This document shows, piece by piece, positions 1-64,000 of a DNA stretch of 64,000 nucleotides. The notes beneath the pieces were generated by a model that made no database searches, was not told where the DNA came from, and saw only the letters and a program-made list of their open reading frames with translations. This DNA comes from Vulcanimicrobiota bacterium (lineage in GTDB: Bacteria > Vulcanimicrobiota > Xenobia > Xenobiales > JADMJV01). The position numbers and the translations under genes were made by a program. The stretch spans positions 96,001-160,000 of the forward strand of contig JBFWNU010000002.1 of NCBI GenBank assembly GCA_050250895.1. Direction: 5' to 3'. Position 1 is the stretch's first letter; each line of letters starts with the position of its first letter.

Positions 1-332
1 GCCTTTCTTCGCCGGGCTTGATTCTCGGCCACGGTAGCAATGCGAGCGAACGTCTCGACCAGGGCGCCGTGCGTTTCACCCACCATCACCAGTTGGACGA
101 ACAGGGTATCGAACGCCCCGCTGCGGGCCAGGGCCGCCGATAGCATCTTGCCCCGCTCGAGGCTGCCCACCACCTCCTCGAGCACCAGGCTGAAATACGG
201 ATCCGGCTCGCCCTTCTCGAGATAGCTCACGGCCTGGACCAGCCCCACGCCCACCTGGGTCATGGTATGCAGCCTGCGAAAGAAAAGCGCCTGAACTTCA
301 GGCTTGAGAGTCCGCGGTCTTAACCGCTGCAA
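1..332 (-). CDS. Type II secretion F / PilC family platform protein, N-terminal part (runs off the window edge)
   Basis: Manual translation: LQRLRPRTLKPEVQALFFRRLHTMTQVGVGLVQAV...VVGSLERGKMLSAALARSGAFDTLFVQLVMVGETHGALVETFARIA, matching the GspF/PilC pattern (G..LS.AL...F...v.mv.vGE..G.L). The TTG start at 332 is tentative. Confidence 0.8.
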   Translation of the reverse strand, partial: MQRLRPRTLKPEVQALFFRRLHTMTQVGVGLVQAVSYLEKGEPDPYFSLVLEEVVGSLERGKMLSAALARSGAFDTLFVQLVMVGETHGALVETFARIATVAENQARRRK

Positions 333-406
333 TCCTACCGCGTCTTGACTCGTCGGGCTTGCCACCGGCTGGAGAAATTCCCTCTCCCGCTGGCTTCACC
401 TCTGAT

Positions 407-904
407 TCATTGGGGCCAGGCCCGAAGATAAAAGTCGACGGTGGCCGTGCCCTCGAAAAGGCCGCCTTTGGGAGCCAGCTTGAGGTCGACCAGGCGCGTA
501 GGCCGTACCTGCGAGCTGACCAACCCCCGCAGCCCCGCCTTGATTTGCGCCGGCGGGCCCGACAAGCGCAGCTCGGCCCGACGAAAGCGGAACTCGGCCG
601 TTCCGGGTTGCAGTTCGGAAGCCTTGACCAGAGTCACCCCCGGGGGCAGTTCTGAGCGGATATGCTCGACCATCTGCTCGGGGTCTTCCAGGGTTTGCTG
701 AAAGGGTCGAACTTTGCTCAGCTCTTGTTGCTCGGCCAGCAACTTGGAAATTCGTTGCTCGGCATCGGCTAGATGGGCCACGCGATCCTGTAACTTCGCC
801 AGGCGCTCCTGACGCTCGGCCAGCAGGATTTGCAGCTCTTGCTCTTCGGGGCTGGGGCCGCAAGCCACCAGCCAGGCAAGGGCGACGATCCACAGCCATC
901 TCAT
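407..904 (-). CDS. Coiled-coil lipoprotein, possibly a PilN/PilO-like pilus assembly protein
   Basis: MRWLWIVALAWLVAC lipobox; coiled coil followed by an alpha/beta domain; ATGA overlap with the upstream gene; next to the pilC-like gene. Confidence 0.6.
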   Translation of the reverse strand: MRWLWIVALAWLVACGPSPEEQELQILLAERQERLAKLQDRVAHLADAEQRISKLLAEQQELSKVRPFQQTLEDPEQMVEHIRSELPPGVTLVKASELQPGTAEFRFRRAELRLSGPPAQIKAGLRGLVSSQVRPTRLVDLKLAPKGGLFEGTATVDFYLRAWPQ

Positions 905-1179
905 CGAAAATCCAACTCCACGGCCTGGCTCCAATCGGCGGCTTCGAGCCGCGCGAGGGTCTCTTGCTGCTGGCTTACCTGTTCGCGATGCAATTCCAGA
1001 GCCCGCTCCAATCGCTGTTCGCGCTGGGCCAGCTCTTCGACTTCGGGGTGTTCAATCTCGAGCTGCTTGATCTGCTGGGTGAGCCGCTCGACCTCGGCTT
1101 GTAGCTCATGCTGTCTGGCTTCGTTGGCACAGCCGGCCAGGCCGAGCACCAGCATCGCGATGGCGAACCAATTTCTCAT
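901..1179 (-). CDS. Small coiled-coil lipoprotein
   Basis: MRNWFAIAMLVLGLAGC lipobox, then an E/Q-rich helix. Confidence 0.65.
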   Translation of the reverse strand: MRNWFAIAMLVLGLAGCANEARQHELQAEVERLTQQIKQLEIEHPEVEELAQREQRLERALELHREQVSQQQETLARLEAADWSQAVELDFR

Positions 1180-1242
1180 AGCCTCGCGGTTCGCGCCCTC
1201 CCCGGGCTACCCTGCGTGGACCAGGGCCCTGGACCAAGAAGG

Positions 1243-1803
1243 ATGACACGCCGGTCAGAAGAAGTGCGCCCGGTGAAGTCCACCGGTCCCACAGTGGTCG
1301 CTCAGGTCGGCCTGGTCACCAACCCCTGGCTCACCCTGCGACGCAAAGACGTCAGCTTCGAGGGCAAGGTCGAAGATTACTATTCGCTGACCCTGCCCGA
1401 CTACGTGGCCATCGTGGCCCGCACCCCGAGCGGCAAGATTCCCCTGGTGCGCCAGTATCGACCGGCCGTCGAGCAATTCACCTGGGAGCTGCCGGCCGGC
1501 ACGGTGGCCCCTGGCGAGTCCCCGCTGCGGTGCGCCTTGCGCGAGCTGCAAGAAGAAGTCGGCCTGACCGGCACGGCCACCCCCCTGGGCACTTATTGGC
1601 CCGACACGGGCCGGCTCGAGAACCAGCTCCATGTCTTCGCGGTCGAGTGCCAGCAAGAGACGGCGTCCGCCGACTTCGTGCCCGAAGCCGGACTCGAGAT
1701 CGGCTTGGTCACGCCGGCAGAACTGCGCCACATGATTGCCGCCAATACCTTCAGCCATCTCCAACACGTAGCCGCCCTCTACCTGGCCCGGGTGCTGCCA
1801 TGA
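1243..1803 (+). CDS. NUDIX hydrolase (ADP-ribose/NDP-sugar pyrophosphatase-like)
   Basis: RQYRP..WELPAG and Nudix box GESPLRCALRELQEEVG; start moved to ATG 1243. Confidence 0.9.
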   Translation: MTRRSEEVRPVKSTGPTVVAQVGLVTNPWLTLRRKDVSFEGKVEDYYSLTLPDYVAIVARTPSGKIPLVRQYRPAVEQFTWELPAGTVAPGESPLRCALRELQEEVGLTGTATPLGTYWPDTGRLENQLHVFAVECQQETASADFVPEAGLEIGLVTPAELRHMIAANTFSHLQHVAALYLARVLP

Positions 1804-2990
1804 AGACGGTCACCATCGTGGGTGGCTGCGGCCACGTCGGGCTACCGCTGGGCATCGTACTGGCCGAGGCCGGCTATCGTACCCACCTGCTCGACCGCAA
1901 TCAGCAGTTGGTCGAGCAGGTCACCCGCAAAGAGATGCCCCACCTCGAGCAAGAGGGGCCCGAGCGCCTGACCCAGGCCATCGATAGCGGCCTGCTCTCG
2001 GCCACCACCGACCTCGGCGTCATCGGTAGCAGCGACATCGTCATGATCGCCATCGGCACTCCGGTCGACGAGTATATGAACCCCCGCGTCCAGGACCTCA
2101 TCGCCGCTCTTTTCGAACTCAAAGAGCAGCTCCACTCGCCCGAGCAACTGGTGATCTTTCGCTCCACCATCGCGCCCGGCGTGCTGCGCACCCTGGCCGA
2201 CCACCTACAGGATTGGGGCTGCCCGGTGGCCATCGCCTATTGTCCCGAGCGGATTGTGCAAGGTCACGCCTTGACCGAACTCAAAGGTCTACCCCAGCTT
2301 GTTTCGGGCTTAGACCAGCAGGCCGTCGATGGGGCTCGCGAGCTGTTCTTCAATCTGACCGAGACCGAGCCGATCGTGCTCAAGCCCATCGAAGCCGAGC
2401 TGGCCAAGCTCTTCTGTAACGCCTGGCGCTATATCAACTTCGCCATCAGCAACCAGTTCTACGAGATTGCCGAGAGCACCGGAGCCAGCTTCGCGCGCAT
2501 TCACGCCGCCGTGACCTATGATTATCCGCGGCTCGAGGGCTTTGCCCGGGCCGGGCTCACGGCCGGCCCTTGTCTGCTCAAGGACACCATGCAACTGGCC
2601 GCCTTCAGTCAGAACACCTTTTTCCTCGGTCACAGCGCCATGCTGGTCAACGAGGGCCTGCCCAACTTTCTGGTTCACCAGCTGGTGGAACAGATGGGCA
2701 GCCTGCGCCGCAAGCGGATCGCCCTGCTAGGTCTAGCTTTTAAGCCCAACAACGACGACACGCGCGAGTCGCTGTCGTTCAAAGTGCGCAAGTTGCTGCT
2801 GCAACGGGGCGCCCAGGTGGTGTGTCACGACCCCTTCGTCAATCACGCCCACCATCCTCACGTCCAGTTCGTCAGCCTGGAGGAGGCCCTCGAGGTCGAC
2901 GCCGTGGTGGTCGGCGTGCCCCACGACTGCTATCGAGAACTCGATTTCGGTTCGACCCCGGTGCTGGATGTCTGGGGAGCCATCGGGTGA
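1800..2990 (+). CDS. Nucleotide-sugar dehydrogenase (UDP-glucose/GDP-mannose/UDP-ManNAc dehydrogenase family)
   Basis: GGCGHVGLP Rossmann motif, RSTIAPG, CPERI, AELAKL, GPCL.KD, GLAFKPNNDDTRES; ATGA overlap with the NUDIX gene. Confidence 0.92.
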   Translation: MKTVTIVGGCGHVGLPLGIVLAEAGYRTHLLDRNQQLVEQVTRKEMPHLEQEGPERLTQAIDSGLLSATTDLGVIGSSDIVMIAIGTPVDEYMNPRVQDLIAALFELKEQLHSPEQLVIFRSTIAPGVLRTLADHLQDWGCPVAIAYCPERIVQGHALTELKGLPQLVSGLDQQAVDGARELFFNLTETEPIVLKPIEAELAKLFCNAWRYINFAISNQFYEIAESTGASFARIHAAVTYDYPRLEGFARAGLTAGPCLLKDTMQLAAFSQNTFFLGHSAMLVNEGLPNFLVHQLVEQMGSLRRKRIALLGLAFKPNNDDTRESLSFKVRKLLLQRGAQVVCHDPFVNHAHHPHVQFVSLEEALEVDAVVVGVPHDCYRELDFGSTPVLDVWGAIG

Positions 2991-3931
2991 ACATTCTCGT
3001 CACCGGGGGTAGCGGCTTCATCGGCGCGGCCCTGGTTCATTCCCTATGCCAGGCCGGCCACGAGGTGCGGGTCTTTGACGACAACTCGCGAGGCTCGCCG
3101 GGGCGTTTGGCCGGCGCCGAGGTCGAATTCATCCAGGGCGACATCCGCCATGCCGAAGCCGTCATTCAAGCCTGTCGGGGCATGGACGCAGTCTGGCATC
3201 TCGCCTACATCAACGGTACGGCCAACTTCTACGAGCAACCCGCGCTGGTGCTCGAGGTCGGCGTCAAGGGTATGGTCAACGTGCTCGACGGCTGCCGCTT
3301 CCATGAAGTCCCCGAGCTACTGCTGATGTCGAGCTCCGAAGTTTATCAGACTCCTGGTCAGGTTCCCACCCCCGAAAGCGTGCCTCTGGTAGTGCCGGAC
3401 CCCCTCAATCCGCGCTTCTCTTACGGCGGCGGCAAGATCATCTCCGAGCTGATGGCCATCAACTATGGCCGCACGGGATTTGAGCGCGTCATGGTCTTGC
3501 GTCCGCATAACGTCTACGGCCCCGACATGGGCTTTGACCACGTCATTCCTCAATTTGCGGCCCGCTTGCGCGAACTGCGGGATCAACCCCAACCCATCGC
3601 CTTTCCCATCCAGGGCGACGGGCGCGAAACCCGGGCCTTCGTCTACATCGACGACTTCGTGGCCGGGGTCAACCTGCTGCAGGAGCAGGGTCAGCATCTC
3701 GAGATCTACCATGTCGGCAACGATGTCGAGTCGACCATAGGCGAGGTGGCCGAACTCACCGCCCAGGCCATGGAGCTGACGGTCAGGCTCGAGCCCGGCC
3801 CTCTGCTGGCCGGCAGCACGCCACGACGGTGCCCTGACCTGTCCAAGTTGAGAGGCCTGGGCTATCGACCCCAGGTCAACCTGGCTGAAGGCATCCAGCG
3901 CTATGTCGATTGGTTCCTGCAATGTGCCTGA
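2987..3931 (+). CDS. NAD-dependent epimerase/dehydratase (extended SDR)
   Basis: ILVTGGSGFIG, SSSEVY, YGGGK (YxxxK), NVYGP; GTG start overlaps the previous stop. Confidence 0.92.
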   Translation: MNILVTGGSGFIGAALVHSLCQAGHEVRVFDDNSRGSPGRLAGAEVEFIQGDIRHAEAVIQACRGMDAVWHLAYINGTANFYEQPALVLEVGVKGMVNVLDGCRFHEVPELLLMSSSEVYQTPGQVPTPESVPLVVPDPLNPRFSYGGGKIISELMAINYGRTGFERVMVLRPHNVYGPDMGFDHVIPQFAARLRELRDQPQPIAFPIQGDGRETRAFVYIDDFVAGVNLLQEQGQHLEIYHVGNDVESTIGEVAELTAQAMELTVRLEPGPLLAGSTPRRCPDLSKLRGLGYRPQVNLAEGIQRYVDWFLQCA

Positions 3932-3968
3932 CGATACATCCCCTCAAACCATCCATCGGAGGCCCTCT

Positions 3969-5216
3969 ATGACTACCCTGGGAACCGGCACCAGCAGTGT
4001 CGTCTCTCGCTGCCAGATCTGCGATTGCGAAGAGTTACGGTCGCTGCTCTTCGTGGGCTACCTCCCGCCTGTCAACGCCATGCCGGCCATCGGCTCGCAG
4101 CCCCAAGAAGAGACCTCTTATCCGGCCGATCTTCTGTTGTGCCCCAACTGCCGACTCATTCAGCTGGGGCTCGTGGTCGACGCCCAGATTCTTTTCCCCT
4201 CGAGCTATCCCTACACCAGCAGCACCACTCGCATCCTGCGCGAGAACTTTGCCCAGCTCTATGAAGAGTGTGTGCCGCTGATCGGTCTCGAGCCCGATCA
4301 ACTGGTGGTCGACATCGGTTCCAACGACGGCAACCTGCTCATCAACTTCAAAGACAAACACCGCATCTGCGGCATCACCCCCGAAGAGATCGGCAAGATC
4401 GCCATCGAGCGGGGCATTCCCACCATTCTCTCGTATTTTCAGGCGGCCGTGGTGGATCAGATTCTGGCCGAGCACGGCCCGGCCGGACTGATCACCGCGA
4501 CCAACGTCTTCGCCCATATCGAGAAGCCTCATAGCGTGCTCGAGCAGGTGTTGCGTTTGCTCGACGACGGGGGAGTCTTCTTGACCGAGTCCCACTATGT
4601 ATTAAGCCTGGTCGAGACGGTCCAGTACGACACCATCTATCACGAACACCTGCGCTACTACTCGCTACACAGCCTGCAGCATCTACTGGGCATGCACGGC
4701 CTCGAGGTGTTTCACGTCAAGCCCATTCCGACCCATGGGGGCTCGATTCGAGTCTATGCCGCCCGCCGGGGGGATCACCCCGTCAACGACTCGGTGCGGG
4801 CCCAGCTCGAACTCGAACAGACCGGCTTGAGCGACGCCAGTCTCGAACTCTTCCGTCATCAGGTCCAGCAATCGCGACTCAAGCTGTGGGCTCTGCTGGC
4901 CGAACTCCGGGCCGAGCACAAACGGATTATCGGGGTCAGCGCACCCAGCCGGGCCAGCACGCTCATCAGCTATACCGGGCTTGACGATGGCATCCTCGAA
5001 GCCGTGGTCGAGGTGAAGGGCTCTCACAAGATCGGCAACTACATCCCCGGCACTTTGATCCCGGTGGTCGACGAGGGCCTGATGTTTGCCGAGCCTCAGC
5101 CCGATTACGCCCTGCTGTTGGCCTGGCACATTGCCGATGAACTCATCCCCAAACTGCGGCAGTTCGGCTTCAGGAACAAGTTCATCATTCCTCTGCCCAC
5201 GCCACGGGTGATCTAG
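3969..5216 (+). CDS. NDP-hexose C-methyltransferase (Zn-binding, SAM-dependent)
   Basis: CxxC...CxxC zinc domain, YPYTSS, DIGSNDG, NVFAH, YDTIYHEH, THGGSIR. Confidence 0.9.
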   Translation: MTTLGTGTSSVVSRCQICDCEELRSLLFVGYLPPVNAMPAIGSQPQEETSYPADLLLCPNCRLIQLGLVVDAQILFPSSYPYTSSTTRILRENFAQLYEECVPLIGLEPDQLVVDIGSNDGNLLINFKDKHRICGITPEEIGKIAIERGIPTILSYFQAAVVDQILAEHGPAGLITATNVFAHIEKPHSVLEQVLRLLDDGGVFLTESHYVLSLVETVQYDTIYHEHLRYYSLHSLQHLLGMHGLEVFHVKPIPTHGGSIRVYAARRGDHPVNDSVRAQLELEQTGLSDASLELFRHQVQQSRLKLWALLAELRAEHKRIIGVSAPSRASTLISYTGLDDGILEAVVEVKGSHKIGNYIPGTLIPVVDEGLMFAEPQPDYALLLAWHIADELIPKLRQFGFRNKFIIPLPTPRVI

Positions 5217-5219
5217 CCC

Positions 5220-6155
5220 ATGAAGGTCGCTATCATCGGTCAGGGCTTCGGTCGCAGTGCTCACCTGCCGGCCTGGCAAAGCGACCCTCGGGCCACCGTG
5301 CTGGGAGTCTTCACCCGCCAGGATACCCCGGCCGTGCTGGCGCGGTCCGATGTCGACATCGTCTCGCTGGCCGTCCCTCCGGCGGCCCAGCCGGCCCTCA
5401 TCGAGGCGGCCGCCGGCAAGCACATCTTCTGCGAGAAACCGCTGGCCGCCGACCTGGCCAGCGCCGCCCGCCTCAAGCCGGGCGGCCAGTTCGGCATCGA
5501 CCTTTTCTTTCCCGAGATTCCGGCCTGGCAAGAGGCGCGCAAACGCCTGCCCAGCCTGGGTCCCCTGCGTCACGCTCACCTCAGCTGGCGGCTCGAGAGC
5601 CGCGCCTTTCGTTTCGGGGCCACCGGTTGGAAGACCAATCCGGCCGAAGGGGGAGGGACCCTGGTCAACTTCGCGTCGCACACCTTCCACTATCTCGAGT
5701 GGCTCTTCGGCCCCATCGCCTCGCTCACAGGCCAGGACAGCGGGGGCCATGGCGCCGATGTCCAGGCCGGGGCCGACCTGCTCCTACGCTTTCCTAACGG
5801 CCTGACTGCGACCCTGTCGGTGGCCGCCGATGCCTACCAGGGGTCAGGCCATCGCCTCGAGGTCTATGGCCAGCATGGTTCGCTGGTGCTGTCCAACAAC
5901 AGTGGCGACTTCGCCCGCGGCTTTCGCCTGCAGGTCGCCCTCAAAGACCAGCCCTGGCAAGATTGCACGCCCCCCGACGTAGAAGGGCAGGGCGACGGCC
6001 GAGTCCCCCTGGTTTCTCGCCTGGTCAGCCGCCTGCTCGACGCCATCGAGAACGGCCACCCCATGCGTCCTGGCCTGGCCGAGGCCCTGCGGGTACAACG
6101 ACTGCTCGAGGCCGCCCGGAGCGTCCTCGAACAACGAATCTGGATGGATCTATGA
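5220..6155 (+). CDS. Gfo/Idh/MocA family oxidoreductase
   Basis: MKVAIIGQGFG, GKHIFCEKPLA, GGGTL. Confidence 0.88.
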   Translation: MKVAIIGQGFGRSAHLPAWQSDPRATVLGVFTRQDTPAVLARSDVDIVSLAVPPAAQPALIEAAAGKHIFCEKPLAADLASAARLKPGGQFGIDLFFPEIPAWQEARKRLPSLGPLRHAHLSWRLESRAFRFGATGWKTNPAEGGGTLVNFASHTFHYLEWLFGPIASLTGQDSGGHGADVQAGADLLLRFPNGLTATLSVAADAYQGSGHRLEVYGQHGSLVLSNNSGDFARGFRLQVALKDQPWQDCTPPDVEGQGDGRVPLVSRLVSRLLDAIENGHPMRPGLAEALRVQRLLEAARSVLEQRIWMDL

Positions 6156-6886
6156 GCCAACTCGACATCATCATCCCGGTCTACAACGAGGGCGAGAACA
6201 TCATTCCCACCCTCACCTCGCTACGTGAGCACGTCAAGACACCCTGTCGCGTGCTCATCTGCTACGACTTTCCCGAGGATACCACCCTCACCGCCATCGA
6301 GGGTTTCGAGGGGCTGGCCCTGGTGCCCGTGCTCAACCGTGGTCGGGGCGCTCACGCAGCGGTGCTTTCTGGCTTTGCCGAGTCGAGCGCCCCGGCGGTC
6401 ATCGTCATCCCGGCCGACGACGATTTCAACGCTCCCATCCTCGACCGCATGGTCGAGCTTTGCCGGGATGGGTGCGATCTGGTGACTGCTAATCGCTTTC
6501 TGCCCGGGGGCTGCATGCAGGGTTGTCCGTGGCTCAAGGCCACCCTGGTGCGCACCGCCGCCTTCTTGCTCTACTATCTGGCCCGACTGCCCAGCAGCGA
6601 TCCCACCAGCGGCTTTCGGCTGTTCTCGCGCCGGGTGCTCGACACCATCGTGATCGAGTCGGACGTTGGCTTCACCTATAGTCTCGAACTTTTGGTCAAG
6701 GTCCATCGTCTGGGTTGGCGCATCGGCGAGGTGCCCGCCCTGTGGTACGAGCGCCAACACGGACAAAGCCGCTTCCGCGTGCTCAAGTGGCTACCGGCCT
6801 ATCTGCGCTGGTTCTTTTACGCCTTCGCCACCACCTATCTACGCCCCGGGCCCGAAAGCGTGCCTCGCCAGGGGGGACACCGATGA
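6152..6886 (+). CDS. Glycosyltransferase family 2 (Dol-P-mannose synthase-like)
   Basis: IIIPVYNEGENI, ADD, DPTSGFRLF, ER.HGQS. Confidence 0.9.
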   Translation: MSQLDIIIPVYNEGENIIPTLTSLREHVKTPCRVLICYDFPEDTTLTAIEGFEGLALVPVLNRGRGAHAAVLSGFAESSAPAVIVIPADDDFNAPILDRMVELCRDGCDLVTANRFLPGGCMQGCPWLKATLVRTAAFLLYYLARLPSSDPTSGFRLFSRRVLDTIVIESDVGFTYSLELLVKVHRLGWRIGEVPALWYERQHGQSRFRVLKWLPAYLRWFFYAFATTYLRPGPESVPRQGGHR

Positions 6887-7401
6887 GCCTGATTCTTCGC
6901 TATCTCTACTCCATCCTCAAAGCCCTGTGCAGCTCGACTCTGCAGCCCCTCGACCAGGGGGTCATCCAGCTACGGGTCTGGCCCTTTGATCTCGATCCCA
7001 ACCTCCACCTCAATAACGGCCGGTTTCTGTCCCTGATGGATCTCGGCCGCATGGACCTGGTGGTCCGCTGCGGCCTGGGCAAGCAGTTGTGGAAGCACGG
7101 CTGGCGCCCGCTGGTGGGCTCGGCCGTGATCCGTTACAAAGGTTCGCTCGAGCCCTTCCAGACCTTTGAACTCAAAAGCCGCATCGTGGGCTGGGACGAC
7201 AAGTGGTTCTTCATCGAGCAGCGCTTCGTTCGCCAGGGCCGTACGGTGGCCGTGGGTGCCATCAAAGGTCTCTTCCGCGGTCGCAACGGCAATGTGCCCA
7301 GCGCCGAAGTGCTAGCCGCCACCGGGGTCGAGGCAGCCTCGCCCGAGCTTCCTCGGTGGCTTGCGACCTGGCATCAGGCCGACGGCCAACTCGAGCTGTA
7401 A
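6883..7401 (+). CDS. Thioesterase / hotdog-fold protein
   Basis: RVWPFDLDPNLHLNNGRFLSLMDLGR motif. Confidence 0.85.
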   Translation: MSLILRYLYSILKALCSSTLQPLDQGVIQLRVWPFDLDPNLHLNNGRFLSLMDLGRMDLVVRCGLGKQLWKHGWRPLVGSAVIRYKGSLEPFQTFELKSRIVGWDDKWFFIEQRFVRQGRTVAVGAIKGLFRGRNGNVPSAEVLAATGVEAASPELPRWLATWHQADGQLEL

Positions 7402-7437
7402 GGGAAGCCCGCTCCCGTCGTCGAACGGCGCGCGGCT

Positions 7438-9732
7438 ATGCCGAGAATTCGCCTTTTCTTACTCCTTCTACTAGTGACCACCGCCCTGGCCCAGGCCCAG
7501 CCCGAGGTGGAAAGCCGGGTCGAAGCTTTGCTGAGCAAGATGACCACCGAAGAGAAGCTGGGCCAGCTTCAGATGTTCGGCGGAGTCGGCGAGGGCGATT
7601 TGCCCCCCGAACACATCGAGCTACTCAAGCAAGGCCGTCTGGGCACCACCCTCAACATCCGGGGGGCGGCCCGGGTCAACCGGTTGCAGAGGATCGCGGT
7701 CGAAGAGACGCGCCTCGGCATTCCGCTCATCTTCGCCTTCGACGTGATTCACGGCTATCGCACCGTCTTTCCCATTCCGCTGGGCGAAGCGGCCAGCTTT
7801 GACCCCGAGGCGGCTCGTTTGTCGGCCGAAATCGCCGCCCGCGAAGCCACCGCCGATGGCCTCAAATGGACCTTCGCACCCATGGTCGACATCGCCCGCG
7901 ATGCCCGCTGGGGTCGGATCTCTGAAGGAGCGGGCGAGGACCCCTACCTCGGTCGGGCCCTGGCCGCCGCCCGGGTGCGCGGCTTTCAGGGCGACGACTA
8001 CAGCCAGCCCGACCGGGTGGTGGCCTGTGCCAAGCACTGGGTGGCCTATGGGGCGGCCGAAGCCGGCCGTGACTACAACACCACCGACGTCAGCGAGCGG
8101 GTGCTGCGCCAGGTCTACTTCCCGCCCTTCAAAGCGGCCGTCGAGGCCGGGGTGGGCACCTTCATGAGCGCTTTCAACGATCTCAACGGCACGCCCACCT
8201 CGGGCAACCACTGGACTCTGACCGAGGTGCTGCGCGACGAGTGGGGCTTTGACGGGGTGGTGGTCAGCGATTATGAGTCGGTCAAGGAGATGCTCAACCA
8301 TCGCAATGTCGACGGCGAGGCCGAAGCGGCCCGGGTGGGCTTGAGCGCCGGAGTCGACATCGAGATGGTCAGCAGCCTCTACAACCAGCATCTGCCCGCC
8401 CTGCTGGCCGACGGACGGCTGCCCATGGACGTGCTCGATGAGGCCGTGCGTCGCATCTTGCGCCTCAAAGTGAGGCTCGGGCTGTTCGAGAATCCTTACT
8501 GTCAAGAAGGGCTGGTGGATAGCATCTTGCTGGCTCCCGCCCACCGGGCCGCCGCCCGCAGAGTGGCCGCCAGTTCGCTGGTCTTGCTCAAGAACGACAA
8601 TCACACCCTGCCGCTGGCCCCGGTCAAGACCCTGGCCGTAATCGGTCCGCTGGCCGACGACCCCTCGGCCATCCTGGGCTCGTGGGGCGGCGACGGTCAC
8701 CCCACCGATTCGGTCACCATCCTCGAGGGTCTCAAAGCCGCTGTAGGACCCAGCACGCGGGTGCTCCACGCCAAAGGTGTGGCCATCGACACGGTCGGCG
8801 CGCGCGGTAACTTTCACGACGCACCGATCATGGCCAGCGCAGGCGGCAGCAACGTGGGCACCGTGGGCGGCATCGCCGTCGAGCGGCTGGCCACCACGCC
8901 CACCGCCGCCGGCGACTTCGAGCAGGCCGTGGCTACGGCCCGCCAGGCCGACTTCGTGGTGCTGGTCGTGGGCGAGACGGCGGTCCAGAGTGGTGAGGCC
9001 GCCTCGCGCACCGAACTGGGCTTGCCCGGTCGCCAACTCGAACTGGTGCAGGCCGTGGCCGCCACCGGCAAGCCCTATGCGGTGGTGCTGATGAATGGCC
9101 GGCCTCTGGCGGTGCCGTGGCTGGCCGAGCACAGTCCGGCCATTCTCGAAGCCTGGTTCCCTGGCACCGAGGGCGGCCACGCCGTGGCCGACGCCCTGGT
9201 CGGCAAAGTCAATCCCGGCGGCAAACTGCCCGTGACCTTTCCGCGGGCAGTGGGTCAGGTGCCCATCTACTACAACCACAAGAGCACCGGCCGGCCGCCC
9301 AGCCGCGAAAAGTATACCTCGAAGTATCTCGACCTGCCGGTCACCCCGCTCTATCCCTTCGGTCACGGCTTGAGCTACACCACCTTCGCGCTTTCCAACC
9401 TCAAGCTCGACCAGACCAGTCTGCCCGCTAACGGCCGGCTGGCCGTCAGTGTCGAGGTGACCAACACCGGCCAGCGAGCCGGTGATGAAGTGGTCCAGCT
9501 CTATCTGCAGGATGTGGCCTCCACCGTCACCCGGCCGGTCAAGGAGCTATGCGGCTTTCGACGCGTCAGCCTCGAGCCGGGCCAGAAACAGACGGTGCAG
9601 TTTAACCTGGGTTCGGCCGAGCTGGGCTTCTATGACCAGAAGATGAATTGGGTGGTCGAGCCGGGTCGCTTCAAGCTGTGGGCAGCTACCAGCTCGGAGG
9701 GCGGCCTCGAGACCACCTTCGAGGTGCGCTAG
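7438..9732 (+). CDS. bglX: Secreted beta-glucosidase, GH3 (BglX-like)
   Basis: Signal peptide; DVIHG, RDARWGR, KHW, VVSDY nucleophile, GKLPVTFP; C-terminal Fn3-like domain. Confidence 0.92.
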   Translation: MPRIRLFLLLLLVTTALAQAQPEVESRVEALLSKMTTEEKLGQLQMFGGVGEGDLPPEHIELLKQGRLGTTLNIRGAARVNRLQRIAVEETRLGIPLIFAFDVIHGYRTVFPIPLGEAASFDPEAARLSAEIAAREATADGLKWTFAPMVDIARDARWGRISEGAGEDPYLGRALAAARVRGFQGDDYSQPDRVVACAKHWVAYGAAEAGRDYNTTDVSERVLRQVYFPPFKAAVEAGVGTFMSAFNDLNGTPTSGNHWTLTEVLRDEWGFDGVVVSDYESVKEMLNHRNVDGEAEAARVGLSAGVDIEMVSSLYNQHLPALLADGRLPMDVLDEAVRRILRLKVRLGLFENPYCQEGLVDSILLAPAHRAAARRVAASSLVLLKNDNHTLPLAPVKTLAVIGPLADDPSAILGSWGGDGHPTDSVTILEGLKAAVGPSTRVLHAKGVAIDTVGARGNFHDAPIMASAGGSNVGTVGGIAVERLATTPTAAGDFEQAVATARQADFVVLVVGETAVQSGEAASRTELGLPGRQLELVQAVAATGKPYAVVLMNGRPLAVPWLAEHSPAILEAWFPGTEGGHAVADALVGKVNPGGKLPVTFPRAVGQVPIYYNHKSTGRPPSREKYTSKYLDLPVTPLYPFGHGLSYTTFALSNLKLDQTSLPANGRLAVSVEVTNTGQRAGDEVVQLYLQDVASTVTRPVKELCGFRRVSLEPGQKQTVQFNLGSAELGFYDQKMNWVVEPGRFKLWAATSSEGGLETTFEVR

Positions 9733-10013
9733 CGCCGCGCCGCAGGGGTGACTTCAATGAGCGTCACCCCGGACGCGGCTTGACGGGAACGACGAGAACG
9801 CAAGTCCAGGACGTTAGACTGTTGGGGTAGCGACGTTCTCGTCATTCCCTATCGGCGCTACGCGCCGCGCCGCTGGGGTGACTTCAATGAGCGTCACCCC
9901 GGACGCGGCTTGACGGGAACGACGAGAACGCAAGTCCAGGACGTTAGACTGTTGGGGTAGCGACGTTCTCGTCATTCCCTATCGGCGCTACGCGCCGCGC
10001 CGCTGGGGTGACT
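9733..10013. repeat. Tandem array (2 identical 130-bp units plus a partial unit) of a palindromic element
   Basis: Unit 9755-9884 repeats exactly from 9885; terminal IR GTCACCCC/GGGGTGAC; inner IR GACGAGAACG/CGTTCTCGTC; fills the gap between convergent genes. Confidence 0.95.
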
Positions 10014-11022
10014 AGCCAAAGATGATGCGCCATAGCCAGGGCAAGAGATCCTTGAGTGGATAGAGCAGCCACATCGTCAACAGGGGAGCCAGCCACAGGT
10101 TGTGGTTGTCGAGCTGGCGCCCCAGGCGGTGGAGCATTTTCTTGATGGTGGTATGGGGGCAGACGGGACGAATGTCGCCACTGAGCACGATCTCTAGCTC
10201 TTTACGCAGCTCGGCGATGTTGGCAAAACGCTGCGCGGGGTCGCGCTTGAGCGCTCGCGAGATGATGCGGCTGGTTTCGCGTGGCACCCGGCCCTGAACC
10301 GGGTGCACGTGCGACTCGGCCGCGGGTGGGTCGTGGTAGAGGATCGAAGTCAAGAGCTGGCTGCGATTGTCGCTGGGGTGCGGCTTCTCCAGCGCGAACA
10401 GCTGATAGAGCAGCACGCCCAGCCCGTATTGGTCGGTGGCTTCGCTGGTCACCCCCTCGAGTTGCTCGGGGGCGGCGCATTCCATGGTGCCATAAAACTC
10501 GCCCGAAGAGTCCTCGTCCGAACTCTCTTTGACCAACCCCCAGTCCATCAGCCAGACCTCGCCGTGGCCGCCCAGCATGACGTTGTCGGGCTTGATATCG
10601 CGGTGGAGAAAGCCGCGTTCGTGGGCAAAGATCAGGGCGTCACACAGGGCCATGGCGATCTGCAGGCGGCGGCTGAAGGTCATCTCTTCGTGGGTGGCTC
10701 GGTCACCCGCTCTCAGACGGTCGATCACCGCCCCCAGAGTCTCGCCTTCCACCAGCTTGAGCACGAAAAACGGGCTGCCGTCCTCACCCTGGCCAAACTC
10801 GTAGACGGGCGGGATGCTAGGGTGCTCGAGGCGCCCGGTGACCCGGGCTTCGAGCACGAAGCGCTGCTGGGCCTCGTCGCTCTGGCTCAATTCGCCCCGC
10901 AGCGACTTGACCGCCACCTCGCGATCCAGGCGAGGGTCGTGGGCTCGATAGACCACTCCCATCCCGCCACGGCCAAGCTCATGAACCTCGTCAAACCGGT
11001 TGAAAAGAACGCCTTCCTGCAT
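10012..11022 (-). CDS. Hanks-type Ser/Thr protein kinase
   Basis: LGRGGMGVVY, VAVK, HRDIKPDN, DWG, APE; start moved to MQEGVLF. Confidence 0.92.
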   Translation of the reverse strand: MQEGVLFNRFDEVHELGRGGMGVVYRAHDPRLDREVAVKSLRGELSQSDEAQQRFVLEARVTGRLEHPSIPPVYEFGQGEDGSPFFVLKLVEGETLGAVIDRLRAGDRATHEEMTFSRRLQIAMALCDALIFAHERGFLHRDIKPDNVMLGGHGEVWLMDWGLVKESSDEDSSGEFYGTMECAAPEQLEGVTSEATDQYGLGVLLYQLFALEKPHPSDNRSQLLTSILYHDPPAAESHVHPVQGRVPRETSRIISRALKRDPAQRFANIAELRKELEIVLSGDIRPVCPHTTIKKMLHRLGRQLDNHNLWLAPLLTMWLLYPLKDLLPWLWRIIFG

Positions 11023-11211
11023 CCGCCATCCATTCCAGGCCCGGCGCGGAGCGCCTGCCGGCAGGCCGATGTAACGTCCCCCGGCCAGAGCGAAGACTGG
11101 CCGGGTAAACTCCGCCAGGCCGGGGTCACGAGTAATGAGCGAAGTGGAAACACAATCTTCAAGATCTCGCAGCCCCCGAGCCGATAGGCTGGCCCCGGAG
11201 GATAGACATAA

Positions 11212-11799
11212 GTGATTCAACCCTGTACTCTCACAACCCCCACCCCCACCCCCCGGCGCGCCTCGGCGCCGCCGCCCACATCCGAGGGGCTGGGTGACTG
11301 CTTTGAAAAGGCGGCCCGCTGGGTGGCCGGCAAAGTGGTCGGAGTGGTCTTCGGCACCAGCGGTCTGGTGGCCAACGCCGCCGCTGGCGGTGCCCGCGGC
11401 ACCCTGCACGCGGCCCGGGTCGAAAGTAACCACCAGGAACTTCTATTTCAGGCCGGCATGACGGCCAACATGGCCGCCCTGGGCGCCCTCGGCGGCGGTC
11501 CCGCCGGAGCTGTCCTGGGCGTGGCCGGTGGCCACCTGCTGTGGCGAATTCAGGGCGAGAAAGTGCGCGAGCGCGTGCTCACCAAGTCGGACCAGTGGGT
11601 CGACAAGGTGCTCGAGAAACTGCCCGGCGACCCCGACCAGGCCGGCCGCCTCAGAAGAGTGGCTAACGGCGTGGTGGGTGAGGTGGTCGGCACGGCCGCC
11701 GGAGCCGTCGGCGGCACCTTCGCCATGTTCGAGCAAGGCGAGCAATACGGCCAGTCGCTGTTTGACGAAATGACCGGCAAAGAGCCTCCCCAGGGCTAA
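11212..11799 (+). CDS. Hypothetical glycine-zipper/membrane protein with a low-complexity N-terminus
   Basis: GGAGG RBS upstream; Gly/Ala-rich hydrophobic segments. Confidence 0.7.
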   Translation: MIQPCTLTTPTPTPRRASAPPPTSEGLGDCFEKAARWVAGKVVGVVFGTSGLVANAAAGGARGTLHAARVESNHQELLFQAGMTANMAALGALGGGPAGAVLGVAGGHLLWRIQGEKVRERVLTKSDQWVDKVLEKLPGDPDQAGRLRRVANGVVGEVVGTAAGAVGGTFAMFEQGEQYGQSLFDEMTGKEPPQG

Positions 11800-12215
11800 G
11801 CGTTCAACATCGCGCGGAGCTGCGACGGGGTGTAGACCGGCAGCGGCGAACCCACGAAGCCGCTCAGGTCGCGAGTTACGATAGCCTCGACCCTGACCGC
11901 CTGGCCGCAGGCAATCTGCACATCGTCTTCATAATCGGCACCCTCAAGGGCCTGGGCCGCTGCGAGCACGAGCCGGTCGACCGGGGCGATCTCGAAAGTC
12001 TCGAGGCAAACAACCACCGCCTTCCGGGCCCGCTCGCGGTCAGTCAACTTGCGGGCAACATAGTAGATGTCGGTGAGGGTCGAGGCCGGTAGGCAGGCCA
12101 CCAGTCGCGATTCGTCGATCGCTCGCCAGAGAGCCGCGGCGTCTTCAAGCCAGGGGGAGCGGGCTAGCAAGACATCGAGTACGACGTTGGTGTCGAACAG
12201 AACGCGAAGCGTCAC
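11796..12215 (-). CDS. PIN-domain (VapC-like) toxin
   Basis: RVLFDTNVVLD, DYEDDVQ, IVTRD. Confidence 0.9.
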   Translation of the reverse strand: MTLRVLFDTNVVLDVLLARSPWLEDAAALWRAIDESRLVACLPASTLTDIYYVARKLTDRERARKAVVVCLETFEIAPVDRLVLAAAQALEGADYEDDVQIACGQAVRVEAIVTRDLSGFVGSPLPVYTPSQLRAMLNA

Positions 12216-12457
12216 TTCTCGAGGCGGCGCTGGGCCAAAAGGCGCTCGATCGCCTCGTCGTCGGGCGGTGCCTGGGGTCCAGCCAGCAAACCGAGGGCCC
12301 TTTCGAAGGTGGGGCTGCGTTGTTCGTCCTGTTCGACCAGGTAGGCGATGTAGTCCACCAGTTGGGACTGGCGACCCCGCTCGACCACATAGCCTCGCTT
12401 GCGTGCAGCTTCGACGAGACGCCGTTTTAGCTCAGCGGGAAGGTAAATGGAACTCAT
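12212..12457 (-). CDS. Putative antitoxin
   Basis: 81 aa, RHH-like start (SIYLPAELKRRL), GTGA overlap with the PIN gene. Confidence 0.75.
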   Translation of the reverse strand: MSSIYLPAELKRRLVEAARKRGYVVERGRQSQLVDYIAYLVEQDEQRSPTFERALGLLAGPQAPPDDEAIERLLAQRRLEK

Positions 12458-12818
12458 TGTCGAGATTATTCTATAGTTTGATTGGCGGGGGAGTCAAGGC
12501 GGCAGCCGGCCGACCCGGCCGAGCAGTCGGTCGGCTCTCTGCTTGAGGAATGGCGGCAGCGCGCTGGACCCAAGAATTTCTAGAAATTTCTCGGCAGCCG
12601 CGGTTTTCCCCCGAATCCACCTCCACGATCAACCATAGCCGTGAGAGCGCCACAGCTTCGCTCTGAGCCATCTCTGCGTAAAATTTGGTTTCGACCTCAT
12701 CACGAGGCCGCCGAGGCCCGGACATCATCTCTCGTGGCGCCATTGGATCCCATAACCAAGCCGTTTTTGGCTGTTCGCTTTTTTGCTCGAACGGACCCCA
12801 AGCAGCTAAAATCAGAGG

Positions 12819-13952
12819 ATGAACCCTCTTCAATTCACCCGTCAAAACCTCGTCGAACTCGAAGCCCTGGATCTCCATCAACTCGTTCAACAAGCAGCCG
12901 TCAACCTGGTCCGGCATCGTCTGCTCCTTGGACGCTGTCTGCTAGCTTTGCAGCTCACCGGTCATTACCGCGACTACGGATGCAGCAGCCCCATCCACTA
13001 CGCCATTCGTGTGCTGGGCCTGAACAAGAAAGAAGCCACTACCTGTCGCCGAGTGGCCTTCCGCCTTGAAGACCTGCCGCTGCTCACTGCCGCCGCCGAG
13101 TCGGGCCACCTCGGCTGGGCCAAGTTGCGTGAAATCGTCAGCAAGGCCAGCCCCGAAACCGAAGCCCTGTGGCTGGAGCTAGCCGCCCGTTACAACGCCA
13201 CCACCATCGCTCGACTGGCCGCAATCACTCCCGACGGTGGCCTTCCGGGCCAGGCCAAGCCCACCGAAGCCGAATGCGAAGAACTCACCCTGCGTCTGAC
13301 CCCAGAGAATCGCGAACTGGTTCGCCTCGGCTTGCAATCGCTCTCTCTCGAACTGGGTCGCAAAGTCGAGTTCAGCGAGGCCATCGGCTTGCTCTTCGCC
13401 GAACGCCTGCAGGCTCGTCCGGTCACCGAGAGAGATGTCGAGAAGATGCGGGCTCGGGCCACCGCCGTCGTCGAATCGCACGAGCGCCGCCTGGCCGAAC
13501 CGCTGGCCCAGGCCCACAAGGTGGCTGTCGAGTTGGGCCTGGCTCATGGTCCCATGCGGGACGAGGAACTCTTCGAGGCCACCACCGCGATGACCACTGA
13601 GGATTGCCCCGAGGCTGATGCCCAGCTCGTCTGTCGAGCCAAGCCTCACTGGCAGCCTTCCAACCAGCTCGCCTTCAACCCCGAGGCCCGCGGCCTCACC
13701 CCCGCCCAGACCGAGTGCCTCAAGATTCGCGACTGTTACTGCTGCCAAACCCCCGACTGTCCCAACCATCTCTGGCTTCAAGCTCACCACATCCGCTACT
13801 ACTCCGCCGACGGCCCGACCGTGCCAAAGAATCTGGTCTTTCTCTGCTCTGCCTGTCACCGCAACGTCCACGAGGGATACCTGCGCATCGAAGGCGAGGC
13901 TCCTGATGATTTGACCTTTGAGGATGGGGAAGGCAGGAAGTTCGAGGATTGA
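12819..13952 (+). CDS. HNH endonuclease domain protein (helical N-terminus, DUF222-like layout)
   Basis: RDCYCCQTPDC...HHI...GPT...NLVFLCSACHRNVH. Confidence 0.88.
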   Translation: MNPLQFTRQNLVELEALDLHQLVQQAAVNLVRHRLLLGRCLLALQLTGHYRDYGCSSPIHYAIRVLGLNKKEATTCRRVAFRLEDLPLLTAAAESGHLGWAKLREIVSKASPETEALWLELAARYNATTIARLAAITPDGGLPGQAKPTEAECEELTLRLTPENRELVRLGLQSLSLELGRKVEFSEAIGLLFAERLQARPVTERDVEKMRARATAVVESHERRLAEPLAQAHKVAVELGLAHGPMRDEELFEATTAMTTEDCPEADAQLVCRAKPHWQPSNQLAFNPEARGLTPAQTECLKIRDCYCCQTPDCPNHLWLQAHHIRYYSADGPTVPKNLVFLCSACHRNVHEGYLRIEGEAPDDLTFEDGEGRKFED

Positions 13953-14122
13953 GACGCTGGGTCCGTGTCCCCGTTGGTCCGCGCGGGTTTTTCTAATCGG
14001 AAGCTCTCTGAGTAGGCGAACGTTACTTTAGGCGACGCTGGGCCAAAAATTGCGGCATGGTCCATCGGGCAACGTGCGACTCCCGTGGCACAGGGGCTTG
14101 ACCAGGCTGCTAAGATCCGGTC

Positions 14123-15403
14123 ATGGATCAATTCGAACTCGAACAGGTCCTCAGCCAGGCGCGGGAGCTTCTGCCCGACGCGCAGGCTGCCTATGGCCGT
14201 TTGCGCGGGCTGCTGGATTACCCCGGTCAGCTCGACAGCGCGGCTGCCTTTCGGGCCGCCTTCGACGCCTTCGCCCTGATTTGCGACGCTCGCCCAACGC
14301 CTGATCTCGCCCAACTCGCCCGCGCCGCTGACCCCCAAGACCCCAATAGCCTTTTTGCTTTCGCCCATCGGGCCTACGAGTATGGACTGCACGCGTTCGC
14401 GGCCACCTGTCTGGCCCGAGCCCATCAGCTCGACCCGGGTGGGGATTTCCTGGCCGAGCTAGTAGCCAACCTCGAGGAGCTTCGCCTCAACCGTGAAGCC
14501 GTCCGTTTGCTGCAACAGAGCCCCGTTGACCAGGACCCCTGGCTGGCCTATCTTCTAGGCTTTCACGCTTTGATGAGCGGAGACACCGAGCTGCCTCATC
14601 GCCTGCTACCCCGGCTGCTCGCCCAAAACGACGACAACCTGGCCCTGGCCGTAGTCCAGTTGCAAGCCATGGTCGAGCGCGCCCGCCGGTTGGCTTGTAG
14701 CGAGCTGCGCGGCTGGCATCTCGCTCTCAACGCCAGCCTCCTGTTGTTCGTCAGTCCGGATGGATTCGACCGTGGCATGAATGGTCGTTACGCCTTCGTC
14801 CAGGACTACTACGCCCAATGCCGCCAGGGGCTCGTCTTGCTGGGCGAGGCGCTCGACGCGCTTGGGCTGTCCGTCCCCCGGGTCTTCGCTCTCCAGGACC
14901 GCTCCAGTCAGATCCTGGCCGAGGCGGCGGCCGCCTTTTTCTCGGCGCCGCTGGCTGCCTGGCCGTCGGAGCTGCCCGGCCTGGCGGTAGCCTACGACCT
15001 CGACCGTGTGGACAACCGCGACCTGGAGCCGCTGGCTCACCATCGCCCTGGCCAGCTCCTTTTCGCTCACGCCAGCTGCTGGACCAGCCCCTTCCCGATG
15101 GCACCTGACTTCACCACCTTTCTCTACCAGTACAACTCCGCCCCCTGGGATGAGCGCATGCGGTTTAGCCCGGACGGCGAGAGCGAGATGCAGCCCGCCG
15201 ATCCCTCGCCCGCCGAAGAGTTGGGACGCCGGATCCTCGACAGTCAGGACGAGTGGCCCAGCCACGGCGGAGTCGAGCCTCTGCTCGAGCTGTGCGCCGC
15301 CGCTCGCCGGTTGCCCCAGGAGTGTACCATCGGCTGCTATCGGCAAGATGGGTTACGCACCCGCCAACGCGCCGGCTCGCCGATCTCCAGCAACTCGTTC
15401 TAG
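14123..15403 (+). CDS. Hypothetical protein with a TPR-like N-terminal half
   Basis: Long ORF with host-like codon usage; helical repeats (LARAHQLDPG). Confidence 0.7.
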   Translation: MDQFELEQVLSQARELLPDAQAAYGRLRGLLDYPGQLDSAAAFRAAFDAFALICDARPTPDLAQLARAADPQDPNSLFAFAHRAYEYGLHAFAATCLARAHQLDPGGDFLAELVANLEELRLNREAVRLLQQSPVDQDPWLAYLLGFHALMSGDTELPHRLLPRLLAQNDDNLALAVVQLQAMVERARRLACSELRGWHLALNASLLLFVSPDGFDRGMNGRYAFVQDYYAQCRQGLVLLGEALDALGLSVPRVFALQDRSSQILAEAAAAFFSAPLAAWPSELPGLAVAYDLDRVDNRDLEPLAHHRPGQLLFAHASCWTSPFPMAPDFTTFLYQYNSAPWDERMRFSPDGESEMQPADPSPAEELGRRILDSQDEWPSHGGVEPLLELCAAARRLPQECTIGCYRQDGLRTRQRAGSPISSNSF

Positions 15404-16752
15404 ACACTCAATCCCGGTGCAAACCAGAGCCGGAAGGTGGTTCCCACTCCTAGCTCGCTGTCGACCTCGACCCGACCGCCCTGGGCCAGCATCAGCCGGC
15501 GCACGATGGCCAGGCCCAGCCCGCTCCCACCGTCGCGGCGAGCCCGGCCCTGGTCGACCCGATAGAAGCGGTCGAAGATCCGGGGCAGTTCGCCAGCCGG
15601 AATGCCCGCGCCATCATCGCGCACGCTCAGGCACCCATCTTCATAGGCGACCTCTACCATGCCCCTCGAGGCGGCTCGGGCATTGTCGATCAGGTTGGAG
15701 AGCACGTGCCGGAGCGCTACCGGGTGGGCCAGCACATGGGCCGAGCCCACCCGCGCGGTCACGCCAAGTTCATCCACCACCTCGGCCAACTCCACCCACT
15801 CTAGCGGCAAAGGGCCTTCGAAGCGGTGCAACGTGAGCAAGTCATGCACCAGCTTCTGCAGGCGCAGCTGTTCTTTTCGAACCAGCCGCAGCAAGTCGGG
15901 ACCACCGCCTTCGTCTAGAGCGTCCAAAAGAGCGGCCATGCAGGCCAGCGGGGTTTTCAGCTCATGCGAGGCATCGGCCACGAAGCGACGCTGGCTTTCA
16001 TCGCGCCGGGCCAGACGAGTGGCCATTTCTTGAAAGCTAGACACCAGCATCCGCAGCTCCGCGCAGCCTCCGCCCAGGCGAGGGTCGGCAAAGTCACCCG
16101 AGGCGATGCGACACGACCAGGCCGCCACCCGCGCCACCGGCGCGGCCACCCAGCGTGAGAGGGCAAAGGCCAGCATGGTGGCCACCGTCAGGCAGCTCAG
16201 CAGGAGTCCGGCCAGGCTCTCTTGCCAGCGCAACTGCTCGAGGCGCAATCCCACCAGGGAGCGACTCAGGTGCACGGAGCCGCCCCGGCAGGGAACCACC
16301 ACCGTCAGGGTCTTCACGGCCCGCAGTTCGCCATGCCACGGACTCTCGGGCGGCAGGTCACTCATCACTACCGTCATCCCCTCTCCCCGGGCTCGGGCTA
16401 TCGCCGGCGACTCGAAACGAGAGGTAGTGAAAGCGTTGGGGCGAGCCCCCGGACGCCGTCCCACCCAGGCCAGAGCCGTGCCTCCGCCGCTATCGTCGAC
16501 CACCCAACCGTCGCGGTCCACCAGCCGGATGCGAGTTTCGAAGGCCAGGCCCAATCTTCGCAATTGGCGCGAAAGAGCGGCTGAGTCATGGTCCCAAAGA
16601 CCGGCCACCAGCCCGGCTACGGCCGTCGACTCGGCTACCACCGCCCGCTCGGCCTGCTCTTGCTGGCGCTCGAGCAACACATAACCCGGCACCAGGAGGC
16701 AAAAGGCGATCAAAGCCAGATAAGAGATGAAGAGGCTCCGTCCTAGACTCAC
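15400..16752 (-). CDS. Sensor histidine kinase (HAMP-HisKA-HATPase)
   Basis: Two TM segments, ASHELKTPL, NLIDNA, DDGAG, GSGLGL. Confidence 0.93.
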   Translation of the reverse strand: MSLGRSLFISYLALIAFCLLVPGYVLLERQQEQAERAVVAESTAVAGLVAGLWDHDSAALSRQLRRLGLAFETRIRLVDRDGWVVDDSGGGTALAWVGRRPGARPNAFTTSRFESPAIARARGEGMTVVMSDLPPESPWHGELRAVKTLTVVVPCRGGSVHLSRSLVGLRLEQLRWQESLAGLLLSCLTVATMLAFALSRWVAAPVARVAAWSCRIASGDFADPRLGGGCAELRMLVSSFQEMATRLARRDESQRRFVADASHELKTPLACMAALLDALDEGGGPDLLRLVRKEQLRLQKLVHDLLTLHRFEGPLPLEWVELAEVVDELGVTARVGSAHVLAHPVALRHVLSNLIDNARAASRGMVEVAYEDGCLSVRDDGAGIPAGELPRIFDRFYRVDQGRARRDGGSGLGLAIVRRLMLAQGGRVEVDSELGVGTTFRLWFAPGLSV

Positions 16753-17417
16753 TCGACCTCCAGTCGGTAGCCCACCCCGCGGACCGTCACCAACATGCCC
16801 TCGGGCAGTTTCTCGCGCAGCCTTCGCACTGCCATGTTGACGGTGGCGTCATCGCCCGAATAGCGCCAGCCCCAGACCTCGCGCAAGAGTTGCTGGCGCG
16901 GCACCGCCACCCCCGGCCGCTCCAGCAGATACTCCAGTAGCCCGTACTCTCGCGGAGCCAGCTCGAGCGGCTGCTGGTCCAACCACACTCTTCGGGCTGC
17001 TCGATCCAGCCGCAACCGCCCGGCCGCCAGGCCACTGGTCTGTTCTCCGGTGAGACGTCGATAGCGCCGCAGGTGAGCTCGAATGCGGGCCAGCACCTCA
17101 CGGGTGGCAAAAGGCTTGGTGATGTAATCGTCGGCCCCGACCTCCAACCCGATCACCTTATCGACCTCGTCATCGAGCGCCGTCAGCAACAGAATAGGCC
17201 GATCATAGCCGTCCGCCCGCAGGCTTCGGCAAGCTTCCAGGCCATCCAGGCGGGGCATCAAGATGTCCAACAAGATGGCGTCAAAGACCGACGAGGCCGC
17301 CAGCCGCAGGGCCTGCTCGCCGTCCAAGGCCGTCCGCACCTCGAAGCCGTTGGCCTCGAGGCTAAAACGCAGACCGTGCAGCAGCGACTCCTCGTCGTCG
17401 ACCAGCAAGATTCTCAC
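16749..17417 (-). CDS. OmpR/PhoB-family response regulator
   Basis: ILLVDDE, LDILMP, GADDYITKPF, TVRGVGY. Confidence 0.95.
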   Translation of the reverse strand: MRILLVDDEESLLHGLRFSLEANGFEVRTALDGEQALRLAASSVFDAILLDILMPRLDGLEACRSLRADGYDRPILLLTALDDEVDKVIGLEVGADDYITKPFATREVLARIRAHLRRYRRLTGEQTSGLAAGRLRLDRAARRVWLDQQPLELAPREYGLLEYLLERPGVAVPRQQLLREVWGWRYSGDDATVNMAVRRLREKLPEGMLVTVRGVGYRLEVE

Positions 17418-18949
17418 GAGTGATTCCGCCAGGCCGCATAGCGCCGCACGATTTCGTGAAACTCGCGACGGTCCGGCTCCCGGCAGTCCATGGTGGCTTG
17501 CACCACCCGGTCGAGACTACCACCCTCGTGGCGTAAGACCATTCCGAATTCCGCCACGGCGCTGGCGAAACGAAAGTCCTCCGAAGCCTCGTCGAGGGTC
17601 ACTCCATAGTCGGTCAGCACGCCGTCGATCAACTGACTTTCCCACCCACCGGGCTGCTTATAGCGGATCTTCAGGCGAGCCACCCGGCCCGGCCCCGAGA
17701 CGGGCTCGAACTCATACAAGGCTGTAACCGATTGCCCCGAACCCATCTCGCCTGCGTCCTTGCGGTCGTCGGCAAAGTCCTGGTTCTCCAAGACGCGGTT
17801 CGAATAGCCCACCAGGCGATAACTGCGCACTCGCTCGCGGTCGAACTCGAGCTGCAGCTTGACGTCCTGGACCACCGTCACCAGCGTCCCCCCGGCCTGC
17901 TCCACCAGCACGCGTCTGGCCTCGCTCAGACTATCGATGTAGGCATAATTTCCGTTGCCGTGGTCGGCCAGTTTTTCGAGCCCCGAGTCATTGAGGTTAT
18001 CGCGTCCAAAGCCCAGAACCGACAGAGCCACGCCCGACTCTCGCATGCGCTCGATTAGCTCAATCAGCGCCTCGTCGTTGCTCGCGCCCACGTTAAAGTC
18101 ACCGTCGGTAGCCAGAATCACCCGATTCACTCCATCTTTCACGAAGTTCCGGCGGGCGACGTGATAGGCCAGGGCTATCCCCTCGCCGCCATTGGTCGAG
18201 CCGCCGGCCTCGAGATGCTCGATAGCCTCGAGAATCGCCCCTCTTCGCTCGGCCTCGGTCGAATCGAGCACCAGCCCGGCCGCCCCCGCGTAGACCACTA
18301 CGGCCACCCGGTCGTGAGGGTTCAAATGCTCCACCAGGGTGGCCAGACCGCGCTTGAGCAGCGGCAGCTTGTCGTCGGATTGCATCGAACCCGATACGTC
18401 GATCAGGAAGACCAGGTTGCAGCGGGGCAGTTGCTGCGGATGCATCTCGCGAGCCTTCAGACCGATGCGCAGCAATCGCTTTTCGGGGGCCCAGGGACAG
18501 TCCGCCACCTCCCCGGTGATGGCTAACGGCAGGTCTCGCACGGGAGCCGGGTAGTCGTAGTGAAAGTAGTTGAGCATCTCTTCAATGCGTACGGCCGCTT
18601 TGGGCACCGGTTGGCCGTCGCGCAAAATGCGGCGGACGTTGCTGTAGCTGGCCGTATCCACATCCACCGAGAAGGTCGAGACCGCCTCTTGGGCTACCGC
18701 CTGAACAGGGTTGGGCGGCGACCAGTCATAGCTGGGTCCATCCACACGTTCGATCAAGCCCTGCACGGCCGTATACTGCGGATAGTTCGGCGGCAAAGGT
18801 TGCACCTTGAAGCGGCCCGGGACGGGCAAGTCTCCCAGGCCCCACCAGTTGGCCGCGACCTGAACGGCCGGGTCGACCCGCGACCACAACACCAGACCGA
18901 CTACCAGGGCCAGCCCAAACAAGGTAAGGAATACAGCATTTTTTTTCAT
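17414..18949 (-). CDS. YfbK-like von Willebrand factor A domain protein
   Basis: STFSVDVDTASY, MIDAS DVSGS, GGSTNG, LATDGDFNVG; N-terminal membrane anchor. Confidence 0.9.
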   Translation of the reverse strand: MKKNAVFLTLFGLALVVGLVLWSRVDPAVQVAANWWGLGDLPVPGRFKVQPLPPNYPQYTAVQGLIERVDGPSYDWSPPNPVQAVAQEAVSTFSVDVDTASYSNVRRILRDGQPVPKAAVRIEEMLNYFHYDYPAPVRDLPLAITGEVADCPWAPEKRLLRIGLKAREMHPQQLPRCNLVFLIDVSGSMQSDDKLPLLKRGLATLVEHLNPHDRVAVVVYAGAAGLVLDSTEAERRGAILEAIEHLEAGGSTNGGEGIALAYHVARRNFVKDGVNRVILATDGDFNVGASNDEALIELIERMRESGVALSVLGFGRDNLNDSGLEKLADHGNGNYAYIDSLSEARRVLVEQAGGTLVTVVQDVKLQLEFDRERVRSYRLVGYSNRVLENQDFADDRKDAGEMGSGQSVTALYEFEPVSGPGRVARLKIRYKQPGGWESQLIDGVLTDYGVTLDEASEDFRFASAVAEFGMVLRHEGGSLDRVVQATMDCREPDRREFHEIVRRYAAWRNHS

Positions 18950-18972
18950 AGGCCGAGCATAGGCCTGACCCC

Positions 18973-19003
18973 GATAACCGTTCCATCACGGTTTCATAAC
19001 GGT
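18973..19003. promoter_or_regulatory. Three direct repeats at 11-bp period, putative OmpR-family operator
   Basis: GATAACCGT (18973), CATCACGGT (18984), CATAACGGT (18995), just upstream of the VWA-RR-HK operon. Confidence 0.55.
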
Positions 19004-19091
19004 GGTGTCTCTCGACTCGTAACATCTCGGCAATATTCGGAGCAGGTTTTCAATAAGATCCTCTAGCCCGACCCTCTACGCTGAAGTTGCG

Positions 19092-20138
19092 ATGATTAGC
19101 CAGGTAGCCCATTCCAGGTCTGTGACCAGAACGCAGTTGCGCGCTCAGCCGGCCTCCAGGCCCGACCCCAGCGGGGCCAGAGATAGGGTCACACTGTCGC
19201 CATACCAAGCCGCCGATACCGTTCCCGACGGACCGCGTCCCGCCCCGGCCACACCGAGCCAGACCCAGTATGGGCCCGCTCCTGGCGGCCCGGCTCGAGG
19301 ATTGGTGGGGGAACCGAGCAGCAAATGGAGCGCCCCCGATGCGCACGGCTTAAGATCCCGCACGCTGCATTCAGCCGACGGGAAAGAAGGCTGGTATCAG
19401 TGGAAGTCCCCGGGCCAGCGGCGCGATTACTTTAGCCGGAGCTACAAAGACAAGGGACGCGAGTTCTACGAAGTCCTCAAGGGCAACCAGCACAGTCGCA
19501 TGCAGCTGCTCGGCCAGGCCTTCCGCAATGCCAAACGCGAAGGCTCGGTGCGCCTCACCGACAAGCAAGGCAAAGACCTCGGAGTCGAGGTCCACGGCAA
19601 ACTCACTCCCGCCCAACAAGACCAGCTTCGCAAGGCGATCCAGGATTTGCCCCCGGCCCTGCGCAAATACGCGCGCTCGATCGCTGTGGTCGACAACCTG
19701 GGCCAGCAGGGAACCCGCCACAACGGGCACACCCGCTGGGAATCTCACACTCTCGGCAAAACCGATAGCAAAGGCCGGATCGCCCTCGACCGTCGTCTGC
19801 TCAAAGACCCGAAGAAGCTCTTCGAGACGCTTGCCCACGAGGCCGGTCACGGACTGCAGGTCGACAAGGCGCGCAAGCTCGGCCCCGAGTGGGGCAAGAA
19901 GAGCGTCTCTGGCTATGGCAACACCGACCCCTACGAAGATTATGCCGAGACTGTGGCCTATGTGGCCAAGAACTGGAAAAGCCTGGTCAATGGTGGCCAC
20001 GGAGGCCTCTTGCGCACCGCCGGACAGCCCATCCCCGGCGCCGGACAACGCTCCTCAGACATCACTCGGCGCCCTTCGGCAACCAAGATTCTGCAAGTTC
20101 TCCGGGCCATGGGCTGGCAATCGAGCGGGCAGAATTAG
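19092..20138 (+). CDS. Putative zinc metallopeptidase (HExxH), paralog of 28073-29359
   Basis: LAHEAGHG and VSGYGNTDPYEDYAE; Pro/Ser-rich N-terminus. Confidence 0.75.
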   Translation: MISQVAHSRSVTRTQLRAQPASRPDPSGARDRVTLSPYQAADTVPDGPRPAPATPSQTQYGPAPGGPARGLVGEPSSKWSAPDAHGLRSRTLHSADGKEGWYQWKSPGQRRDYFSRSYKDKGREFYEVLKGNQHSRMQLLGQAFRNAKREGSVRLTDKQGKDLGVEVHGKLTPAQQDQLRKAIQDLPPALRKYARSIAVVDNLGQQGTRHNGHTRWESHTLGKTDSKGRIALDRRLLKDPKKLFETLAHEAGHGLQVDKARKLGPEWGKKSVSGYGNTDPYEDYAETVAYVAKNWKSLVNGGHGGLLRTAGQPIPGAGQRSSDITRRPSATKILQVLRAMGWQSSGQN

Positions 20139-20454
20139 GCTGTCCGCGACTGACCACGCTCACTCTCAGCGGCGTCATCTCCGGCGGGACCGTCCGCACT
20201 CAGGTCGACCTGCGAAGAGCTGTCGGATGGTCCGCCGGGCGACGAGCTCTTCGAGAGGCGACCACCGCCCTGACTACCGAAGCCACTCGGCCGACCAGCC
20301 CGAAACCGCCGTGCCGTCGATGGCCCTCCATCTCAACTCGCAGCAGAGCTCGCGGCGGCGGGCCGGTCCCCCAGAGGACGGCTGTCCGGCGGCGCTTCCC
20401 GGAGAAATTTCAAAAAGACTTCGGCCCAGAGCGAAAACAGGCCCTGGGCGACCC

Positions 20455-21430
20455 AGCTGGGCCAAGCGCGAGATCGCCAGCAAAGCCACGCCTGAGACCG
20501 AAGAGCTTTGGCTCGAATTGGCTTCGCTGTATTCCACCTCGGTCGTCCCGCGCCTGGTGGCCGCCACTCCCAAAGGTGGCCTACCTGGTGAGCTTCCTTC
20601 CACCAAGATTGAGAACGAGGAGATCACCTTACACCTCGACCCGGAGACGACCGAGCCCTCTGTGCTGCTGAAGTTGGTCCTCCATTCCCCTTCGTTCGAG
20701 CTGGGGCGCAAGGTCGAACTCAAAGAGGCCCTGGCCCTCTTGTTGGCTCAGCGCCTGCAGACCGCTCCCGTCACCGACCAAGACCTCGAGGCAATGCGGG
20801 CGCGAACGGCCGCGGTGGCGGCCTCGCACCAGCGCAAGCTGGCCGGCCCAATTCAGAGGGCGCACGAGTTGGCTCAGGCGCTGGGCCTTCGTCCCCCGGG
20901 GGACGAGTTTTTCAAAGCCACGACCGCGGTGGACGGGGAGGAGTGCCCAGGCAATTCCGGGGTCGAGCGGGCTCGCCGGGCCAAGGCGCACTGGAGGTCT
21001 CGCCGCGGCTGAGCTTCAACCCCGACGCGCGCGGGCTCACGCCGGCTCAGACCGAGGCCTTGAAGATTCGCGACTGCTACTGCTGCCAGACTCCGGACTG
21101 CCCTAACCCAATGGGCGTCCCCCCGGCCGCGGCTTGACGGGAATGATTCGAACGCACGTTCACGAGGTTTAGCTAGAACGTCGGCGACGTTCACATCAAT
21201 CATCCCCTGTCGTCGCTACGCGACGCGCCGCTGGGGGGGACTTACACATCTGGCTCCAATCGCACCCCATCCGTTTCTTCACCCTCGGCGGCCTGACCGT
21301 GCTGGCGAACTGGATCTTCCTCTGCACCCGGTGTCATCGCAATGTTCACGATGGCTTTCTCTTCATCGAAGGAACAGCTCCCGATGGCTTGACCTTTCGT
21401 GATCGCGAGGACGTGAATTCGAGCGTTAGA
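20455..21430 (+). pseudogene. Degraded paralog of the HNH gene at 12819
   Basis: WAKREIASKATPETE...FNPDARGLTPAQTEALKIRDCYCCQTPDCPN | HIWLQSH...CTRCHRNVHDG; N-terminus lost, frameshift near 21005, insertion at 21108-21244. Confidence 0.85.
21108..21244. mobile_element. Palindromic miniature element inserted in the HNH pseudogene
   Basis: 137 bp separating the codons for CPN and HIW, which are adjacent in the paralog (CPNHLW); terminal IR GTCCCCCC/GGGGGGAC; same family as 9755. Confidence 0.85.
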
Positions 21431-21446
21431 CAGCGGGGGGTCGAAA

Positions 21447-22262
21447 GTGGCATACTACGAATATGACGAGTTCGGCCAGCAGATTGCCTACTCGGGCCCG
21501 GTGGTGAGTCCGAAGACCTACGTGGGCGGCCTGGGCGTCCACGACGACACCGCCGACACCGGCTTGCTCTACATGCGCCAGCGTCATTATGACAGCACCT
21601 TAGGGAGATTCATTTCGCGGGACCCGATTGGGTTTAGGGGTGGCTTGAATCTGTATGGGTACGTCGGGCAAAATCCAACAGGATTTACTGACCCCACTGG
21701 TTTCAAGTTTGAGGCCACCTCGGACCTTAAGGAAGCCTGCAGCCAGTTGAGCGACCAGCTCGGTTGGCGCGGAATCATCGCTCCGTTTGAAGAAAGATTC
21801 CAGCAAGCTATAGACCTCGCGCTGGCAAGATTTCGAGAATTGCGTCGTAGAGAGCAAACCGGCGAAAACACTTGTGGTTGTGAAGTTCCTAAGGGGATTC
21901 CATATGAAGAGTACATCCTGGGCGAGGAAATCATCAGCGTAGGGAAATCGGACTCAACTTTCCCCCAGGATAATAAAGATCTCGCAAAGGCTTATCACAA
22001 GGCTCTTCAGGACTACAAGAACCATGATGGAATCAAGCAAGCTACCTCCGATAGAGATTCGATCGCTCTGCAGATACAAGTTTGCCTCAACAAGCCAGAA
22101 AGTATCGCTCGTGACCTTCTCCATGAGCTGACTCACATTGGCCTGAATCGAAAGTATGGCGGCTCCGAAGGGGTCATAGAAAAATTCGGCACTGACCATC
22201 CCGAGAAGATGTTTGGACCTTATCAACGGTATGATCGGGGGATCGAATGCGTCCATTTTTGA
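21447..22262 (+). CDS. Orphan Rhs core fragment plus C-terminal toxin domain with HExxH motif
   Basis: YEYDEFG, TGLLYMRQRHYD...GRFISRDPIG...NLYGYV.QNP...DPTG; then an AT-richer tip containing LLHELTHIG. Confidence 0.88.
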   Translation: MAYYEYDEFGQQIAYSGPVVSPKTYVGGLGVHDDTADTGLLYMRQRHYDSTLGRFISRDPIGFRGGLNLYGYVGQNPTGFTDPTGFKFEATSDLKEACSQLSDQLGWRGIIAPFEERFQQAIDLALARFRELRRREQTGENTCGCEVPKGIPYEEYILGEEIISVGKSDSTFPQDNKDLAKAYHKALQDYKNHDGIKQATSDRDSIALQIQVCLNKPESIARDLLHELTHIGLNRKYGGSEGVIEKFGTDHPEKMFGPYQRYDRGIECVHF

Positions 22263-22702
22263 GAATCTTTGTTGTTCTTCTAGCCTTTTCGCTCCAACGA
22301 GTTTCGGCAACCCCCCGCTATACGGTTAATGGAGTCGAGGTTGGCATGAATTACGAAGTCATCGTCGATTCTTTGGGGGAACCGCGAGTAGATGTGTCCT
22401 ATCCAGCTGATGAACCGAGGTTCTCGAAGCGTCATTGCGCCTGGCGAGAAGTCGAGGTGGATTTTTCCCACACAAATCTTGCCGAGTATATTCGAGGCAC
22501 GCGCTTTGAACTCGACGGAAAGGTCGTTATTCGGACAGGAGACCCTGGGACGATTGTCGCTGAAACCCTCGGTGAACCACTACCGTACTTCCCATCGGAG
22601 TATGTCGCTTACCCCGGCGGGCTGACCTTCCAGCTTCGCGAGGGACGAGTCTTTCGAGTAATCCTATCATCAGGCTCCTCGCCCAGCAACGATTACCATT
22701 GA
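22247..22702 (+). CDS. Putative cognate immunity protein (exported)
   Basis: Overlaps the Rhs tip; signal peptide; similarly low GC. Confidence 0.6.
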   Translation: MRPFLRIFVVLLAFSLQRVSATPRYTVNGVEVGMNYEVIVDSLGEPRVDVSYPADEPRFSKRHCAWREVEVDFSHTNLAEYIRGTRFELDGKVVIRTGDPGTIVAETLGEPLPYFPSEYVAYPGGLTFQLREGRVFRVILSSGSSPSNDYH

Positions 22703-23050
22703 GAACGTCACCCGGGCGCTGGCGCGCTCTTTCACGAAAGGGCGCTCGCCAGCGCCGCGGGACGTGAGCAAGGACTGCAACGGAGAAGGGCGTGAACGTC
22801 GCTGAAAGGCGCTCGGGCGCAGTTCTCAGACCACGTCGAACCTGATAGAACTGCGCGCGAGACGGTAGCGCCAAGACCCAGGCCAAGACTCGGCTTAGCC
22901 GGGGCCTGGGCCTTTCAAATTGTCGGTGAAGGGCGGCCGTCGTGGCCGTTGGGCGGGCTTGTTGCTAACTCTTTCTCTTGCACGTCTGGAACCGCTCCAA
23001 TCGAGCCACAAGATCCGCCAGGCGGTGGTCATCAAAGACCCGGTCACCGG

Positions 23051-23448
23051 CTAACCTTTCAACACGGGCTTGATATCCAGGACCGGTGTGCCATCGATGG
23101 CCTCGAGCGGCTCGACCCGCAGGCCCGACGTAGTCACCTCGAGGATCGTCACTGGGTGCAGGCCGATGGGGTTCGGGCGGTCGGGGGATCGGGTCGAGAA
23201 GACTCCGCGTTCGGCTCGGTTCGGTTCGCTGCGAGGGCGTACCCGCAGCACCTCGCGGTTCGATTGATGCAGCCAGGTCAACAGGACCACTTCGGCGCCG
23301 ACCTCCAGGCCATCGAGGGCGGTGGCAAAGGCCGGCTGGATTTCCACCCAGGCCGAGGGAGCGCCTTCGCGTCCTGCATCGGAGCCTCGGCCCGCGACTT
23401 CAAGGCAGAGCGAACAACGCCAATGGGCCGCAAGAGGAACTCACTCAT
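23051..23448 (-). pseudogene. trmO: tRNA m6t6A37 methyltransferase TrmO/TsaA, frameshifted
   Basis: MSEFLLRPIGVVRS...APMQ in one frame; EGAPSAWVEI...GVFSTRSPDRPNPIGL...DGTPVLDIKP in another; shift near 23370. Confidence 0.8.
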
Positions 23449-23572
23449 CGCACACCCGCGGACGTAAGCAGCCACAGCAAACACATCCAGCGCATCCTCC
23501 AGGATTACACTCCGGGCCAGCGATGGCCTTCCCTCCAGAGGCGCTCGGCGCGACTGAAGCGAAGCCTCGGCG

Positions 23573-24838
23573 ATGGCCTTGACCATCGCGCTGATGACCC
23601 TGGGCACCCGGGGTGACGTGGCTCCCATGCTGGCTCTCGGACAGGCGTTGAAAGCCCGTGGCCACCGCGTTCGCCTGGCGGGTCCTGACGACGCGGGCGA
23701 GTGGGTTCGCTCGCACGGCTTCGAGTTTCACAGCCTGGGCTTTGACATCGAGGCTTTCCTCCAATCACCCGCAGTCAAAGAGAAGCTCTCTGGCGGACCG
23801 CTGGCGCTGGCTCGTATCTGGTGGCGCGACGTGCTACCCACCGCTCACCGCATGTTCCGGGCTATCGGCAGGGCCGCCGAAGGCTGCGATGTCATCGTCA
23901 GCCATCCCAAAGTGGTCGGCTCCCACGATGCCGCGGTGGCCAACCGGGCGCTTTATCTGCGAGCCCACTTTCTGCCGCTGACCCCGACCCACCACTTTCC
24001 GCCCCCCGTCTTCACTCGCGAACTGGGCTATTTGAACCGGCCACTCTACCAGCTGTTCCGGCTTTCGCGGTTGCCCTACCTGAACCAGTTGAACGCCTGG
24101 CGCCATGAGCTGGGACTGCCCCCCGGACCATGGTTTGATTCGCTCAGCCATCCCAGTCTTTGCGCCGTTTCACCGGCCGTGCTACCCCGGCCCTCCGACT
24201 GGCCCGACCAGCACTTCATGACCGGCTACTGGTTCTTCGACGACCCGGCCGAGTGGCAGCCTGACCCTGCTCTGGCCGATTTTCTGGGGGCCGGCGAGCC
24301 GCCCATCTATATTGGCTTCGGCTCGATGACCAGCCAGAATCCGCAAGAACTCTCGCAACGGGTGGTCGAGGCGGTGCGCCTGGCCGATTGCCGGGCCGTG
24401 CTGGGCCTGGGCTGGGGAGCCCTCGATCACTGTAATGACGAGCGCGTACACGCTCTGAAATCAGCGCCTCATCACGCGCTCTTCCCACTGTGTTTGGCCG
24501 TGGTCCATCACGGCGGGGCGGGCACGACCGCTCAGGGCTTGCGAGCCGGGCTGCCTACCTTGATTTGCCCCTTCTTCGCCGACCAGCCCTTCTGGGGGCA
24601 ACGGGTCCTCCAGAAAGGCTGCGGACCCATCCCGCTCTCGCTCGAGGGCGCATCGGCTGAGCAATTGGCGGGTCGTCTCAAAGAACTCGCCAACCCCGAC
24701 TATCGCCGTTCGGCCGAGTTCGTGGCGGGGGAGTTGGCAAAGGAAGATGGTCCGGGCAAAGCCGCCGCCATCATCGAAGCCATGGCCGCTCAGTCAGGAA
24801 AGGGAGAAAAGGCTTTGCAGAGGGGGTTCCAGAGGTAG
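23573..24838 (+). CDS. Glycosyltransferase family 1 (sterol glucosyltransferase-like)
   Basis: GTRGDVAP, YIGFGS, HHGGAGTT, PFFADQPFWG. Confidence 0.9.
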   Translation: MALTIALMTLGTRGDVAPMLALGQALKARGHRVRLAGPDDAGEWVRSHGFEFHSLGFDIEAFLQSPAVKEKLSGGPLALARIWWRDVLPTAHRMFRAIGRAAEGCDVIVSHPKVVGSHDAAVANRALYLRAHFLPLTPTHHFPPPVFTRELGYLNRPLYQLFRLSRLPYLNQLNAWRHELGLPPGPWFDSLSHPSLCAVSPAVLPRPSDWPDQHFMTGYWFFDDPAEWQPDPALADFLGAGEPPIYIGFGSMTSQNPQELSQRVVEAVRLADCRAVLGLGWGALDHCNDERVHALKSAPHHALFPLCLAVVHHGGAGTTAQGLRAGLPTLICPFFADQPFWGQRVLQKGCGPIPLSLEGASAEQLAGRLKELANPDYRRSAEFVAGELAKEDGPGKAAAIIEAMAAQSGKGEKALQRGFQR

Positions 24839-25215
24839 CCGGCGGCTGCGCCGGCCAGGGCCGCCCCGCCTGGTCCACCCGCGAAAGCCGCCGCGCCGAC
24901 GCCGACACCCACGGCCGCCCCTAGCAGGGTTTTGCCCAGCACTTCACCGGTCACCAGCACGGGATCGGTCTGGCGAGAAAAGGCTCCCACTGCCCCACCC
25001 AGTCCACCGAAGACGGCGCCTCCGATGAAGGCGCTGGTGAGCAGGTCCCCGCCGGCCAGGGCCACGCCGATTCCAGCCGCCGCGCCTACCACCGCCGTCA
25101 CTTTGCTGGCCATCGAACCCGAGGGCTTGAAGGAGTCGACAGGAGCGTTGTCTGGTACCGAGGCGCGCCGCGTTATTGGAGGGGAATAGGAGCGTGAAAA
25201 CCCGTTGATGACCAT
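24790..25215 (-). CDS. Small glycine-zipper membrane protein
   Basis: Gly/Ala-rich hydrophobic helices after a polar N-terminus. Confidence 0.65.
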   Translation of the reverse strand: MVINGFSRSYSPPITRRASVPDNAPVDSFKPSGSMASKVTAVVGAAAGIGVALAGGDLLTSAFIGGAVFGGLGGAVGAFSRQTDPVLVTGEVLGKTLLGAAVGVGVGAAAFAGGPGGAALAGAAAGYLWNPLCKAFSPFPD

Positions 25216-25255
25216 GACCCAAGTCTAGGCCAGGGCGTTGAAAGATTCTTGAAAT

Positions 25256-27904
25256 CTAGTGAGCGCCGCGACGGCGATAAACCAGCACCCCACCGGCGGG
25301 CAGGTCGAGTTGGGGGCGGGGACCGTGCAGTTGCTCGGGCACGGGCTGGCCTGAGCCGCCAAAGCGCGCGTCGTCGGAGTTAAGCACTAGATCCCAGTGG
25401 CCGTCGAGTTGCAGGCCGTAGCCGTCGAGGCGCTGGTGGTTGAGCGAGCCCACCACCAGATACTCGTCACCGCGAGTGAAGGCCATCACTGAGGCATCGT
25501 CGTTGCAGTGCACCTGGCGGGCCTCCGAGTCTGCCCGCAGAGCCGGGCTGGAATTGCGCAGGTGGATGACCTCGCGGGCGAAGGCGTGATGGTGGGCGCG
25601 CGGCCCGTCGGCCGGCCACTCCCAGCCCACATCCCAGGTCGAAGGGATGCCCCAGCGAAAGGTGTTGGTCGCTAGCGACTCGTCACCCTGGAAAAAGATG
25701 GGCACGCCCGGGCTCAGCATGCCGACGCCAAAAGTCAGGCGCGAGGCCGCCCGGGCCCAGACATCGGGCTCGCCGTCGCCGCTGGCCACTTTGATGGTCC
25801 GCTCGGCGTTGCCCACTTCGTCGTGATTCGAGACCACCGTCACCGAGTTGGCCGAACTCAGAAAGCCGGGGTGCCCGGTCAGGTGGTCCATAAACTTCTG
25901 CATACGAGTGGGGCCGTGGTGGGCTGCCTCTTGCAGCACCGAGGGATTGTGGTGGTCAAAGACCAGGCGGTGTTGAAACTCGGTGTTCCACATGGCGTCG
26001 AAGCCCGCTCCACCCTGGCCATTGGGGCCCACCGGTGTGACCACGATGGGATGGTTGGGAAACTCCTCGGCGGCCATGAAAGCGTCCGGATGGAAGAAAT
26101 CGACCTCGCGGTTGATGCGCCGGAGCATCTCCCAGCCGACCGTTCCTCCGCCGCCATTCTGGTCGTGGATGGGATGGGTAAAGTCCAGGCGCAGGCCGTC
26201 AAAGTGCAGCTCGTCGAGTTGGGCCAGGGCGTGGTCGGTAATAAACTGTCTTACCGGTTCTTTGTCATAGGCGGGCAGCGGCCCCCAGGGGGTAAAGCGC
26301 AGGCCGCCCTGCGACCACGAAAACCAGGGATTGTTCTTGCCATCGCTCTGCCACGAATCGTTGAACTCGCCTCCGAAGTGATTGTAGACCACGTCGTTGA
26401 GCACTCGGAAGCCGCGACCGTGAGCCTCGTCGATGAACCGCTGCAGGGCCTCGAGCCCGCTGACCCAGCGGCCGTCCGAATCCTCGAAGCCGTACTGCTC
26501 GCTGGTGGCCAGAGTGTTGCTACCGATATAGCCCCAGTCGCGCGAGCCCTCGAAGCTGCCGGTCGGCAAGAACTCGAGGGTGTTCACTCCCAGATCCTGG
26601 AAGTAATCCAGCCGCTTTTGCACATCTTCAAAGGTGGTGCGGTCCGTGTTCTTAGCCTGGCCGAAGACCGACCCGACGTGCATCTGATAGATGACCATCT
26701 CGTTGGCGTTCTTAGCCGTGCGAGCCACCTGGTCGTTCTTCCAGTCGAAGCTTGCGTCGCTGAGAATGCCTAGCCTGGGCCAGCGATGGCGGCCGTCGAG
26801 CCGCGCCGAATAGGGGTCGTTAAAGTTCGTCTCTTTGGCCTCTTCGGCCGATAATTGGCCGTCAGCGTTGGCATCGCCCACCAATCGGCCGGCCTGGATC
26901 ATCTCGAAGCGATAGTCGAGACCCTCGAGCCCGGCAGGCAGGGTGGCGGCCCAGGCCTCGCCCTGACGCAGCAGGTGGATGCGGCCGTCGGGTTGGACGT
27001 TCTCGAGCCAAAAGTCATTGGCCTCACGACCGTGAAAGCGACCGACCAGCTGCGAACCACCCTCGCCCAGTCGGGCCAGCAGGCGGCTCTTGTCGAGCAC
27101 GCCCTGTTCATCGCGCAAGGTCAGGGTGACGGTGTCGGCCTGGCCCTGCACTTCAAAGCGCGTGAAGCGCACCGCTCCTTTGATGAACTGGTGAACCTCC
27201 TGTCCGCTGTTGGGGTCGAGATAGAGATCGGCCAGACCGCGCTGGGGGCCCTGGCGTCGCCGCGCGTAGGGGTCCACCCGCAACACCCGCTCGCCTTCGC
27301 TGGTGGTCACCTCGAAGCCGTAGGCCTTGCCCTCGAGGTGGTCCCAGGAGCCGGCTCTACCGCTCCAGTGGCCATCGGCTTGGCGCACCATCGGAAAGCG
27401 CTCGACGCCGTTGCCGGTGACAAAAACGCCATCCACCTGGCGGGCGTTGGGAGCCCAGTAGTCCAGGTCCACGCTGTCCCCTTCGCGGTGGGCACCGCGT
27501 GACTTCAGGGTGGTGGGGGAGTAGGTGGCCTCGGCCTCGTCGCCCAGGCGCAGATTGCCCTCTTCAAAGACCGCCCATCTGCCGTCAGCCACCACGCCCC
27601 ACTCCCAGGGCTTCTGGCCGGGAGCCAGGGCCACCTCGGCCGTCCAACGACCTTGCTCGTCCTGGCGCATCGGCACGGCCGAGTCTTTCCACTCTCGATT
27701 ATAGTTGCCCCCCGCGTCCCACGATCCGAGCAGCGTCACGCCATGCAATTGCCGACCGTCGCCGTCGAAGACGAACTTCACCCGACGGGCGCCCTCGGGT
27801 TCCGTTCGCAGGCGGGCTCCCAGGTGGACCCGTTGGCCATTGGTGGGCACCACGAATTCATCCGCGGGTTTGGATCCGGCAAAGCGAAGAGGTTGGACCT
27901 TCAT
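25256..27904 (-). CDS. GH13 alpha-glucan enzyme (branching enzyme/trehalohydrolase-like) with CBM48-like domains
   Basis: WAPNA, IYQMHVG, WGY, DVVYNH, GLRLD (nucleophile), AEE, NHDE. Confidence 0.88.
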   Translation of the reverse strand: MKVQPLRFAGSKPADEFVVPTNGQRVHLGARLRTEPEGARRVKFVFDGDGRQLHGVTLLGSWDAGGNYNREWKDSAVPMRQDEQGRWTAEVALAPGQKPWEWGVVADGRWAVFEEGNLRLGDEAEATYSPTTLKSRGAHREGDSVDLDYWAPNARQVDGVFVTGNGVERFPMVRQADGHWSGRAGSWDHLEGKAYGFEVTTSEGERVLRVDPYARRRQGPQRGLADLYLDPNSGQEVHQFIKGAVRFTRFEVQGQADTVTLTLRDEQGVLDKSRLLARLGEGGSQLVGRFHGREANDFWLENVQPDGRIHLLRQGEAWAATLPAGLEGLDYRFEMIQAGRLVGDANADGQLSAEEAKETNFNDPYSARLDGRHRWPRLGILSDASFDWKNDQVARTAKNANEMVIYQMHVGSVFGQAKNTDRTTFEDVQKRLDYFQDLGVNTLEFLPTGSFEGSRDWGYIGSNTLATSEQYGFEDSDGRWVSGLEALQRFIDEAHGRGFRVLNDVVYNHFGGEFNDSWQSDGKNNPWFSWSQGGLRFTPWGPLPAYDKEPVRQFITDHALAQLDELHFDGLRLDFTHPIHDQNGGGGTVGWEMLRRINREVDFFHPDAFMAAEEFPNHPIVVTPVGPNGQGGAGFDAMWNTEFQHRLVFDHHNPSVLQEAAHHGPTRMQKFMDHLTGHPGFLSSANSVTVVSNHDEVGNAERTIKVASGDGEPDVWARAASRLTFGVGMLSPGVPIFFQGDESLATNTFRWGIPSTWDVGWEWPADGPRAHHHAFAREVIHLRNSSPALRADSEARQVHCNDDASVMAFTRGDEYLVVGSLNHQRLDGYGLQLDGHWDLVLNSDDARFGGSGQPVPEQLHGPRPQLDLPAGGVLVYRRRGAH

Positions 27905-28072
27905 CGCTTGAAGACCACCACAAAGTAGGCTTCGAGTCCTGGCCCGATTTGTTAAAAGACGGAAGATTGCAAAGTGTAAAGAACTGTTAACAGATTCTGC
28001 AAGTTGGAAACAAAATTCTCCCGCTCCGCCAGCTAGGCTGAAGCTGGTAGCAGTGTGTAAGGAGAGAGAGAA

Positions 28073-29359
28073 ATGGCTAGCTCATCTGTTAGTTCAGCAC
28101 CCAAATCACCCCCCAAAACGTCCGGCTCGACCTCCCGGCCATCGAGTTCGGGAAGTGCCAGCAGGGCCGCCAAACCGGCAGCCGCCAAACCAAAGACAAC
28201 CGCCCCCGCGACCAGGTCAGCGCCCGCTCGCACGAGTGCCTCGCCGTCGCCGAGCGAGAAGCCCTCAAAGGCTGGAACGACACTCAGCCGCGGAATCACG
28301 CAGGCTTATCAGGATTCGAGTGCCCGTGACCGGGCCGGTTCGGCCGCGGCCGCCCAGTCCGTCGGTGGCCAGCGCGACGGTCAGGCCGGCTCGGGCAATG
28401 GCGCCGCTCCCTCGGGCAGTGGCCCTTCGGCCGTGCAGGGACCCGGCGCCACCAGCTCGAGCCCTCAAGCCACGCCCCCATCGACGCACGGGCCCGCGCC
28501 GGGTGGTCCCGCCCAGGGCTTGATTGGCGAGCCCAACAGTCCCTGGCAGCCCGCCACCAGGCCAGGCGAGCAGTATCGCACCCTCAACTCGGTGGACGGC
28601 AAGCACGACTGGTATCAATGGAAGGCTCCCGGTCAGACTCAGGACTCGTTTAGCCGCACCTACAAGGAAGGCGGCAAAGAGGTGCATGAACGCCTCAACG
28701 GCGACCAGCACAAAATCATCCAACACGTCGATCAGGCCTTCAGCAATGCTAAGCAGGACGGCAGTCAGCCCCTCAAAGACAAAGACGGAAAGGACCTGGG
28801 AGTGGCCGTGCACGGAAAGCTGACACCCGAGCAGCTCGGCCAGCTTGGGACGGCTGTCGAGTCGTTGCCTCCCGCCTTGCGCAAGCACGCTAAGGAGGTG
28901 GCGGTGGTCGACCAGCTCGGCAAACAGGGCGTGCGTAAGGACGGCCAGACCGACTGGACCTCGAACACCCTGGGCAAGACCGATAGTAAAGGTAAGATCG
29001 CGCTCGACCGCAGTGTCTTCAATGACCCGAAGCTGCTTAGCGAGACCCTGGCCCACGAGGCCGGTCACGGCCTTCAGGCCGAAAAGGCACCCAACCTGGG
29101 GCCCGAGTGGGGCGACCGCAGCAGTGTTTCGGAATACGGTAAGACCAGTCCGGGCGAGGACTTCGCCGAGACGGCTGCCTACGTGGCCAACAACTGGAAG
29201 AGCCTGGAAAACGGAGGTCATGGCGCTCTGCTTCGCACCGCCGGGGAGCCGATTCCGGGTGCCGCCGAGAGGGGCTCTGACATAACCCACCGTCCGTCAG
29301 CCACCAAGATCTTGCAGGTCTTGCGAGCCATGGATTGGCAGTCGAGCGGCCAGAACTAA
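28073..29359 (+). CDS. Putative zinc metallopeptidase (HExxH), paralog of 19092-20138
   Basis: LAHEAGHG, VSEYGKTSPGEDFAE; ~140 aa Ser/Ala/Pro-rich N-terminus; AAGGAG RBS. Confidence 0.75.
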   Translation: MASSSVSSAPKSPPKTSGSTSRPSSSGSASRAAKPAAAKPKTTAPATRSAPARTSASPSPSEKPSKAGTTLSRGITQAYQDSSARDRAGSAAAAQSVGGQRDGQAGSGNGAAPSGSGPSAVQGPGATSSSPQATPPSTHGPAPGGPAQGLIGEPNSPWQPATRPGEQYRTLNSVDGKHDWYQWKAPGQTQDSFSRTYKEGGKEVHERLNGDQHKIIQHVDQAFSNAKQDGSQPLKDKDGKDLGVAVHGKLTPEQLGQLGTAVESLPPALRKHAKEVAVVDQLGKQGVRKDGQTDWTSNTLGKTDSKGKIALDRSVFNDPKLLSETLAHEAGHGLQAEKAPNLGPEWGDRSSVSEYGKTSPGEDFAETAAYVANNWKSLENGGHGALLRTAGEPIPGAAERGSDITHRPSATKILQVLRAMDWQSSGQN

Positions 29360-29369
29360 GTCGCCCTGG

Positions 29370-30254
29370 TCAGACTCCATAGAACCCACGTAGGTGAGTC
29401 ACGAATCGGTCCAGGGCGGGTGAGGCCAGACGCCACACAAAGAGCACCTCGAGAGCGGGGGCGTCCTCGGGCAAGGCCAGGATCTTCACTCCTGGCCAGT
29501 CCCCGGGGCGCCCCGGGATGTAGATGGGAGCCAGCCCAAGGCCGGCGCTCACCATGAAGATCTGGGTGACTCCGTTGGTGGCGTACTGGCCCACTTCGGG
29601 CTCAAAGCCAGCCTCGCGACAACGGGTCACGAAGCCCGTGTAATAATCGGGTATGATCGCTCCCGGATCGACGAAGATCAACGACTCGCCCTCGAGGTCG
29701 CGCCACCGCAACGAGGCCCGAGAATCCAGCCTGTGACCGGTCGGCACGGCCAAACCCATCTTGCCCGAGCGGACCCGAATTCGCGACAGGCCGGTCAGCA
29801 AGCTGTCGGGCAGGGTCACGAAGCCGGCGTCGATGGTGCCCTCTCGCAGGGCGGCCACCTGCCACAGCGAGGGGTGCACATCCAGACCCACATCGATCTC
29901 GGGGTGCTCGCGCCGAAAACCCCGCAAGAGTTCGGCCAGTTCGGCGTTGGCCAGGTTGGAGATGGCGGCCAGGCGCAGGCGCCCCAACTGACCGCGGCTG
30001 CTGCGCCGGGCGCGCTGCTCGAACCGCTCGACCCGCTTGAGAATGGCTCGTGCGTCAGCCAGCAGGTCGTGGCCGGCAGCGGTCAATTCGGTCTTGCGAG
30101 TCGAGCGGGCGAACAGTTGCAGGCCCAACTCCGACTCGAAATCTTGAATCTGTTGACTCAAGGATGATTGCGCCACCATCTCTCGCTCGGCGGCCCGGGT
30201 GAAGTTCAATTCCTCGGCTACGGCCACAAAGTAGCGCAGATGTCGCAGTTCCAC
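29370..30254 (-). CDS. LysR-family transcriptional regulator
   Basis: MELRHLRYFVAVAEELNFTRAA HTH; divergent from the MFS gene. Confidence 0.95.
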   Translation of the reverse strand: MELRHLRYFVAVAEELNFTRAAEREMVAQSSLSQQIQDFESELGLQLFARSTRKTELTAAGHDLLADARAILKRVERFEQRARRSSRGQLGRLRLAAISNLANAELAELLRGFRREHPEIDVGLDVHPSLWQVAALREGTIDAGFVTLPDSLLTGLSRIRVRSGKMGLAVPTGHRLDSRASLRWRDLEGESLIFVDPGAIIPDYYTGFVTRCREAGFEPEVGQYATNGVTQIFMVSAGLGLAPIYIPGRPGDWPGVKILALPEDAPALEVLFVWRLASPALDRFVTHLRGFYGV

Positions 30255-30334
30255 AATTAATCTCCGTTGGCGATTAATTCTATATCAATTAGATATTTCC
30301 CTTATCAATCCGAAGGCGCTATGCTCAGAGCGAG

Positions 30335-31501
30335 ATGCGAGAGATTTCCCCCCGGCTGCTCTGGCTTTTGACCACTACGGCCGCCGTCACCGCCGCCAAC
30401 ATCTATATCAGCCAGCCGCTGCTCGAAGAGATCGGCCATAGCTTCGGCCAACTACCGGCCCGCACCGGACTGGTCCTCACCCTGACCCAGCTTGGCTATG
30501 TGGCCGGGCTCGTTCTGCTGGCACCCCTCGGCGACGTGGTCGAGAAGAAGAAGTTGCTGCTGGCCATGCTCGGGGTCGACATCCTGGTGACTCTGGCCGC
30601 CGGCTTGACCACGAGCTTTGCGGTGTTCCTGACTCTAGCCTTCGCGGTTGGTTTTACCAACGTGCAGGCGCAACTGGTCTTTCCCTATGTGGCGGGCCAC
30701 CAGAACGGCAGTCGTAATCTGGGGATGGTGCTCAGCGCCTGTCTGGTGGGAGTGCTTTTGTCGCGAACCTTGAGCGGGCTGGTGGGCGAGCACCTCGGCT
30801 GGAGGGCCGTCTATGTGGTGATGGCCCTCGGATTGAGTCTGCTGGCCCTGGTGCTCTACCGCACCATGCCCGTCGCTCCGCCTGATGACAGACTGTCTTA
30901 CTCCGAGCTGCTGGCCTCGCTCTATGGGTTGTTCCTCAGTCGTCCGCAGGTGCGCTCCATCGCCCTCACGGGCGCGCTCATCTACGGGTCGCTAATGGCC
31001 TTCTGGGCCTCGCTCGCCTTCTATCTGCAGGGGCCAGCTTTCGGCCTGAGACCCGACGCCGTCGGCGCCTTCGGCTTGATCGGGCTGGCCGGCGCCCTGG
31101 CCTCGAACTTGACCGGACGCTACCTCGATCGCCTTCAGGTCAAGCAGTTCTTGCTCGCTCTGATCGCTTTGATGCTGCTTTCCTACTTGGTATTACTGGT
31201 CTCGGGTCCGTCGATTCCGGTCCTGGTGGTGGCCGTCGTGCTGCTCGACCTGGGCGCTCAGGGAGCCAGTATTTCAAATCAATCCGAGATTTACCGACTC
31301 TACAACGACGCCCGCACCCGGCTCAACACCATCTACAAAGTCGTCTACTTTCTCGGCGCCGCCCTGGGCTCGGCTCTATCCACCTGGGCCTGGCAGCACC
31401 AGGGCTGGTCCGGGGTTTGCCTGGTCGGAATCGGCATGCTCCTGTTGGCCGGACTCAACCTCAAGCTGCAGCCCACCTACGAGCCCGCCGTGGCGGCCTA
31501 G
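30335..31501 (+). CDS. MFS transporter
   Basis: About 12 hydrophobic helices; PLGDVVEKKKL; GVLLSRTLSG. Confidence 0.92.
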   Translation: MREISPRLLWLLTTTAAVTAANIYISQPLLEEIGHSFGQLPARTGLVLTLTQLGYVAGLVLLAPLGDVVEKKKLLLAMLGVDILVTLAAGLTTSFAVFLTLAFAVGFTNVQAQLVFPYVAGHQNGSRNLGMVLSACLVGVLLSRTLSGLVGEHLGWRAVYVVMALGLSLLALVLYRTMPVAPPDDRLSYSELLASLYGLFLSRPQVRSIALTGALIYGSLMAFWASLAFYLQGPAFGLRPDAVGAFGLIGLAGALASNLTGRYLDRLQVKQFLLALIALMLLSYLVLLVSGPSIPVLVVAVVLLDLGAQGASISNQSEIYRLYNDARTRLNTIYKVVYFLGAALGSALSTWAWQHQGWSGVCLVGIGMLLLAGLNLKLQPTYEPAVAA

Positions 31502-34146
31502 CCGGAAGTCAAGAACTCGAGGTCGCGGATTACTTCGCTATGGGCGAAGGGGTCGAGGCCAGCTTGACCTTCGAAGTGGCTGAGTGTGTGTTGCTTGTCG
31601 GGCCGCAGCTTGGCGGGAAAGACCCCCGGCGAGAAACACAACTCGAAATCCCCTCGGACCAGGCTCTCTAGCGGACTATCGCTGGCAGGCTCGCGCCAGC
31701 CGCGGTCCAGCAGTTCGAGCAGAGCCTGCTGAGCTACCTGGCGGCCGAGATAGTGGTGGATGGCGTAGCTGGGTCCAAACGCCTGGCGGCCGAGCTGTTC
31801 GAATGGCTGGAGCAGCTGGTAGTCGGCAAAAACGTCTCCCCAGCGCCTGGCCAGGACGGAGTCATACTCCAGGGGATGGATCAGGCCAATCTCCGCCTCG
31901 TTCTCGAGTTCGAAGGCGTTGTCATCGAGGTCGGCCAGCGAGTTGTCCTCGGCGATGCGAAAGGTTGCCTGAGGGCGGTCTTGCTGGTAGGTGGCCCACA
32001 CCAGGTGGCGGGCCAGAGCCACGGCCAGATTGTGATTCAGGATGTAGTTGCGGAAGTCGTCGGCGTTGAACCGTCGCCGAGCGCACATGGCTTGCTCGAA
32101 GCGCCGAGTTTGGACCAACAAAAGCTCGGCCACATCGGGGTCGGGCTCCTTTCGGCTCTGCCAATCGAGTTGCCTCGGCTCGAGTCGGCTGCCGGGCAGG
32201 CAGCGGTCCGCCAGTTGCTCGGTGGCCAGCCCTCGGTCCTGGGCCAGTTCTTCCAACTTGGCCATGGCCGCTTTGCGAAGCCCGGGATAGTGGGCGGCGT
32301 AGGCCATCCGGAAGACTGCTTCCAGCGCCTCTGAAGTAGCCAGAGCGCCGAGGATGTCCAGGCCCGTCACCGCTCGGGCGTGGGCCGACTCGCCCGGCCA
32401 GGCCTCGATCATTGGAACGAGCTGCCGCACGCAGCTCGCGTCGCCCAGCCAGACCAGGGTCCAGAAGGCCCAGTCGTCGCGTGCTTTGCCTCCCGAGTGG
32501 AGCCAACGCTCGAACAAAGCCCAGGCAAATGCGGCCCGCGAATCGGTCGTCAACTGCTCGCGCACCAGCGAGATGCCGGCATAGACCTCGTCGGGGGTCG
32601 AGATGGCCAGCCATTGCACCAGCCTGTTCACGGCCTGGACCGGTAGTCGCTGCTGACATTCGAGCACCAGCGGAGGCAGCTGTTCGAAGTCGAAAAATGC
32701 GACCTTCTTCAGGTCGGGTAGCTTCTTGGGAAGGGCCTCGAGGGGAGTGGTCTCGAGCAGGTCGCGCACCAATTCACCCACCTGGTAACGCTCGGCCACT
32801 TCAGCCACCAGCGAGCCATGACCCTCTCTGACCAGGATTTCGAGCCCCTCTTCGGCGCGGCGGTCCGCCTGAAAGAGAGCTGGTATAAGTCCGATAGCGG
32901 CCGCTTCGGGGTGACGCAAGAGCCAGCGTCGGGCGGGGCGGCGCCGGGTGGGGTGACCGAGTTCGGCCGCCACCAGGGGAGCCAGCCGAGCCCAGCCCGC
33001 GGCCTGGATTTGCGGCAGCACTTCGGCCGGTCGCTCTTGCAACAGGACGGGAAGAGCCGCGGCCATGGCCGTCCCGAATCTGGCCAGGAGATGGTCGGTC
33101 ATCGACCACCCGAGAAAGTCGGCGGCCGGGTCCCAGTTGGCCAGAGCCAGCCGAGCGTCCTGGTCAGACAGATAGAAGAAGTCGACCGCTCCATAGGGGG
33201 GCTCGGGCTGGTAGTCGGGCTTTGGCTTGAAGGTGGGGCGCTCGTGCTCGCGCCAGTCCAGGTAGAGTTCGTGTTCCAGAGGCTCGATAGCCAGCTTCTT
33301 GCGCTTGCGCGATTTCTTTTCTAGCGGCTGGGCCAGCACCTCGGGCCAGTTCTCTGGGGCGGCTTCGGGAAGCCTGCTGTCAGCGCCCCTGGCCGGCAGC
33401 AGGACGGGCCTAAGTTCAGCCGGACAGAGTCGGGCCGTGCCCTCGGGATAGCGACGGGCCGCTTCCAGACAGGCCGCTCGCGCCGCACTATGCTCCCAGC
33501 TAGAAAAGAGCCATTCAAGAGCCGCGTCATCCGGCAAGAGTGCGAGTAAAGAATAGGCTCTGGCGACATCTCGCGCCGGGCGCTCCTCGGCCTGGCTGGT
33601 GCGCTCGAGATACTCCCGTAAGAAGGGAAAAGCGGCTGACCCCAACCGGTCGACCAGAGGATAGAGTCCTTCGATCTCGGGAGGCTCTTGGCGGGCCAGA
33701 GCTTCGGCGCTAGCCACCTCCTTCAGGCTGTGATAAAGCAGTCGGACCAGGCCGAAACCGCCCTCGGGCGGGGTCAGGCGCAGGGCTTCCTGCAGCCAGT
33801 CCTGTCGCTGCGGGAAAAGGTAGGCCCGGGCGATCGACGGATCGGTCGAGGCAGCCCGCTCTTCGGCCCCGCTATAGTCGCAGGCCGCCAGATGCCGGCG
33901 CAAACGTGGCAGAGCGAACTCGGGCCTCTGGGCCAGCAGCAGGACCTCGGTGGTATACTCTGCTCCCCGAGCGGCCATCATCCAGTCCACTTCCAGGGCT
34001 CCCCATCCCCCCCGGCGTGCCTGTTCTATTACGGCCTGATGAGGGGGATCGGCAGGATACTGCCCGGGAAGCCTGGCTGGTGGCGGCAAGGTCGTCTCGC
34101 CAGGCCAGGGATGGAGCCAGTGCCGCAGGTGCGCAGGGAGTCTCAT
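31498..34146 (-). CDS. DUF4132/MolR-like protein
   Basis: WPGESAHARAVTGLDIL, RFEQAM...RR, LARHLVW, IGLIHPLE, DYQLLQPFEQLGR; start moved to MRLPAHL. Confidence 0.8.
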   Translation of the reverse strand: MRLPAHLRHWLHPWPGETTLPPPARLPGQYPADPPHQAVIEQARRGGWGALEVDWMMAARGAEYTTEVLLLAQRPEFALPRLRRHLAACDYSGAEERAASTDPSIARAYLFPQRQDWLQEALRLTPPEGGFGLVRLLYHSLKEVASAEALARQEPPEIEGLYPLVDRLGSAAFPFLREYLERTSQAEERPARDVARAYSLLALLPDDAALEWLFSSWEHSAARAACLEAARRYPEGTARLCPAELRPVLLPARGADSRLPEAAPENWPEVLAQPLEKKSRKRKKLAIEPLEHELYLDWREHERPTFKPKPDYQPEPPYGAVDFFYLSDQDARLALANWDPAADFLGWSMTDHLLARFGTAMAAALPVLLQERPAEVLPQIQAAGWARLAPLVAAELGHPTRRRPARRWLLRHPEAAAIGLIPALFQADRRAEEGLEILVREGHGSLVAEVAERYQVGELVRDLLETTPLEALPKKLPDLKKVAFFDFEQLPPLVLECQQRLPVQAVNRLVQWLAISTPDEVYAGISLVREQLTTDSRAAFAWALFERWLHSGGKARDDWAFWTLVWLGDASCVRQLVPMIEAWPGESAHARAVTGLDILGALATSEALEAVFRMAYAAHYPGLRKAAMAKLEELAQDRGLATEQLADRCLPGSRLEPRQLDWQSRKEPDPDVAELLLVQTRRFEQAMCARRRFNADDFRNYILNHNLAVALARHLVWATYQQDRPQATFRIAEDNSLADLDDNAFELENEAEIGLIHPLEYDSVLARRWGDVFADYQLLQPFEQLGRQAFGPSYAIHHYLGRQVAQQALLELLDRGWREPASDSPLESLVRGDFELCFSPGVFPAKLRPDKQHTLSHFEGQAGLDPFAHSEVIRDLEFLTSG

Positions 34147-34182
34147 CGCGGCCCCTTCGCTATCGGGCGGCGCGAGCCTGGC

Positions 34183-34476
34183 ATGCGGTCGAGCGTTAAC
34201 AAAGAGCCCGCCACCAACAAGGCCCTGGTCGTGCACGATGCCGCAACCCTCGACTTCATGGGGGCCATGGGAGCGGCTCGCATTCTGGCCATCATCGGCA
34301 AAGAAACGCCCGACCTGGCTGGCTCGGTGCGCCTACTCGAGAGCCTGGCCGCGGCCGCGCCGACAAGCATCAAGAGCGGTCCTTACGCCGAGCAACTGGC
34401 CGCCCAACGTCTGGCCGAGATGCGGACCTTCCTCGATCAGTTGCAGGAGGAAAGTTATCAGGGTCAGCATCTCTAG
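34183..34476 (+). pseudogene. C-terminal fragment of an HD-domain hydrolase
   Basis: VHDAATLDFMGAMGAAR resembles the HD-family DAxxLDxxGAxG motif; the N-terminal HD motif is absent. Confidence 0.55.
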
Positions 34477-35279
34477 CGGACCCGCCCCGCCGCCCAATCG
34501 GCCTGGACCTTTTTGAGAATCGTCATACGCTGGGCCAGCGGTGGGTGGCTCAGGCTCTCACCGGTGTGACCGCTGCCGAACTCTTTGATTCCTCGGGCCA
34601 GGAGCTTGTCCAGCGCCGTCCCGAGGCCCTCATGAGAATAGCCGGCTGTGACAGCATAACGAAGCCCGACAATGTCGGCCGTGATTTCATCCGAGTGTTT
34701 CAGCTGGCGCTGATACTTTAGTTCTCCCTCGATGTTCTTGAGTTTGCGCTCGATGTCACTGACCTTGCGATTTACCGTGACCATCTTGCTATGATACTCC
34801 ATCGAATCCGTGCTCTGGGTCTCGGCCTGGATTTTCTGGGCCATCTCCTGGGCCTGGCTGGCTTCGAGCAAAACTTCCAGCATCCGGCGTTGCAGGTTGA
34901 GCACCCGGGCAGTGTGCTGCTCGGTGCCATGAGCGACCTCGTGGGCCAGCACCCCCGCCAACTCGTCGTCGGTCAGGCCCATGTCGAGTAAACCGGTCGA
35001 CACCACCACCACGCCCTCTCCGAAGGTGAAGGCCTGGGGCTCTGTGTCCTCCACGAGGTGAAACTTCCAGGTCACTCGCCGCTTGCTGGCCCGGGCCACC
35101 GTCTCGCCAATCGACTGCACCCGGGCGGCGGCCTGACGGTCCCCCGAAGGCACCAATTTGCCCTGCTGGACGCCCGATTCGTAGACGGCTGTTGCCAGGC
35201 GTGAAATCTCGCTGGTTTGGGCTTGTGCTACCGAGAAAATAGCCAGCAGTAGCATGGTGAGGAAAAGCTGGATTCTCAT
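34473..35279 (-). CDS. M48-family metallopeptidase, exported
   Basis: Signal peptide; QAFTFGEG, ELAGVLAHEVAH, EITAD, SHP. Confidence 0.88.
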   Translation of the reverse strand: MRIQLFLTMLLLAIFSVAQAQTSEISRLATAVYESGVQQGKLVPSGDRQAAARVQSIGETVARASKRRVTWKFHLVEDTEPQAFTFGEGVVVVSTGLLDMGLTDDELAGVLAHEVAHGTEQHTARVLNLQRRMLEVLLEASQAQEMAQKIQAETQSTDSMEYHSKMVTVNRKVSDIERKLKNIEGELKYQRQLKHSDEITADIVGLRYAVTAGYSHEGLGTALDKLLARGIKEFGSGHTGESLSHPPLAQRMTILKKVQADWAAGRVR

Positions 35280-35398
35280 TCGTATGAATTCAAATCGGAA
35301 TGGACTACTCCTCCAAGGTTCTAGGTATGGGGCAAAGTCGATCCACCGGTTCAAGAAAAATTCAGGCCCGGCCGTTATCCTGTCTCAAAGGGAGTGCC

Positions 35399-36541
35399 AT
35401 GCGAATCGATGCAGCCACTCCAGCCAGGCAACCTCTCACCGCCGTCAGCGCCTATATCGACGCCAAGTCGGCTCATATCGAAACCCTCAAGCTAAGGGCC
35501 GTGGACCGCTTCGAGCGGGCCGAGCACCAGGCTGACGGTCAACTGCAGGTGCTGCTTGACGGCCAGCGTCACTCGCGCACCCACGACGGTCTGCTCTTTA
35601 CCGCCATCGGCCTTCTTCCCGCTGCCCTGTGCACAGCCGCCGGCTACACCATGGCCGGTTCTGTCGGCGCTCTGGCCGGAACCGGAGCCGGCCTGGCCCT
35701 GTTCGCGCTACCGGCCACCTTCTTTCTCCACCGGGCTCTCAAAGCGCCCCAGTGGAAAGCCGAGCAACGTCTGGAAATCAACGGCCCCAGCCGTCCCTCG
35801 CTTGAGCCAGCCGGCACTCAGCGGTTGGCCTCGCTGGTTGAAGAGAGCCGTAGTCGGGCTCCTCAAGCTCGCCAGATACTCTTCTTGAGCGGTCACGGCA
35901 ACCGCAGCCAGGTAGCCAACATGGACATGGAAGCCCTCGGCCAGAGCATGGGCGACCACCCCGTCGACATCACCATTCTGGACGCTTGTCTGGTGGGCCA
36001 GCTCGAGGTCATGTCCAGGCTAGCGCCGTGGGCCGGTCTGGTGCTGGCCTCGGCCCATCCCATCCGGGCCCGGGGTCTTGAGCTCGAGAACATCCTGCGG
36101 CCCGAGCACCTCAACCAGCCCGATGCCACCCAGGCCGCCGTAGCCATGGCCAAAGAGGCGGTCAGCACCACCCCGAGCTTTGCCGTCATCGACACCGCTC
36201 GCCTCCAGAGCCAACTGCTACCGGCCCTGGATCGGCTGGGTGAACGGCTGGCGGCCGACCCCGGGCCAGTGCGCCCGGTGCTGGCCCAAAGCTTGTCGAG
36301 CAATGGCTTGTTAAGTGCCCGCGTCGATCTGGGCAGTTTCTTGACCAAACTCAGTGAAGCTCGACCCGACCATCAAGAGGCTCAAGAGGCGCTGCGGGCC
36401 TATCGGGCCTGCGTGCCTTTCCAGAAGAACCAGCACGGAATCTCGTTTCATCTGCGGGCAGGTCGCAACGATCCCACCCTGCCGCTCGGCTGGCGAAAGT
36501 TCCTGACTCAGCTCGATCGTGACTTCAAGCCTCTCTGGTAG
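35399..36541 (+). CDS. Membrane-anchored clostripain/caspase-fold (C11-like) cysteine peptidase
   Basis: LFLSGHG and ILDACL dyad motifs; two TM helices; GGGAG RBS before MRIDAA. Confidence 0.65.
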   Translation: MRIDAATPARQPLTAVSAYIDAKSAHIETLKLRAVDRFERAEHQADGQLQVLLDGQRHSRTHDGLLFTAIGLLPAALCTAAGYTMAGSVGALAGTGAGLALFALPATFFLHRALKAPQWKAEQRLEINGPSRPSLEPAGTQRLASLVEESRSRAPQARQILFLSGHGNRSQVANMDMEALGQSMGDHPVDITILDACLVGQLEVMSRLAPWAGLVLASAHPIRARGLELENILRPEHLNQPDATQAAVAMAKEAVSTTPSFAVIDTARLQSQLLPALDRLGERLAADPGPVRPVLAQSLSSNGLLSARVDLGSFLTKLSEARPDHQEAQEALRAYRACVPFQKNQHGISFHLRAGRNDPTLPLGWRKFLTQLDRDFKPLW

Positions 36542-37538
36542 AGAACTCCTCGAGGCATTCGATCTGGGCCGCCCGCAGGGCCAGCCCGCGCAACTCGTCT
36601 AGTTCGGTCACGGCCGCCAGGGACGCTTCGAGAGCCTTGGGCAAGGCGCCGAAACGACCCACCAAAAGAGATACCACCATCTGGCGCGCCCCTTCCAGTT
36701 GGCCCTCCTGGCGACCCTCAGCCCGGCCTTCCTGGCGACCCTCAGCCCGGCCTTCCTGGCGACCCTCAGCCCGGCCCATCTCAAGGCCCTTCTCGATACC
36801 CATCTGTTCAATCGAGGAAATATACGGCACGTTGTCCTCCTTCTCATACTCTGCCAGCTTCTCTAGAAAATGTAAAGAGTGTGGCGGTGGCAGAGCCATC
36901 AGCCAGTCTAACAGTCGGATCAACTTTGCGATGTCGCCTCGGCTAAAGCCTCGATGGAAGAGACCCCGATAGAGGCGGGCCTTTGTCTCGGCCCGCTTCT
37001 TGTAGTTGCGGCGCGTGGCCTGGGTCCAGAGGTGAAACGACACAAAGGCTGCGAAAGGGTTCTGGTTGTTTTCGAGTTCGTCGAGGCGGGGGCGCAAGTC
37101 GGTCAGTTTCACGACCGGAAACTGGAACTCGGTGCGACATCCAAATCGCTCCCAACTGAATCCTTGTGGACGCCAGCTTGGCGAGGGGTCCGCCAGAATG
37201 GCCAGGCTGCAGATGTCCTCACCGAACCGGTCGAACACGCGATAATGATAGACATAGGCGCGACGAGCAAAGTCCCGGTCATGCTGGGTTTGGACCTCGA
37301 TCTGAAAGTAGAACCGTCCCGGTCGGCCGTTGCGTTGGCGCGCCTGCAGGAGCAGGTCGGTTCGTCTTGGGCCAGCCCTGGCCTGGCGAGTGACGGCTGA
37401 GAGTTCCTTGTCTAGCGAAACGACCGGCGCAGACCAATCGAGTTGGGCGGCGATAGCGGGAAAGAAAAACTCTAGAAACGGTTGGAAGAAGTCGACCAGA
37501 GCGTCTTTCCAGGGAGAATCATAGGCATCGTTTGGCAT
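36525..37538 (-). CDS. Rpn/YhgA-like (PD-(D/E)XK, DUF4351-type) protein, intact
   Basis: YDSPWK, FLEFFFP, LDKEL, IEVQ, YHYRVFDRF, DWLMALP; 24-bp tandem repeats encoding GRAEGRQE. Confidence 0.9.
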   Translation of the reverse strand: MPNDAYDSPWKDALVDFFQPFLEFFFPAIAAQLDWSAPVVSLDKELSAVTRQARAGPRRTDLLLQARQRNGRPGRFYFQIEVQTQHDRDFARRAYVYHYRVFDRFGEDICSLAILADPSPSWRPQGFSWERFGCRTEFQFPVVKLTDLRPRLDELENNQNPFAAFVSFHLWTQATRRNYKKRAETKARLYRGLFHRGFSRGDIAKLIRLLDWLMALPPPHSLHFLEKLAEYEKEDNVPYISSIEQMGIEKGLEMGRAEGRQEGRAEGRQEGRAEGRQEGQLEGARQMVVSLLVGRFGALPKALEASLAAVTELDELRGLALRAAQIECLEEFSTREA

Positions 37539-37598
37539 GGTCGTGGCTACTTCGCCAGAGTCGACGATGGCCCCGTCGAAGGAGTTGCTAACTCTTGT

Positions 37599-40500
37599 TC
37601 ACGATTGGTTCGCTGGCGAACCTATCAGCCTCCGGTAGGTCTGCTCTAGCAAGGGATGGCTCTCTCGCAGAGCGCGCAGGTCCAGGCGGGGTCCGAAGGC
37701 CCGTTCGAGCACCAGGTAGTCCCTTAGAGTGGCCCACTGGGCGGCCTCATCCATCAACTCTCCCAGGCGAAGGTGGTGGGCTCGGCGAGCCAGGGCCTCG
37801 CGCAGGGCCGGTCGCTCCAAAACGCTAGTGAGCCAGGGCCAGCCGGTCATGATATCGAGGCCCTCGGCCAGTCGGTGCAGTTGGTCATCGGCCAGGTGGG
37901 GCAGCCAGGCCAGCGTACCACCGGGAATTTGCTCACTGGCCAGGGCCGCTTGCAGTCGGCGCTCAGGCGAAATCACATCGGCCAGACCCAGCCCCCCTTG
38001 CCGACCACCACCCAGGCGGAGCCACTGGTCGAAGGCGATCCCGTCGCCCGCCAGGGCCTGGGCCAGCAGCGAGCCCTCCAGGCGAACGTCTCGGAAACCG
38101 GGCGGGGGCTCTCCCGGAGTCTTTCCCTGCGACCAGGCAAATAGGTTGAGGGCTTTGTCCGTCACGGCGCCGGTCAGACCGTAGCGCTGGGCCACCGCCC
38201 GGGGGTCGACCAGCCCCAGCCAGGCCACTGCTTCGAGCAACTCCGACGGCTTGCCCTGACCGCGTCGCAGGGCGCGCACCAATCGCCGGGTTAGTCGCGG
38301 CAGGGCCAACTCGCGCAGCGCGTTGAGCCAGTCGGGCTCGCGGCTCCACTCCAGGCCGGAGGGTGGCTCGTAGCTAGCCGCAGAGCCACCGCAGCGAGCC
38401 GCCGCCCGGGCCAGGGTCAGGCTGGTAGGATGGCGCTCGAGCAGATTCTCGAGCCAGTGGCGGTCGCGCGGGTCGGACTGAGTGCCCAGCGCCAAGGCCG
38501 TCTGCTCGAGTTCGTCCATCTCTCGGCAACGGCGCAGGCGGCGACGCAGGGGGCCGGTCAATTCCGGCAGGCGATGGCGCTGGGCCAGCCTCACCAGGGC
38601 GGGTTGCAACCGACCTTTCCAGCGCCGGCCGCCGAGATAGATGCGACCGTCTCGCAGCCAGGCCACCTCGATGAGATCCGTCACCCCAGCCACCGTTACC
38701 GAGGCCAGGCTCAGCAGGTCTTGCAGGCAATCCAGCAACTCTTCGATAGGCAGCAGCACGAGAGCCGGCGGAACTAGAACGTTGCCGCGGTGTTCGTGCC
38801 AGCTGCCGCCTACCCGGCCACCCGCCGACAGACGCAGAACGCGAGCCAGTTGACGCATTCCCTGCAGGCTGGGGCGGCAACCCTCGATAAGCGCCGAGAG
38901 CTTGTGATAGACCGGCCATTCGAGCCAGCCAAACCACCCCTCCCAGCTCAAGGCCACCAGCGTTTGGAGAGGATAGAGCGAGTTCAGCATGCTGGTCGAG
39001 GTGGGCAGGCCCCAGCGTATCCACCAGAACAGGTCCGAAGCACTGGCCGGAACAAAGCCCGGGCTGGTCAGACCCGATCGCAAGCAGAGCGAGGCCCAGG
39101 CCTGGCGACCATCGGACTTGTCTGGCCAACCGGTGGGGGGGCGAACCGACTGGTTGGACCAGGCCACCTCGCCGTCGTCGTACCAACAGTCGAGCGTTTC
39201 CAACGATTCGGGCTTGCCGCGCCCGGTCAGGCGCAATCCGCAGCGGGCCGCAAAACGGCGGCAGAACTCCTCCATCACCAGTTCGCCACCATGGAGGTGG
39301 CTGTAGGTATGATAGCCGAGCAATCCGCCGCCGTTGGTGGCGGCCAGTAGTTTGCGCATCACGATCTTGCCTTGCTGATCCAGACCGTAGACCACTCGCT
39401 TGTTGACCTCCAAGGCATTGAGCACGGCGCTCGAGGCGCACGAGCCACTTTCGAGCGATAGACAGGTGCCAAACGGCACGCCCATCTCGACGATTTGCCA
39501 GGGATCGTTTTCGACTCGCAGAGTCACGGCCCGACCGCTAATCTCGACCCTCTCCTCCAACCCGTCAAGCCAGGCCCGCACCTGCAGGCCACGACCGGCG
39601 GCCTGCTCCAGCCAGGCACGATTTTTGGGCGCCTGTTCACGCCAGTTCGAGAAGTTCCGCAAGCGCTCGAACAGTGGACCCAGCTCTAGCCCCACCCCCA
39701 AGAGGCGGGCTACCCGCCGTGGGTTCTCCTGGGGACCCTTCAGGCGCGTCAACAGCCGCCCGCAGGCTCGCTCTTGGGCCAGCTCAAGACAAGCCCGGCG
39801 CTCGCGCTCGAGAGCTTTGGCCAGATACTTGGCCTGCCGCCGGCCGTTGGCTCTGGCCAGACGCCAACGATGGGTGGGGTCTTCCAGGCGAGCCAGCCGA
39901 GCACTCAACTCGGACCTTTCGGGATAGTCCGCCACCAACTTGCGCAGGACAACCAGTTCGCGGCCATCGTCAGGCTCGAGCCGGGCCGGAAGGGGCGGTT
40001 TGCCCTGCCATTCGCGCAAGCGAACCAGTTCGTCGAGTCCACCCTCGGCCGGCGGCAGGGCGGCCAGCTCGTCGGTCAGGCCAGTGGACGGAAAGAGTTC
40101 ACCGATCACCGAGAGCAGCCTGGCCGTCGGTCGCTTGATTTCTGCCAGCAGCGACAACCCGAAGGCCTCTTTGTGCCCGGCTCGCTGAGCCAGGTTTTTC
40201 AAGGTTTCAGGGGGCACGCCGGCTTCGACCAGTCGGCAATACCAGGTCAGCAAGCGTCGATACTGGCGGCGGCCGAGATTCCACGCAAAGGGCAGGTCCC
40301 GGCCGGGCGACAGCTCGAGGGCGCGCACCACCAGGCTCGCTTCGCCCCCTAGCAAAAAGACAGCCCGGTAGGCCGCTGCCGAGCCAACAGAGAACAGTCG
40401 CGCGGCCTCATTCCAGGCCTTATCCGAGGCTTGCCGAGCCTCGTCCACGAACTCTAGCACCGTGGGGTCGGTCCCCTCCAGGGGCAGAAAGCGACCGGGC

Positions 40501-41132
40501 ACAATCAGCGACACGGCCAGGGCCGAGACCCAATCCCGCTGCTCGACCTGGGCTAGGCTGCGAGCCAGCCAGGCCTGTCGAAACTGACCCAGTCCGCTTT
40601 CCCCGTTGCCGGGGCACAGCGCCATCAGTTCTTCGAGCGACAGCGACAATTCGCCGGCCAGACGCAAGAAGAGACGGGCCTGAACCTGGCGACCCCTTCC
40701 GAGGAATCGCTGGTCAGTCCAGCCTTGCGCCCGGTCGACCCTGCGCAGGTGCGGCCGCCACGGACCCAGCAGGGCGCGCAGCGCGTAGCGCACCGCTGGG
40801 GTCGAGTAGAGCTGGTAGATGAGCAGCAGCGCTCGCCTGGCCGGTTCGGTGAAGTCGACTGGCAGGTGAGCAAAGACGGGCACTTCAAGCTGTGGCGGTT
40901 TGGCCAGTGTCCCCAGTCTGGCCCGCCGGGATGAATCCAGGCGCAGAGCCCGAGCGCCCGTGGCCGCAGCCAGCTGGGCGGGACACGGCGCCAGCTCGTC
41001 GAGCAACAATTCTGCCAGCCTCCGCGGACAGGGAGGCTGAGCGGCCGGCTGCAAGAGCCACCATTCTCCGGTGCTATGAAGGTAGCGAAAGCCCCGTTTT
41101 AGATCGCGTTTTCGCACAGCTAATATTGGCAT
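37599..41132 (-). CDS. Large hypothetical protein (1177 aa)
   Basis: Long uninterrupted ORF; central block DPWQIVEMG..FGTCLSL...NALEVNKRVVY looks like a conserved domain. Confidence 0.7.
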   Translation of the reverse strand: MPILAVRKRDLKRGFRYLHSTGEWWLLQPAAQPPCPRRLAELLLDELAPCPAQLAAATGARALRLDSSRRARLGTLAKPPQLEVPVFAHLPVDFTEPARRALLLIYQLYSTPAVRYALRALLGPWRPHLRRVDRAQGWTDQRFLGRGRQVQARLFLRLAGELSLSLEELMALCPGNGESGLGQFRQAWLARSLAQVEQRDWVSALAVSLIVPGRFLPLEGTDPTVLEFVDEARQASDKAWNEAARLFSVGSAAAYRAVFLLGGEASLVVRALELSPGRDLPFAWNLGRRQYRRLLTWYCRLVEAGVPPETLKNLAQRAGHKEAFGLSLLAEIKRPTARLLSVIGELFPSTGLTDELAALPPAEGGLDELVRLREWQGKPPLPARLEPDDGRELVVLRKLVADYPERSELSARLARLEDPTHRWRLARANGRRQAKYLAKALERERRACLELAQERACGRLLTRLKGPQENPRRVARLLGVGLELGPLFERLRNFSNWREQAPKNRAWLEQAAGRGLQVRAWLDGLEERVEISGRAVTLRVENDPWQIVEMGVPFGTCLSLESGSCASSAVLNALEVNKRVVYGLDQQGKIVMRKLLAATNGGGLLGYHTYSHLHGGELVMEEFCRRFAARCGLRLTGRGKPESLETLDCWYDDGEVAWSNQSVRPPTGWPDKSDGRQAWASLCLRSGLTSPGFVPASASDLFWWIRWGLPTSTSMLNSLYPLQTLVALSWEGWFGWLEWPVYHKLSALIEGCRPSLQGMRQLARVLRLSAGGRVGGSWHEHRGNVLVPPALVLLPIEELLDCLQDLLSLASVTVAGVTDLIEVAWLRDGRIYLGGRRWKGRLQPALVRLAQRHRLPELTGPLRRRLRRCREMDELEQTALALGTQSDPRDRHWLENLLERHPTSLTLARAAARCGGSAASYEPPSGLEWSREPDWLNALRELALPRLTRRLVRALRRGQGKPSELLEAVAWLGLVDPRAVAQRYGLTGAVTDKALNLFAWSQGKTPGEPPPGFRDVRLEGSLLAQALAGDGIAFDQWLRLGGGRQGGLGLADVISPERRLQAALASEQIPGGTLAWLPHLADDQLHRLAEGLDIMTGWPWLTSVLERPALREALARRAHHLRLGELMDEAAQWATLRDYLVLERAFGPRLDLRALRESHPLLEQTYRRLIGSPANQS

Positions 41133-41187
41133 AGGACTCGCGGGCTGTCAACAGGAGGAAAGGCTGTCCTACGAGTAACCACTGGTG

Positions 41188-42009
41188 ATGAAACGATTGC
41201 TACTGGGGATCATCACCGCCGCCTGGCTGGTCTCACCAGCCCAGGCCTGGAACGCCGAAGGCCACCGGACTGTGGCCGAAGTGGCCGGGCCCGACCTGTC
41301 GCCCCGCGCCAGGGCCGAGATTCGCCTGCTCTTGCACGAGCATCCCGACCAGGACATCAGTCTGGCCGAGGCCGCTGTCTGGCCCGACAAGATCCGCGAC
41401 GACGAGCGCTACGACCATCCCGAGTGGCACTACACCAACATCCCCTTCTTCGACGGGGTGGCCCCTCGCCGTCTGCCCGACCGTGTCGACATTCGCTGGG
41501 CCATCAATCACAACACTCGCATCCTTAAAGACCGGCGAGCCAGTCGACGCCAGAAGGCCATCGCCCTGAGCTGGCTGGCCCACCTGATCGGCGACATCCA
41601 CCAGCCGCTGCACGCCACCAGTCGCTTCGCGCCCGAGACTCCCAACGGTGATAGGGGAGGAAACGACTACCTCATTCATCTGCGCCCTGACGACGAGGGG
41701 GTCAAGCTGCACAGCTATTGGGACGCCGCCGGCGGCCTCTATCTGCACGGAGCCAACAGCAGCCGGGTGGTCCACCTGGCTCGCGATTTTCGGGCCGAAC
41801 TGCCCCGGGTCGAGGCAGAGGTTGCCGTGGTCGACCCGCGCGCCTGGGCTGATGAAAGCCACGACCTGGCCACCGAGGTTGTCTATCACGACCTGCATCC
41901 CGGTGACCTGCTCTCGAACGACTACATCACCAGGGCTCGCCAGACGTCGAAAAAGCGGATGACGCTGGCCGGCTACCGCCTGGCCGATTTTCTCAATCGA
42001 GTCTTCTAG
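41188..42009 (+). CDS. S1/P1 nuclease, secreted
   Basis: Signal peptide, then WNAEGH; WPD; WHY; HLIGDIHQPLH; DRGGN; LHSYWD. Confidence 0.93.
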   Translation: MKRLLLGIITAAWLVSPAQAWNAEGHRTVAEVAGPDLSPRARAEIRLLLHEHPDQDISLAEAAVWPDKIRDDERYDHPEWHYTNIPFFDGVAPRRLPDRVDIRWAINHNTRILKDRRASRRQKAIALSWLAHLIGDIHQPLHATSRFAPETPNGDRGGNDYLIHLRPDDEGVKLHSYWDAAGGLYLHGANSSRVVHLARDFRAELPRVEAEVAVVDPRAWADESHDLATEVVYHDLHPGDLLSNDYITRARQTSKKRMTLAGYRLADFLNRVF

Positions 42010-42044
42010 AAGTCTTCCAGGCGAACCACCCGGGCCGCGAGCCC
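42006..42044 (-). pseudogene. Extreme 3' remnant of an Rpn gene
   Basis: Reads GLAARVVRLEDF*, compared with AAQVGRLEDF and AAQVARLEDF* in the other Rpn loci. Confidence 0.6.
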
Positions 42045-42084
42045 ACCTCTGGACCAGTCACCAGCCGGCTCGTGCCAACCGGCT

Positions 42085-42118
42085 AAAGAAAAAGACGCGA
42101 TCCGGAGACCGCGTCTTT
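42085..42118 (-). terminator. Intrinsic terminator, copy 1
   Basis: Minus strand AAAGACGCG-GTCTCCGGAT-CGCGTCTTT running into a TTTTTCTTT tract. Confidence 0.85.
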
Positions 42119-43241
42119 CGAAGCTCGCCTTCTTCCCAGTCCAGCCAGCCTGCTTCGCTTTTTCGAGTCGAACACTCTAACATTCGCCTTTGACGCTGGG
42201 GCGTCACGGTAAATCGAATGTTACCGTTGCCTGGCCGCCTTCCCACCTGCACCAGGCTCCCGTGGTCCGCCTAAGCCGGCTCTTGTCGCCAAGATTTTCT
42301 CCCTCGCGGGACCGTCTAGTGCGCCGGGCCTCGTTTCGAATGCCTTCAGACGAAACGCTGCGCATTGCTCTGGTCTGTATGCTACCCCTGCTCCATTTTT
42401 CACGCTCTCGCGTCGCGGTTTCTAGCAGTTCCGCCCCCGCTTTCGGCGCCTTCGCGCCCGGCCCGAGTTGCCACCCATCGGCTCCACCGCCGTGGGCTTT
42501 CAGGCGATGCCTCGCCTTCCGTTTTGTCCAGTCGGCTCTGGGCGATTCTGCGGTCTGATCGCAACCCCGAAGTCTTTGGCGAGAACTCTCATCCTCGCGC
42601 GGCCACCTTCGTTCCGCTGCCCGAGTGCCGTCCTGCTCTCGAGCCCCCACTTCTACCCATCGCCGGCGCTGCTCTCGAGATGTCTCTCGGTCAGCCTTGA
42701 CCCTCGCGGTTCCGACCCGGGCCGTGGGCCCTGTCACCCCAACTAGAGGGCGACTTCAGCATCTCTTTGGGTCGATGCACCCCTGCGCTCTTTGTTCACA
42801 GCCTGCCGGCTGTCGCGGCTTGAGTTCTCGCTTGCGCTCGAACCGTCGCAGTTCCGCTGTTGTGCGCGTCACCGCACTCCCCACATCACCGGGCGGGGCC
42901 GGACACCTTCAGGCAGGTGCTCCTCACTCTCTCTTGCCACCGTGGAGTGGCGCGGCCTCGAGTGTTCCGCTGCCCGGTCACCAACCGGACTTCTCGCTTG
43001 GCCTTGTCTGGCGGCACTTCCGGGTTACCCCGGTCGCCCTTTCCCCTCGCGGGTTCCAAAGCCGGCTATCGAGCCTGTCTTCGTCTTTCCAGTGAAGACC
43101 CTGGAGACGCTTGCTGGTGCATCGCTTGCGCGGTAGACCACGAAGGTTTGCGTCTAACCTCTAGCGCTTCGACCGTGACCCGTCGGGGACGCTAGGCCCC
43201 TCCGCCTCTCTCGCTTGGCGGGGCGACTCCGTGACTGGAGT
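42085..43241 (-). ncRNA. Candidate large (~1157 nt) structured non-coding RNA, copy 1
   Basis: Bounded by a sigma70-type promoter and an intrinsic terminator; no conserved ORF; purine-rich transcript strand; many GNRA-capped hairpins; near-identical second copy. Confidence 0.75.
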
Positions 43242-43247
43242 GAATGC

Positions 43248-43276
43248 AATCTATCCCATCTCGCTCGATCCGTCAA
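43248..43276 (-). promoter_or_regulatory. Sigma70-type promoter of the candidate RNA, copy 1
   Basis: -35 TTGACG (43276-43271), 17-bp spacer, -10 TAGATT (43253-43248). Confidence 0.8.
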
Positions 43277-43337
43277 CCCCTGATTTTTTCAGGCTTTGAA
43301 GCTCTCTAAGGCCAGTCCTGATCTGGGTTTTGCGTGT

Positions 43338-43380
43338 TTGTCCACCGGGTTATCCCCAATCGTGTGTCCGTTTGTTCACA
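43338..43380 (+). promoter_or_regulatory. Three DnaA-box-like 9-mers, copy 1
   Basis: TTGTCCACC (43338), TTATCCCCA (43350), TTGTTCACA (43372) versus consensus TTATCCACA. Confidence 0.5.
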
Positions 43381-43475
43381 AGCTGGCAACCCGATGTTTG
43401 CCTTCTGTTCGTCGTCGGCGTCGAGGCAAGGCGCCCTGGTCGCCAGGCTACTAGATCGGTCACGAAGAATGTCCG

Positions 43476-44459
43476 ATGATGCGGAACCTTCTCTTGCTGA
43501 CCTGCCTGCTGGCGCTGGCCGCCTGCAGCCGGCCCAGTTCACCCGTGGTCGAGACCCCCCGAGCAACCCCTTCGGCCGCTCCGGTGAAAGCTTTGCCCGC
43601 CTTCTCGGGCAAGCTCATCCGCGAGTTCGAGCACGATGGGTTTTACGATCAGTATCTGGCCTTCAGTCCCGATGGGAGGTATCTGCTCAGCTGGCTGCCC
43701 GAAAAGGTGACGGTCTTCGAGGTGGCCTCCGGCAAACCAACCGGAAAGTTGCCCGAGGGACATTTTCCCCTGGGTTTCTCGACCGACGGCAAGACTCTCA
43801 CCACTGGCGGGGACGGTGTGCTCGAGAGCTGGAAGCTGCCCTCGCTCGAGCCACTCGGTAAGACCAAGACCGTCAAGCAGACGGGCGCTGATGGTTTTCG
43901 CCTGGTCGAGTGGAAGAGCGGCAAGAAGTCGCTGCTGGCCGCGGGAGGGCGGGTGATGGCCTGGCCTTCGGTGGCTAAGGACTACCCCGTGAGCCCCTAC
44001 AGTGTCTACTACTCGAGCGGGTCAAACCTGCTCGCCTTTTCGAACGGCCAGGCGGCCACCGTGCTGGATCCTGCTCACGAGGAGCAGGCCTGGGACACGC
44101 CCGCCCTGGGTCGCAGCGTCACCAGTCTGGCCGTAAGCCACGACGGCAAACTGCTGGTCTCGGGCAGCATGGACGGCTATGTCAGTGTGGTCGACATTCC
44201 GTCGCGCCAGCTGCTCGCTGCCGACGGCGTGCCTGGAGAAATTCGCTGTCTGACGCTTGCGTCCGACAATCGCACCATCGCGGTCGGCTGCGGTGACGGG
44301 ATGTCGGCGGTCGCGATCCTCGATGCCGCAAGCCTGAGGCCGGTGGGCGTCGTCAAGCCGGGCCTGTCCAACACCTGGGCGCTAGCCATCAGCCCTGATG
44401 GCAAGACCCTGGCCACCGGCAGCGATGATGGCAAAATTCGCCTCTGGCAGCTGTATTAA
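43476..44459 (+). CDS. WD40 repeat lipoprotein
   Basis: LLALAAC lipobox; repeated AFSPDG / AVSHDGKLLVSGSMDG / ISPDGKTLATGSDDGKIRLW. Confidence 0.9.
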   Translation: MMRNLLLLTCLLALAACSRPSSPVVETPRATPSAAPVKALPAFSGKLIREFEHDGFYDQYLAFSPDGRYLLSWLPEKVTVFEVASGKPTGKLPEGHFPLGFSTDGKTLTTGGDGVLESWKLPSLEPLGKTKTVKQTGADGFRLVEWKSGKKSLLAAGGRVMAWPSVAKDYPVSPYSVYYSSGSNLLAFSNGQAATVLDPAHEEQAWDTPALGRSVTSLAVSHDGKLLVSGSMDGYVSVVDIPSRQLLAADGVPGEIRCLTLASDNRTIAVGCGDGMSAVAILDAASLRPVGVVKPGLSNTWALAISPDGKTLATGSDDGKIRLWQLY

Positions 44460-45633
44460 AGCAAGAAGTCTTCCAGGCGGCCCACCTGGGCCGCTTTGAG
44501 GGCTAACTGCCGGAGTTCCTCCAGGTCGTTGAGTTTAGCCAGACTTGCTTCGAGTTCGGCTGGTAATTCGCCAAATCGCGAGGACAGCAACGACTTGACC
44601 ATCCAGCGAGAGTTCTCGATCTGACCTTGCTCCAGTCCAACCTGACGGCCTTGCTCGAGTCCAACCTGACGGCCTTGCTCAAGTCCAACCTGACGGCCTT
44701 GCTCGAGTCCAACCTGGCGACCCTGCTCGAGGCCTTCCTGACGGCCTTGTTCCAGGCCCTTCTCGATACCCATCTGTTCGAACGAATGAATGTAGGGCAC
44801 GGCGTCCTCCTTTTCATACTCTGCCAGCTTCTGGGCAAATTGTAAAGAGTAGGGCGGTGGCAGGGTCATCATCCAATCCAATAACCCGGCTAGCTTTAGA
44901 ATGTCGGCTCGGCTGAGCCCTCGATGAAACAACCCACGATGCAAGCGGGCCTTGATATCGACCCGGCGGCGATACTTGCCCTGAGTCGCCTGCGTCCATA
45001 GGTGGAATGACACGAAGGCCGCGAAAGGGTTCGGGTGTTCTTCGAGCTCGGCCAGGCGCGGCCGCAGGTCGAGCAGCTTGACGGTGGGGAAGTGGAACTC
45101 CAGCCGGCAGCCGAAGCGATCGCGCATGAAGCTCCGAGGCCTCCAGGTCGGCGAGGTGTCGCCCAGGATGGCCAGCGAACAGAGATCTTCTCCGAAGCGA
45201 TCAAAGACCCGATAGTTGTAGATGTAGACCCGGCGGGCGAAGTGGTCGTCGGTTTGGGCCTGGACTTCCACCTGGAAGTAGAACCAGCCTGGGCGACCGT
45301 CGAGCAGGCGCACCTTGAGCAGCAGGTCACACTCGCGCGGGCCCATTTCGGCCTCGCGGGTGATAGCCTGCAGCTCCTTATCGAGAGAGGTTACCGGCTC
45401 AGACCAGTCGACCGCACTGGCGATAGCCGGGAAGAAGAACTCCAGGAAGGGCTGGACCACCTTCGGGCGTCGGCCCGGCCGCGGCTTGACGGGAACGGCG
45501 AGAACGCAAGATCAGAATAGGAGGCTGGGCAGGGTCGGGCGTTCTCGCCGCTCCCTTCGGCGCTTCGCGCCGCGCCGCTGGGCCGACTTTGGATGGCGTC
45601 TTTCCAGGGCGAATCATAGCAATCGTTCGGCAT
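44456..45633 (-). pseudogene. Rpn/YhgA-like gene disrupted by a palindromic insertion
   Basis: MPNDCYDSPWKDAIQ | 125 bp | KVVQPFLEFFFP; paralog 36525 reads DSPWKDALVDFFQPFLEFFFP contiguously; 24-bp repeats encode GLEQGRQV. Confidence 0.88.
45464..45588. mobile_element. Palindromic miniature element inserted in the Rpn gene
   Basis: Terminal IR GTCGGCCC/GGGCCGAC; inner IR CGGCGAGAACG/CGTTCTCGCCG; family motifs CGCGGCTTGACGGGAA and CGCGCCGCGCCGCTGGG. Confidence 0.88.
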
Positions 45634-45741
45634 AGCCGTGAATGCTTCGGCGAGGCTCGAGACCGTCCCGTCGAGCGAATTGCTAACTTCCGTTTACTCC
45701 CGGTTCGAGGGCGAATGCAAAGAGCCGCGAACCTTCTCTCC

Positions 45742-47085
45742 ATGGCAAAGAGCGAGTTTCTGGCCTTGCAGCGGGCCGTCGGTCGGGTCGATTCGAGCGG
45801 AACCTTCACCGTCGCGGGCCATCAAGCGGCCTTCAAGCTGGGAGCTCACCAACTGCCCCGCTCGAGCGCCTGGATCCTCAAGCTGGTTCAGGCCGCCGTG
45901 GTGAGCGGAGCCGAGCAGATCCGAGTTCGACAGGGAGCGGTGGCCACCGAGATTCGCTTTCAGCCTGACGAACTGCCCGAACTCGCCCAGGTTCAGGCCG
46001 CTTTCGAGAAGCCGGCCGGGAAGCACTCGCGCTTTCTCACCCATCTGCTGGCCGGGCTTTTGTCGGCGGCCGTGGGTCAGGGCCGCCCCTTCACCCTTCG
46101 CCTGAGCCAGACCGACCAGCAGACCGAGTTCGTCTGGACCGGCGAAGAGCTGTTGCAAAGCGCTCGGACCCGCCCGGCCAAGAACCTGGAGGTCTTCATC
46201 GGAGTAGCCCGAGCGGTCGGAAATCCGGCTGCCCAGAACGCGGCCGAGGCCAAGGAGTTGCAAGAGCTGGCTCACGCTTGTCCGGCCGATCTGGTGCTCG
46301 ATGGGCGTCGTCTCGACCCGGTGGCTCTGACCCACCCTCGGCCGGCTCCCAAACTGGTCTCTCACTGGCCCTATCGTTTCTCTTCGAAAAACGGCATCGA
46401 GGCCTGGATCTATCTGGCCGTGGGCGGCCTCTCGGGTCAGGGCCTGCGGCTGGCTCCTAGCGTGGCCCGCTCGGCCCATCGTCGAGCCCTCTCCGACCGC
46501 CTCACCGATGCCCGACCGCTACTGGTGGCTCTGCCCGACGACCCCGATTGCCTGGCTCTGTTTAGATTGGATTACTTCTACGACCTGGGCCGCCAAAAGC
46601 CAATCCCTCGGGCCTCCACCTGCCGCTGGCTGGTCGATGGGGTGGTGGTGGACCAGCACGATTTGCCCCTCGATGAAAGTGGGGTGGCCCTGACGCTCTA
46701 CCTCGACGGTAGCGACCTGGCGACCGATCTGTCTGGCTTCGCCTTCCAGGGCGACACGGTCGACACGCGCAATCAGCGCATCGACCAGGCTGTCGAGCGG
46801 CTGCATCGCGAACTTCCCGAGCTTGGCTCACAGCTGGGCCGCAGCCCGACCCGACCCGGCTGGAAGTACACCATCCTTGGCTTCCTTTGGTGCCAGCTCT
46901 GGTTTAGCCCATTCTATTTGCTCGTCACGCCGCTGGCGTTGCCCCTGGTTCCTTACACCGCTGTGGCCACTCTGGCCGACCTGCGCTCGACCAAGCGCAC
47001 CCTGATCAGTCATCTCGCCGCGGCCCTGGAGCTTTTTCATCTAGGCCTCGGCCGTCGGCCGGCTGAGGCACTCTCCGCCGACTAA
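45742..47085 (+). CDS. Hypothetical protein with C-terminal TM helices (degenerate GHKL/HATPase-like N-terminus)
   Basis: DSSGTFTV...WILKLVQAAV..GA; hydrophobic C-terminus; start tentative. Confidence 0.65.
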   Translation: MAKSEFLALQRAVGRVDSSGTFTVAGHQAAFKLGAHQLPRSSAWILKLVQAAVVSGAEQIRVRQGAVATEIRFQPDELPELAQVQAAFEKPAGKHSRFLTHLLAGLLSAAVGQGRPFTLRLSQTDQQTEFVWTGEELLQSARTRPAKNLEVFIGVARAVGNPAAQNAAEAKELQELAHACPADLVLDGRRLDPVALTHPRPAPKLVSHWPYRFSSKNGIEAWIYLAVGGLSGQGLRLAPSVARSAHRRALSDRLTDARPLLVALPDDPDCLALFRLDYFYDLGRQKPIPRASTCRWLVDGVVVDQHDLPLDESGVALTLYLDGSDLATDLSGFAFQGDTVDTRNQRIDQAVERLHRELPELGSQLGRSPTRPGWKYTILGFLWCQLWFSPFYLLVTPLALPLVPYTAVATLADLRSTKRTLISHLAAALELFHLGLGRRPAEALSAD

Positions 47086-47119
47086 AAAGAAAAAGACGCG
47101 ATCCGAAGACCGCGTCTTT
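47084..47119 (-). terminator. Intrinsic terminator, copy 2
   Basis: Minus strand AAAGACGCG-GTCTTCGGAT-CGCGTCTTT running into TTTTTCTTTTT. Confidence 0.85.
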
Positions 47120-48238
47120 CATAGCTCGCCTTCTTCCCAGTCCGGCCAGCCTGCTTCGCTTATTCGAGTCGAACACTCTAACATTCGCATTCGACGCTGG
47201 GGCGTCACGGTAAATCGAATGTTACCGTTGCCTGGCCGCCTTCCCACCTGCACCAGGCTCCCGTGGTCCGCCTAAGCCGGCTCTTGTCGCCAAGATTTTC
47301 TCCCTCGCGGGACCGTCTAGTGCGCCGGGCCTCGTTTCGAATGCCTTCAGACGAAACGCTGCGCATTGCTCTGGTCTGTATGCTACCCCTGCTCCATTTT
47401 TCACGCTTTCGCGTCGCGGTTTCTAGCAGTTCCGCCCCCGCTTTCGGCGCCTTCGCGCCCGGCCCGAGTTGCCACCCACCGGCTCCACCGCCGTGGGCTT
47501 TCAGGCGATGCCTCGCCTCCCGTTTGTCCAGTCGGCTCTGAGCGATTCTGCGGTCTGATCGCAACCCCGAAGTCTTTGGCGAGAACTCTCGTCCTCGCGC
47601 GGCTGCCTTCGTTCCGCTACTCGAGTGCCGTCCTGCTCTCGAGCCCCCACTTCTACCCATCGCCGGCGCTGCTCTCGAGATGTCTCTCGGTCAGCCTTGA
47701 CCCTCGCGGTTCCGACCTGGGCCGTGGGCCCTATCACCCCAACTAGAGGGCGACTTCAGCATCTCTTTGGGTCGATGCACCCCTGCGCTCTTTGTTCACA
47801 GCCTGCCGGCTGTCACGGCTTGAGTTCTCGCTTGCGCTCGAACCGTCGCAGTTCCGCTTTGTGCGCGTCACCGCACTCCCCACATCACCGGGCGGGGCCG
47901 GACACCTTCAGGCAGGTGCTCCTCACTCTTTGACCACCGTGGAGTGGCGCGGAGTCGAGTGTTCCGCTGCCGGTCACCAACCGGACTTCTCGCTTGGCAT
48001 TGTCTGGCGGCACTTCCGGGTTGCCCCGGTCGCCCTTTCCCCTCGCGGGTTCCAAAGCATGGCCTTCGAGCCTGTCTTCGTCTTTCCAGTGAAGACCCTG
48101 GAGACGCTTGCTGGTGCATCGCTTGCGCGGTAGACCACGAAGGTTTGCGTCTAACCTCTAGCCCTTCGACCGTAGCCCGTCGGGGGTGCTAGACCCCACC
48201 GCCTCTCTCGCTTGGCGGGGCGACTCCGTGACTGGAGT
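47084..48238 (-). ncRNA. Candidate large (~1155 nt) structured non-coding RNA, copy 2
   Basis: Direct repeat of 42085-43241 with scattered substitutions and 1-2 nt indels; same promoter and terminator. Confidence 0.75.
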
Positions 48239-48244
48239 GAATGC

Positions 48245-48273
48245 AATCTAACCCATCTCGTCCGATTCGTCAA
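48245..48273 (-). promoter_or_regulatory. Sigma70-type promoter of the candidate RNA, copy 2
   Basis: -35 TTGACG (48273-48268), 17-bp spacer of different sequence from copy 1, -10 TAGATT (48250-48245). Confidence 0.8.
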
Positions 48274-48334
48274 CCCCTGATTTTTTCGGGCTTTGAAGCG
48301 TCTCAAAGCCAACCCCGAGCAGGGTCTTGCGAGT

Positions 48335-48377
48335 TTGTCCACCGGCTTATCCCCAGCAGCGTGTCGGTTTGTTCACA
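48335..48377 (+). promoter_or_regulatory. Three DnaA-box-like 9-mers, copy 2
   Basis: TTGTCCACC (48335), TTATCCCCA (48347), TTGTTCACA (48369); same spacing as copy 1. Confidence 0.5.
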
Positions 48378-48516
48378 ATCTGATAACCTGGTGTTTACAT
48401 TGCACGGTCGACTTGGTGAGTCGTCAATTAACCTGTTTGTGACGCCGGGCAGCTACCTTGAGCTCTATACTTGTGGTGGCCAAGTCTCTCTCACGAACCC
48501 AATGCAGGAGGAGCCC

Positions 48517-49302
48517 ATGAAGGTTGGCTCAATGAAGCGCCAACAGGCCATTGGTGCGCTCGAACGTCGTCAGCAGGCCGCTCTGTGTCAGGGAGATCAA
48601 GATCTCGCTACCCAGCTCTCGAAGGACCTGGTCTTCATCAAGAAGAGTCGCGGCGGCACGGTGCTCGACATGTATCGAGGGGCGGTTCGCCGCAGTCAGC
48701 GCGAGGATTGGGTGGCCCAGCACACCAGTCTTTGTGGCGCGGTCGGCGGGGCGACCCTCGGAACGACTGCCGGGGCCGTTATCGGCCAGGTGAGCGGCGG
48801 GACGGCCGTGCTCGGCGGTGTATTGGGTTGCCTCCTAGGGACGGCCTTTGGCGCCCTGGGTGGTCTGGCCTATAACGACTTTTATGACTGCCCGCATGTC
48901 GGTTCTGACATCGTGGCAGCTCTCGATCGCAACGCTTCGCTTTTGGCTAGCGAAGTCAGCCAGCCGACCCACCAGCTGCCCACCATCGCTCGCAGCGAGG
49001 TCGAAAAGCAGCTCAACAACGACAAACAACTTCTCTCTGACGAGGGCAAATTGGCCGAGACCATCCAGCTCGAGAACGCTCTCAACCGGTTTAACAGGCA
49101 CTCTGACATGAATCTGAGCGATCTGCTGATCTGGGCCCTGAGCGAGCGCAACTCTGCCACGGTAAAGTCGCTGGGCACGCTGCTGAGCCACGAGATGACC
49201 ACTGATGAGATCAAGCAGCTGATGGTCACCACCGAACCGGGCAGTCTGGAGTGGCTCGAAGACGAGATCAAGATCGGCGACCAGACTCTGCCCAGAGTCT
49301 AG
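48517..49302 (+). CDS. Hypothetical glycine-zipper membrane protein
   Basis: AGGAGG RBS before MKVGSMK; Gly-rich hydrophobic hairpin. Confidence 0.7.
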   Translation: MKVGSMKRQQAIGALERRQQAALCQGDQDLATQLSKDLVFIKKSRGGTVLDMYRGAVRRSQREDWVAQHTSLCGAVGGATLGTTAGAVIGQVSGGTAVLGGVLGCLLGTAFGALGGLAYNDFYDCPHVGSDIVAALDRNASLLASEVSQPTHQLPTIARSEVEKQLNNDKQLLSDEGKLAETIQLENALNRFNRHSDMNLSDLLIWALSERNSATVKSLGTLLSHEMTTDEIKQLMVTTEPGSLEWLEDEIKIGDQTLPRV

Positions 49303-49390
49303 ACGACTCGGCGTGGCCCGGGAAGCTGCCTGCGTTTGCCGGAGCGAATCGTGTTCGGGAGGAGTTTCGTTGTCCGCGCCTCTAACTTGA

Positions 49391-50719
49391 GTGGAATTCA
49401 AAAGCATGGAGGCGCGAATGTCCACCAGGGACCTCGAGGAAAAGCCCCGCACGTGGGTGGGGGTGCAGGTCGAACTAGGCCTGACCACCATAGACCGCGG
49501 GAAGGCTGACGCGGTCATATGGGTTGACGGCGAAAGTCAACGGTTGCGTAGCCTTGATTTCGTTCCGGTTGGCAGTGGCCTGACCCACTTTTCTCGCGGC
49601 CTGCTTCAAGCAATCCACGATGGAGAAGCTCCACCGCCGGGTCGTTTGCTGGTCGAGGCGCCAGCCCAGGTGACTGCCCTGGGCGGGCTCTCAGAACTCG
49701 ATGGCATCTCGATGGAAGTGGACCCGAGTGCGACTTCACTGGCCTGGTCCACGATGAGACCTATTTTGGAGCAGTTAAAGGCCGGAGCGGGCTACGGCTA
49801 TCTGATCGACCACGATCTCGACCCGGATAGGGTCGGCGAGTTCTTTCGCAAGGTCGACGAGTTCTACGATTTAGAGCTGCCGAGCGGCTATCTGATGCTC
49901 GAGGGCTTAAGGGCTGAGCCCCTCTATCTCCACCTCGCGCCGCTGCGGACGTTGCCGGCTTTAAGGGTCTACTATTCTCTGGACTTCTACAACCTCATCG
50001 CGTCGGGCCTAACCGGGGCGGTCTTTTCGTTCCCGTCCCTATTCTTGACTCAGGCTTCGCCCAAGGTCCCTCACCTGGCCCTGGAAGTTGAGGTTCTGAG
50101 CAAAGGGTGGGTGGTTCACCCGCTGGGGTTGCCGATGCTGCTCAACCTTGGCCGCCCTGAGCGGGTGCATCCGACGGCCGACGAGCTGGAGCTGATGATC
50201 TCTGTTTTGGACCATTTGATAGCCTTTCTTGACCCCGACTCAGGGCGCCCCCCGAGCGAGGTCGTGATGGAGTGGTTCGAGCCCTCGGAACTCACCCCGG
50301 TGCCCGAAAGCGACCAGCAGCTCGGCGCCCGCCTCGAGGAGCTTTGGGCTCAGGGCGTACCCTATCAGGCCATCGGCCTGGCCACACGGGCGGTTAGCCT
50401 CCAGGCCAGCTCGCTGAGGCGCCACTGGCTGGCCGACCTCTACTTCAGGCTGGACGTGTACGACGAGGCCTCGTTACTTTGGAGCACGTTTCGCGAAGAC
50501 AAGACGCCCGAGTGGCAGGCGGTGGGAGCGCTCTGCGAATGTCGGGTCGGTCATCTGGCCTCGGGTCGGCGGCTTCTGAAGAAGGTGCTAAAGAAGGCTC
50601 CCGACCTCGGGGCGCGCCTCTTGCAGGCCAGCTCGGAGGACGAGTTCAGCAAGCGCTGGCGCGGGCATTGGCAGAGCTGTCCCGAGGCGGTCCAGGTGCT
50701 GCGTGAGTTGGTGGGCTAG
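49391..50719 (+). CDS. Hypothetical protein with a TPR-like C-terminus
   Basis: 442-aa ORF; start uncertain. Confidence 0.65.
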   Translation: MEFKSMEARMSTRDLEEKPRTWVGVQVELGLTTIDRGKADAVIWVDGESQRLRSLDFVPVGSGLTHFSRGLLQAIHDGEAPPPGRLLVEAPAQVTALGGLSELDGISMEVDPSATSLAWSTMRPILEQLKAGAGYGYLIDHDLDPDRVGEFFRKVDEFYDLELPSGYLMLEGLRAEPLYLHLAPLRTLPALRVYYSLDFYNLIASGLTGAVFSFPSLFLTQASPKVPHLALEVEVLSKGWVVHPLGLPMLLNLGRPERVHPTADELELMISVLDHLIAFLDPDSGRPPSEVVMEWFEPSELTPVPESDQQLGARLEELWAQGVPYQAIGLATRAVSLQASSLRRHWLADLYFRLDVYDEASLLWSTFREDKTPEWQAVGALCECRVGHLASGRRLLKKVLKKAPDLGARLLQASSEDEFSKRWRGHWQSCPEAVQVLRELVG

Positions 50720-50724
50720 CCGGG

Positions 50725-50967
50725 TTAAAAGTCTTCCAGGCGAGCCACCTGAGCGGCTCGCAAGGCCAGCCGTCTCAGCTCGGCCAGGTCTTGTTGGGCC
50801 GCCAGCGACTCTTCGAGTCCGGGAGGGGTTTGCCCAAAGCGCGCGGCTAGCAGCGAAACCACGGTGTGACGAGCCTCGTCTAGTTGGCCGGATTGGTGGC
50901 CCTGCTTTAGGCCCTGCTCAAGGCCCTTTTGGATACCCATCTGCTCGATCGAAGAAATGTAGGGCAC
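50725..50967 (-). CDS. Stand-alone Rpn C-terminal small protein (remnant of an Rpn gene)
   Basis: MPYISSIEQMGIQKGLEQG...RLEDF; AAGGAGG-5nt-GTG start; only ~40 bp of upstream Rpn sequence remain. Confidence 0.7.
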   Translation of the reverse strand: MPYISSIEQMGIQKGLEQGLKQGHQSGQLDEARHTVVSLLAARFGQTPPGLEESLAAQQDLAELRRLALRAAQVARLEDF

Positions 50968-51083
50968 GGCGTCCTCCTTTTCATACTTTGCCAGCTTTTC
51001 GAGGAATTGTCGAGGAAGGCGGCCAAAGTCGATGCACCTGGCTAATCCTCAAGGCAACTGACAGGCGGACGGTCGCCGGGACC

Positions 51084-52262
51084 CTATCGCCGCACCTCCC
51101 TGGCTTCCTCGTTTGTTGGCTCCGTTCCAGGACTCGTCCCGGTGGTAGGCGGGGGCGAGACCATCTTCTGGGTCTGGGCGTCGATCTCACCGAGAATGGT
51201 CAGCCGGTCGTTCGCAATCAGATTTGGCGAGGCAAGAACGGCCCGCACCAGGGCGTCGTAAGAAGGATCTGCCTTTACTTGATTGATGAGCGGCGTGGTC
51301 TGACTCTCATTGGCAACTTGGTTAAAGGCGGGTCCAGGGGAGCCAGAGGGCGAAGCCGGCATTTTATGCCTGGAGGCGGCTAGCAGTGCCCGTTGTGCCA
51401 CAAAGTCTCGATAGGGCTTGGACAGCTCTTTGAGGGAAAACCAGTCCTCGCGGTGGGTTGTATGGGTGACCTCCACCAACATCATGGAGAGATCCTCTCT
51501 TTGGAACCCTGCAGGTACCCGAGAGATGAGCTTGGTCGTGGCCTCGGTCGGGTCAGCCCATGTGCAGTCTCTGACCATCGTCGTTACCTTGTTGATGAAC
51601 TCGTTGTCAATTGCTCTATTGTTGGCCTTGTAAATGACATAGTGACCCGCTTGCGGGCGTTCCAAGACAGTCGAGTAGCTTACCTCCAGCACGTTATCCC
51701 GGAATTGTAGAACAGATTCAACGCCGCTCATAATCGTCTCCGAGTATTCATCAGCATTGGCGGGTACGCTCACACCAGCGATCTTGGTTACGGAGGCCAG
51801 GACCTGAAAGAAGGGCTGGGTCAAATTGTCGTCTTCGAGTTTGGCCTTCACTAGAGCCAGATTCAGCCGAATGCCACCCCCAACATACGGAGCGGGGCCC
51901 AATAAAGGCTGGTTAAAAATCATGATGCGTTGGTGGTCTTCACCATGCTCCTTCTGAAAGACGTTAGGGTCGCCGAGGCAACTCACTTGCTTCCATTCAC
52001 CGTCGCTGGCGTCGAGGATGGAGATCTGACTACGGACCGAGGCAAAATACCGTCTCCAATACCATTTGTCTTCGTCGAGGGTGGCTGCCCGAGCCCGAAT
52101 TTTGACGTAGAACTGTTGATGATTTCTTAGGCAATCGGCGTCTGTCTCGCTGGGAATGAATATAATTCCAACCTGGTCGTCGGCACCTGCCTGAGCCCCC
52201 CAGACTAGTAAGAGCGTGACAGCTAAGCCTATTATTCGTAATACCGGTATTGCTTTGTTCAT
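51084..52262 (-). CDS. Hypothetical exported protein, lower GC
   Basis: Signal peptide; AT-richer codon usage. Confidence 0.7.
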   Translation of the reverse strand: MNKAIPVLRIIGLAVTLLLVWGAQAGADDQVGIIFIPSETDADCLRNHQQFYVKIRARAATLDEDKWYWRRYFASVRSQISILDASDGEWKQVSCLGDPNVFQKEHGEDHQRIMIFNQPLLGPAPYVGGGIRLNLALVKAKLEDDNLTQPFFQVLASVTKIAGVSVPANADEYSETIMSGVESVLQFRDNVLEVSYSTVLERPQAGHYVIYKANNRAIDNEFINKVTTMVRDCTWADPTEATTKLISRVPAGFQREDLSMMLVEVTHTTHREDWFSLKELSKPYRDFVAQRALLAASRHKMPASPSGSPGPAFNQVANESQTTPLINQVKADPSYDALVRAVLASPNLIANDRLTILGEIDAQTQKMVSPPPTTGTSPGTEPTNEEAREVRR

Positions 52263-52461
52263 TCTTCCCCCTGGGTGACGTAGTTCTTTGCTCTGATAGA
52301 TTGGAGTGGCCTATGACGTGGATATTGATTGATAGGCCTGGCTTGCCGCATCCCCCAGGTGGCCAGAGAGAGGCTTGTTTTGGGCTTGGCTCGTTGGGTG
52401 TGGCTACATCGAATCGACGCTCGGTGATAGGTCTGTCCCCGCGCGTGTAGAAGTCTTGGGC

Positions 52462-53226
52462 ATGGACCGCCTGTTGAAGATCGGATTTGAATGTGTTGGT
52501 CACTGGACGTTGCAGAACGGCCAGCCGGTTTGCCAGCTCGAACGCCACACCACCTCGCATAATCTCCTCTATGCTCTGGTCAGCGACGGAGACGTGAAGT
52601 ACCTCGGCAAGACCATCAAAGACCTCAAAACGAGGATGGACCAGTATCAGAACCCTGGGTCCGGCCAGTCGACCAACATCAAGAACCACGAGAACATCAG
52701 GCGGCTGTTGCAGGCGGGGGAGGCCGTTGATGTGCTGGTTCTGGTCGACAACGGGCTGCTCCACTACGGAGACTTTCACGTCAATCTCGCCGCTGGACTC
52801 GAGGATAGTCTGATCGCGACCCTCTCGCCCGAATGGAACGGGTCACGACGGAGAAAGGCGGCCGTCGCGCGCTCTGGGGCCGTGACCGTATCGCCTCCCC
52901 CTGAAGCCGCTGTCCCCCAGCGGTTGCCCGGTCGAAGTTTTCGCATCACACTGGGTAAGACCTATTACGAGAAGGGTTTCTTCAACGTGCCGACCGACTT
53001 TTCGGACCGATTCGGCGAGGACCGCGAGCGCGTGTCTATCTTCTTGGGAGAGAGCGGACGGGTCGTCGACGGGTATATCAACCGGACCGCCAATCCCGAC
53101 TCTGGTGCGCCCCGGGTCTTCGGAGGCGCGACGCTACGGAACTGGGTTCAGAGCACCTTCAAGTTGAATGAGGCCGCCGAGGTCGAGGTCGTTTCTCCTC
53201 GCGAGATGGTCATCCGTCGGCCCTGA
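52462..53226 (+). CDS. GIY-YIG nuclease family protein with an extra C-terminal domain
   Basis: LLYALV...VKYLGKT...LKTRM..Y...GLEDSLI....PEWN. Confidence 0.8.
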   Translation: MDRLLKIGFECVGHWTLQNGQPVCQLERHTTSHNLLYALVSDGDVKYLGKTIKDLKTRMDQYQNPGSGQSTNIKNHENIRRLLQAGEAVDVLVLVDNGLLHYGDFHVNLAAGLEDSLIATLSPEWNGSRRRKAAVARSGAVTVSPPPEAAVPQRLPGRSFRITLGKTYYEKGFFNVPTDFSDRFGEDRERVSIFLGESGRVVDGYINRTANPDSGAPRVFGGATLRNWVQSTFKLNEAAEVEVVSPREMVIRRP

Positions 53227-53234
53227 CGGAGCCG

Positions 53235-54113
53235 TTGGCTGGTAGGTTGGCTCGCGAGGTCCGGGTCGACTCCCCGGCGGTCGACGTTTTGTTGGCTCAG
53301 GACGTACTCGTTGTCGCGGGCCGGGACCACCTCTCTGTGGTTGGACGCGACAGCAGAAGGAATTACCCCCTTTCCATCCAGGGCTTGGTGGCGGGCCCGG
53401 AGGCAAGTAGTGTCCTGTGTGTGGGGTCAGCGGCTGAGGCCGGCGCGCCAAGGCAGGTCTATCGGTTGGACACGGACACCAAAGCACTAGAGGCTATCGG
53501 CTCGCGCGCTATAGAGAGCTGGTCGAACAGGCACGACGGTGAGTTCTGGGTGGTCATCGAAGGCGACGAGGTGCACCTACTTCGGGCGAGGTCGCTGGAA
53601 CTCGAGAGAGCACATCGAACCTTCTGGCCGGTCTATACAGAGTTGTTCGAAGAGAAGCTCTACGTCGAGACCAGCAGTCTGGGAGCACGTCACTTTGAGG
53701 TGTTGTCCTATCCTGACCTGGCCCGGTTGGAGTCCGGTGATGTGCCCCGCTATCCTATCGACTTTCCCCAAGAGATTTGCAACCACTCTTGGCCCTCGCC
53801 CCGTGCCGAGGACCGGCGCTGTGCGGTTTGGCCCTGGCGGTCCACCGACGGTTCGCTACTTGCCCGCGTCATCACATCAAGTGGTGACGTTCTGGCCTAT
53901 CTCCCGTCGCGGGCCGAGGGCCTTGTCTGTGCTTCTGGCTGGACCGTCGTCTGGGCGCAGTGTGAACAGGGCCTGGAGTTTCAGCTCATCGGTGAGCATC
54001 CGCGCCGTTTTCTGCTTCCGGAGGCTGACCGAGCTTGCGCGAGATTCTGCCAGGGGAAGCTGTTGATTGGCGATTCTACAGGTCGGGTTCTTGAGATGGC
54101 TCTGGCCCCTTAA
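53235..54113 (+). CDS. Hypothetical beta-rich protein
   Basis: 292-aa ORF directly after the GIY-YIG gene. Confidence 0.55.
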   Translation: MAGRLAREVRVDSPAVDVLLAQDVLVVAGRDHLSVVGRDSRRNYPLSIQGLVAGPEASSVLCVGSAAEAGAPRQVYRLDTDTKALEAIGSRAIESWSNRHDGEFWVVIEGDEVHLLRARSLELERAHRTFWPVYTELFEEKLYVETSSLGARHFEVLSYPDLARLESGDVPRYPIDFPQEICNHSWPSPRAEDRRCAVWPWRSTDGSLLARVITSSGDVLAYLPSRAEGLVCASGWTVVWAQCEQGLEFQLIGEHPRRFLLPEADRACARFCQGKLLIGDSTGRVLEMALAP

Positions 54114-57100
54114 GCTGATGGCACTCCCAATTCCTCGTAGAGACGACTCGGCACCGACTCATGCAGACGCCAGCGGACAGTGATGGGGCGTTCGTCCTCC
54201 CAGTCGACGAAGTCTACTTCGCCGCAGTAGATGAACGGGCTACGCTTTTGCGGACGAATAAATAGGTGGATCAGCAAACCGTCCTCCGCCTGCTGACTGA
54301 TGATTCTGCCGTGCTTGCTATCCTGGACGGTACGGTTTTGGCTTTGCCACTGGAACACACCTGACGAGAGAAAGTGGTCTGTGTAGGCCGTCGGCATATC
54401 GCGTTTGTCAAGCGTCACCAGCAGGAAGACGTGACGGTCACTAACCACAAAGCCCTGATTCCAACTACCAGTGTTGAACTCCAGACCGAATAGTCCGGGA
54501 ATCTGTTCGCGGGAGTAGCGTTTCCAACGAACCGGTCCCTGGCTAGCCAAGCCGACCGGGAGCATCTCCCAGCCACTTGAACCGGGCTCGAAGTTCACTC
54601 TATGTACGGTGCCAGGCAAGCCGGCGTCGGGTCCGAACCAGCCGCGCAATAGCTGGGGAAGCGAGTTTGCACCACCTTCCTTGTCGCGAACCAATTCCAG
54701 AGATGACGACAAGAACTCACCGTGATACGCTTTGCCGTCGACCGTGAGTTTGGTCCAGCCAGAAGGGCTAGGGCCCGTTTGCTCCCAGGAGACAACCGGC
54801 TTGCCGCCGCGGTGACTTAGTCTGGCCTCAAACGCCTTGCTCTTGGACGATGGCCGGTCAAGATACTCCGCCAGGCGCCATTCCGCCAATTCCCTCACCA
54901 ACTCCAGAAACGCGTCGCTGCCTTCCAGGCCGACAGAGCGGAAAGTCTCGCCGTCAAAGTCGAAGAAATTCCCTTGAACCCACGCATTGATTGGGTTCTT
55001 GGCAACTGAGCGTCGGACCTTAGCCGCATCCTCGAGGGGAGCCGCGATATCTGCCCGAAGCTTAGCATTCCTCTGGGCGATTCGAATGAACCCATCGGTC
55101 AGTTCATCCAGCGCGATTGAACCCGGGAATCGACCTTGGTTGAGCATTGACAGTAGAGTCACCATCTTATAGCTTCTGGTCATTTTGGTGGTCTCTAAAT
55201 CCTCGAGAAAACTTCGATTTCTAACGAAGGCATCGTCTTGCGCAGGACTCAATCCCCCCATCATCCGAACGAACCCGAGCCATGAACCGAAGCCCCCCCT
55301 GGCGTCTCCTGGGTTGTAGCCGTCCTGATAGGCTTCGACCGCCGAAGGCCGATGGTCTTGCAGATGGACGAAGTCCTCATAATAGAGGCGCAGCGCCTCG
55401 TCTTTCTTGGGAGAACGAAGCAGGCCCCGGAGGATGTCCACCGCGGCCAGGTCATAGACCACTTCACAGCCGGTCGGCAAAAGGAACTCGCCACGCTCGA
55501 TGAGCTTGAGAGCGTGTGAGAGCTGAGCGTCCGAGGCGCGTCCAGAGGCACCAGTCATCTCGGCCAGCAAGGTCTCGATCTTGAGCAGAAAACTGCGATG
55601 ATTGCCAATGTAGTCGATGACCGAAAGATGCGATTTGCCCTCGGCCCGGCGCAGACCGCGGCCCAACTGCTGCAGCCAGAGAATGCGCGACTCGGTGGGG
55701 CGCAGCATCATTACCGTGTCGATGGTCGGCACGTCGACTCCTTCGTTGAACATGTCGACGCAGCAGATGATGTCGAGTTCGCCGCGAGCCAGCCGTTCTA
55801 GCGAGGCGGCTCGGGGAGCGCTCGCTGCACCGGAATGCACGGCCACGGCCCGCAAGCCATGCTCGCGAAAGAACTCGCTCATGAAGTCGGCGTGAAGCAT
55901 CGAGCAGCAGAAGGCCAGGGTGCGCTCACCGCCTCGCAGTCGATACTGCTCGAGCGCGTTCTCGGCCCGCTGGCGAGTGGCCAGGGCGTTGGTCAGAGCC
56001 TCTGGCTCAAAGCGCGAACTGCGCCAGGGGATGTTGGCGTAGTCCACTTCGTCGGGCACACCAAAGTAACGAAAGGGGCTCAGATACTCGCGCTCGACCC
56101 CGCGGGCCAGGTCGCACCGATAGACCAGATTTTGTCCGCACAGAGCCAGCAAATCGCCACCGTCGGAGCGCTCGGGAGTGGCCGTCAAACCCAGCATGAA
56201 GGTCGGCTCGAAATACTCGATGAGCCTGCGATAAGTGGTCGCGCAGGCGTGATGAAATTCGTCCACGACGATATAATCAAAGGCTTTGCGGTCAAATAGG
56301 CGATGATGGCTCACCTTGCCCAGGGTCTGGATGCTCGCGAAGAGAACCTCGGCCTCGGGCACCTTTTCCTGACCCGTGTAGAGCCCAAGTCGAGCCCTTG
56401 GCCGAATGCGACGGTAGGTGTCGCGAGCCTGGTTGAGGATCTCCTCACGGTGGGCCACGAACAGCACGCGTCGAAACGGACGACTGTCAAAAGCAGACAG
56501 CCAGGTCTTGCCCAGGCCTGTGGCCAGGACCACCAGCCCGGCCCGATTGCCGGCCTCGCGGGTGGCCTGTAGAGCGGCCAGTGCCTCCTTCTGGATCTCG
56601 TGGGGCTCAGGCGGGGGAGCCAACGGCTCGGCCACCAGTTCTGGCTGCCGAGGCAGTGCCTCGGGGCTGCGCCGCCGCCCCCGATAGCGCTCGACCCAGT
56701 CGTAGGTGAGCGGAACGGTGTAAGGATGACGGAAGAGGCTCTCGAAGGCCGCCCGCACCTGGGCCAGGCCGGCCGCCTCATCGACCACTCGATAGTTCCA
56801 CTCGACCGTTTCTTCCCAGGCCGGACGGGTGAGGTTGGAGCTGCCCACATAGGCCGTCTCGCGTCCGTTGCGGTCGATGAGCAGGTAAGACTTGGGGTGA
56901 AAACCCGAGCGGCTCCGGCCGGTCTCGAATACCCTCAGCTCGACCTTGCCTTCCAGGTCGAGCAGGCGGATCAGGGCATCCGGGTCGGTCAGGTCAAGAT
57001 AGTCGCCGGTGACGATACGCAGGCCTCCGTCACGTTGCTGTAGCAGATCTTTTAAGTGCGCTTCCACCAGGTCGATTCCGCTGGGCAGAATGAACGCCAC

Positions 57101-57565
57101 TGCGATGTCCAACTGCACGGCCTGGTCGAGATCCTTCATCAGCACTCGCCGCAAGGGGTCGGTGACATCGCCAGCGATTAACCGGCGTTCATCGTCGAGA
57201 TAGTTGGGCCGCCCCGGAATCACGCTCCGCACCCCGCCAGTCGGGTCGCCGACATCGCCGCGATAACGAGGGATCACGTGAACATGGAGATGAGGCACCG
57301 TCTGGCCGGCCACTTCGCCGACGTTGATGCCGATGTTGAAACCTTCAGGTTGGTGTCTCTCCAGGATTGCGTCCCGGGCGATCGCGACCGCCTCCATCAG
57401 TTCGCGCTGTTCGGCCGGCGAGGCTGCAAACCAATCCGACACCAGGCGTCGGGTCACCAGCAAAGCGTGCCCCGGGCTGACGGGGAAGGCATCCCACAGG
57501 CCCAGCACTTTGTCGCCCTGGTGAAAGACCAGCTTCGGGTCCGGGTCAAGAAAGGGTGAATTCAT
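54110..57565 (-). CDS. HIT-PLD nuclease-SF2 helicase-DUF3427-like fusion (SauUSI-like type IV restriction enzyme)
   Basis: FPVSPGH and HLHVH (HIT); FHPKSY...GSSNLT (PLD); ATGLGKT, DEFHH, TATP, QQLGRGLR (helicase); FQWQSQN...FIYCG at the C-terminus. Confidence 0.88.
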   Translation of the reverse strand: MNSPFLDPDPKLVFHQGDKVLGLWDAFPVSPGHALLVTRRLVSDWFAASPAEQRELMEAVAIARDAILERHQPEGFNIGINVGEVAGQTVPHLHVHVIPRYRGDVGDPTGGVRSVIPGRPNYLDDERRLIAGDVTDPLRRVLMKDLDQAVQLDIAVAFILPSGIDLVEAHLKDLLQQRDGGLRIVTGDYLDLTDPDALIRLLDLEGKVELRVFETGRSRSGFHPKSYLLIDRNGRETAYVGSSNLTRPAWEETVEWNYRVVDEAAGLAQVRAAFESLFRHPYTVPLTYDWVERYRGRRRSPEALPRQPELVAEPLAPPPEPHEIQKEALAALQATREAGNRAGLVVLATGLGKTWLSAFDSRPFRRVLFVAHREEILNQARDTYRRIRPRARLGLYTGQEKVPEAEVLFASIQTLGKVSHHRLFDRKAFDYIVVDEFHHACATTYRRLIEYFEPTFMLGLTATPERSDGGDLLALCGQNLVYRCDLARGVEREYLSPFRYFGVPDEVDYANIPWRSSRFEPEALTNALATRQRAENALEQYRLRGGERTLAFCCSMLHADFMSEFFREHGLRAVAVHSGAASAPRAASLERLARGELDIICCVDMFNEGVDVPTIDTVMMLRPTESRILWLQQLGRGLRRAEGKSHLSVIDYIGNHRSFLLKIETLLAEMTGASGRASDAQLSHALKLIERGEFLLPTGCEVVYDLAAVDILRGLLRSPKKDEALRLYYEDFVHLQDHRPSAVEAYQDGYNPGDARGGFGSWLGFVRMMGGLSPAQDDAFVRNRSFLEDLETTKMTRSYKMVTLLSMLNQGRFPGSIALDELTDGFIRIAQRNAKLRADIAAPLEDAAKVRRSVAKNPINAWVQGNFFDFDGETFRSVGLEGSDAFLELVRELAEWRLAEYLDRPSSKSKAFEARLSHRGGKPVVSWEQTGPSPSGWTKLTVDGKAYHGEFLSSSLELVRDKEGGANSLPQLLRGWFGPDAGLPGTVHRVNFEPGSSGWEMLPVGLASQGPVRWKRYSREQIPGLFGLEFNTGSWNQGFVVSDRHVFLLVTLDKRDMPTAYTDHFLSSGVFQWQSQNRTVQDSKHGRIISQQAEDGLLIHLFIRPQKRSPFIYCGEVDFVDWEDERPITVRWRLHESVPSRLYEELGVPSA

Positions 57566-58047
57566 CGGGTAACCACTTCCAAGCGGCCATCCAGCCCCGC
57601 TTCGACACACTCACTGCAGCGCCAGCTCGACATCGGCCGGCCCGCCTTGCGGCTGGCTCCGCAAACCGGACAGCGGTGGATGTAGACGGTCCTCGGCTGC
57701 GGGTTCTTACTGACCACCTCAACCTGCGTACGAGGTGGGTAGCCGGCCAGGTCGACCAGGGTCTGCCACTCGCGGCCGTGAGGTCGAGCCTTTCCATGCA
57801 GACGATAGACCACGAAGTGGGCAAACTCATGACACAGGGCCTCTTCAAGCAGTTCGGGGTATCGTGTGAGCAGCGGTTGGCTCAGGCGAATCTCGCCTCG
57901 GGCCGGCCAGCACCTTCCCAGTGTCGCCGTCATGCGTCGGCTGAATTTGACTGTCACGGCTTGCTCCAGCCCTGGCTGGCCCCAGCGTCTCGCCCAATTG
58001 GCCAACAAGGGAGCGCAATCCATTTCTTCTAACTTGAGTGCATCCAT
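57562..58047 (-). CDS. SprT-like zinc metalloprotease
   Basis: RMTATLG, LCHEFAH, PHGREW, two CxxC; ATGA overlap with the helicase start. Confidence 0.88.
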   Translation of the reverse strand: MDALKLEEMDCAPLLANWARRWGQPGLEQAVTVKFSRRMTATLGRCWPARGEIRLSQPLLTRYPELLEEALCHEFAHFVVYRLHGKARPHGREWQTLVDLAGYPPRTQVEVVSKNPQPRTVYIHRCPVCGASRKAGRPMSSWRCSECVEAGLDGRLEVVTR

Positions 58048-58628
58048 GGTTGTTGACGTGTACTTTGCCTGAGGCGTAACCTGCCCTCCTCGAAGAGCCT
58101 AACAGCCGTGAGTGACAGAGGCTGTCACTCCTTCTCGACCAGCGATGCCAGCACAAAGCGCAGTTCACTGCGGGCGAAGACGACGTGCGTCTCCGGAAAG
58201 ACCAGGACACAATCAAAGGGTGGTCGTTCAAGATACCAGATGCCGTCCATGCTCCCGAACCGGTCGAATTGCCAGTCAGGCTCGGGGCATTCCAACCGCT
58301 GACCTGACACCAAATCGACTAGACCACAGAGCCTTCGGCACCACGTAAACCGCATAGGTGGGCAAAGCCTCGCGAAGCAACAACCGTGAACTCGCGTCCT
58401 CAAAGAAGTCGGACCCGTCACCGTAAATTTGCAGAAAGCACTCCGTCTGGTCTCGAAAAAGGGCACCTGATCCAATGAACTCGTCGAGACTGGCCAAGCT
58501 TCCCCGTTCCCTCCTGAGCAGCACCCCTCCTCGCTCCAGACCCCCCGTCGTCCTCACAACTAGCGGAACACACGTATTCGCGCCTGAGCGCTGAGGGACA
58601 AACCGGGAGACTGTAGAAAGTAGTTACC

Positions 58629-58913
58629 GTGACTTTCGACGACCTGCCCGAGGAATGCACCCCCGAGCTCCTCGACCAGCTCAAGACGGTCCTGGATAAG
58701 CTCGACCTCATGCGCCTCTGCGACCGAATGCTGCCCCTCGAGGGCGAGCAGGAGCAGCTGTTCCGGGCTGACCTGGAGGAGTTTCTCGGCGAAGCCTGCC
58801 CCATCAGTGCCAAGCTGCTGGCTTCGGTCGACTTCGACCTGAGCCGGCTCGACCTGGCTCCCCTACGCCAGAAGATCGAAGCCGTCAGAGCCCACCTCGC
58901 CGCTACCCAATGA
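58629..58913 (+). CDS. Hypothetical protein
   Basis: Acidic helical ORF coupled to the next gene by ATGA. Confidence 0.6.
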   Translation: MTFDDLPEECTPELLDQLKTVLDKLDLMRLCDRMLPLEGEQEQLFRADLEEFLGEACPISAKLLASVDFDLSRLDLAPLRQKIEAVRAHLAATQ

Positions 58914-59431
58914 CTCGACGAGCCCCCCAGCTCGATCAGTGCGAAAACTGGACCTTCGAGGCCGTCGCCCAACGCTACCACGACTACTGCCGCCGCTACC
59001 GTGTGAAATGGAGTCCTGTCGAAGTCCAGGCATACTACCGAGAGCGACGGTGGCTCACGGGCATCCTTCGTCCGCTCATCTTGCGAGCCAAACAGGGCGA
59101 CCTGGCCGCCGCCGAGGTCTGCATCGAGCTAATGGAAGAGGACCGCGGTCTGGCCTTCGGCTGCATCCTCAAATCGAACATCCCCCGGGCCATCTCGAAG
59201 TGTGCCCTGACGCCGTATCAGCAAGACCGAATCCGGCAACGGGTCCTGGACATGCTGACCCGAGGCTACCTGCCCAAGGAGTTCCGGCAGTATGCCTGGC
59301 TGGTGCGCAAGCTCGGCTTGTTGACCTCGCCAGAATGGCAGGCTCGCCTCGACCAGGTCGACGACTCGAATCCCTGGGCGGCGTGGTACATCCAGTATCT
59401 GACCAAACCCCACCCACCGCGTCAGCCTTGA
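58910..59431 (+). CDS. Hypothetical protein
   Basis: Host-like codon usage; overlaps the previous stop. Confidence 0.65.
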   Translation: MTRRAPQLDQCENWTFEAVAQRYHDYCRRYRVKWSPVEVQAYYRERRWLTGILRPLILRAKQGDLAAAEVCIELMEEDRGLAFGCILKSNIPRAISKCALTPYQQDRIRQRVLDMLTRGYLPKEFRQYAWLVRKLGLLTSPEWQARLDQVDDSNPWAAWYIQYLTKPHPPRQP

Positions 59432-59485
59432 ACGAGCCTCGGCCTCGATTGAGGAAGTTTCAACTCCGCTCGGCCCGGGCATGCC

Positions 59486-59929
59486 ATGGGCATGGATGAA
59501 GCCAAACTGATTCACAAGCTCAAGCTGCTCGAGGCGATCTTCGCCGACACCGACAAAGAAGGAGAGCGCGTGGCCGCGGGTCTGGCCCGGGACCGCATCC
59601 TGGCCCGACTCGCGCAAGTCGAGCGCGAAGACCCGCCCGTCGAGTTCCGCTTTGCCGTGCCCGACCCCTGGAAGCAGCGACTGCTGATGACGCTGCTGCG
59701 ACGCTACGGCATCCGTCCTTACCGCTACCACGGTCAGCGTCGGGCCACCGTGATGGCGCGCGTTTCGAGGCGTTTCGTCGATGAGACCCTGTGGCCCGAG
59801 TTTCAACAGTTTTCTCAAACCCTCGAGGAGTATCTCTCCGAGGTCACTGACCGGGTGCTGAAAACCGTGCTCGGAGAGGATGTCGCCGAGGCCGAAACGG
59901 TGACCCAGGGCGAGCTGCTGCTCACCTGA
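59486..59929 (+). CDS. Conserved-looking hypothetical protein
   Basis: GERVAA..ARDRI, LLRRYGIRPYRY.GQRRAT, FVDETLWPEF. Confidence 0.75.
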   Translation: MGMDEAKLIHKLKLLEAIFADTDKEGERVAAGLARDRILARLAQVEREDPPVEFRFAVPDPWKQRLLMTLLRRYGIRPYRYHGQRRATVMARVSRRFVDETLWPEFQQFSQTLEEYLSEVTDRVLKTVLGEDVAEAETVTQGELLLT

Positions 59930-59942
59930 GACCCGGTTCTTC

Positions 59943-60455
59943 TCAAACAGTCCATAAGAAGAGCAGCTTGGTCTCGACCATCAGCTCGCGCTGCGGCTTC
60001 CATAGGCCCATGTCGAAGCTGTGAGAGATCAACCGGGTCCCGGGCTTTAACTCGGCCTGCAGCTTGGGAAGCAGGGCCAGGTTGACGCTGTGCAACAGAT
60101 ACAGCGAGACCACCGTGGCCGGTTGAAAGTCGGCTTCGAAGAAGTTCTGGTGGCGAAAGCTGGCCAGTTCGTCAACCCCGGCAGAGACGGCCAGGACACG
60201 GCTGCGCAGCACCAACGACTTGTCGATGTCGATCCCCACCGCCTGGGCCCCTCGCAGGGCCGCCCCGATGACCAATCGGCCATCGCCCGAACCCAGGTCG
60301 TAGAAGACGTCCCTCGGCCCGACGCTGGCCAGATCGAGCATCGCCTCGACTACGGCCGGGGGAGTAGGAACATAGCGAATGTCTTTCTTCAACGACCAGA
60401 CGGTCGATGCAACCCGTTCGAGGACACCATTAACCTCCGCCACGATTGCCCGCAA
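59943..60455 (-). CDS. Class I SAM-dependent methyltransferase
   Basis: YVPTP..VVEAML, YDLGSGDGR, LKPGTRLISHSF. Confidence 0.88.
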   Translation of the reverse strand: MRAIVAEVNGVLERVASTVWSLKKDIRYVPTPPAVVEAMLDLASVGPRDVFYDLGSGDGRLVIGAALRGAQAVGIDIDKSLVLRSRVLAVSAGVDELASFRHQNFFEADFQPATVVSLYLLHSVNLALLPKLQAELKPGTRLISHSFDMGLWKPQRELMVETKLLFLWTV

Positions 60456-60522
60456 CCTTGGCCGGAGGCACCACGTTGGCCCTAACTTAACCAGAGCCGT
60501 CGCGAACTCCGCTATTTCTTGG

Positions 60523-61542
60523 TTATTTGAGCTGTTGCCCCAGCTCGGCCGTCAAATCACCGGCCCCAACGGCCCGGGCCAGGGGAGCGCTTTGGCCGGC
60601 CCAGTGGGCCCCGAAGCCGCTCTCTCCGGTCTGGTGCGCGGCCGCGTGCAGGGCCTTGCCGGCGCTGTAGGCGCGAGGATAGTCGGGCGGGGGCGGACCG
60701 GCCGGCAGTTCGGTGAACAGGTTGCGCAGGCAGCGAGCCGGTCGCCCCGAGATGGCCCGGGTCATCACCGTCTCGCCCGGACCGTGCAATAGCGACTGGC
60801 GATGAGCCGGAGCCGCGCTCGACTCGGGGCTGGCCACGTAGGCCGTTCCCATCTGCACGGCCACCGCTCCGAGTTCGAGGGCCGCTCGGGCCCCGGCGGC
60901 GTCCATGATGCCACCGGCGGCTACCACCGGTAGCGACAACCTCGAAACAAGCAGGCGGGTCAGCACGCTGGTGCTCAGGGTCAGGTCGGCAGCCTCGGGG
61001 TCAAAGCAGCCGCGATGACCTCCCGCCTCGTAGCCCTGGGCCACCAGGACATCGATGCCCGCTTTTTCGGCCTGCCGGCCTTCGTCGAGATTGGTAGCGC
61101 TGGCCAGCAGCACGATGCCAGCCTGTTTGAGGGCTCTGATGGTGGCTAGCGAGGGAAGACCGAAGTGAAAGCTCACCACCGCCGGGCGCTGGGTCAGCAA
61201 GACCTCGAGCATGGCGGGATCGTCGACAAAGCTGCGATAAAGCTCTTCGAGCCCGGCCGGCGGCTCGGCCCCGAACCGCGCAAAGCTGGGCGTCAGGTGC
61301 CGTAACCACGCCTGCTCGCGAGGCTCGTCCTGGCGGGCCGGGGCGTGGCAAAAGAGATTCACGTTGAAGGCCTGGTCGGTGAGGGCGCGGGTCGCCTCGA
61401 TGGCAGCCGCTGCGGCCCTCGGTTGCAGATGCCCGACGGCCAGCCCTCCCAGACCGCCGGCTCGGCTCACCGCCGCCGCCATCTCGGGGGTCGACACGCC
61501 GGCCATCGGCGCTTGCAAGATGGGGTATTGGAGGTCGAGCAT
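60523..61542 (-). CDS. Nitronate monooxygenase (2-nitropropane dioxygenase) family
   Basis: PILQAPMAG, SFHFG, QGYEAGGHRG, AAGGI, QMGTAY, WAGQ. Confidence 0.92.
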   Translation of the reverse strand: MLDLQYPILQAPMAGVSTPEMAAAVSRAGGLGGLAVGHLQPRAAAAAIEATRALTDQAFNVNLFCHAPARQDEPREQAWLRHLTPSFARFGAEPPAGLEELYRSFVDDPAMLEVLLTQRPAVVSFHFGLPSLATIRALKQAGIVLLASATNLDEGRQAEKAGIDVLVAQGYEAGGHRGCFDPEAADLTLSTSVLTRLLVSRLSLPVVAAGGIMDAAGARAALELGAVAVQMGTAYVASPESSAAPAHRQSLLHGPGETVMTRAISGRPARCLRNLFTELPAGPPPPDYPRAYSAGKALHAAAHQTGESGFGAHWAGQSAPLARAVGAGDLTAELGQQLK

Positions 61543-61578
61543 CCTTTTCCATTCCCGCTCGAACCGCGGGTCCCTGGC

Positions 61579-62481
61579 TCAAATCGGCCCCACAAACAGA
61601 TCCTCGCTCTCGAACTCGAAGAGAGCCAACTCGGTCGCTACCCGGTGGCGAAGGTACTCGGCCACCGCCTCCTCGCTCTCGAACTGCTCGCGCGCCCCGC
61701 GGGCGGTGAGGCAGCGATGCTCCCGGGTCGAGGCTTTCGTAGTCCAATCGGGAAAGAACGTCCTGGCTCCGCCCGGGTCGATCGACCAGCGCCGGCCGAG
61801 CTCTCGCTCCCACACCCCGGCCAGCCGAGCCGGCAGAACGACCAGGTGGGCAAGTCCTAACAACTCCCGGGTCAGCAACTCGGGGTCTGATACTACATAG
61901 CGGCGTCGCCAGCTTGGCCCTTCGGCCAGCACCACCACCGCCAGCTCGCGCCGCGGGTCGAGCAACAGCCGCTTGCACACCTCGAGCTCGTCGGGTGAAT
62001 CGAGGTGCCATATCCGGCCCAGTCGGCGCAGTTGCACGAACTCGACGCCGTTCACCAGCGACTCCACCAGCTGGGGCCGCGATGGGGGAGGGCGGTCCTT
62101 CGAGCGAGCGCAGTGGCAGTGCAGGCGCACGACCACGCGCACCCCATGCTCGCCGGCTTGAAGGCCCACATCGGTCTGCCAGATGCGGCCTTTGGCGTCG
62201 AGGCGGGTGCGCAAGGCCCAGCGGTCCTCTAACGGAAGGCATAGACAAGCCACCTGGGCTTTGGGCCAGCGCACGTCGCTGCGAAAAGTGGTCCAGTCTC
62301 GGGCCCGGTTCGGCAGGCGACAATGGCGCGGGCCGGACCAGTCGAGAACGGCTCGGGCCACCTCAGCTGGCGGACTGCACACCACCCTGCCCGAGAGCTG
62401 ATAGATCAGCACTCGGTGGCATTCGGGCAAGGGTTGCCAGGGATCGGCCTGGGTAAGACTGGGAAGGTCATATTTTGGCAT
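61579..62481 (-). CDS. Hypothetical protein
   Basis: 300-aa ORF; shares its 5' leader with the Rpn genes. Confidence 0.6.
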   Translation of the reverse strand: MPKYDLPSLTQADPWQPLPECHRVLIYQLSGRVVCSPPAEVARAVLDWSGPRHCRLPNRARDWTTFRSDVRWPKAQVACLCLPLEDRWALRTRLDAKGRIWQTDVGLQAGEHGVRVVVRLHCHCARSKDRPPPSRPQLVESLVNGVEFVQLRRLGRIWHLDSPDELEVCKRLLLDPRRELAVVVLAEGPSWRRRYVVSDPELLTRELLGLAHLVVLPARLAGVWERELGRRWSIDPGGARTFFPDWTTKASTREHRCLTARGAREQFESEEAVAEYLRHRVATELALFEFESEDLFVGPI

Positions 62482-62570
62482 AGCCGCGAGGGCTTCGCCG
62501 GGTCCAAAGACCGTCCCGTCGAGCGAGTTGCTAACTTTCGTTCACGACTCGTTCGCTAGCGAGCGCTCGC

Positions 62571-63464
62571 CTAGAAGCGGTCCTTCCAGTCGTCAGGGTT
62601 GCTCCAGCCGCCCTCGCCGTCGAGCCCACGATAGTCGGGCTCGACCTCGGGCCCGTCGAGGTCTTCTTTCCAGTCGTCAGGGTTGCTCCACTCACCTTCG
62701 CCAGAGAGCCCACGGCCCTCCCAGGCCCCTTTGCCCACCGGGCTGCGGGACTCGGAACGGTGAGACTTGGCAGGCTCAGGCTTGGAACGCGGACCGCTGA
62801 TCTCTTCCTTCCAGTCGTCAGGGTTGCTCCACTCGCCCTCGCCAGCCAGCCCCCGGCCCTCCCAGGCGCCTTTGCCCACCGGGCTGCGGGACTCGGAACG
62901 GTGAGACTTCGCAGGCTCAGGCTTGGAACGGGGCCCGCTGATCTCTTCTTTCCAGTCGTCAGGGTTGCTCCACTCGCCTTCGCCAGCGAGCCCCCGGCCT
63001 TCCCAGGCACCTTTGCCGACCGGGCCGCGCTCGGGCTTTGAAGCCGGCCGCGACCCGCCGATTTCTTCTTTCCAGTCGTCAGGGTTGCTCCACTCGCCTT
63101 CGCCAGCCAGCCCCCGGCCCTCCCAGGCGCCTTTGCCGACCGGCCCGCGTTCAGGCGTAGAACGCGTCCCGCCGAGGTCTTCTTTCCAGTCGTCGGGATG
63201 GCTACGCTCGCCCTGGGGGCATTGGCACTGGCACTGCGAGGGCACGGGCTTTTGGGCCAGCCCGCTCACGGTGGCCCCGGTGGCGGCTCCGGCGATGAAC
63301 ACGCCGGCTAGAGCCAGGCCTTTCCAGAGTGTGGGTTGTGGCTCGCTGGGCGTGAACTGATCGGTTGGTTCAGGCAGAGCCTGGGGTAGGGGTGCAGCGG
63401 CGCTCTCGGCTCCGGGCGGAGCCAGGCGAGATAGCCCGTTAGGACGGGCCTGAGTGATATGCAT
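62571..63464 (-). CDS. Membrane-anchored protein with tandem Trp-rich repeats
   Basis: One TM helix, CQCQC, then six (N/H)PDDWK motifs, four in full GKGAWEGRGLxGEGEWSNPDDWKE units; start MHITQ. Confidence 0.75.
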   Translation of the reverse strand: MHITQARPNGLSRLAPPGAESAAAPLPQALPEPTDQFTPSEPQPTLWKGLALAGVFIAGAATGATVSGLAQKPVPSQCQCQCPQGERSHPDDWKEDLGGTRSTPERGPVGKGAWEGRGLAGEGEWSNPDDWKEEIGGSRPASKPERGPVGKGAWEGRGLAGEGEWSNPDDWKEEISGPRSKPEPAKSHRSESRSPVGKGAWEGRGLAGEGEWSNPDDWKEEISGPRSKPEPAKSHRSESRSPVGKGAWEGRGLSGEGEWSNPDDWKEDLDGPEVEPDYRGLDGEGGWSNPDDWKDRF

Positions 63465-63598
63465 TTGTCGGACCTCGATGGCATGGAATGCCGCGTGCAC
63501 CGCTAGATTGGCACCTGCGGTCGATCCGCGTGTTGCGCGCAGGTTAACAAGCTGCCATTGCTCCTCACGGCGAGGCGCGCTAGGATGATGTAGACATC

Positions 63599-63742
63599 AT
63601 GCAGCGCAAGCAGAATTATCTGGATGAGTGCGAGAGCAAGCTGCCGCCGGAGGAGAATCCCTTACGGGCGATGGTCGGCCTCGTCGAGGAAGGGCCCCCT
63701 GACGGGGCTCAAGAGCACGACCGCTATCTCTACGGTCAATGA
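63599..63742 (+). CDS. Putative antitoxin (47 aa)
   Basis: Manual translation MQRKQ...NPLRAMVGLVEEGPPDGAQEHDRYLYGQ*; ATGA overlap with a PIN-like start. Confidence 0.6.
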   Translation: MQRKQNYLDECESKLPPEENPLRAMVGLVEEGPPDGAQEHDRYLYGQ

Positions 63743-63815
63743 GACGTGTCTTCGTGGACACGGGCGCGTGGGTGGCGGTCTGCGTGCAACGTGGGCTTCG
63801 TGATGCTAGGCCAGG
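63739..63815 (+). pseudogene. Internally deleted PIN toxin remnant
   Basis: MRRVFVDTGAWVAV is a PIN-type start; similarity stops after ~15 codons. Confidence 0.6.
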
Positions 63816-63856
63816 GCTGTCCCTGTCGGCAAGGTCTAAAGGCCGGCCCCGGGCCC

Positions 63857-64000
63857 GGGGGCACGCTCGAGCACGACACCATCACGGCCAACCTCACCGG
63901 TCTGCTGCACGCCAGCCTGCGCGGACAAGACTGCCAGGTGTTGACCAGCAACATGAAGGTCAGGACCTGGGCCGATGGACTGTTTTCTTATCCCGACTTG
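63857..64000 (+). pseudogene. Uma2/DUF820 endonuclease fragment (5' truncated, runs off the window edge)
   Basis: GGTLEHDTITANL...LRGQDCQVLTSNMKV...FSYPDL. Confidence 0.7.

Follow-up and report, generated by a model that had tools for sequence, protein, structure and literature searches.

What is encoded by the two long, nearly identical repeats found on the minus strand of the 64,000-nt stretch of Vulcanimicrobiota DNA analyzed here (the window)? The initial annotation read them as an independently transcribed, structured kilobase RNA. This reading is supported by the analysis presented below: each repeat is almost certainly a gene standing on its own that encodes a large non-coding RNA (ncRNA) with extensive structure. 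When this gene is considered as part of a modular ncRNA gene family whose product forms a scaffold particle, the resulting account is probable, and the best available overall, with its parts resting on evidence of very different strength.

Promoter-to-terminator organization and genomic distribution

The two direct copies lie on the minus strand where they had been annotated (42085–43241 and ~47084–48238) and are 96.4% identical across the RNA, but they do not constitute the full complement of the genome, which is six rather than two: they belong to a set of paralogues with identities of 65–96% in a 9.5-Mb genome. The promoter hexamers previously noted before both copies (TTGACG and TAGATT, 17 nt apart) were recovered with spacers differing at 4 positions, and a promoter scan returned 4 promoter-like sites, versus 0.7 ± 0.9 in shuffles. 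The same promoter geometry is present in 23 of 27 distinct homologue 5' regions; in 20 of these the spacer measures 17 nt and the distance is unchanged. At the other end, both copies finish in a GC-rich, 9-bp terminator hairpin followed by a T-run, and a terminator is found in all six paralogues of the genome, even if the terminator scanner flagged that of copy 2 only (47120–47091), copy 1 being one T short of its T-count rule. The annotated end of similarity between the copies, a few bases beyond this hairpin, was likewise found, although the copies are also alike, at lower identity, for ~190 nt 5' of the start. Within this upstream region, a conserved element is kept in the four type-A paralogues (c1–c4), and sequence farther upstream is unrelated. 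Transcription of each gene proceeds along the minus strand, beginning at a sigma-70-type promoter of its own and ending at the intrinsic terminator (Table 1).

Table 1. Location of the features identified in the two RNA genes (window coordinates).
Feature	Position	Strand	Description
RNA gene copy 1	42085–43241	−	~1,157 nt, promoter to terminator; structure by covariation, no coding signal
Promoter, copy 1	43248–43276	−	TTGACG, 17 nt, TAGATT; predicted start 43241
Conserved upstream element, copy 1 (candidate regulator site)	43336–43382	−	~−95 to −140 from start; TGTGAAC..CACA and GGGGATAACCCGGTGGACAAAC-like blocks
5'-terminal hairpin, copy 1	43226–43241	−	ACUCC-loop-GGAGU; stem covariation seen in paralogues c5 and c6
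GNRA-loop hairpin (GAGA or GUGA), copy 1	43196–43224	−	Stem pairs CG/AU/GC; GNRA in 44/44
First weak core repeat, copy 1	42719–42799	−	cmsearch, model R1, E = 0.025; equivalent site matched in copy 2
Second weak core repeat, copy 1	42506–42583	−	cmsearch, model R1, E = 0.047
Module C, best-conserved	42187–42410	−	Nearly invariant core 42318–42403: CAGGGGUAGC hairpin, GCAGCG-hairpin-GGCCC; UGGUGCAGG..GGCGGCCA stem
Intrinsic terminator, copy 1	42085–42115	−	UCCG loop, 9-bp stem, T5CT3
RNA gene copy 2	47084–48238	−	~1,153 nt, 96% identical to copy 1
Promoter, copy 2	48245–48273	−	TTGACG, 17 nt, TAGATT; predicted start 48238
Weaker core repeats, copy 2	47507–47583, 47719–47799	−	Model R1, E = 0.01 and E = 0.09
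Strong module core, copy 2	47319–47404	−	Model R1, 108.9 bits
Intrinsic terminator, copy 2	47084–47120	−	UUCG loop, T-run

The ends of short metagenome contigs (≤1,700 nt) fall close to these predicted boundaries. The first base of 24 out of 31 such contigs maps to HMM positions 68–73 (+8 to +13 relative to the predicted start), and the contig tails examined end within the terminator stem. These 24 transcript-like contigs span 1,145–1,441 nt (median 1,282), covering nearly the whole RNA. Judging from their end positions, the short contigs may derive from RNA, for which there is no direct evidence. The contig collection searched returned only sequences of ~1 kb or longer, and short products would not be visible in it.

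By the titles of the records in which it occurs, the RNA family is confined to the class Candidatus Xenobia of the Vulcanimicrobiota. Two families of the order have homologues of 1.0–1.7 kb, with several loci in each genome, and one genome of a third family of the class also harbors them. An all-against-all comparison of flanking ORFs at 24 loci (the six copies in this genome and 18 fetched loci of at least 4 kb) revealed no conserved neighbor, the flanking-ORF clusters obtained being accounted for by redundant or syntenic loci only, and a Pfam analysis of 20 ORFs flanking the six copies yielded unrelated functions or no match. The neighbors of the four copies other than copies 1 and 2 are ordinary genes, for pyroglutamyl peptidase, GGDEF, methyltransferase and menaquinone synthesis functions. 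A cis-regulatory leader or riboswitch was considered and rejected, given that the RNA has its own terminator, the gene 3' of copy 1 is convergent, and no gene family is shared beyond local synteny.

Covariation and absence of coding signal

The consensus structure predicted with RNAalifold comprises 275 base pairs, of which 89.6% are canonical and 113 present two-sided compensatory changes; when the 3' partners were slid as a control, 37–40% canonical and 4–12 compensatory pairs were obtained. RNAalifold employs covariation, and its pair counts are therefore partly circular. In a structure-blind MI-APC ranking of 989,121 column pairs, predicted base pairs accounted for 23 of the top 25 and 40 of the top 50 positions, with the caveat that shared ancestry among the 46 sequences is not fully corrected in this test. 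A strand test counted 890 G-U cells versus 346 A-C cells. The purine-rich strand and the GNRA loops highlighted in the initial annotation are general properties of the family, with a mean purine content of 57.6% over the 46 homologues and 340 GNRA instances among 555 four-nucleotide hairpin loops; seven hairpins hold the GNRA class in 41–46 of up to 46 homologues while N and R vary. The substitutions said to keep the loop class between the two copies (GUAA/GCAA, GAGA/GAAA and UCCG/UUCG) are each present. Single-sequence folding gave no energies significantly below those of shuffles in either of two ~290-nt sub-regions, namely the first 292 nt of the RNA (z = −1.22) and the region of module C (z = −0.71).

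A few of the top-ranking MI pairs outside the predicted structure look like real additional pairs (e.g. 619:659). The long-range MI pairs that link position 296 with 718, 744 and 925 have the appearance of subtype correlation, and no pseudoknot is claimed.

The frame-breaking indels reported between the two copies were recovered as internal gaps of 1, 2, 1 and 1 nt, and the 177-aa ORF of copy 1 (42204–42737) is reduced to 151 aa in copy 2 (47205–47660). Eight independent close pairs presented 39 indels (≤12 nt), none of them a multiple of three, and mismatches by position modulo 3 (223/195/224, p = 0.28) displayed no codon periodicity. In copy 1, no open frame exceeds 183 codons, compared with a longest frame of 184 ± 48 in shuffles, and no ORF of at least 25 codons is common to more than 17 of the 46 homologues, the shared ORFs examined lying within the well-conserved 3' module region. 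A protein-coding gene was hence rejected, there being no conserved frame, no indels in threes and no third-position bias. The homologues, the strong covariation and the lack of coding signal all favor the reading of the initial annotation, and the RNA fulfills the descriptive criteria of large ornate bacterial ncRNAs (>500 nt, covarying helices, conserved unpaired nucleotides, no coding signal).

Homologous modules within the RNA

On the basis of its sequence, the RNA consists of concatenated homologous modules, each ~180–260 nt long and three to six in number. The best-conserved of these, module C, is supported by 44 sequences, and its match to model R1 scores 108.9 bits. In sister-lineage RNAs, four to six modules are clearly tandem: model R1 matches five times per RNA in four loci of family f2, with a period of ~205–265 nt, four times in genus g2 and six times in locus L053, and TRF reports a period of 258. 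The module HMM matched one further site, located upstream within the same RNA, in paralogues c5 (E = 1e-13) and c6 (E = 3e-10) and in subtype-B contigs (1e-5 to 3e-9). An alignment of 37 modules supports 41 pairs, 19 of which are compensatory. A conserved hairpin is present at the module junctions of the sister lineage, and the GNRA-loop hairpin type at 43196–43224 is found again in every module of sister-family RNAs. The window subtype comprises about three modules and retains a strong core in the last one only; since its additional core repeats are weak (E 0.01–0.09), the count of three derives in part from more divergent relatives. The six paralogues, the restriction to a single class and the homologous repeated modules go beyond what the initial annotation had described.

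Relation to known large RNAs and possible functions

The RNA matches no described RNA family in Rfam 15 or in the literature searched. Rfam 15 comprises 4,227 models, including OLE, GOLLD, ROOL, raiA, group I/II introns, RNase P, tmRNA, 6S, rRNAs and self-cleaving ribozymes. The whole window returned no match at the gathering threshold; searches at E ≤ 1–10 did not place the RNA in any family either, with only three terminator-sized matches in 41900–43500 (E 1.4–7.2) and two chance-level matches among six divergent family members (E ~0.25). No description of this RNA was found in the literature, with most subscription journals and supplementary motif lists (e.g. that of PMC5737381), which might bear on novelty, falling outside the coverage of the search. 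Housekeeping-RNA identity was ruled out, as the genome carries its RNase P RNA (305 bits) and 16S rRNA (1,601 bits) at separate loci. A separate, weak 6S candidate (30.7 bits, below cut-off) is located elsewhere in the genome.

Large complex bacterial RNAs of unknown function are, to our knowledge, very few, mainly OLE, GOLLD, ROOL and raiA, and we know of none among these four with tandem homologous modules in one chain and several diverged paralogues per genome. Work on each of the four has led to new biology, RNA-only nanocages being the latest case. GOLLD (~0.8 kb) and ROOL (~0.6 kb) are phage- or prophage-borne, frequently with tRNA genes adjacent, and OLE is a single-copy RNA of the Bacillota with linked partner genes. 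The Xenobia RNA shares with GOLLD a large ornate architecture, many conserved helices, GNRA-type loops and an unknown function, but it is longer (1.0–1.7 kb), chromosomal, multi-copy and dispersed, contains tandem homologous modules and lacks an Rfam match. A phage association akin to that of GOLLD and ROOL was rejected, with no match in viral contigs or in 50,697 phage records, no tRNA genes in the window and ordinary chromosomal neighbors; a plasmid search was also without match. Compared to ROOL, likewise a large ornate RNA of unknown function, it is about twice as long, belongs to another lineage, has no Rfam match, and its repeats are internal to one chain instead of being copies of a monomer. 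Like OLE, it is a large, well-conserved structured ncRNA limited to one bacterial group, but it has several paralogues per genome, no conserved neighbor and no Rfam match. The family is a longer example of a large bacterial RNA of unknown function than OLE, GOLLD, ROOL or raiA; ribosomal RNA aside, possibly no bacterial RNA of this kind is larger. Its internal repeats constitute a built-in evolutionary record of large-RNA growth by duplication, the covariation already in the alignment is enough for modelling the fold, and the lineage for which the family is a marker, uncultured and hardly studied, has large genomes.

GOLLD, ROOL and OLE are reported to form RNA-only homo-oligomers through A-minor and kissing-loop contacts, GOLLD and ROOL assembling into multimeric and homo-oligomeric nanocages, respectively (PMC12286853), and OLE (~600 nt) is a component of an RNP (PMC9723947, PMC12054373). 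By analogy, the conserved GNRA loops and helices of the Xenobia RNA could dock its modules onto each other, yielding a particle of RNA that is compact and pseudo-symmetric, as a single-chain counterpart of these homo-oligomeric assemblies. Its role would be that of a structural scaffold or multivalent platform present in abundance, rather than that of a messenger or cis-regulator. With no three-dimensional, oligomeric-state, partner or phenotype data, this mechanism remains tentative and falls short of being probable. Its most far-reaching version is more doubtful still: that this is the largest structured non-ribosomal bacterial RNA class (1.0–1.7 kb), grown by concatenating three to six ornate modules of ~180–260 nt, folding into a pseudo-symmetric RNA-only particle equivalent to a covalently linked, single-chain ROOL/GOLLD cage, and produced from diverged paralogues whose products may co-assemble and which would be highly expressed in environmental Xenobia.

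The modules could instead each bind the same protein, small RNA or ligand, so that three to six copies of it are titrated or organized, in the way that CsrB/RsmZ titrate CsrA and 6S RNA does for RNA polymerase. The occurrence, three to six times per RNA, of one core motif with invariant unpaired nucleotides is compatible with such a multivalent sponge or platform, as are the strong promoter, the several gene copies and the conserved upstream element, which suggests co-regulation. CsrB/RsmZ sponges and tandem riboswitch aptamers also repeat one recognition unit per transcript; there, however, the unit is a short hairpin, or else an aptamer that occurs once or twice upstream of a gene, whereas the units of the Xenobia RNA span ~180–260 nt with several conserved hairpins each, far more elaborate than known sponge sites, in a free-standing RNA with its own terminator and, for copy 1, a convergent 3' gene. 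No linked candidate partner gene was found. Titration or multivalent binding overlaps with the preferred scaffold-particle explanation and, while unlikely, is not excluded.

Alternatively, the kilobase transcript might be a precursor, cut by a nuclease or by self-cleavage into active, unit-length module RNAs. The regular ~205–265-nt period of the head-to-tail repeats in the sister lineage and the hairpin conserved at their junctions, together with contig 5' ends 8–13 nt inside the predicted transcript, would fit this scheme, but the transcript-like contigs cover nearly the whole RNA (in a collection blind to short products), the Rfam search identified no known self-cleaving ribozyme, and in the window subtype the modules are diverged and long-range helices are predicted. 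Processing into module RNAs is therefore regarded as very unlikely.

A selfish or mobile repeat (IS-derived, MITE-like or satellite) devoid of RNA-level function is suggested by the dispersed copies and by YhgA-like putative transposase paralogues that lie no more than a few kb from copies 1 and 2. It is nevertheless highly improbable: the 40000–50000 interval contains no inverted repeat of at least 40 nt (shorter terminal repeats and target duplications were not covered), four of the six copies have ordinary gene neighbors and no transposase nearby, no IS family, phage, plasmid or viral contig was matched, and paralogues down to ~65% identity keep their base pairs through compensatory change. 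Even less credible is a gene, on whichever strand, that codes for protein or has a dual function. Long open frames favor it, especially those in antisense (up to 348 codons, locus L010), but open frames are no longer than in shuffles, and the complement of the purine-rich sense strand is poor in stop codons.

Paralogous RNA genes and their predicted promoters

The two RNA genes of the window, copy 1 and copy 2, lie in direct orientation and are 96.4% identical across the RNA. The initial annotation described a duplicated gene, which holds for the window itself, but not for the genome, where an nhmmer search identified six copies in 9.5 Mb (c1-c6; type A comprises c1-c4, including both window copies, and c5 and c6 are divergent). 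The finer observations on this pair were reproduced in the alignment: promoter hexamers and spacer length are identical but four spacer positions differ, a GC-rich 9-bp hairpin and a T-run close each copy, with similarity lost within a few bases past the terminator, 1-2-nt indels separate the copies, and the GUAA/GCAA, GAGA/GAAA and UCCG/UUCG loop exchanges are all present. The terminator scanner flagged copy 2 alone, copy 1 being one T short of its T-count rule. Promoter-like sites numbered four in the 6.6 kb scanned, versus 0.7 ± 0.9 in shuffled sequences, and the copies remain alignable, at lower identity, for about 190 nt further upstream.

Coordinates of the RNA genes, associated elements and neighbouring features (window positions unless a contig is named)
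Feature	Position	Strand	Details
RNA gene, copy 1	42085-43241	minus	
RNA gene, copy 2	~47084-48238	minus	
Promoter, copy 1	43276-43248	minus	TTGACG, 17 nt, TAGATT
Promoter, copy 2	48273-48245	minus	TTGACG, 17 nt, TAGATT
Upstream element	43336-43382 and ~48333-48379	minus	~-95 to -140 from RNA start
Paralogue	C1:1926557-1927709		88% identity; nhmmer
Paralogue	C1:114854-116006		83% identity; nhmmer
Two divergent paralogues	near C1:2753087-2754076 and C1:3139481-3140505		nhmmer
S1/P1 nuclease gene	41185-42009	plus	Pfam E=3e-55
Paralogous ORFs, ~335 aa	36525-37538 and 44456-45460	minus	second: weak YhgA-like putative-transposase match, E=6.7e-4
Repeat array	44601-44758		24-nt tandem repeat, 5 copies
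ORF, 1,177 aa	37599-41132	minus	no Pfam match
Further ORFs	45589-47085, 49391-50719, 51084-52262, 52375-53226		no Pfam match
RNA-family gene pair, L023 (related genome, G013:C57:24262-27361)	1211-2703 and 2705-3072	minus and plus	head to head

Each of the six paralogues has a -35 box of the TTGAC type, a -10 box reading TAnnnT and a terminator. Of the other genomes searched by BLAST, 10 of 15 from the same family contained homologues, 1.03-1.7 kb long, and none of 25 from other families did. An analysis set of 46 near-full-length sequences was assembled from the source genome, its relatives and metagenome contigs, dereplicated at 97% and with the two divergent own copies added. Among 27 distinct 5' regions of homologues, 23 carry TTGACN-N16-18-TANNNT, in 20 cases with a 17-nt spacer and with the conserved 5' motif at a constant distance. 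Of the four regions without such a promoter, three were taken for chance matches of the anchor pattern, since their genome sites are absent among the nhmmer-reported copies. Judged from sequence comparison, the position of the predicted promoter is thus conserved across the RNA family. The four type-A paralogues also have in common an upstream element, TGTGAAC..CACA followed by a GGGGATAACCCGGTGGACAAAC-like sequence, with unrelated outer flanks; it suggests common regulation, and a regulator binding site is only a candidate.

Absence of coding signal and comparative evidence for structure

The claim that the gene is non-coding was supported. Across eight independent pairs of closely related homologues, none of the 39 internal indels of up to 12 nt was a multiple of three (28 of one base, eight of two, one of four and two of eight), and mismatches showed no codon periodicity (223/195/224 over the three codon positions, p=0.28). 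The longest stop-free stretch in copy 1, 183 codons, does not exceed that of shuffled sequences (184 ± 48), and no ORF of at least 25 codons is common to more than 17 of the 46 homologues; the shared ORFs inspected all sit within the well-conserved 3' module region. Antisense open frames reach 348 codons among homologues, which is attributed to the purine richness of the sense strand (57.6% on average), because the complement of that strand is poor in stop codons. A coding gene is nearly excluded by the indels, the missing periodicity and the lack of a widely shared ORF.

An RNAalifold consensus on a MAFFT alignment of the 46 sequences comprises 275 predicted pairs, with 89.6% of cells canonical and two-sided compensatory change in 113 pairs, each with at most 15% non-canonical cells. 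When the 3' partners were slid by 1-3 columns as a control, 37-40% of cells were canonical and 4-12 pairs compensatory. All 989,121 column pairs were also ranked without reference to the structure, using mutual information with average-product correction; predicted pairs took 23 of the top 25 and 40 of the top 50 positions, with antiparallel stacking among the top pairs (10 and 18 pairs) and none in the parallel control. The expected covariation is therefore found, with the reservation that these counts overstate independence, the sequences being related and the alignment not structure-aware. G-U cells outnumber A-C cells (890 vs 346), which is consistent with the minus strand being the transcribed RNA. 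The proposed retention of GNRA loops also extends to the family: seven hairpins hold the class in 41-46 of up to 46 sequences, with N and R varying. Because the folding energies of two sub-regions were no lower than those of shuffles (z=-1.22 and z=-0.71), the predicted structure rests on comparison, not on thermodynamics.

A metagenome scan for the family recovered 44 contigs. The 5'-side end falls at HMM positions 68-73, 8-13 nt past the predicted start, in 24 of the 31 contigs of at most 1,700 nt; these 24 measure 1,145-1,441 nt (median 1,282), and the tails inspected among such contigs stop partway through the terminator stem, in its 5' half. We infer from these end positions that the 24 contigs are assembled transcripts, because the ends of DNA contigs ought to scatter and breaks caused by repeats would be expected upstream of the promoter, where paralogues diverge, not at +10. 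The samples were not traced and there are no direct RNA data.

Modular architecture and possible function

The modular architecture of the RNA is a new observation of the present analysis. An HMM of the module, a homologous unit of ~180-260 nt, was built from the region of highest conservation (copy 1, RNA positions 838-1050) and finds a second, more upstream site within the same RNAs (c5, E=1e-13; c6, E=3e-10; subtype-B contigs, 1e-5 to 3e-9; weaker in subtype A). R1, a covariance model of the 86-nt module core, widens the family to another genus (g2, 5/6 genomes) and to family f2 (5/5), where its matches are arranged in tandem. With search filters off, four f2 loci contain five matches each (period ~205-265 nt), two g2 loci four each (~185-230 nt) and the locus in family f5 three. 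At locus L103, a promoter and a ~90-nt leader are followed by five head-to-tail modules (257, 258, 249, 205 and ~190 nt) and a terminator, and the TRF period is 258 nt. An alignment of 37 modules yields 41 pairs, 19 of them compensatory, and these take in a hairpin spanning every junction between modules. Taken together, the tandem matches, the L103 layout, the TRF period and the module alignment identify the family, at the level of sequence, as a concatemer of one ancestral module. L053, a transcript-sized metagenome contig of 1,161 nt with six core motifs spaced ~135-230 nt apart, is a compact many-module variant. R1 matches each window copy strongly once (108.9 bits) and weakly twice (E 0.01-0.09), at positions that agree between the copies; in this subtype the modules have diverged, with a strong core kept in the last module only.

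Our best guess, which remains tentative, is that contacts of the GNRA and A-minor type would pack the modules into a compact pseudo-symmetric particle working as a scaffold or multivalent platform. The main rival, a sponge for a repeated partner, overlaps with the scaffold reading and is considered rather improbable. A precursor array is less likely because the contigs are full-length, and a mobile element is considered very unlikely. The nearest known kind to the proposed scaffold RNA is the large ornate RNAs OLE, ROOL and GOLLD, which it resembles in ornateness, GNRA richness and absence of coding; it differs in length and in being multi-copy and chromosomal, with a unit repeated inside one chain. 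Those RNAs are reported to form RNA-only homo-oligomers (PMC12286853). Neither the window nor divergent family members match any Rfam 15 model, as anticipated for a novel RNA, and the genome carries separate RNase P RNA and 16S rRNA. No description of the RNA was found in the literature searched, which did not cover supplementary material.

Distribution and genomic context

R1 was positive (E<=1e-4) in 18 of 151 genomes sampled over the phylum, source genome included: 11/15 in family f1, 5/5 in f2 and 1/1 in f5, of the same class, with no matches in the remaining 18 families, including same-order f3 (0/19) and f15 (0/71). Searches of phage, plasmid and viral sequence collections gave no match to the RNA. 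Scanning one genome per species with a 26-mer pattern returned 10 stretches, labelled Candidatus Xenobia (a class within Vulcanimicrobiota), Vulcanimicrobiota or 'bacterium', plus two discordant labels. Xenobia-type RNA occurs in genomes titled 'uncultured Burkholderiales' and 'Selenomonadaceae' (L034, L036, L037); the discordant labels probably reflect mis-binned or mis-named MAGs. The RNA could be usable as a lineage marker.

Genes beside the RNA differ from locus to locus, and comparison of the flanks of the examined loci revealed no recurrent neighbour gene family beyond synteny. Copies 1 and 2 are surrounded by an S1/P1 nuclease, a WD40 protein and a weak YhgA-like protein, and the other four copies lie near a pyroglutamyl peptidase, a GGDEF protein, a methyltransferase and a menaquinone enzyme. 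The nuclease gene is convergent with copy 1, ending ~75 nt from its terminator, and is absent next to the RNA at other loci. The repeat array encodes the C-terminal part of the YhgA-like ORF as a repeated, Q/E/G-rich peptide. At L023, two RNA-family genes diverge from nearly one transcription point.
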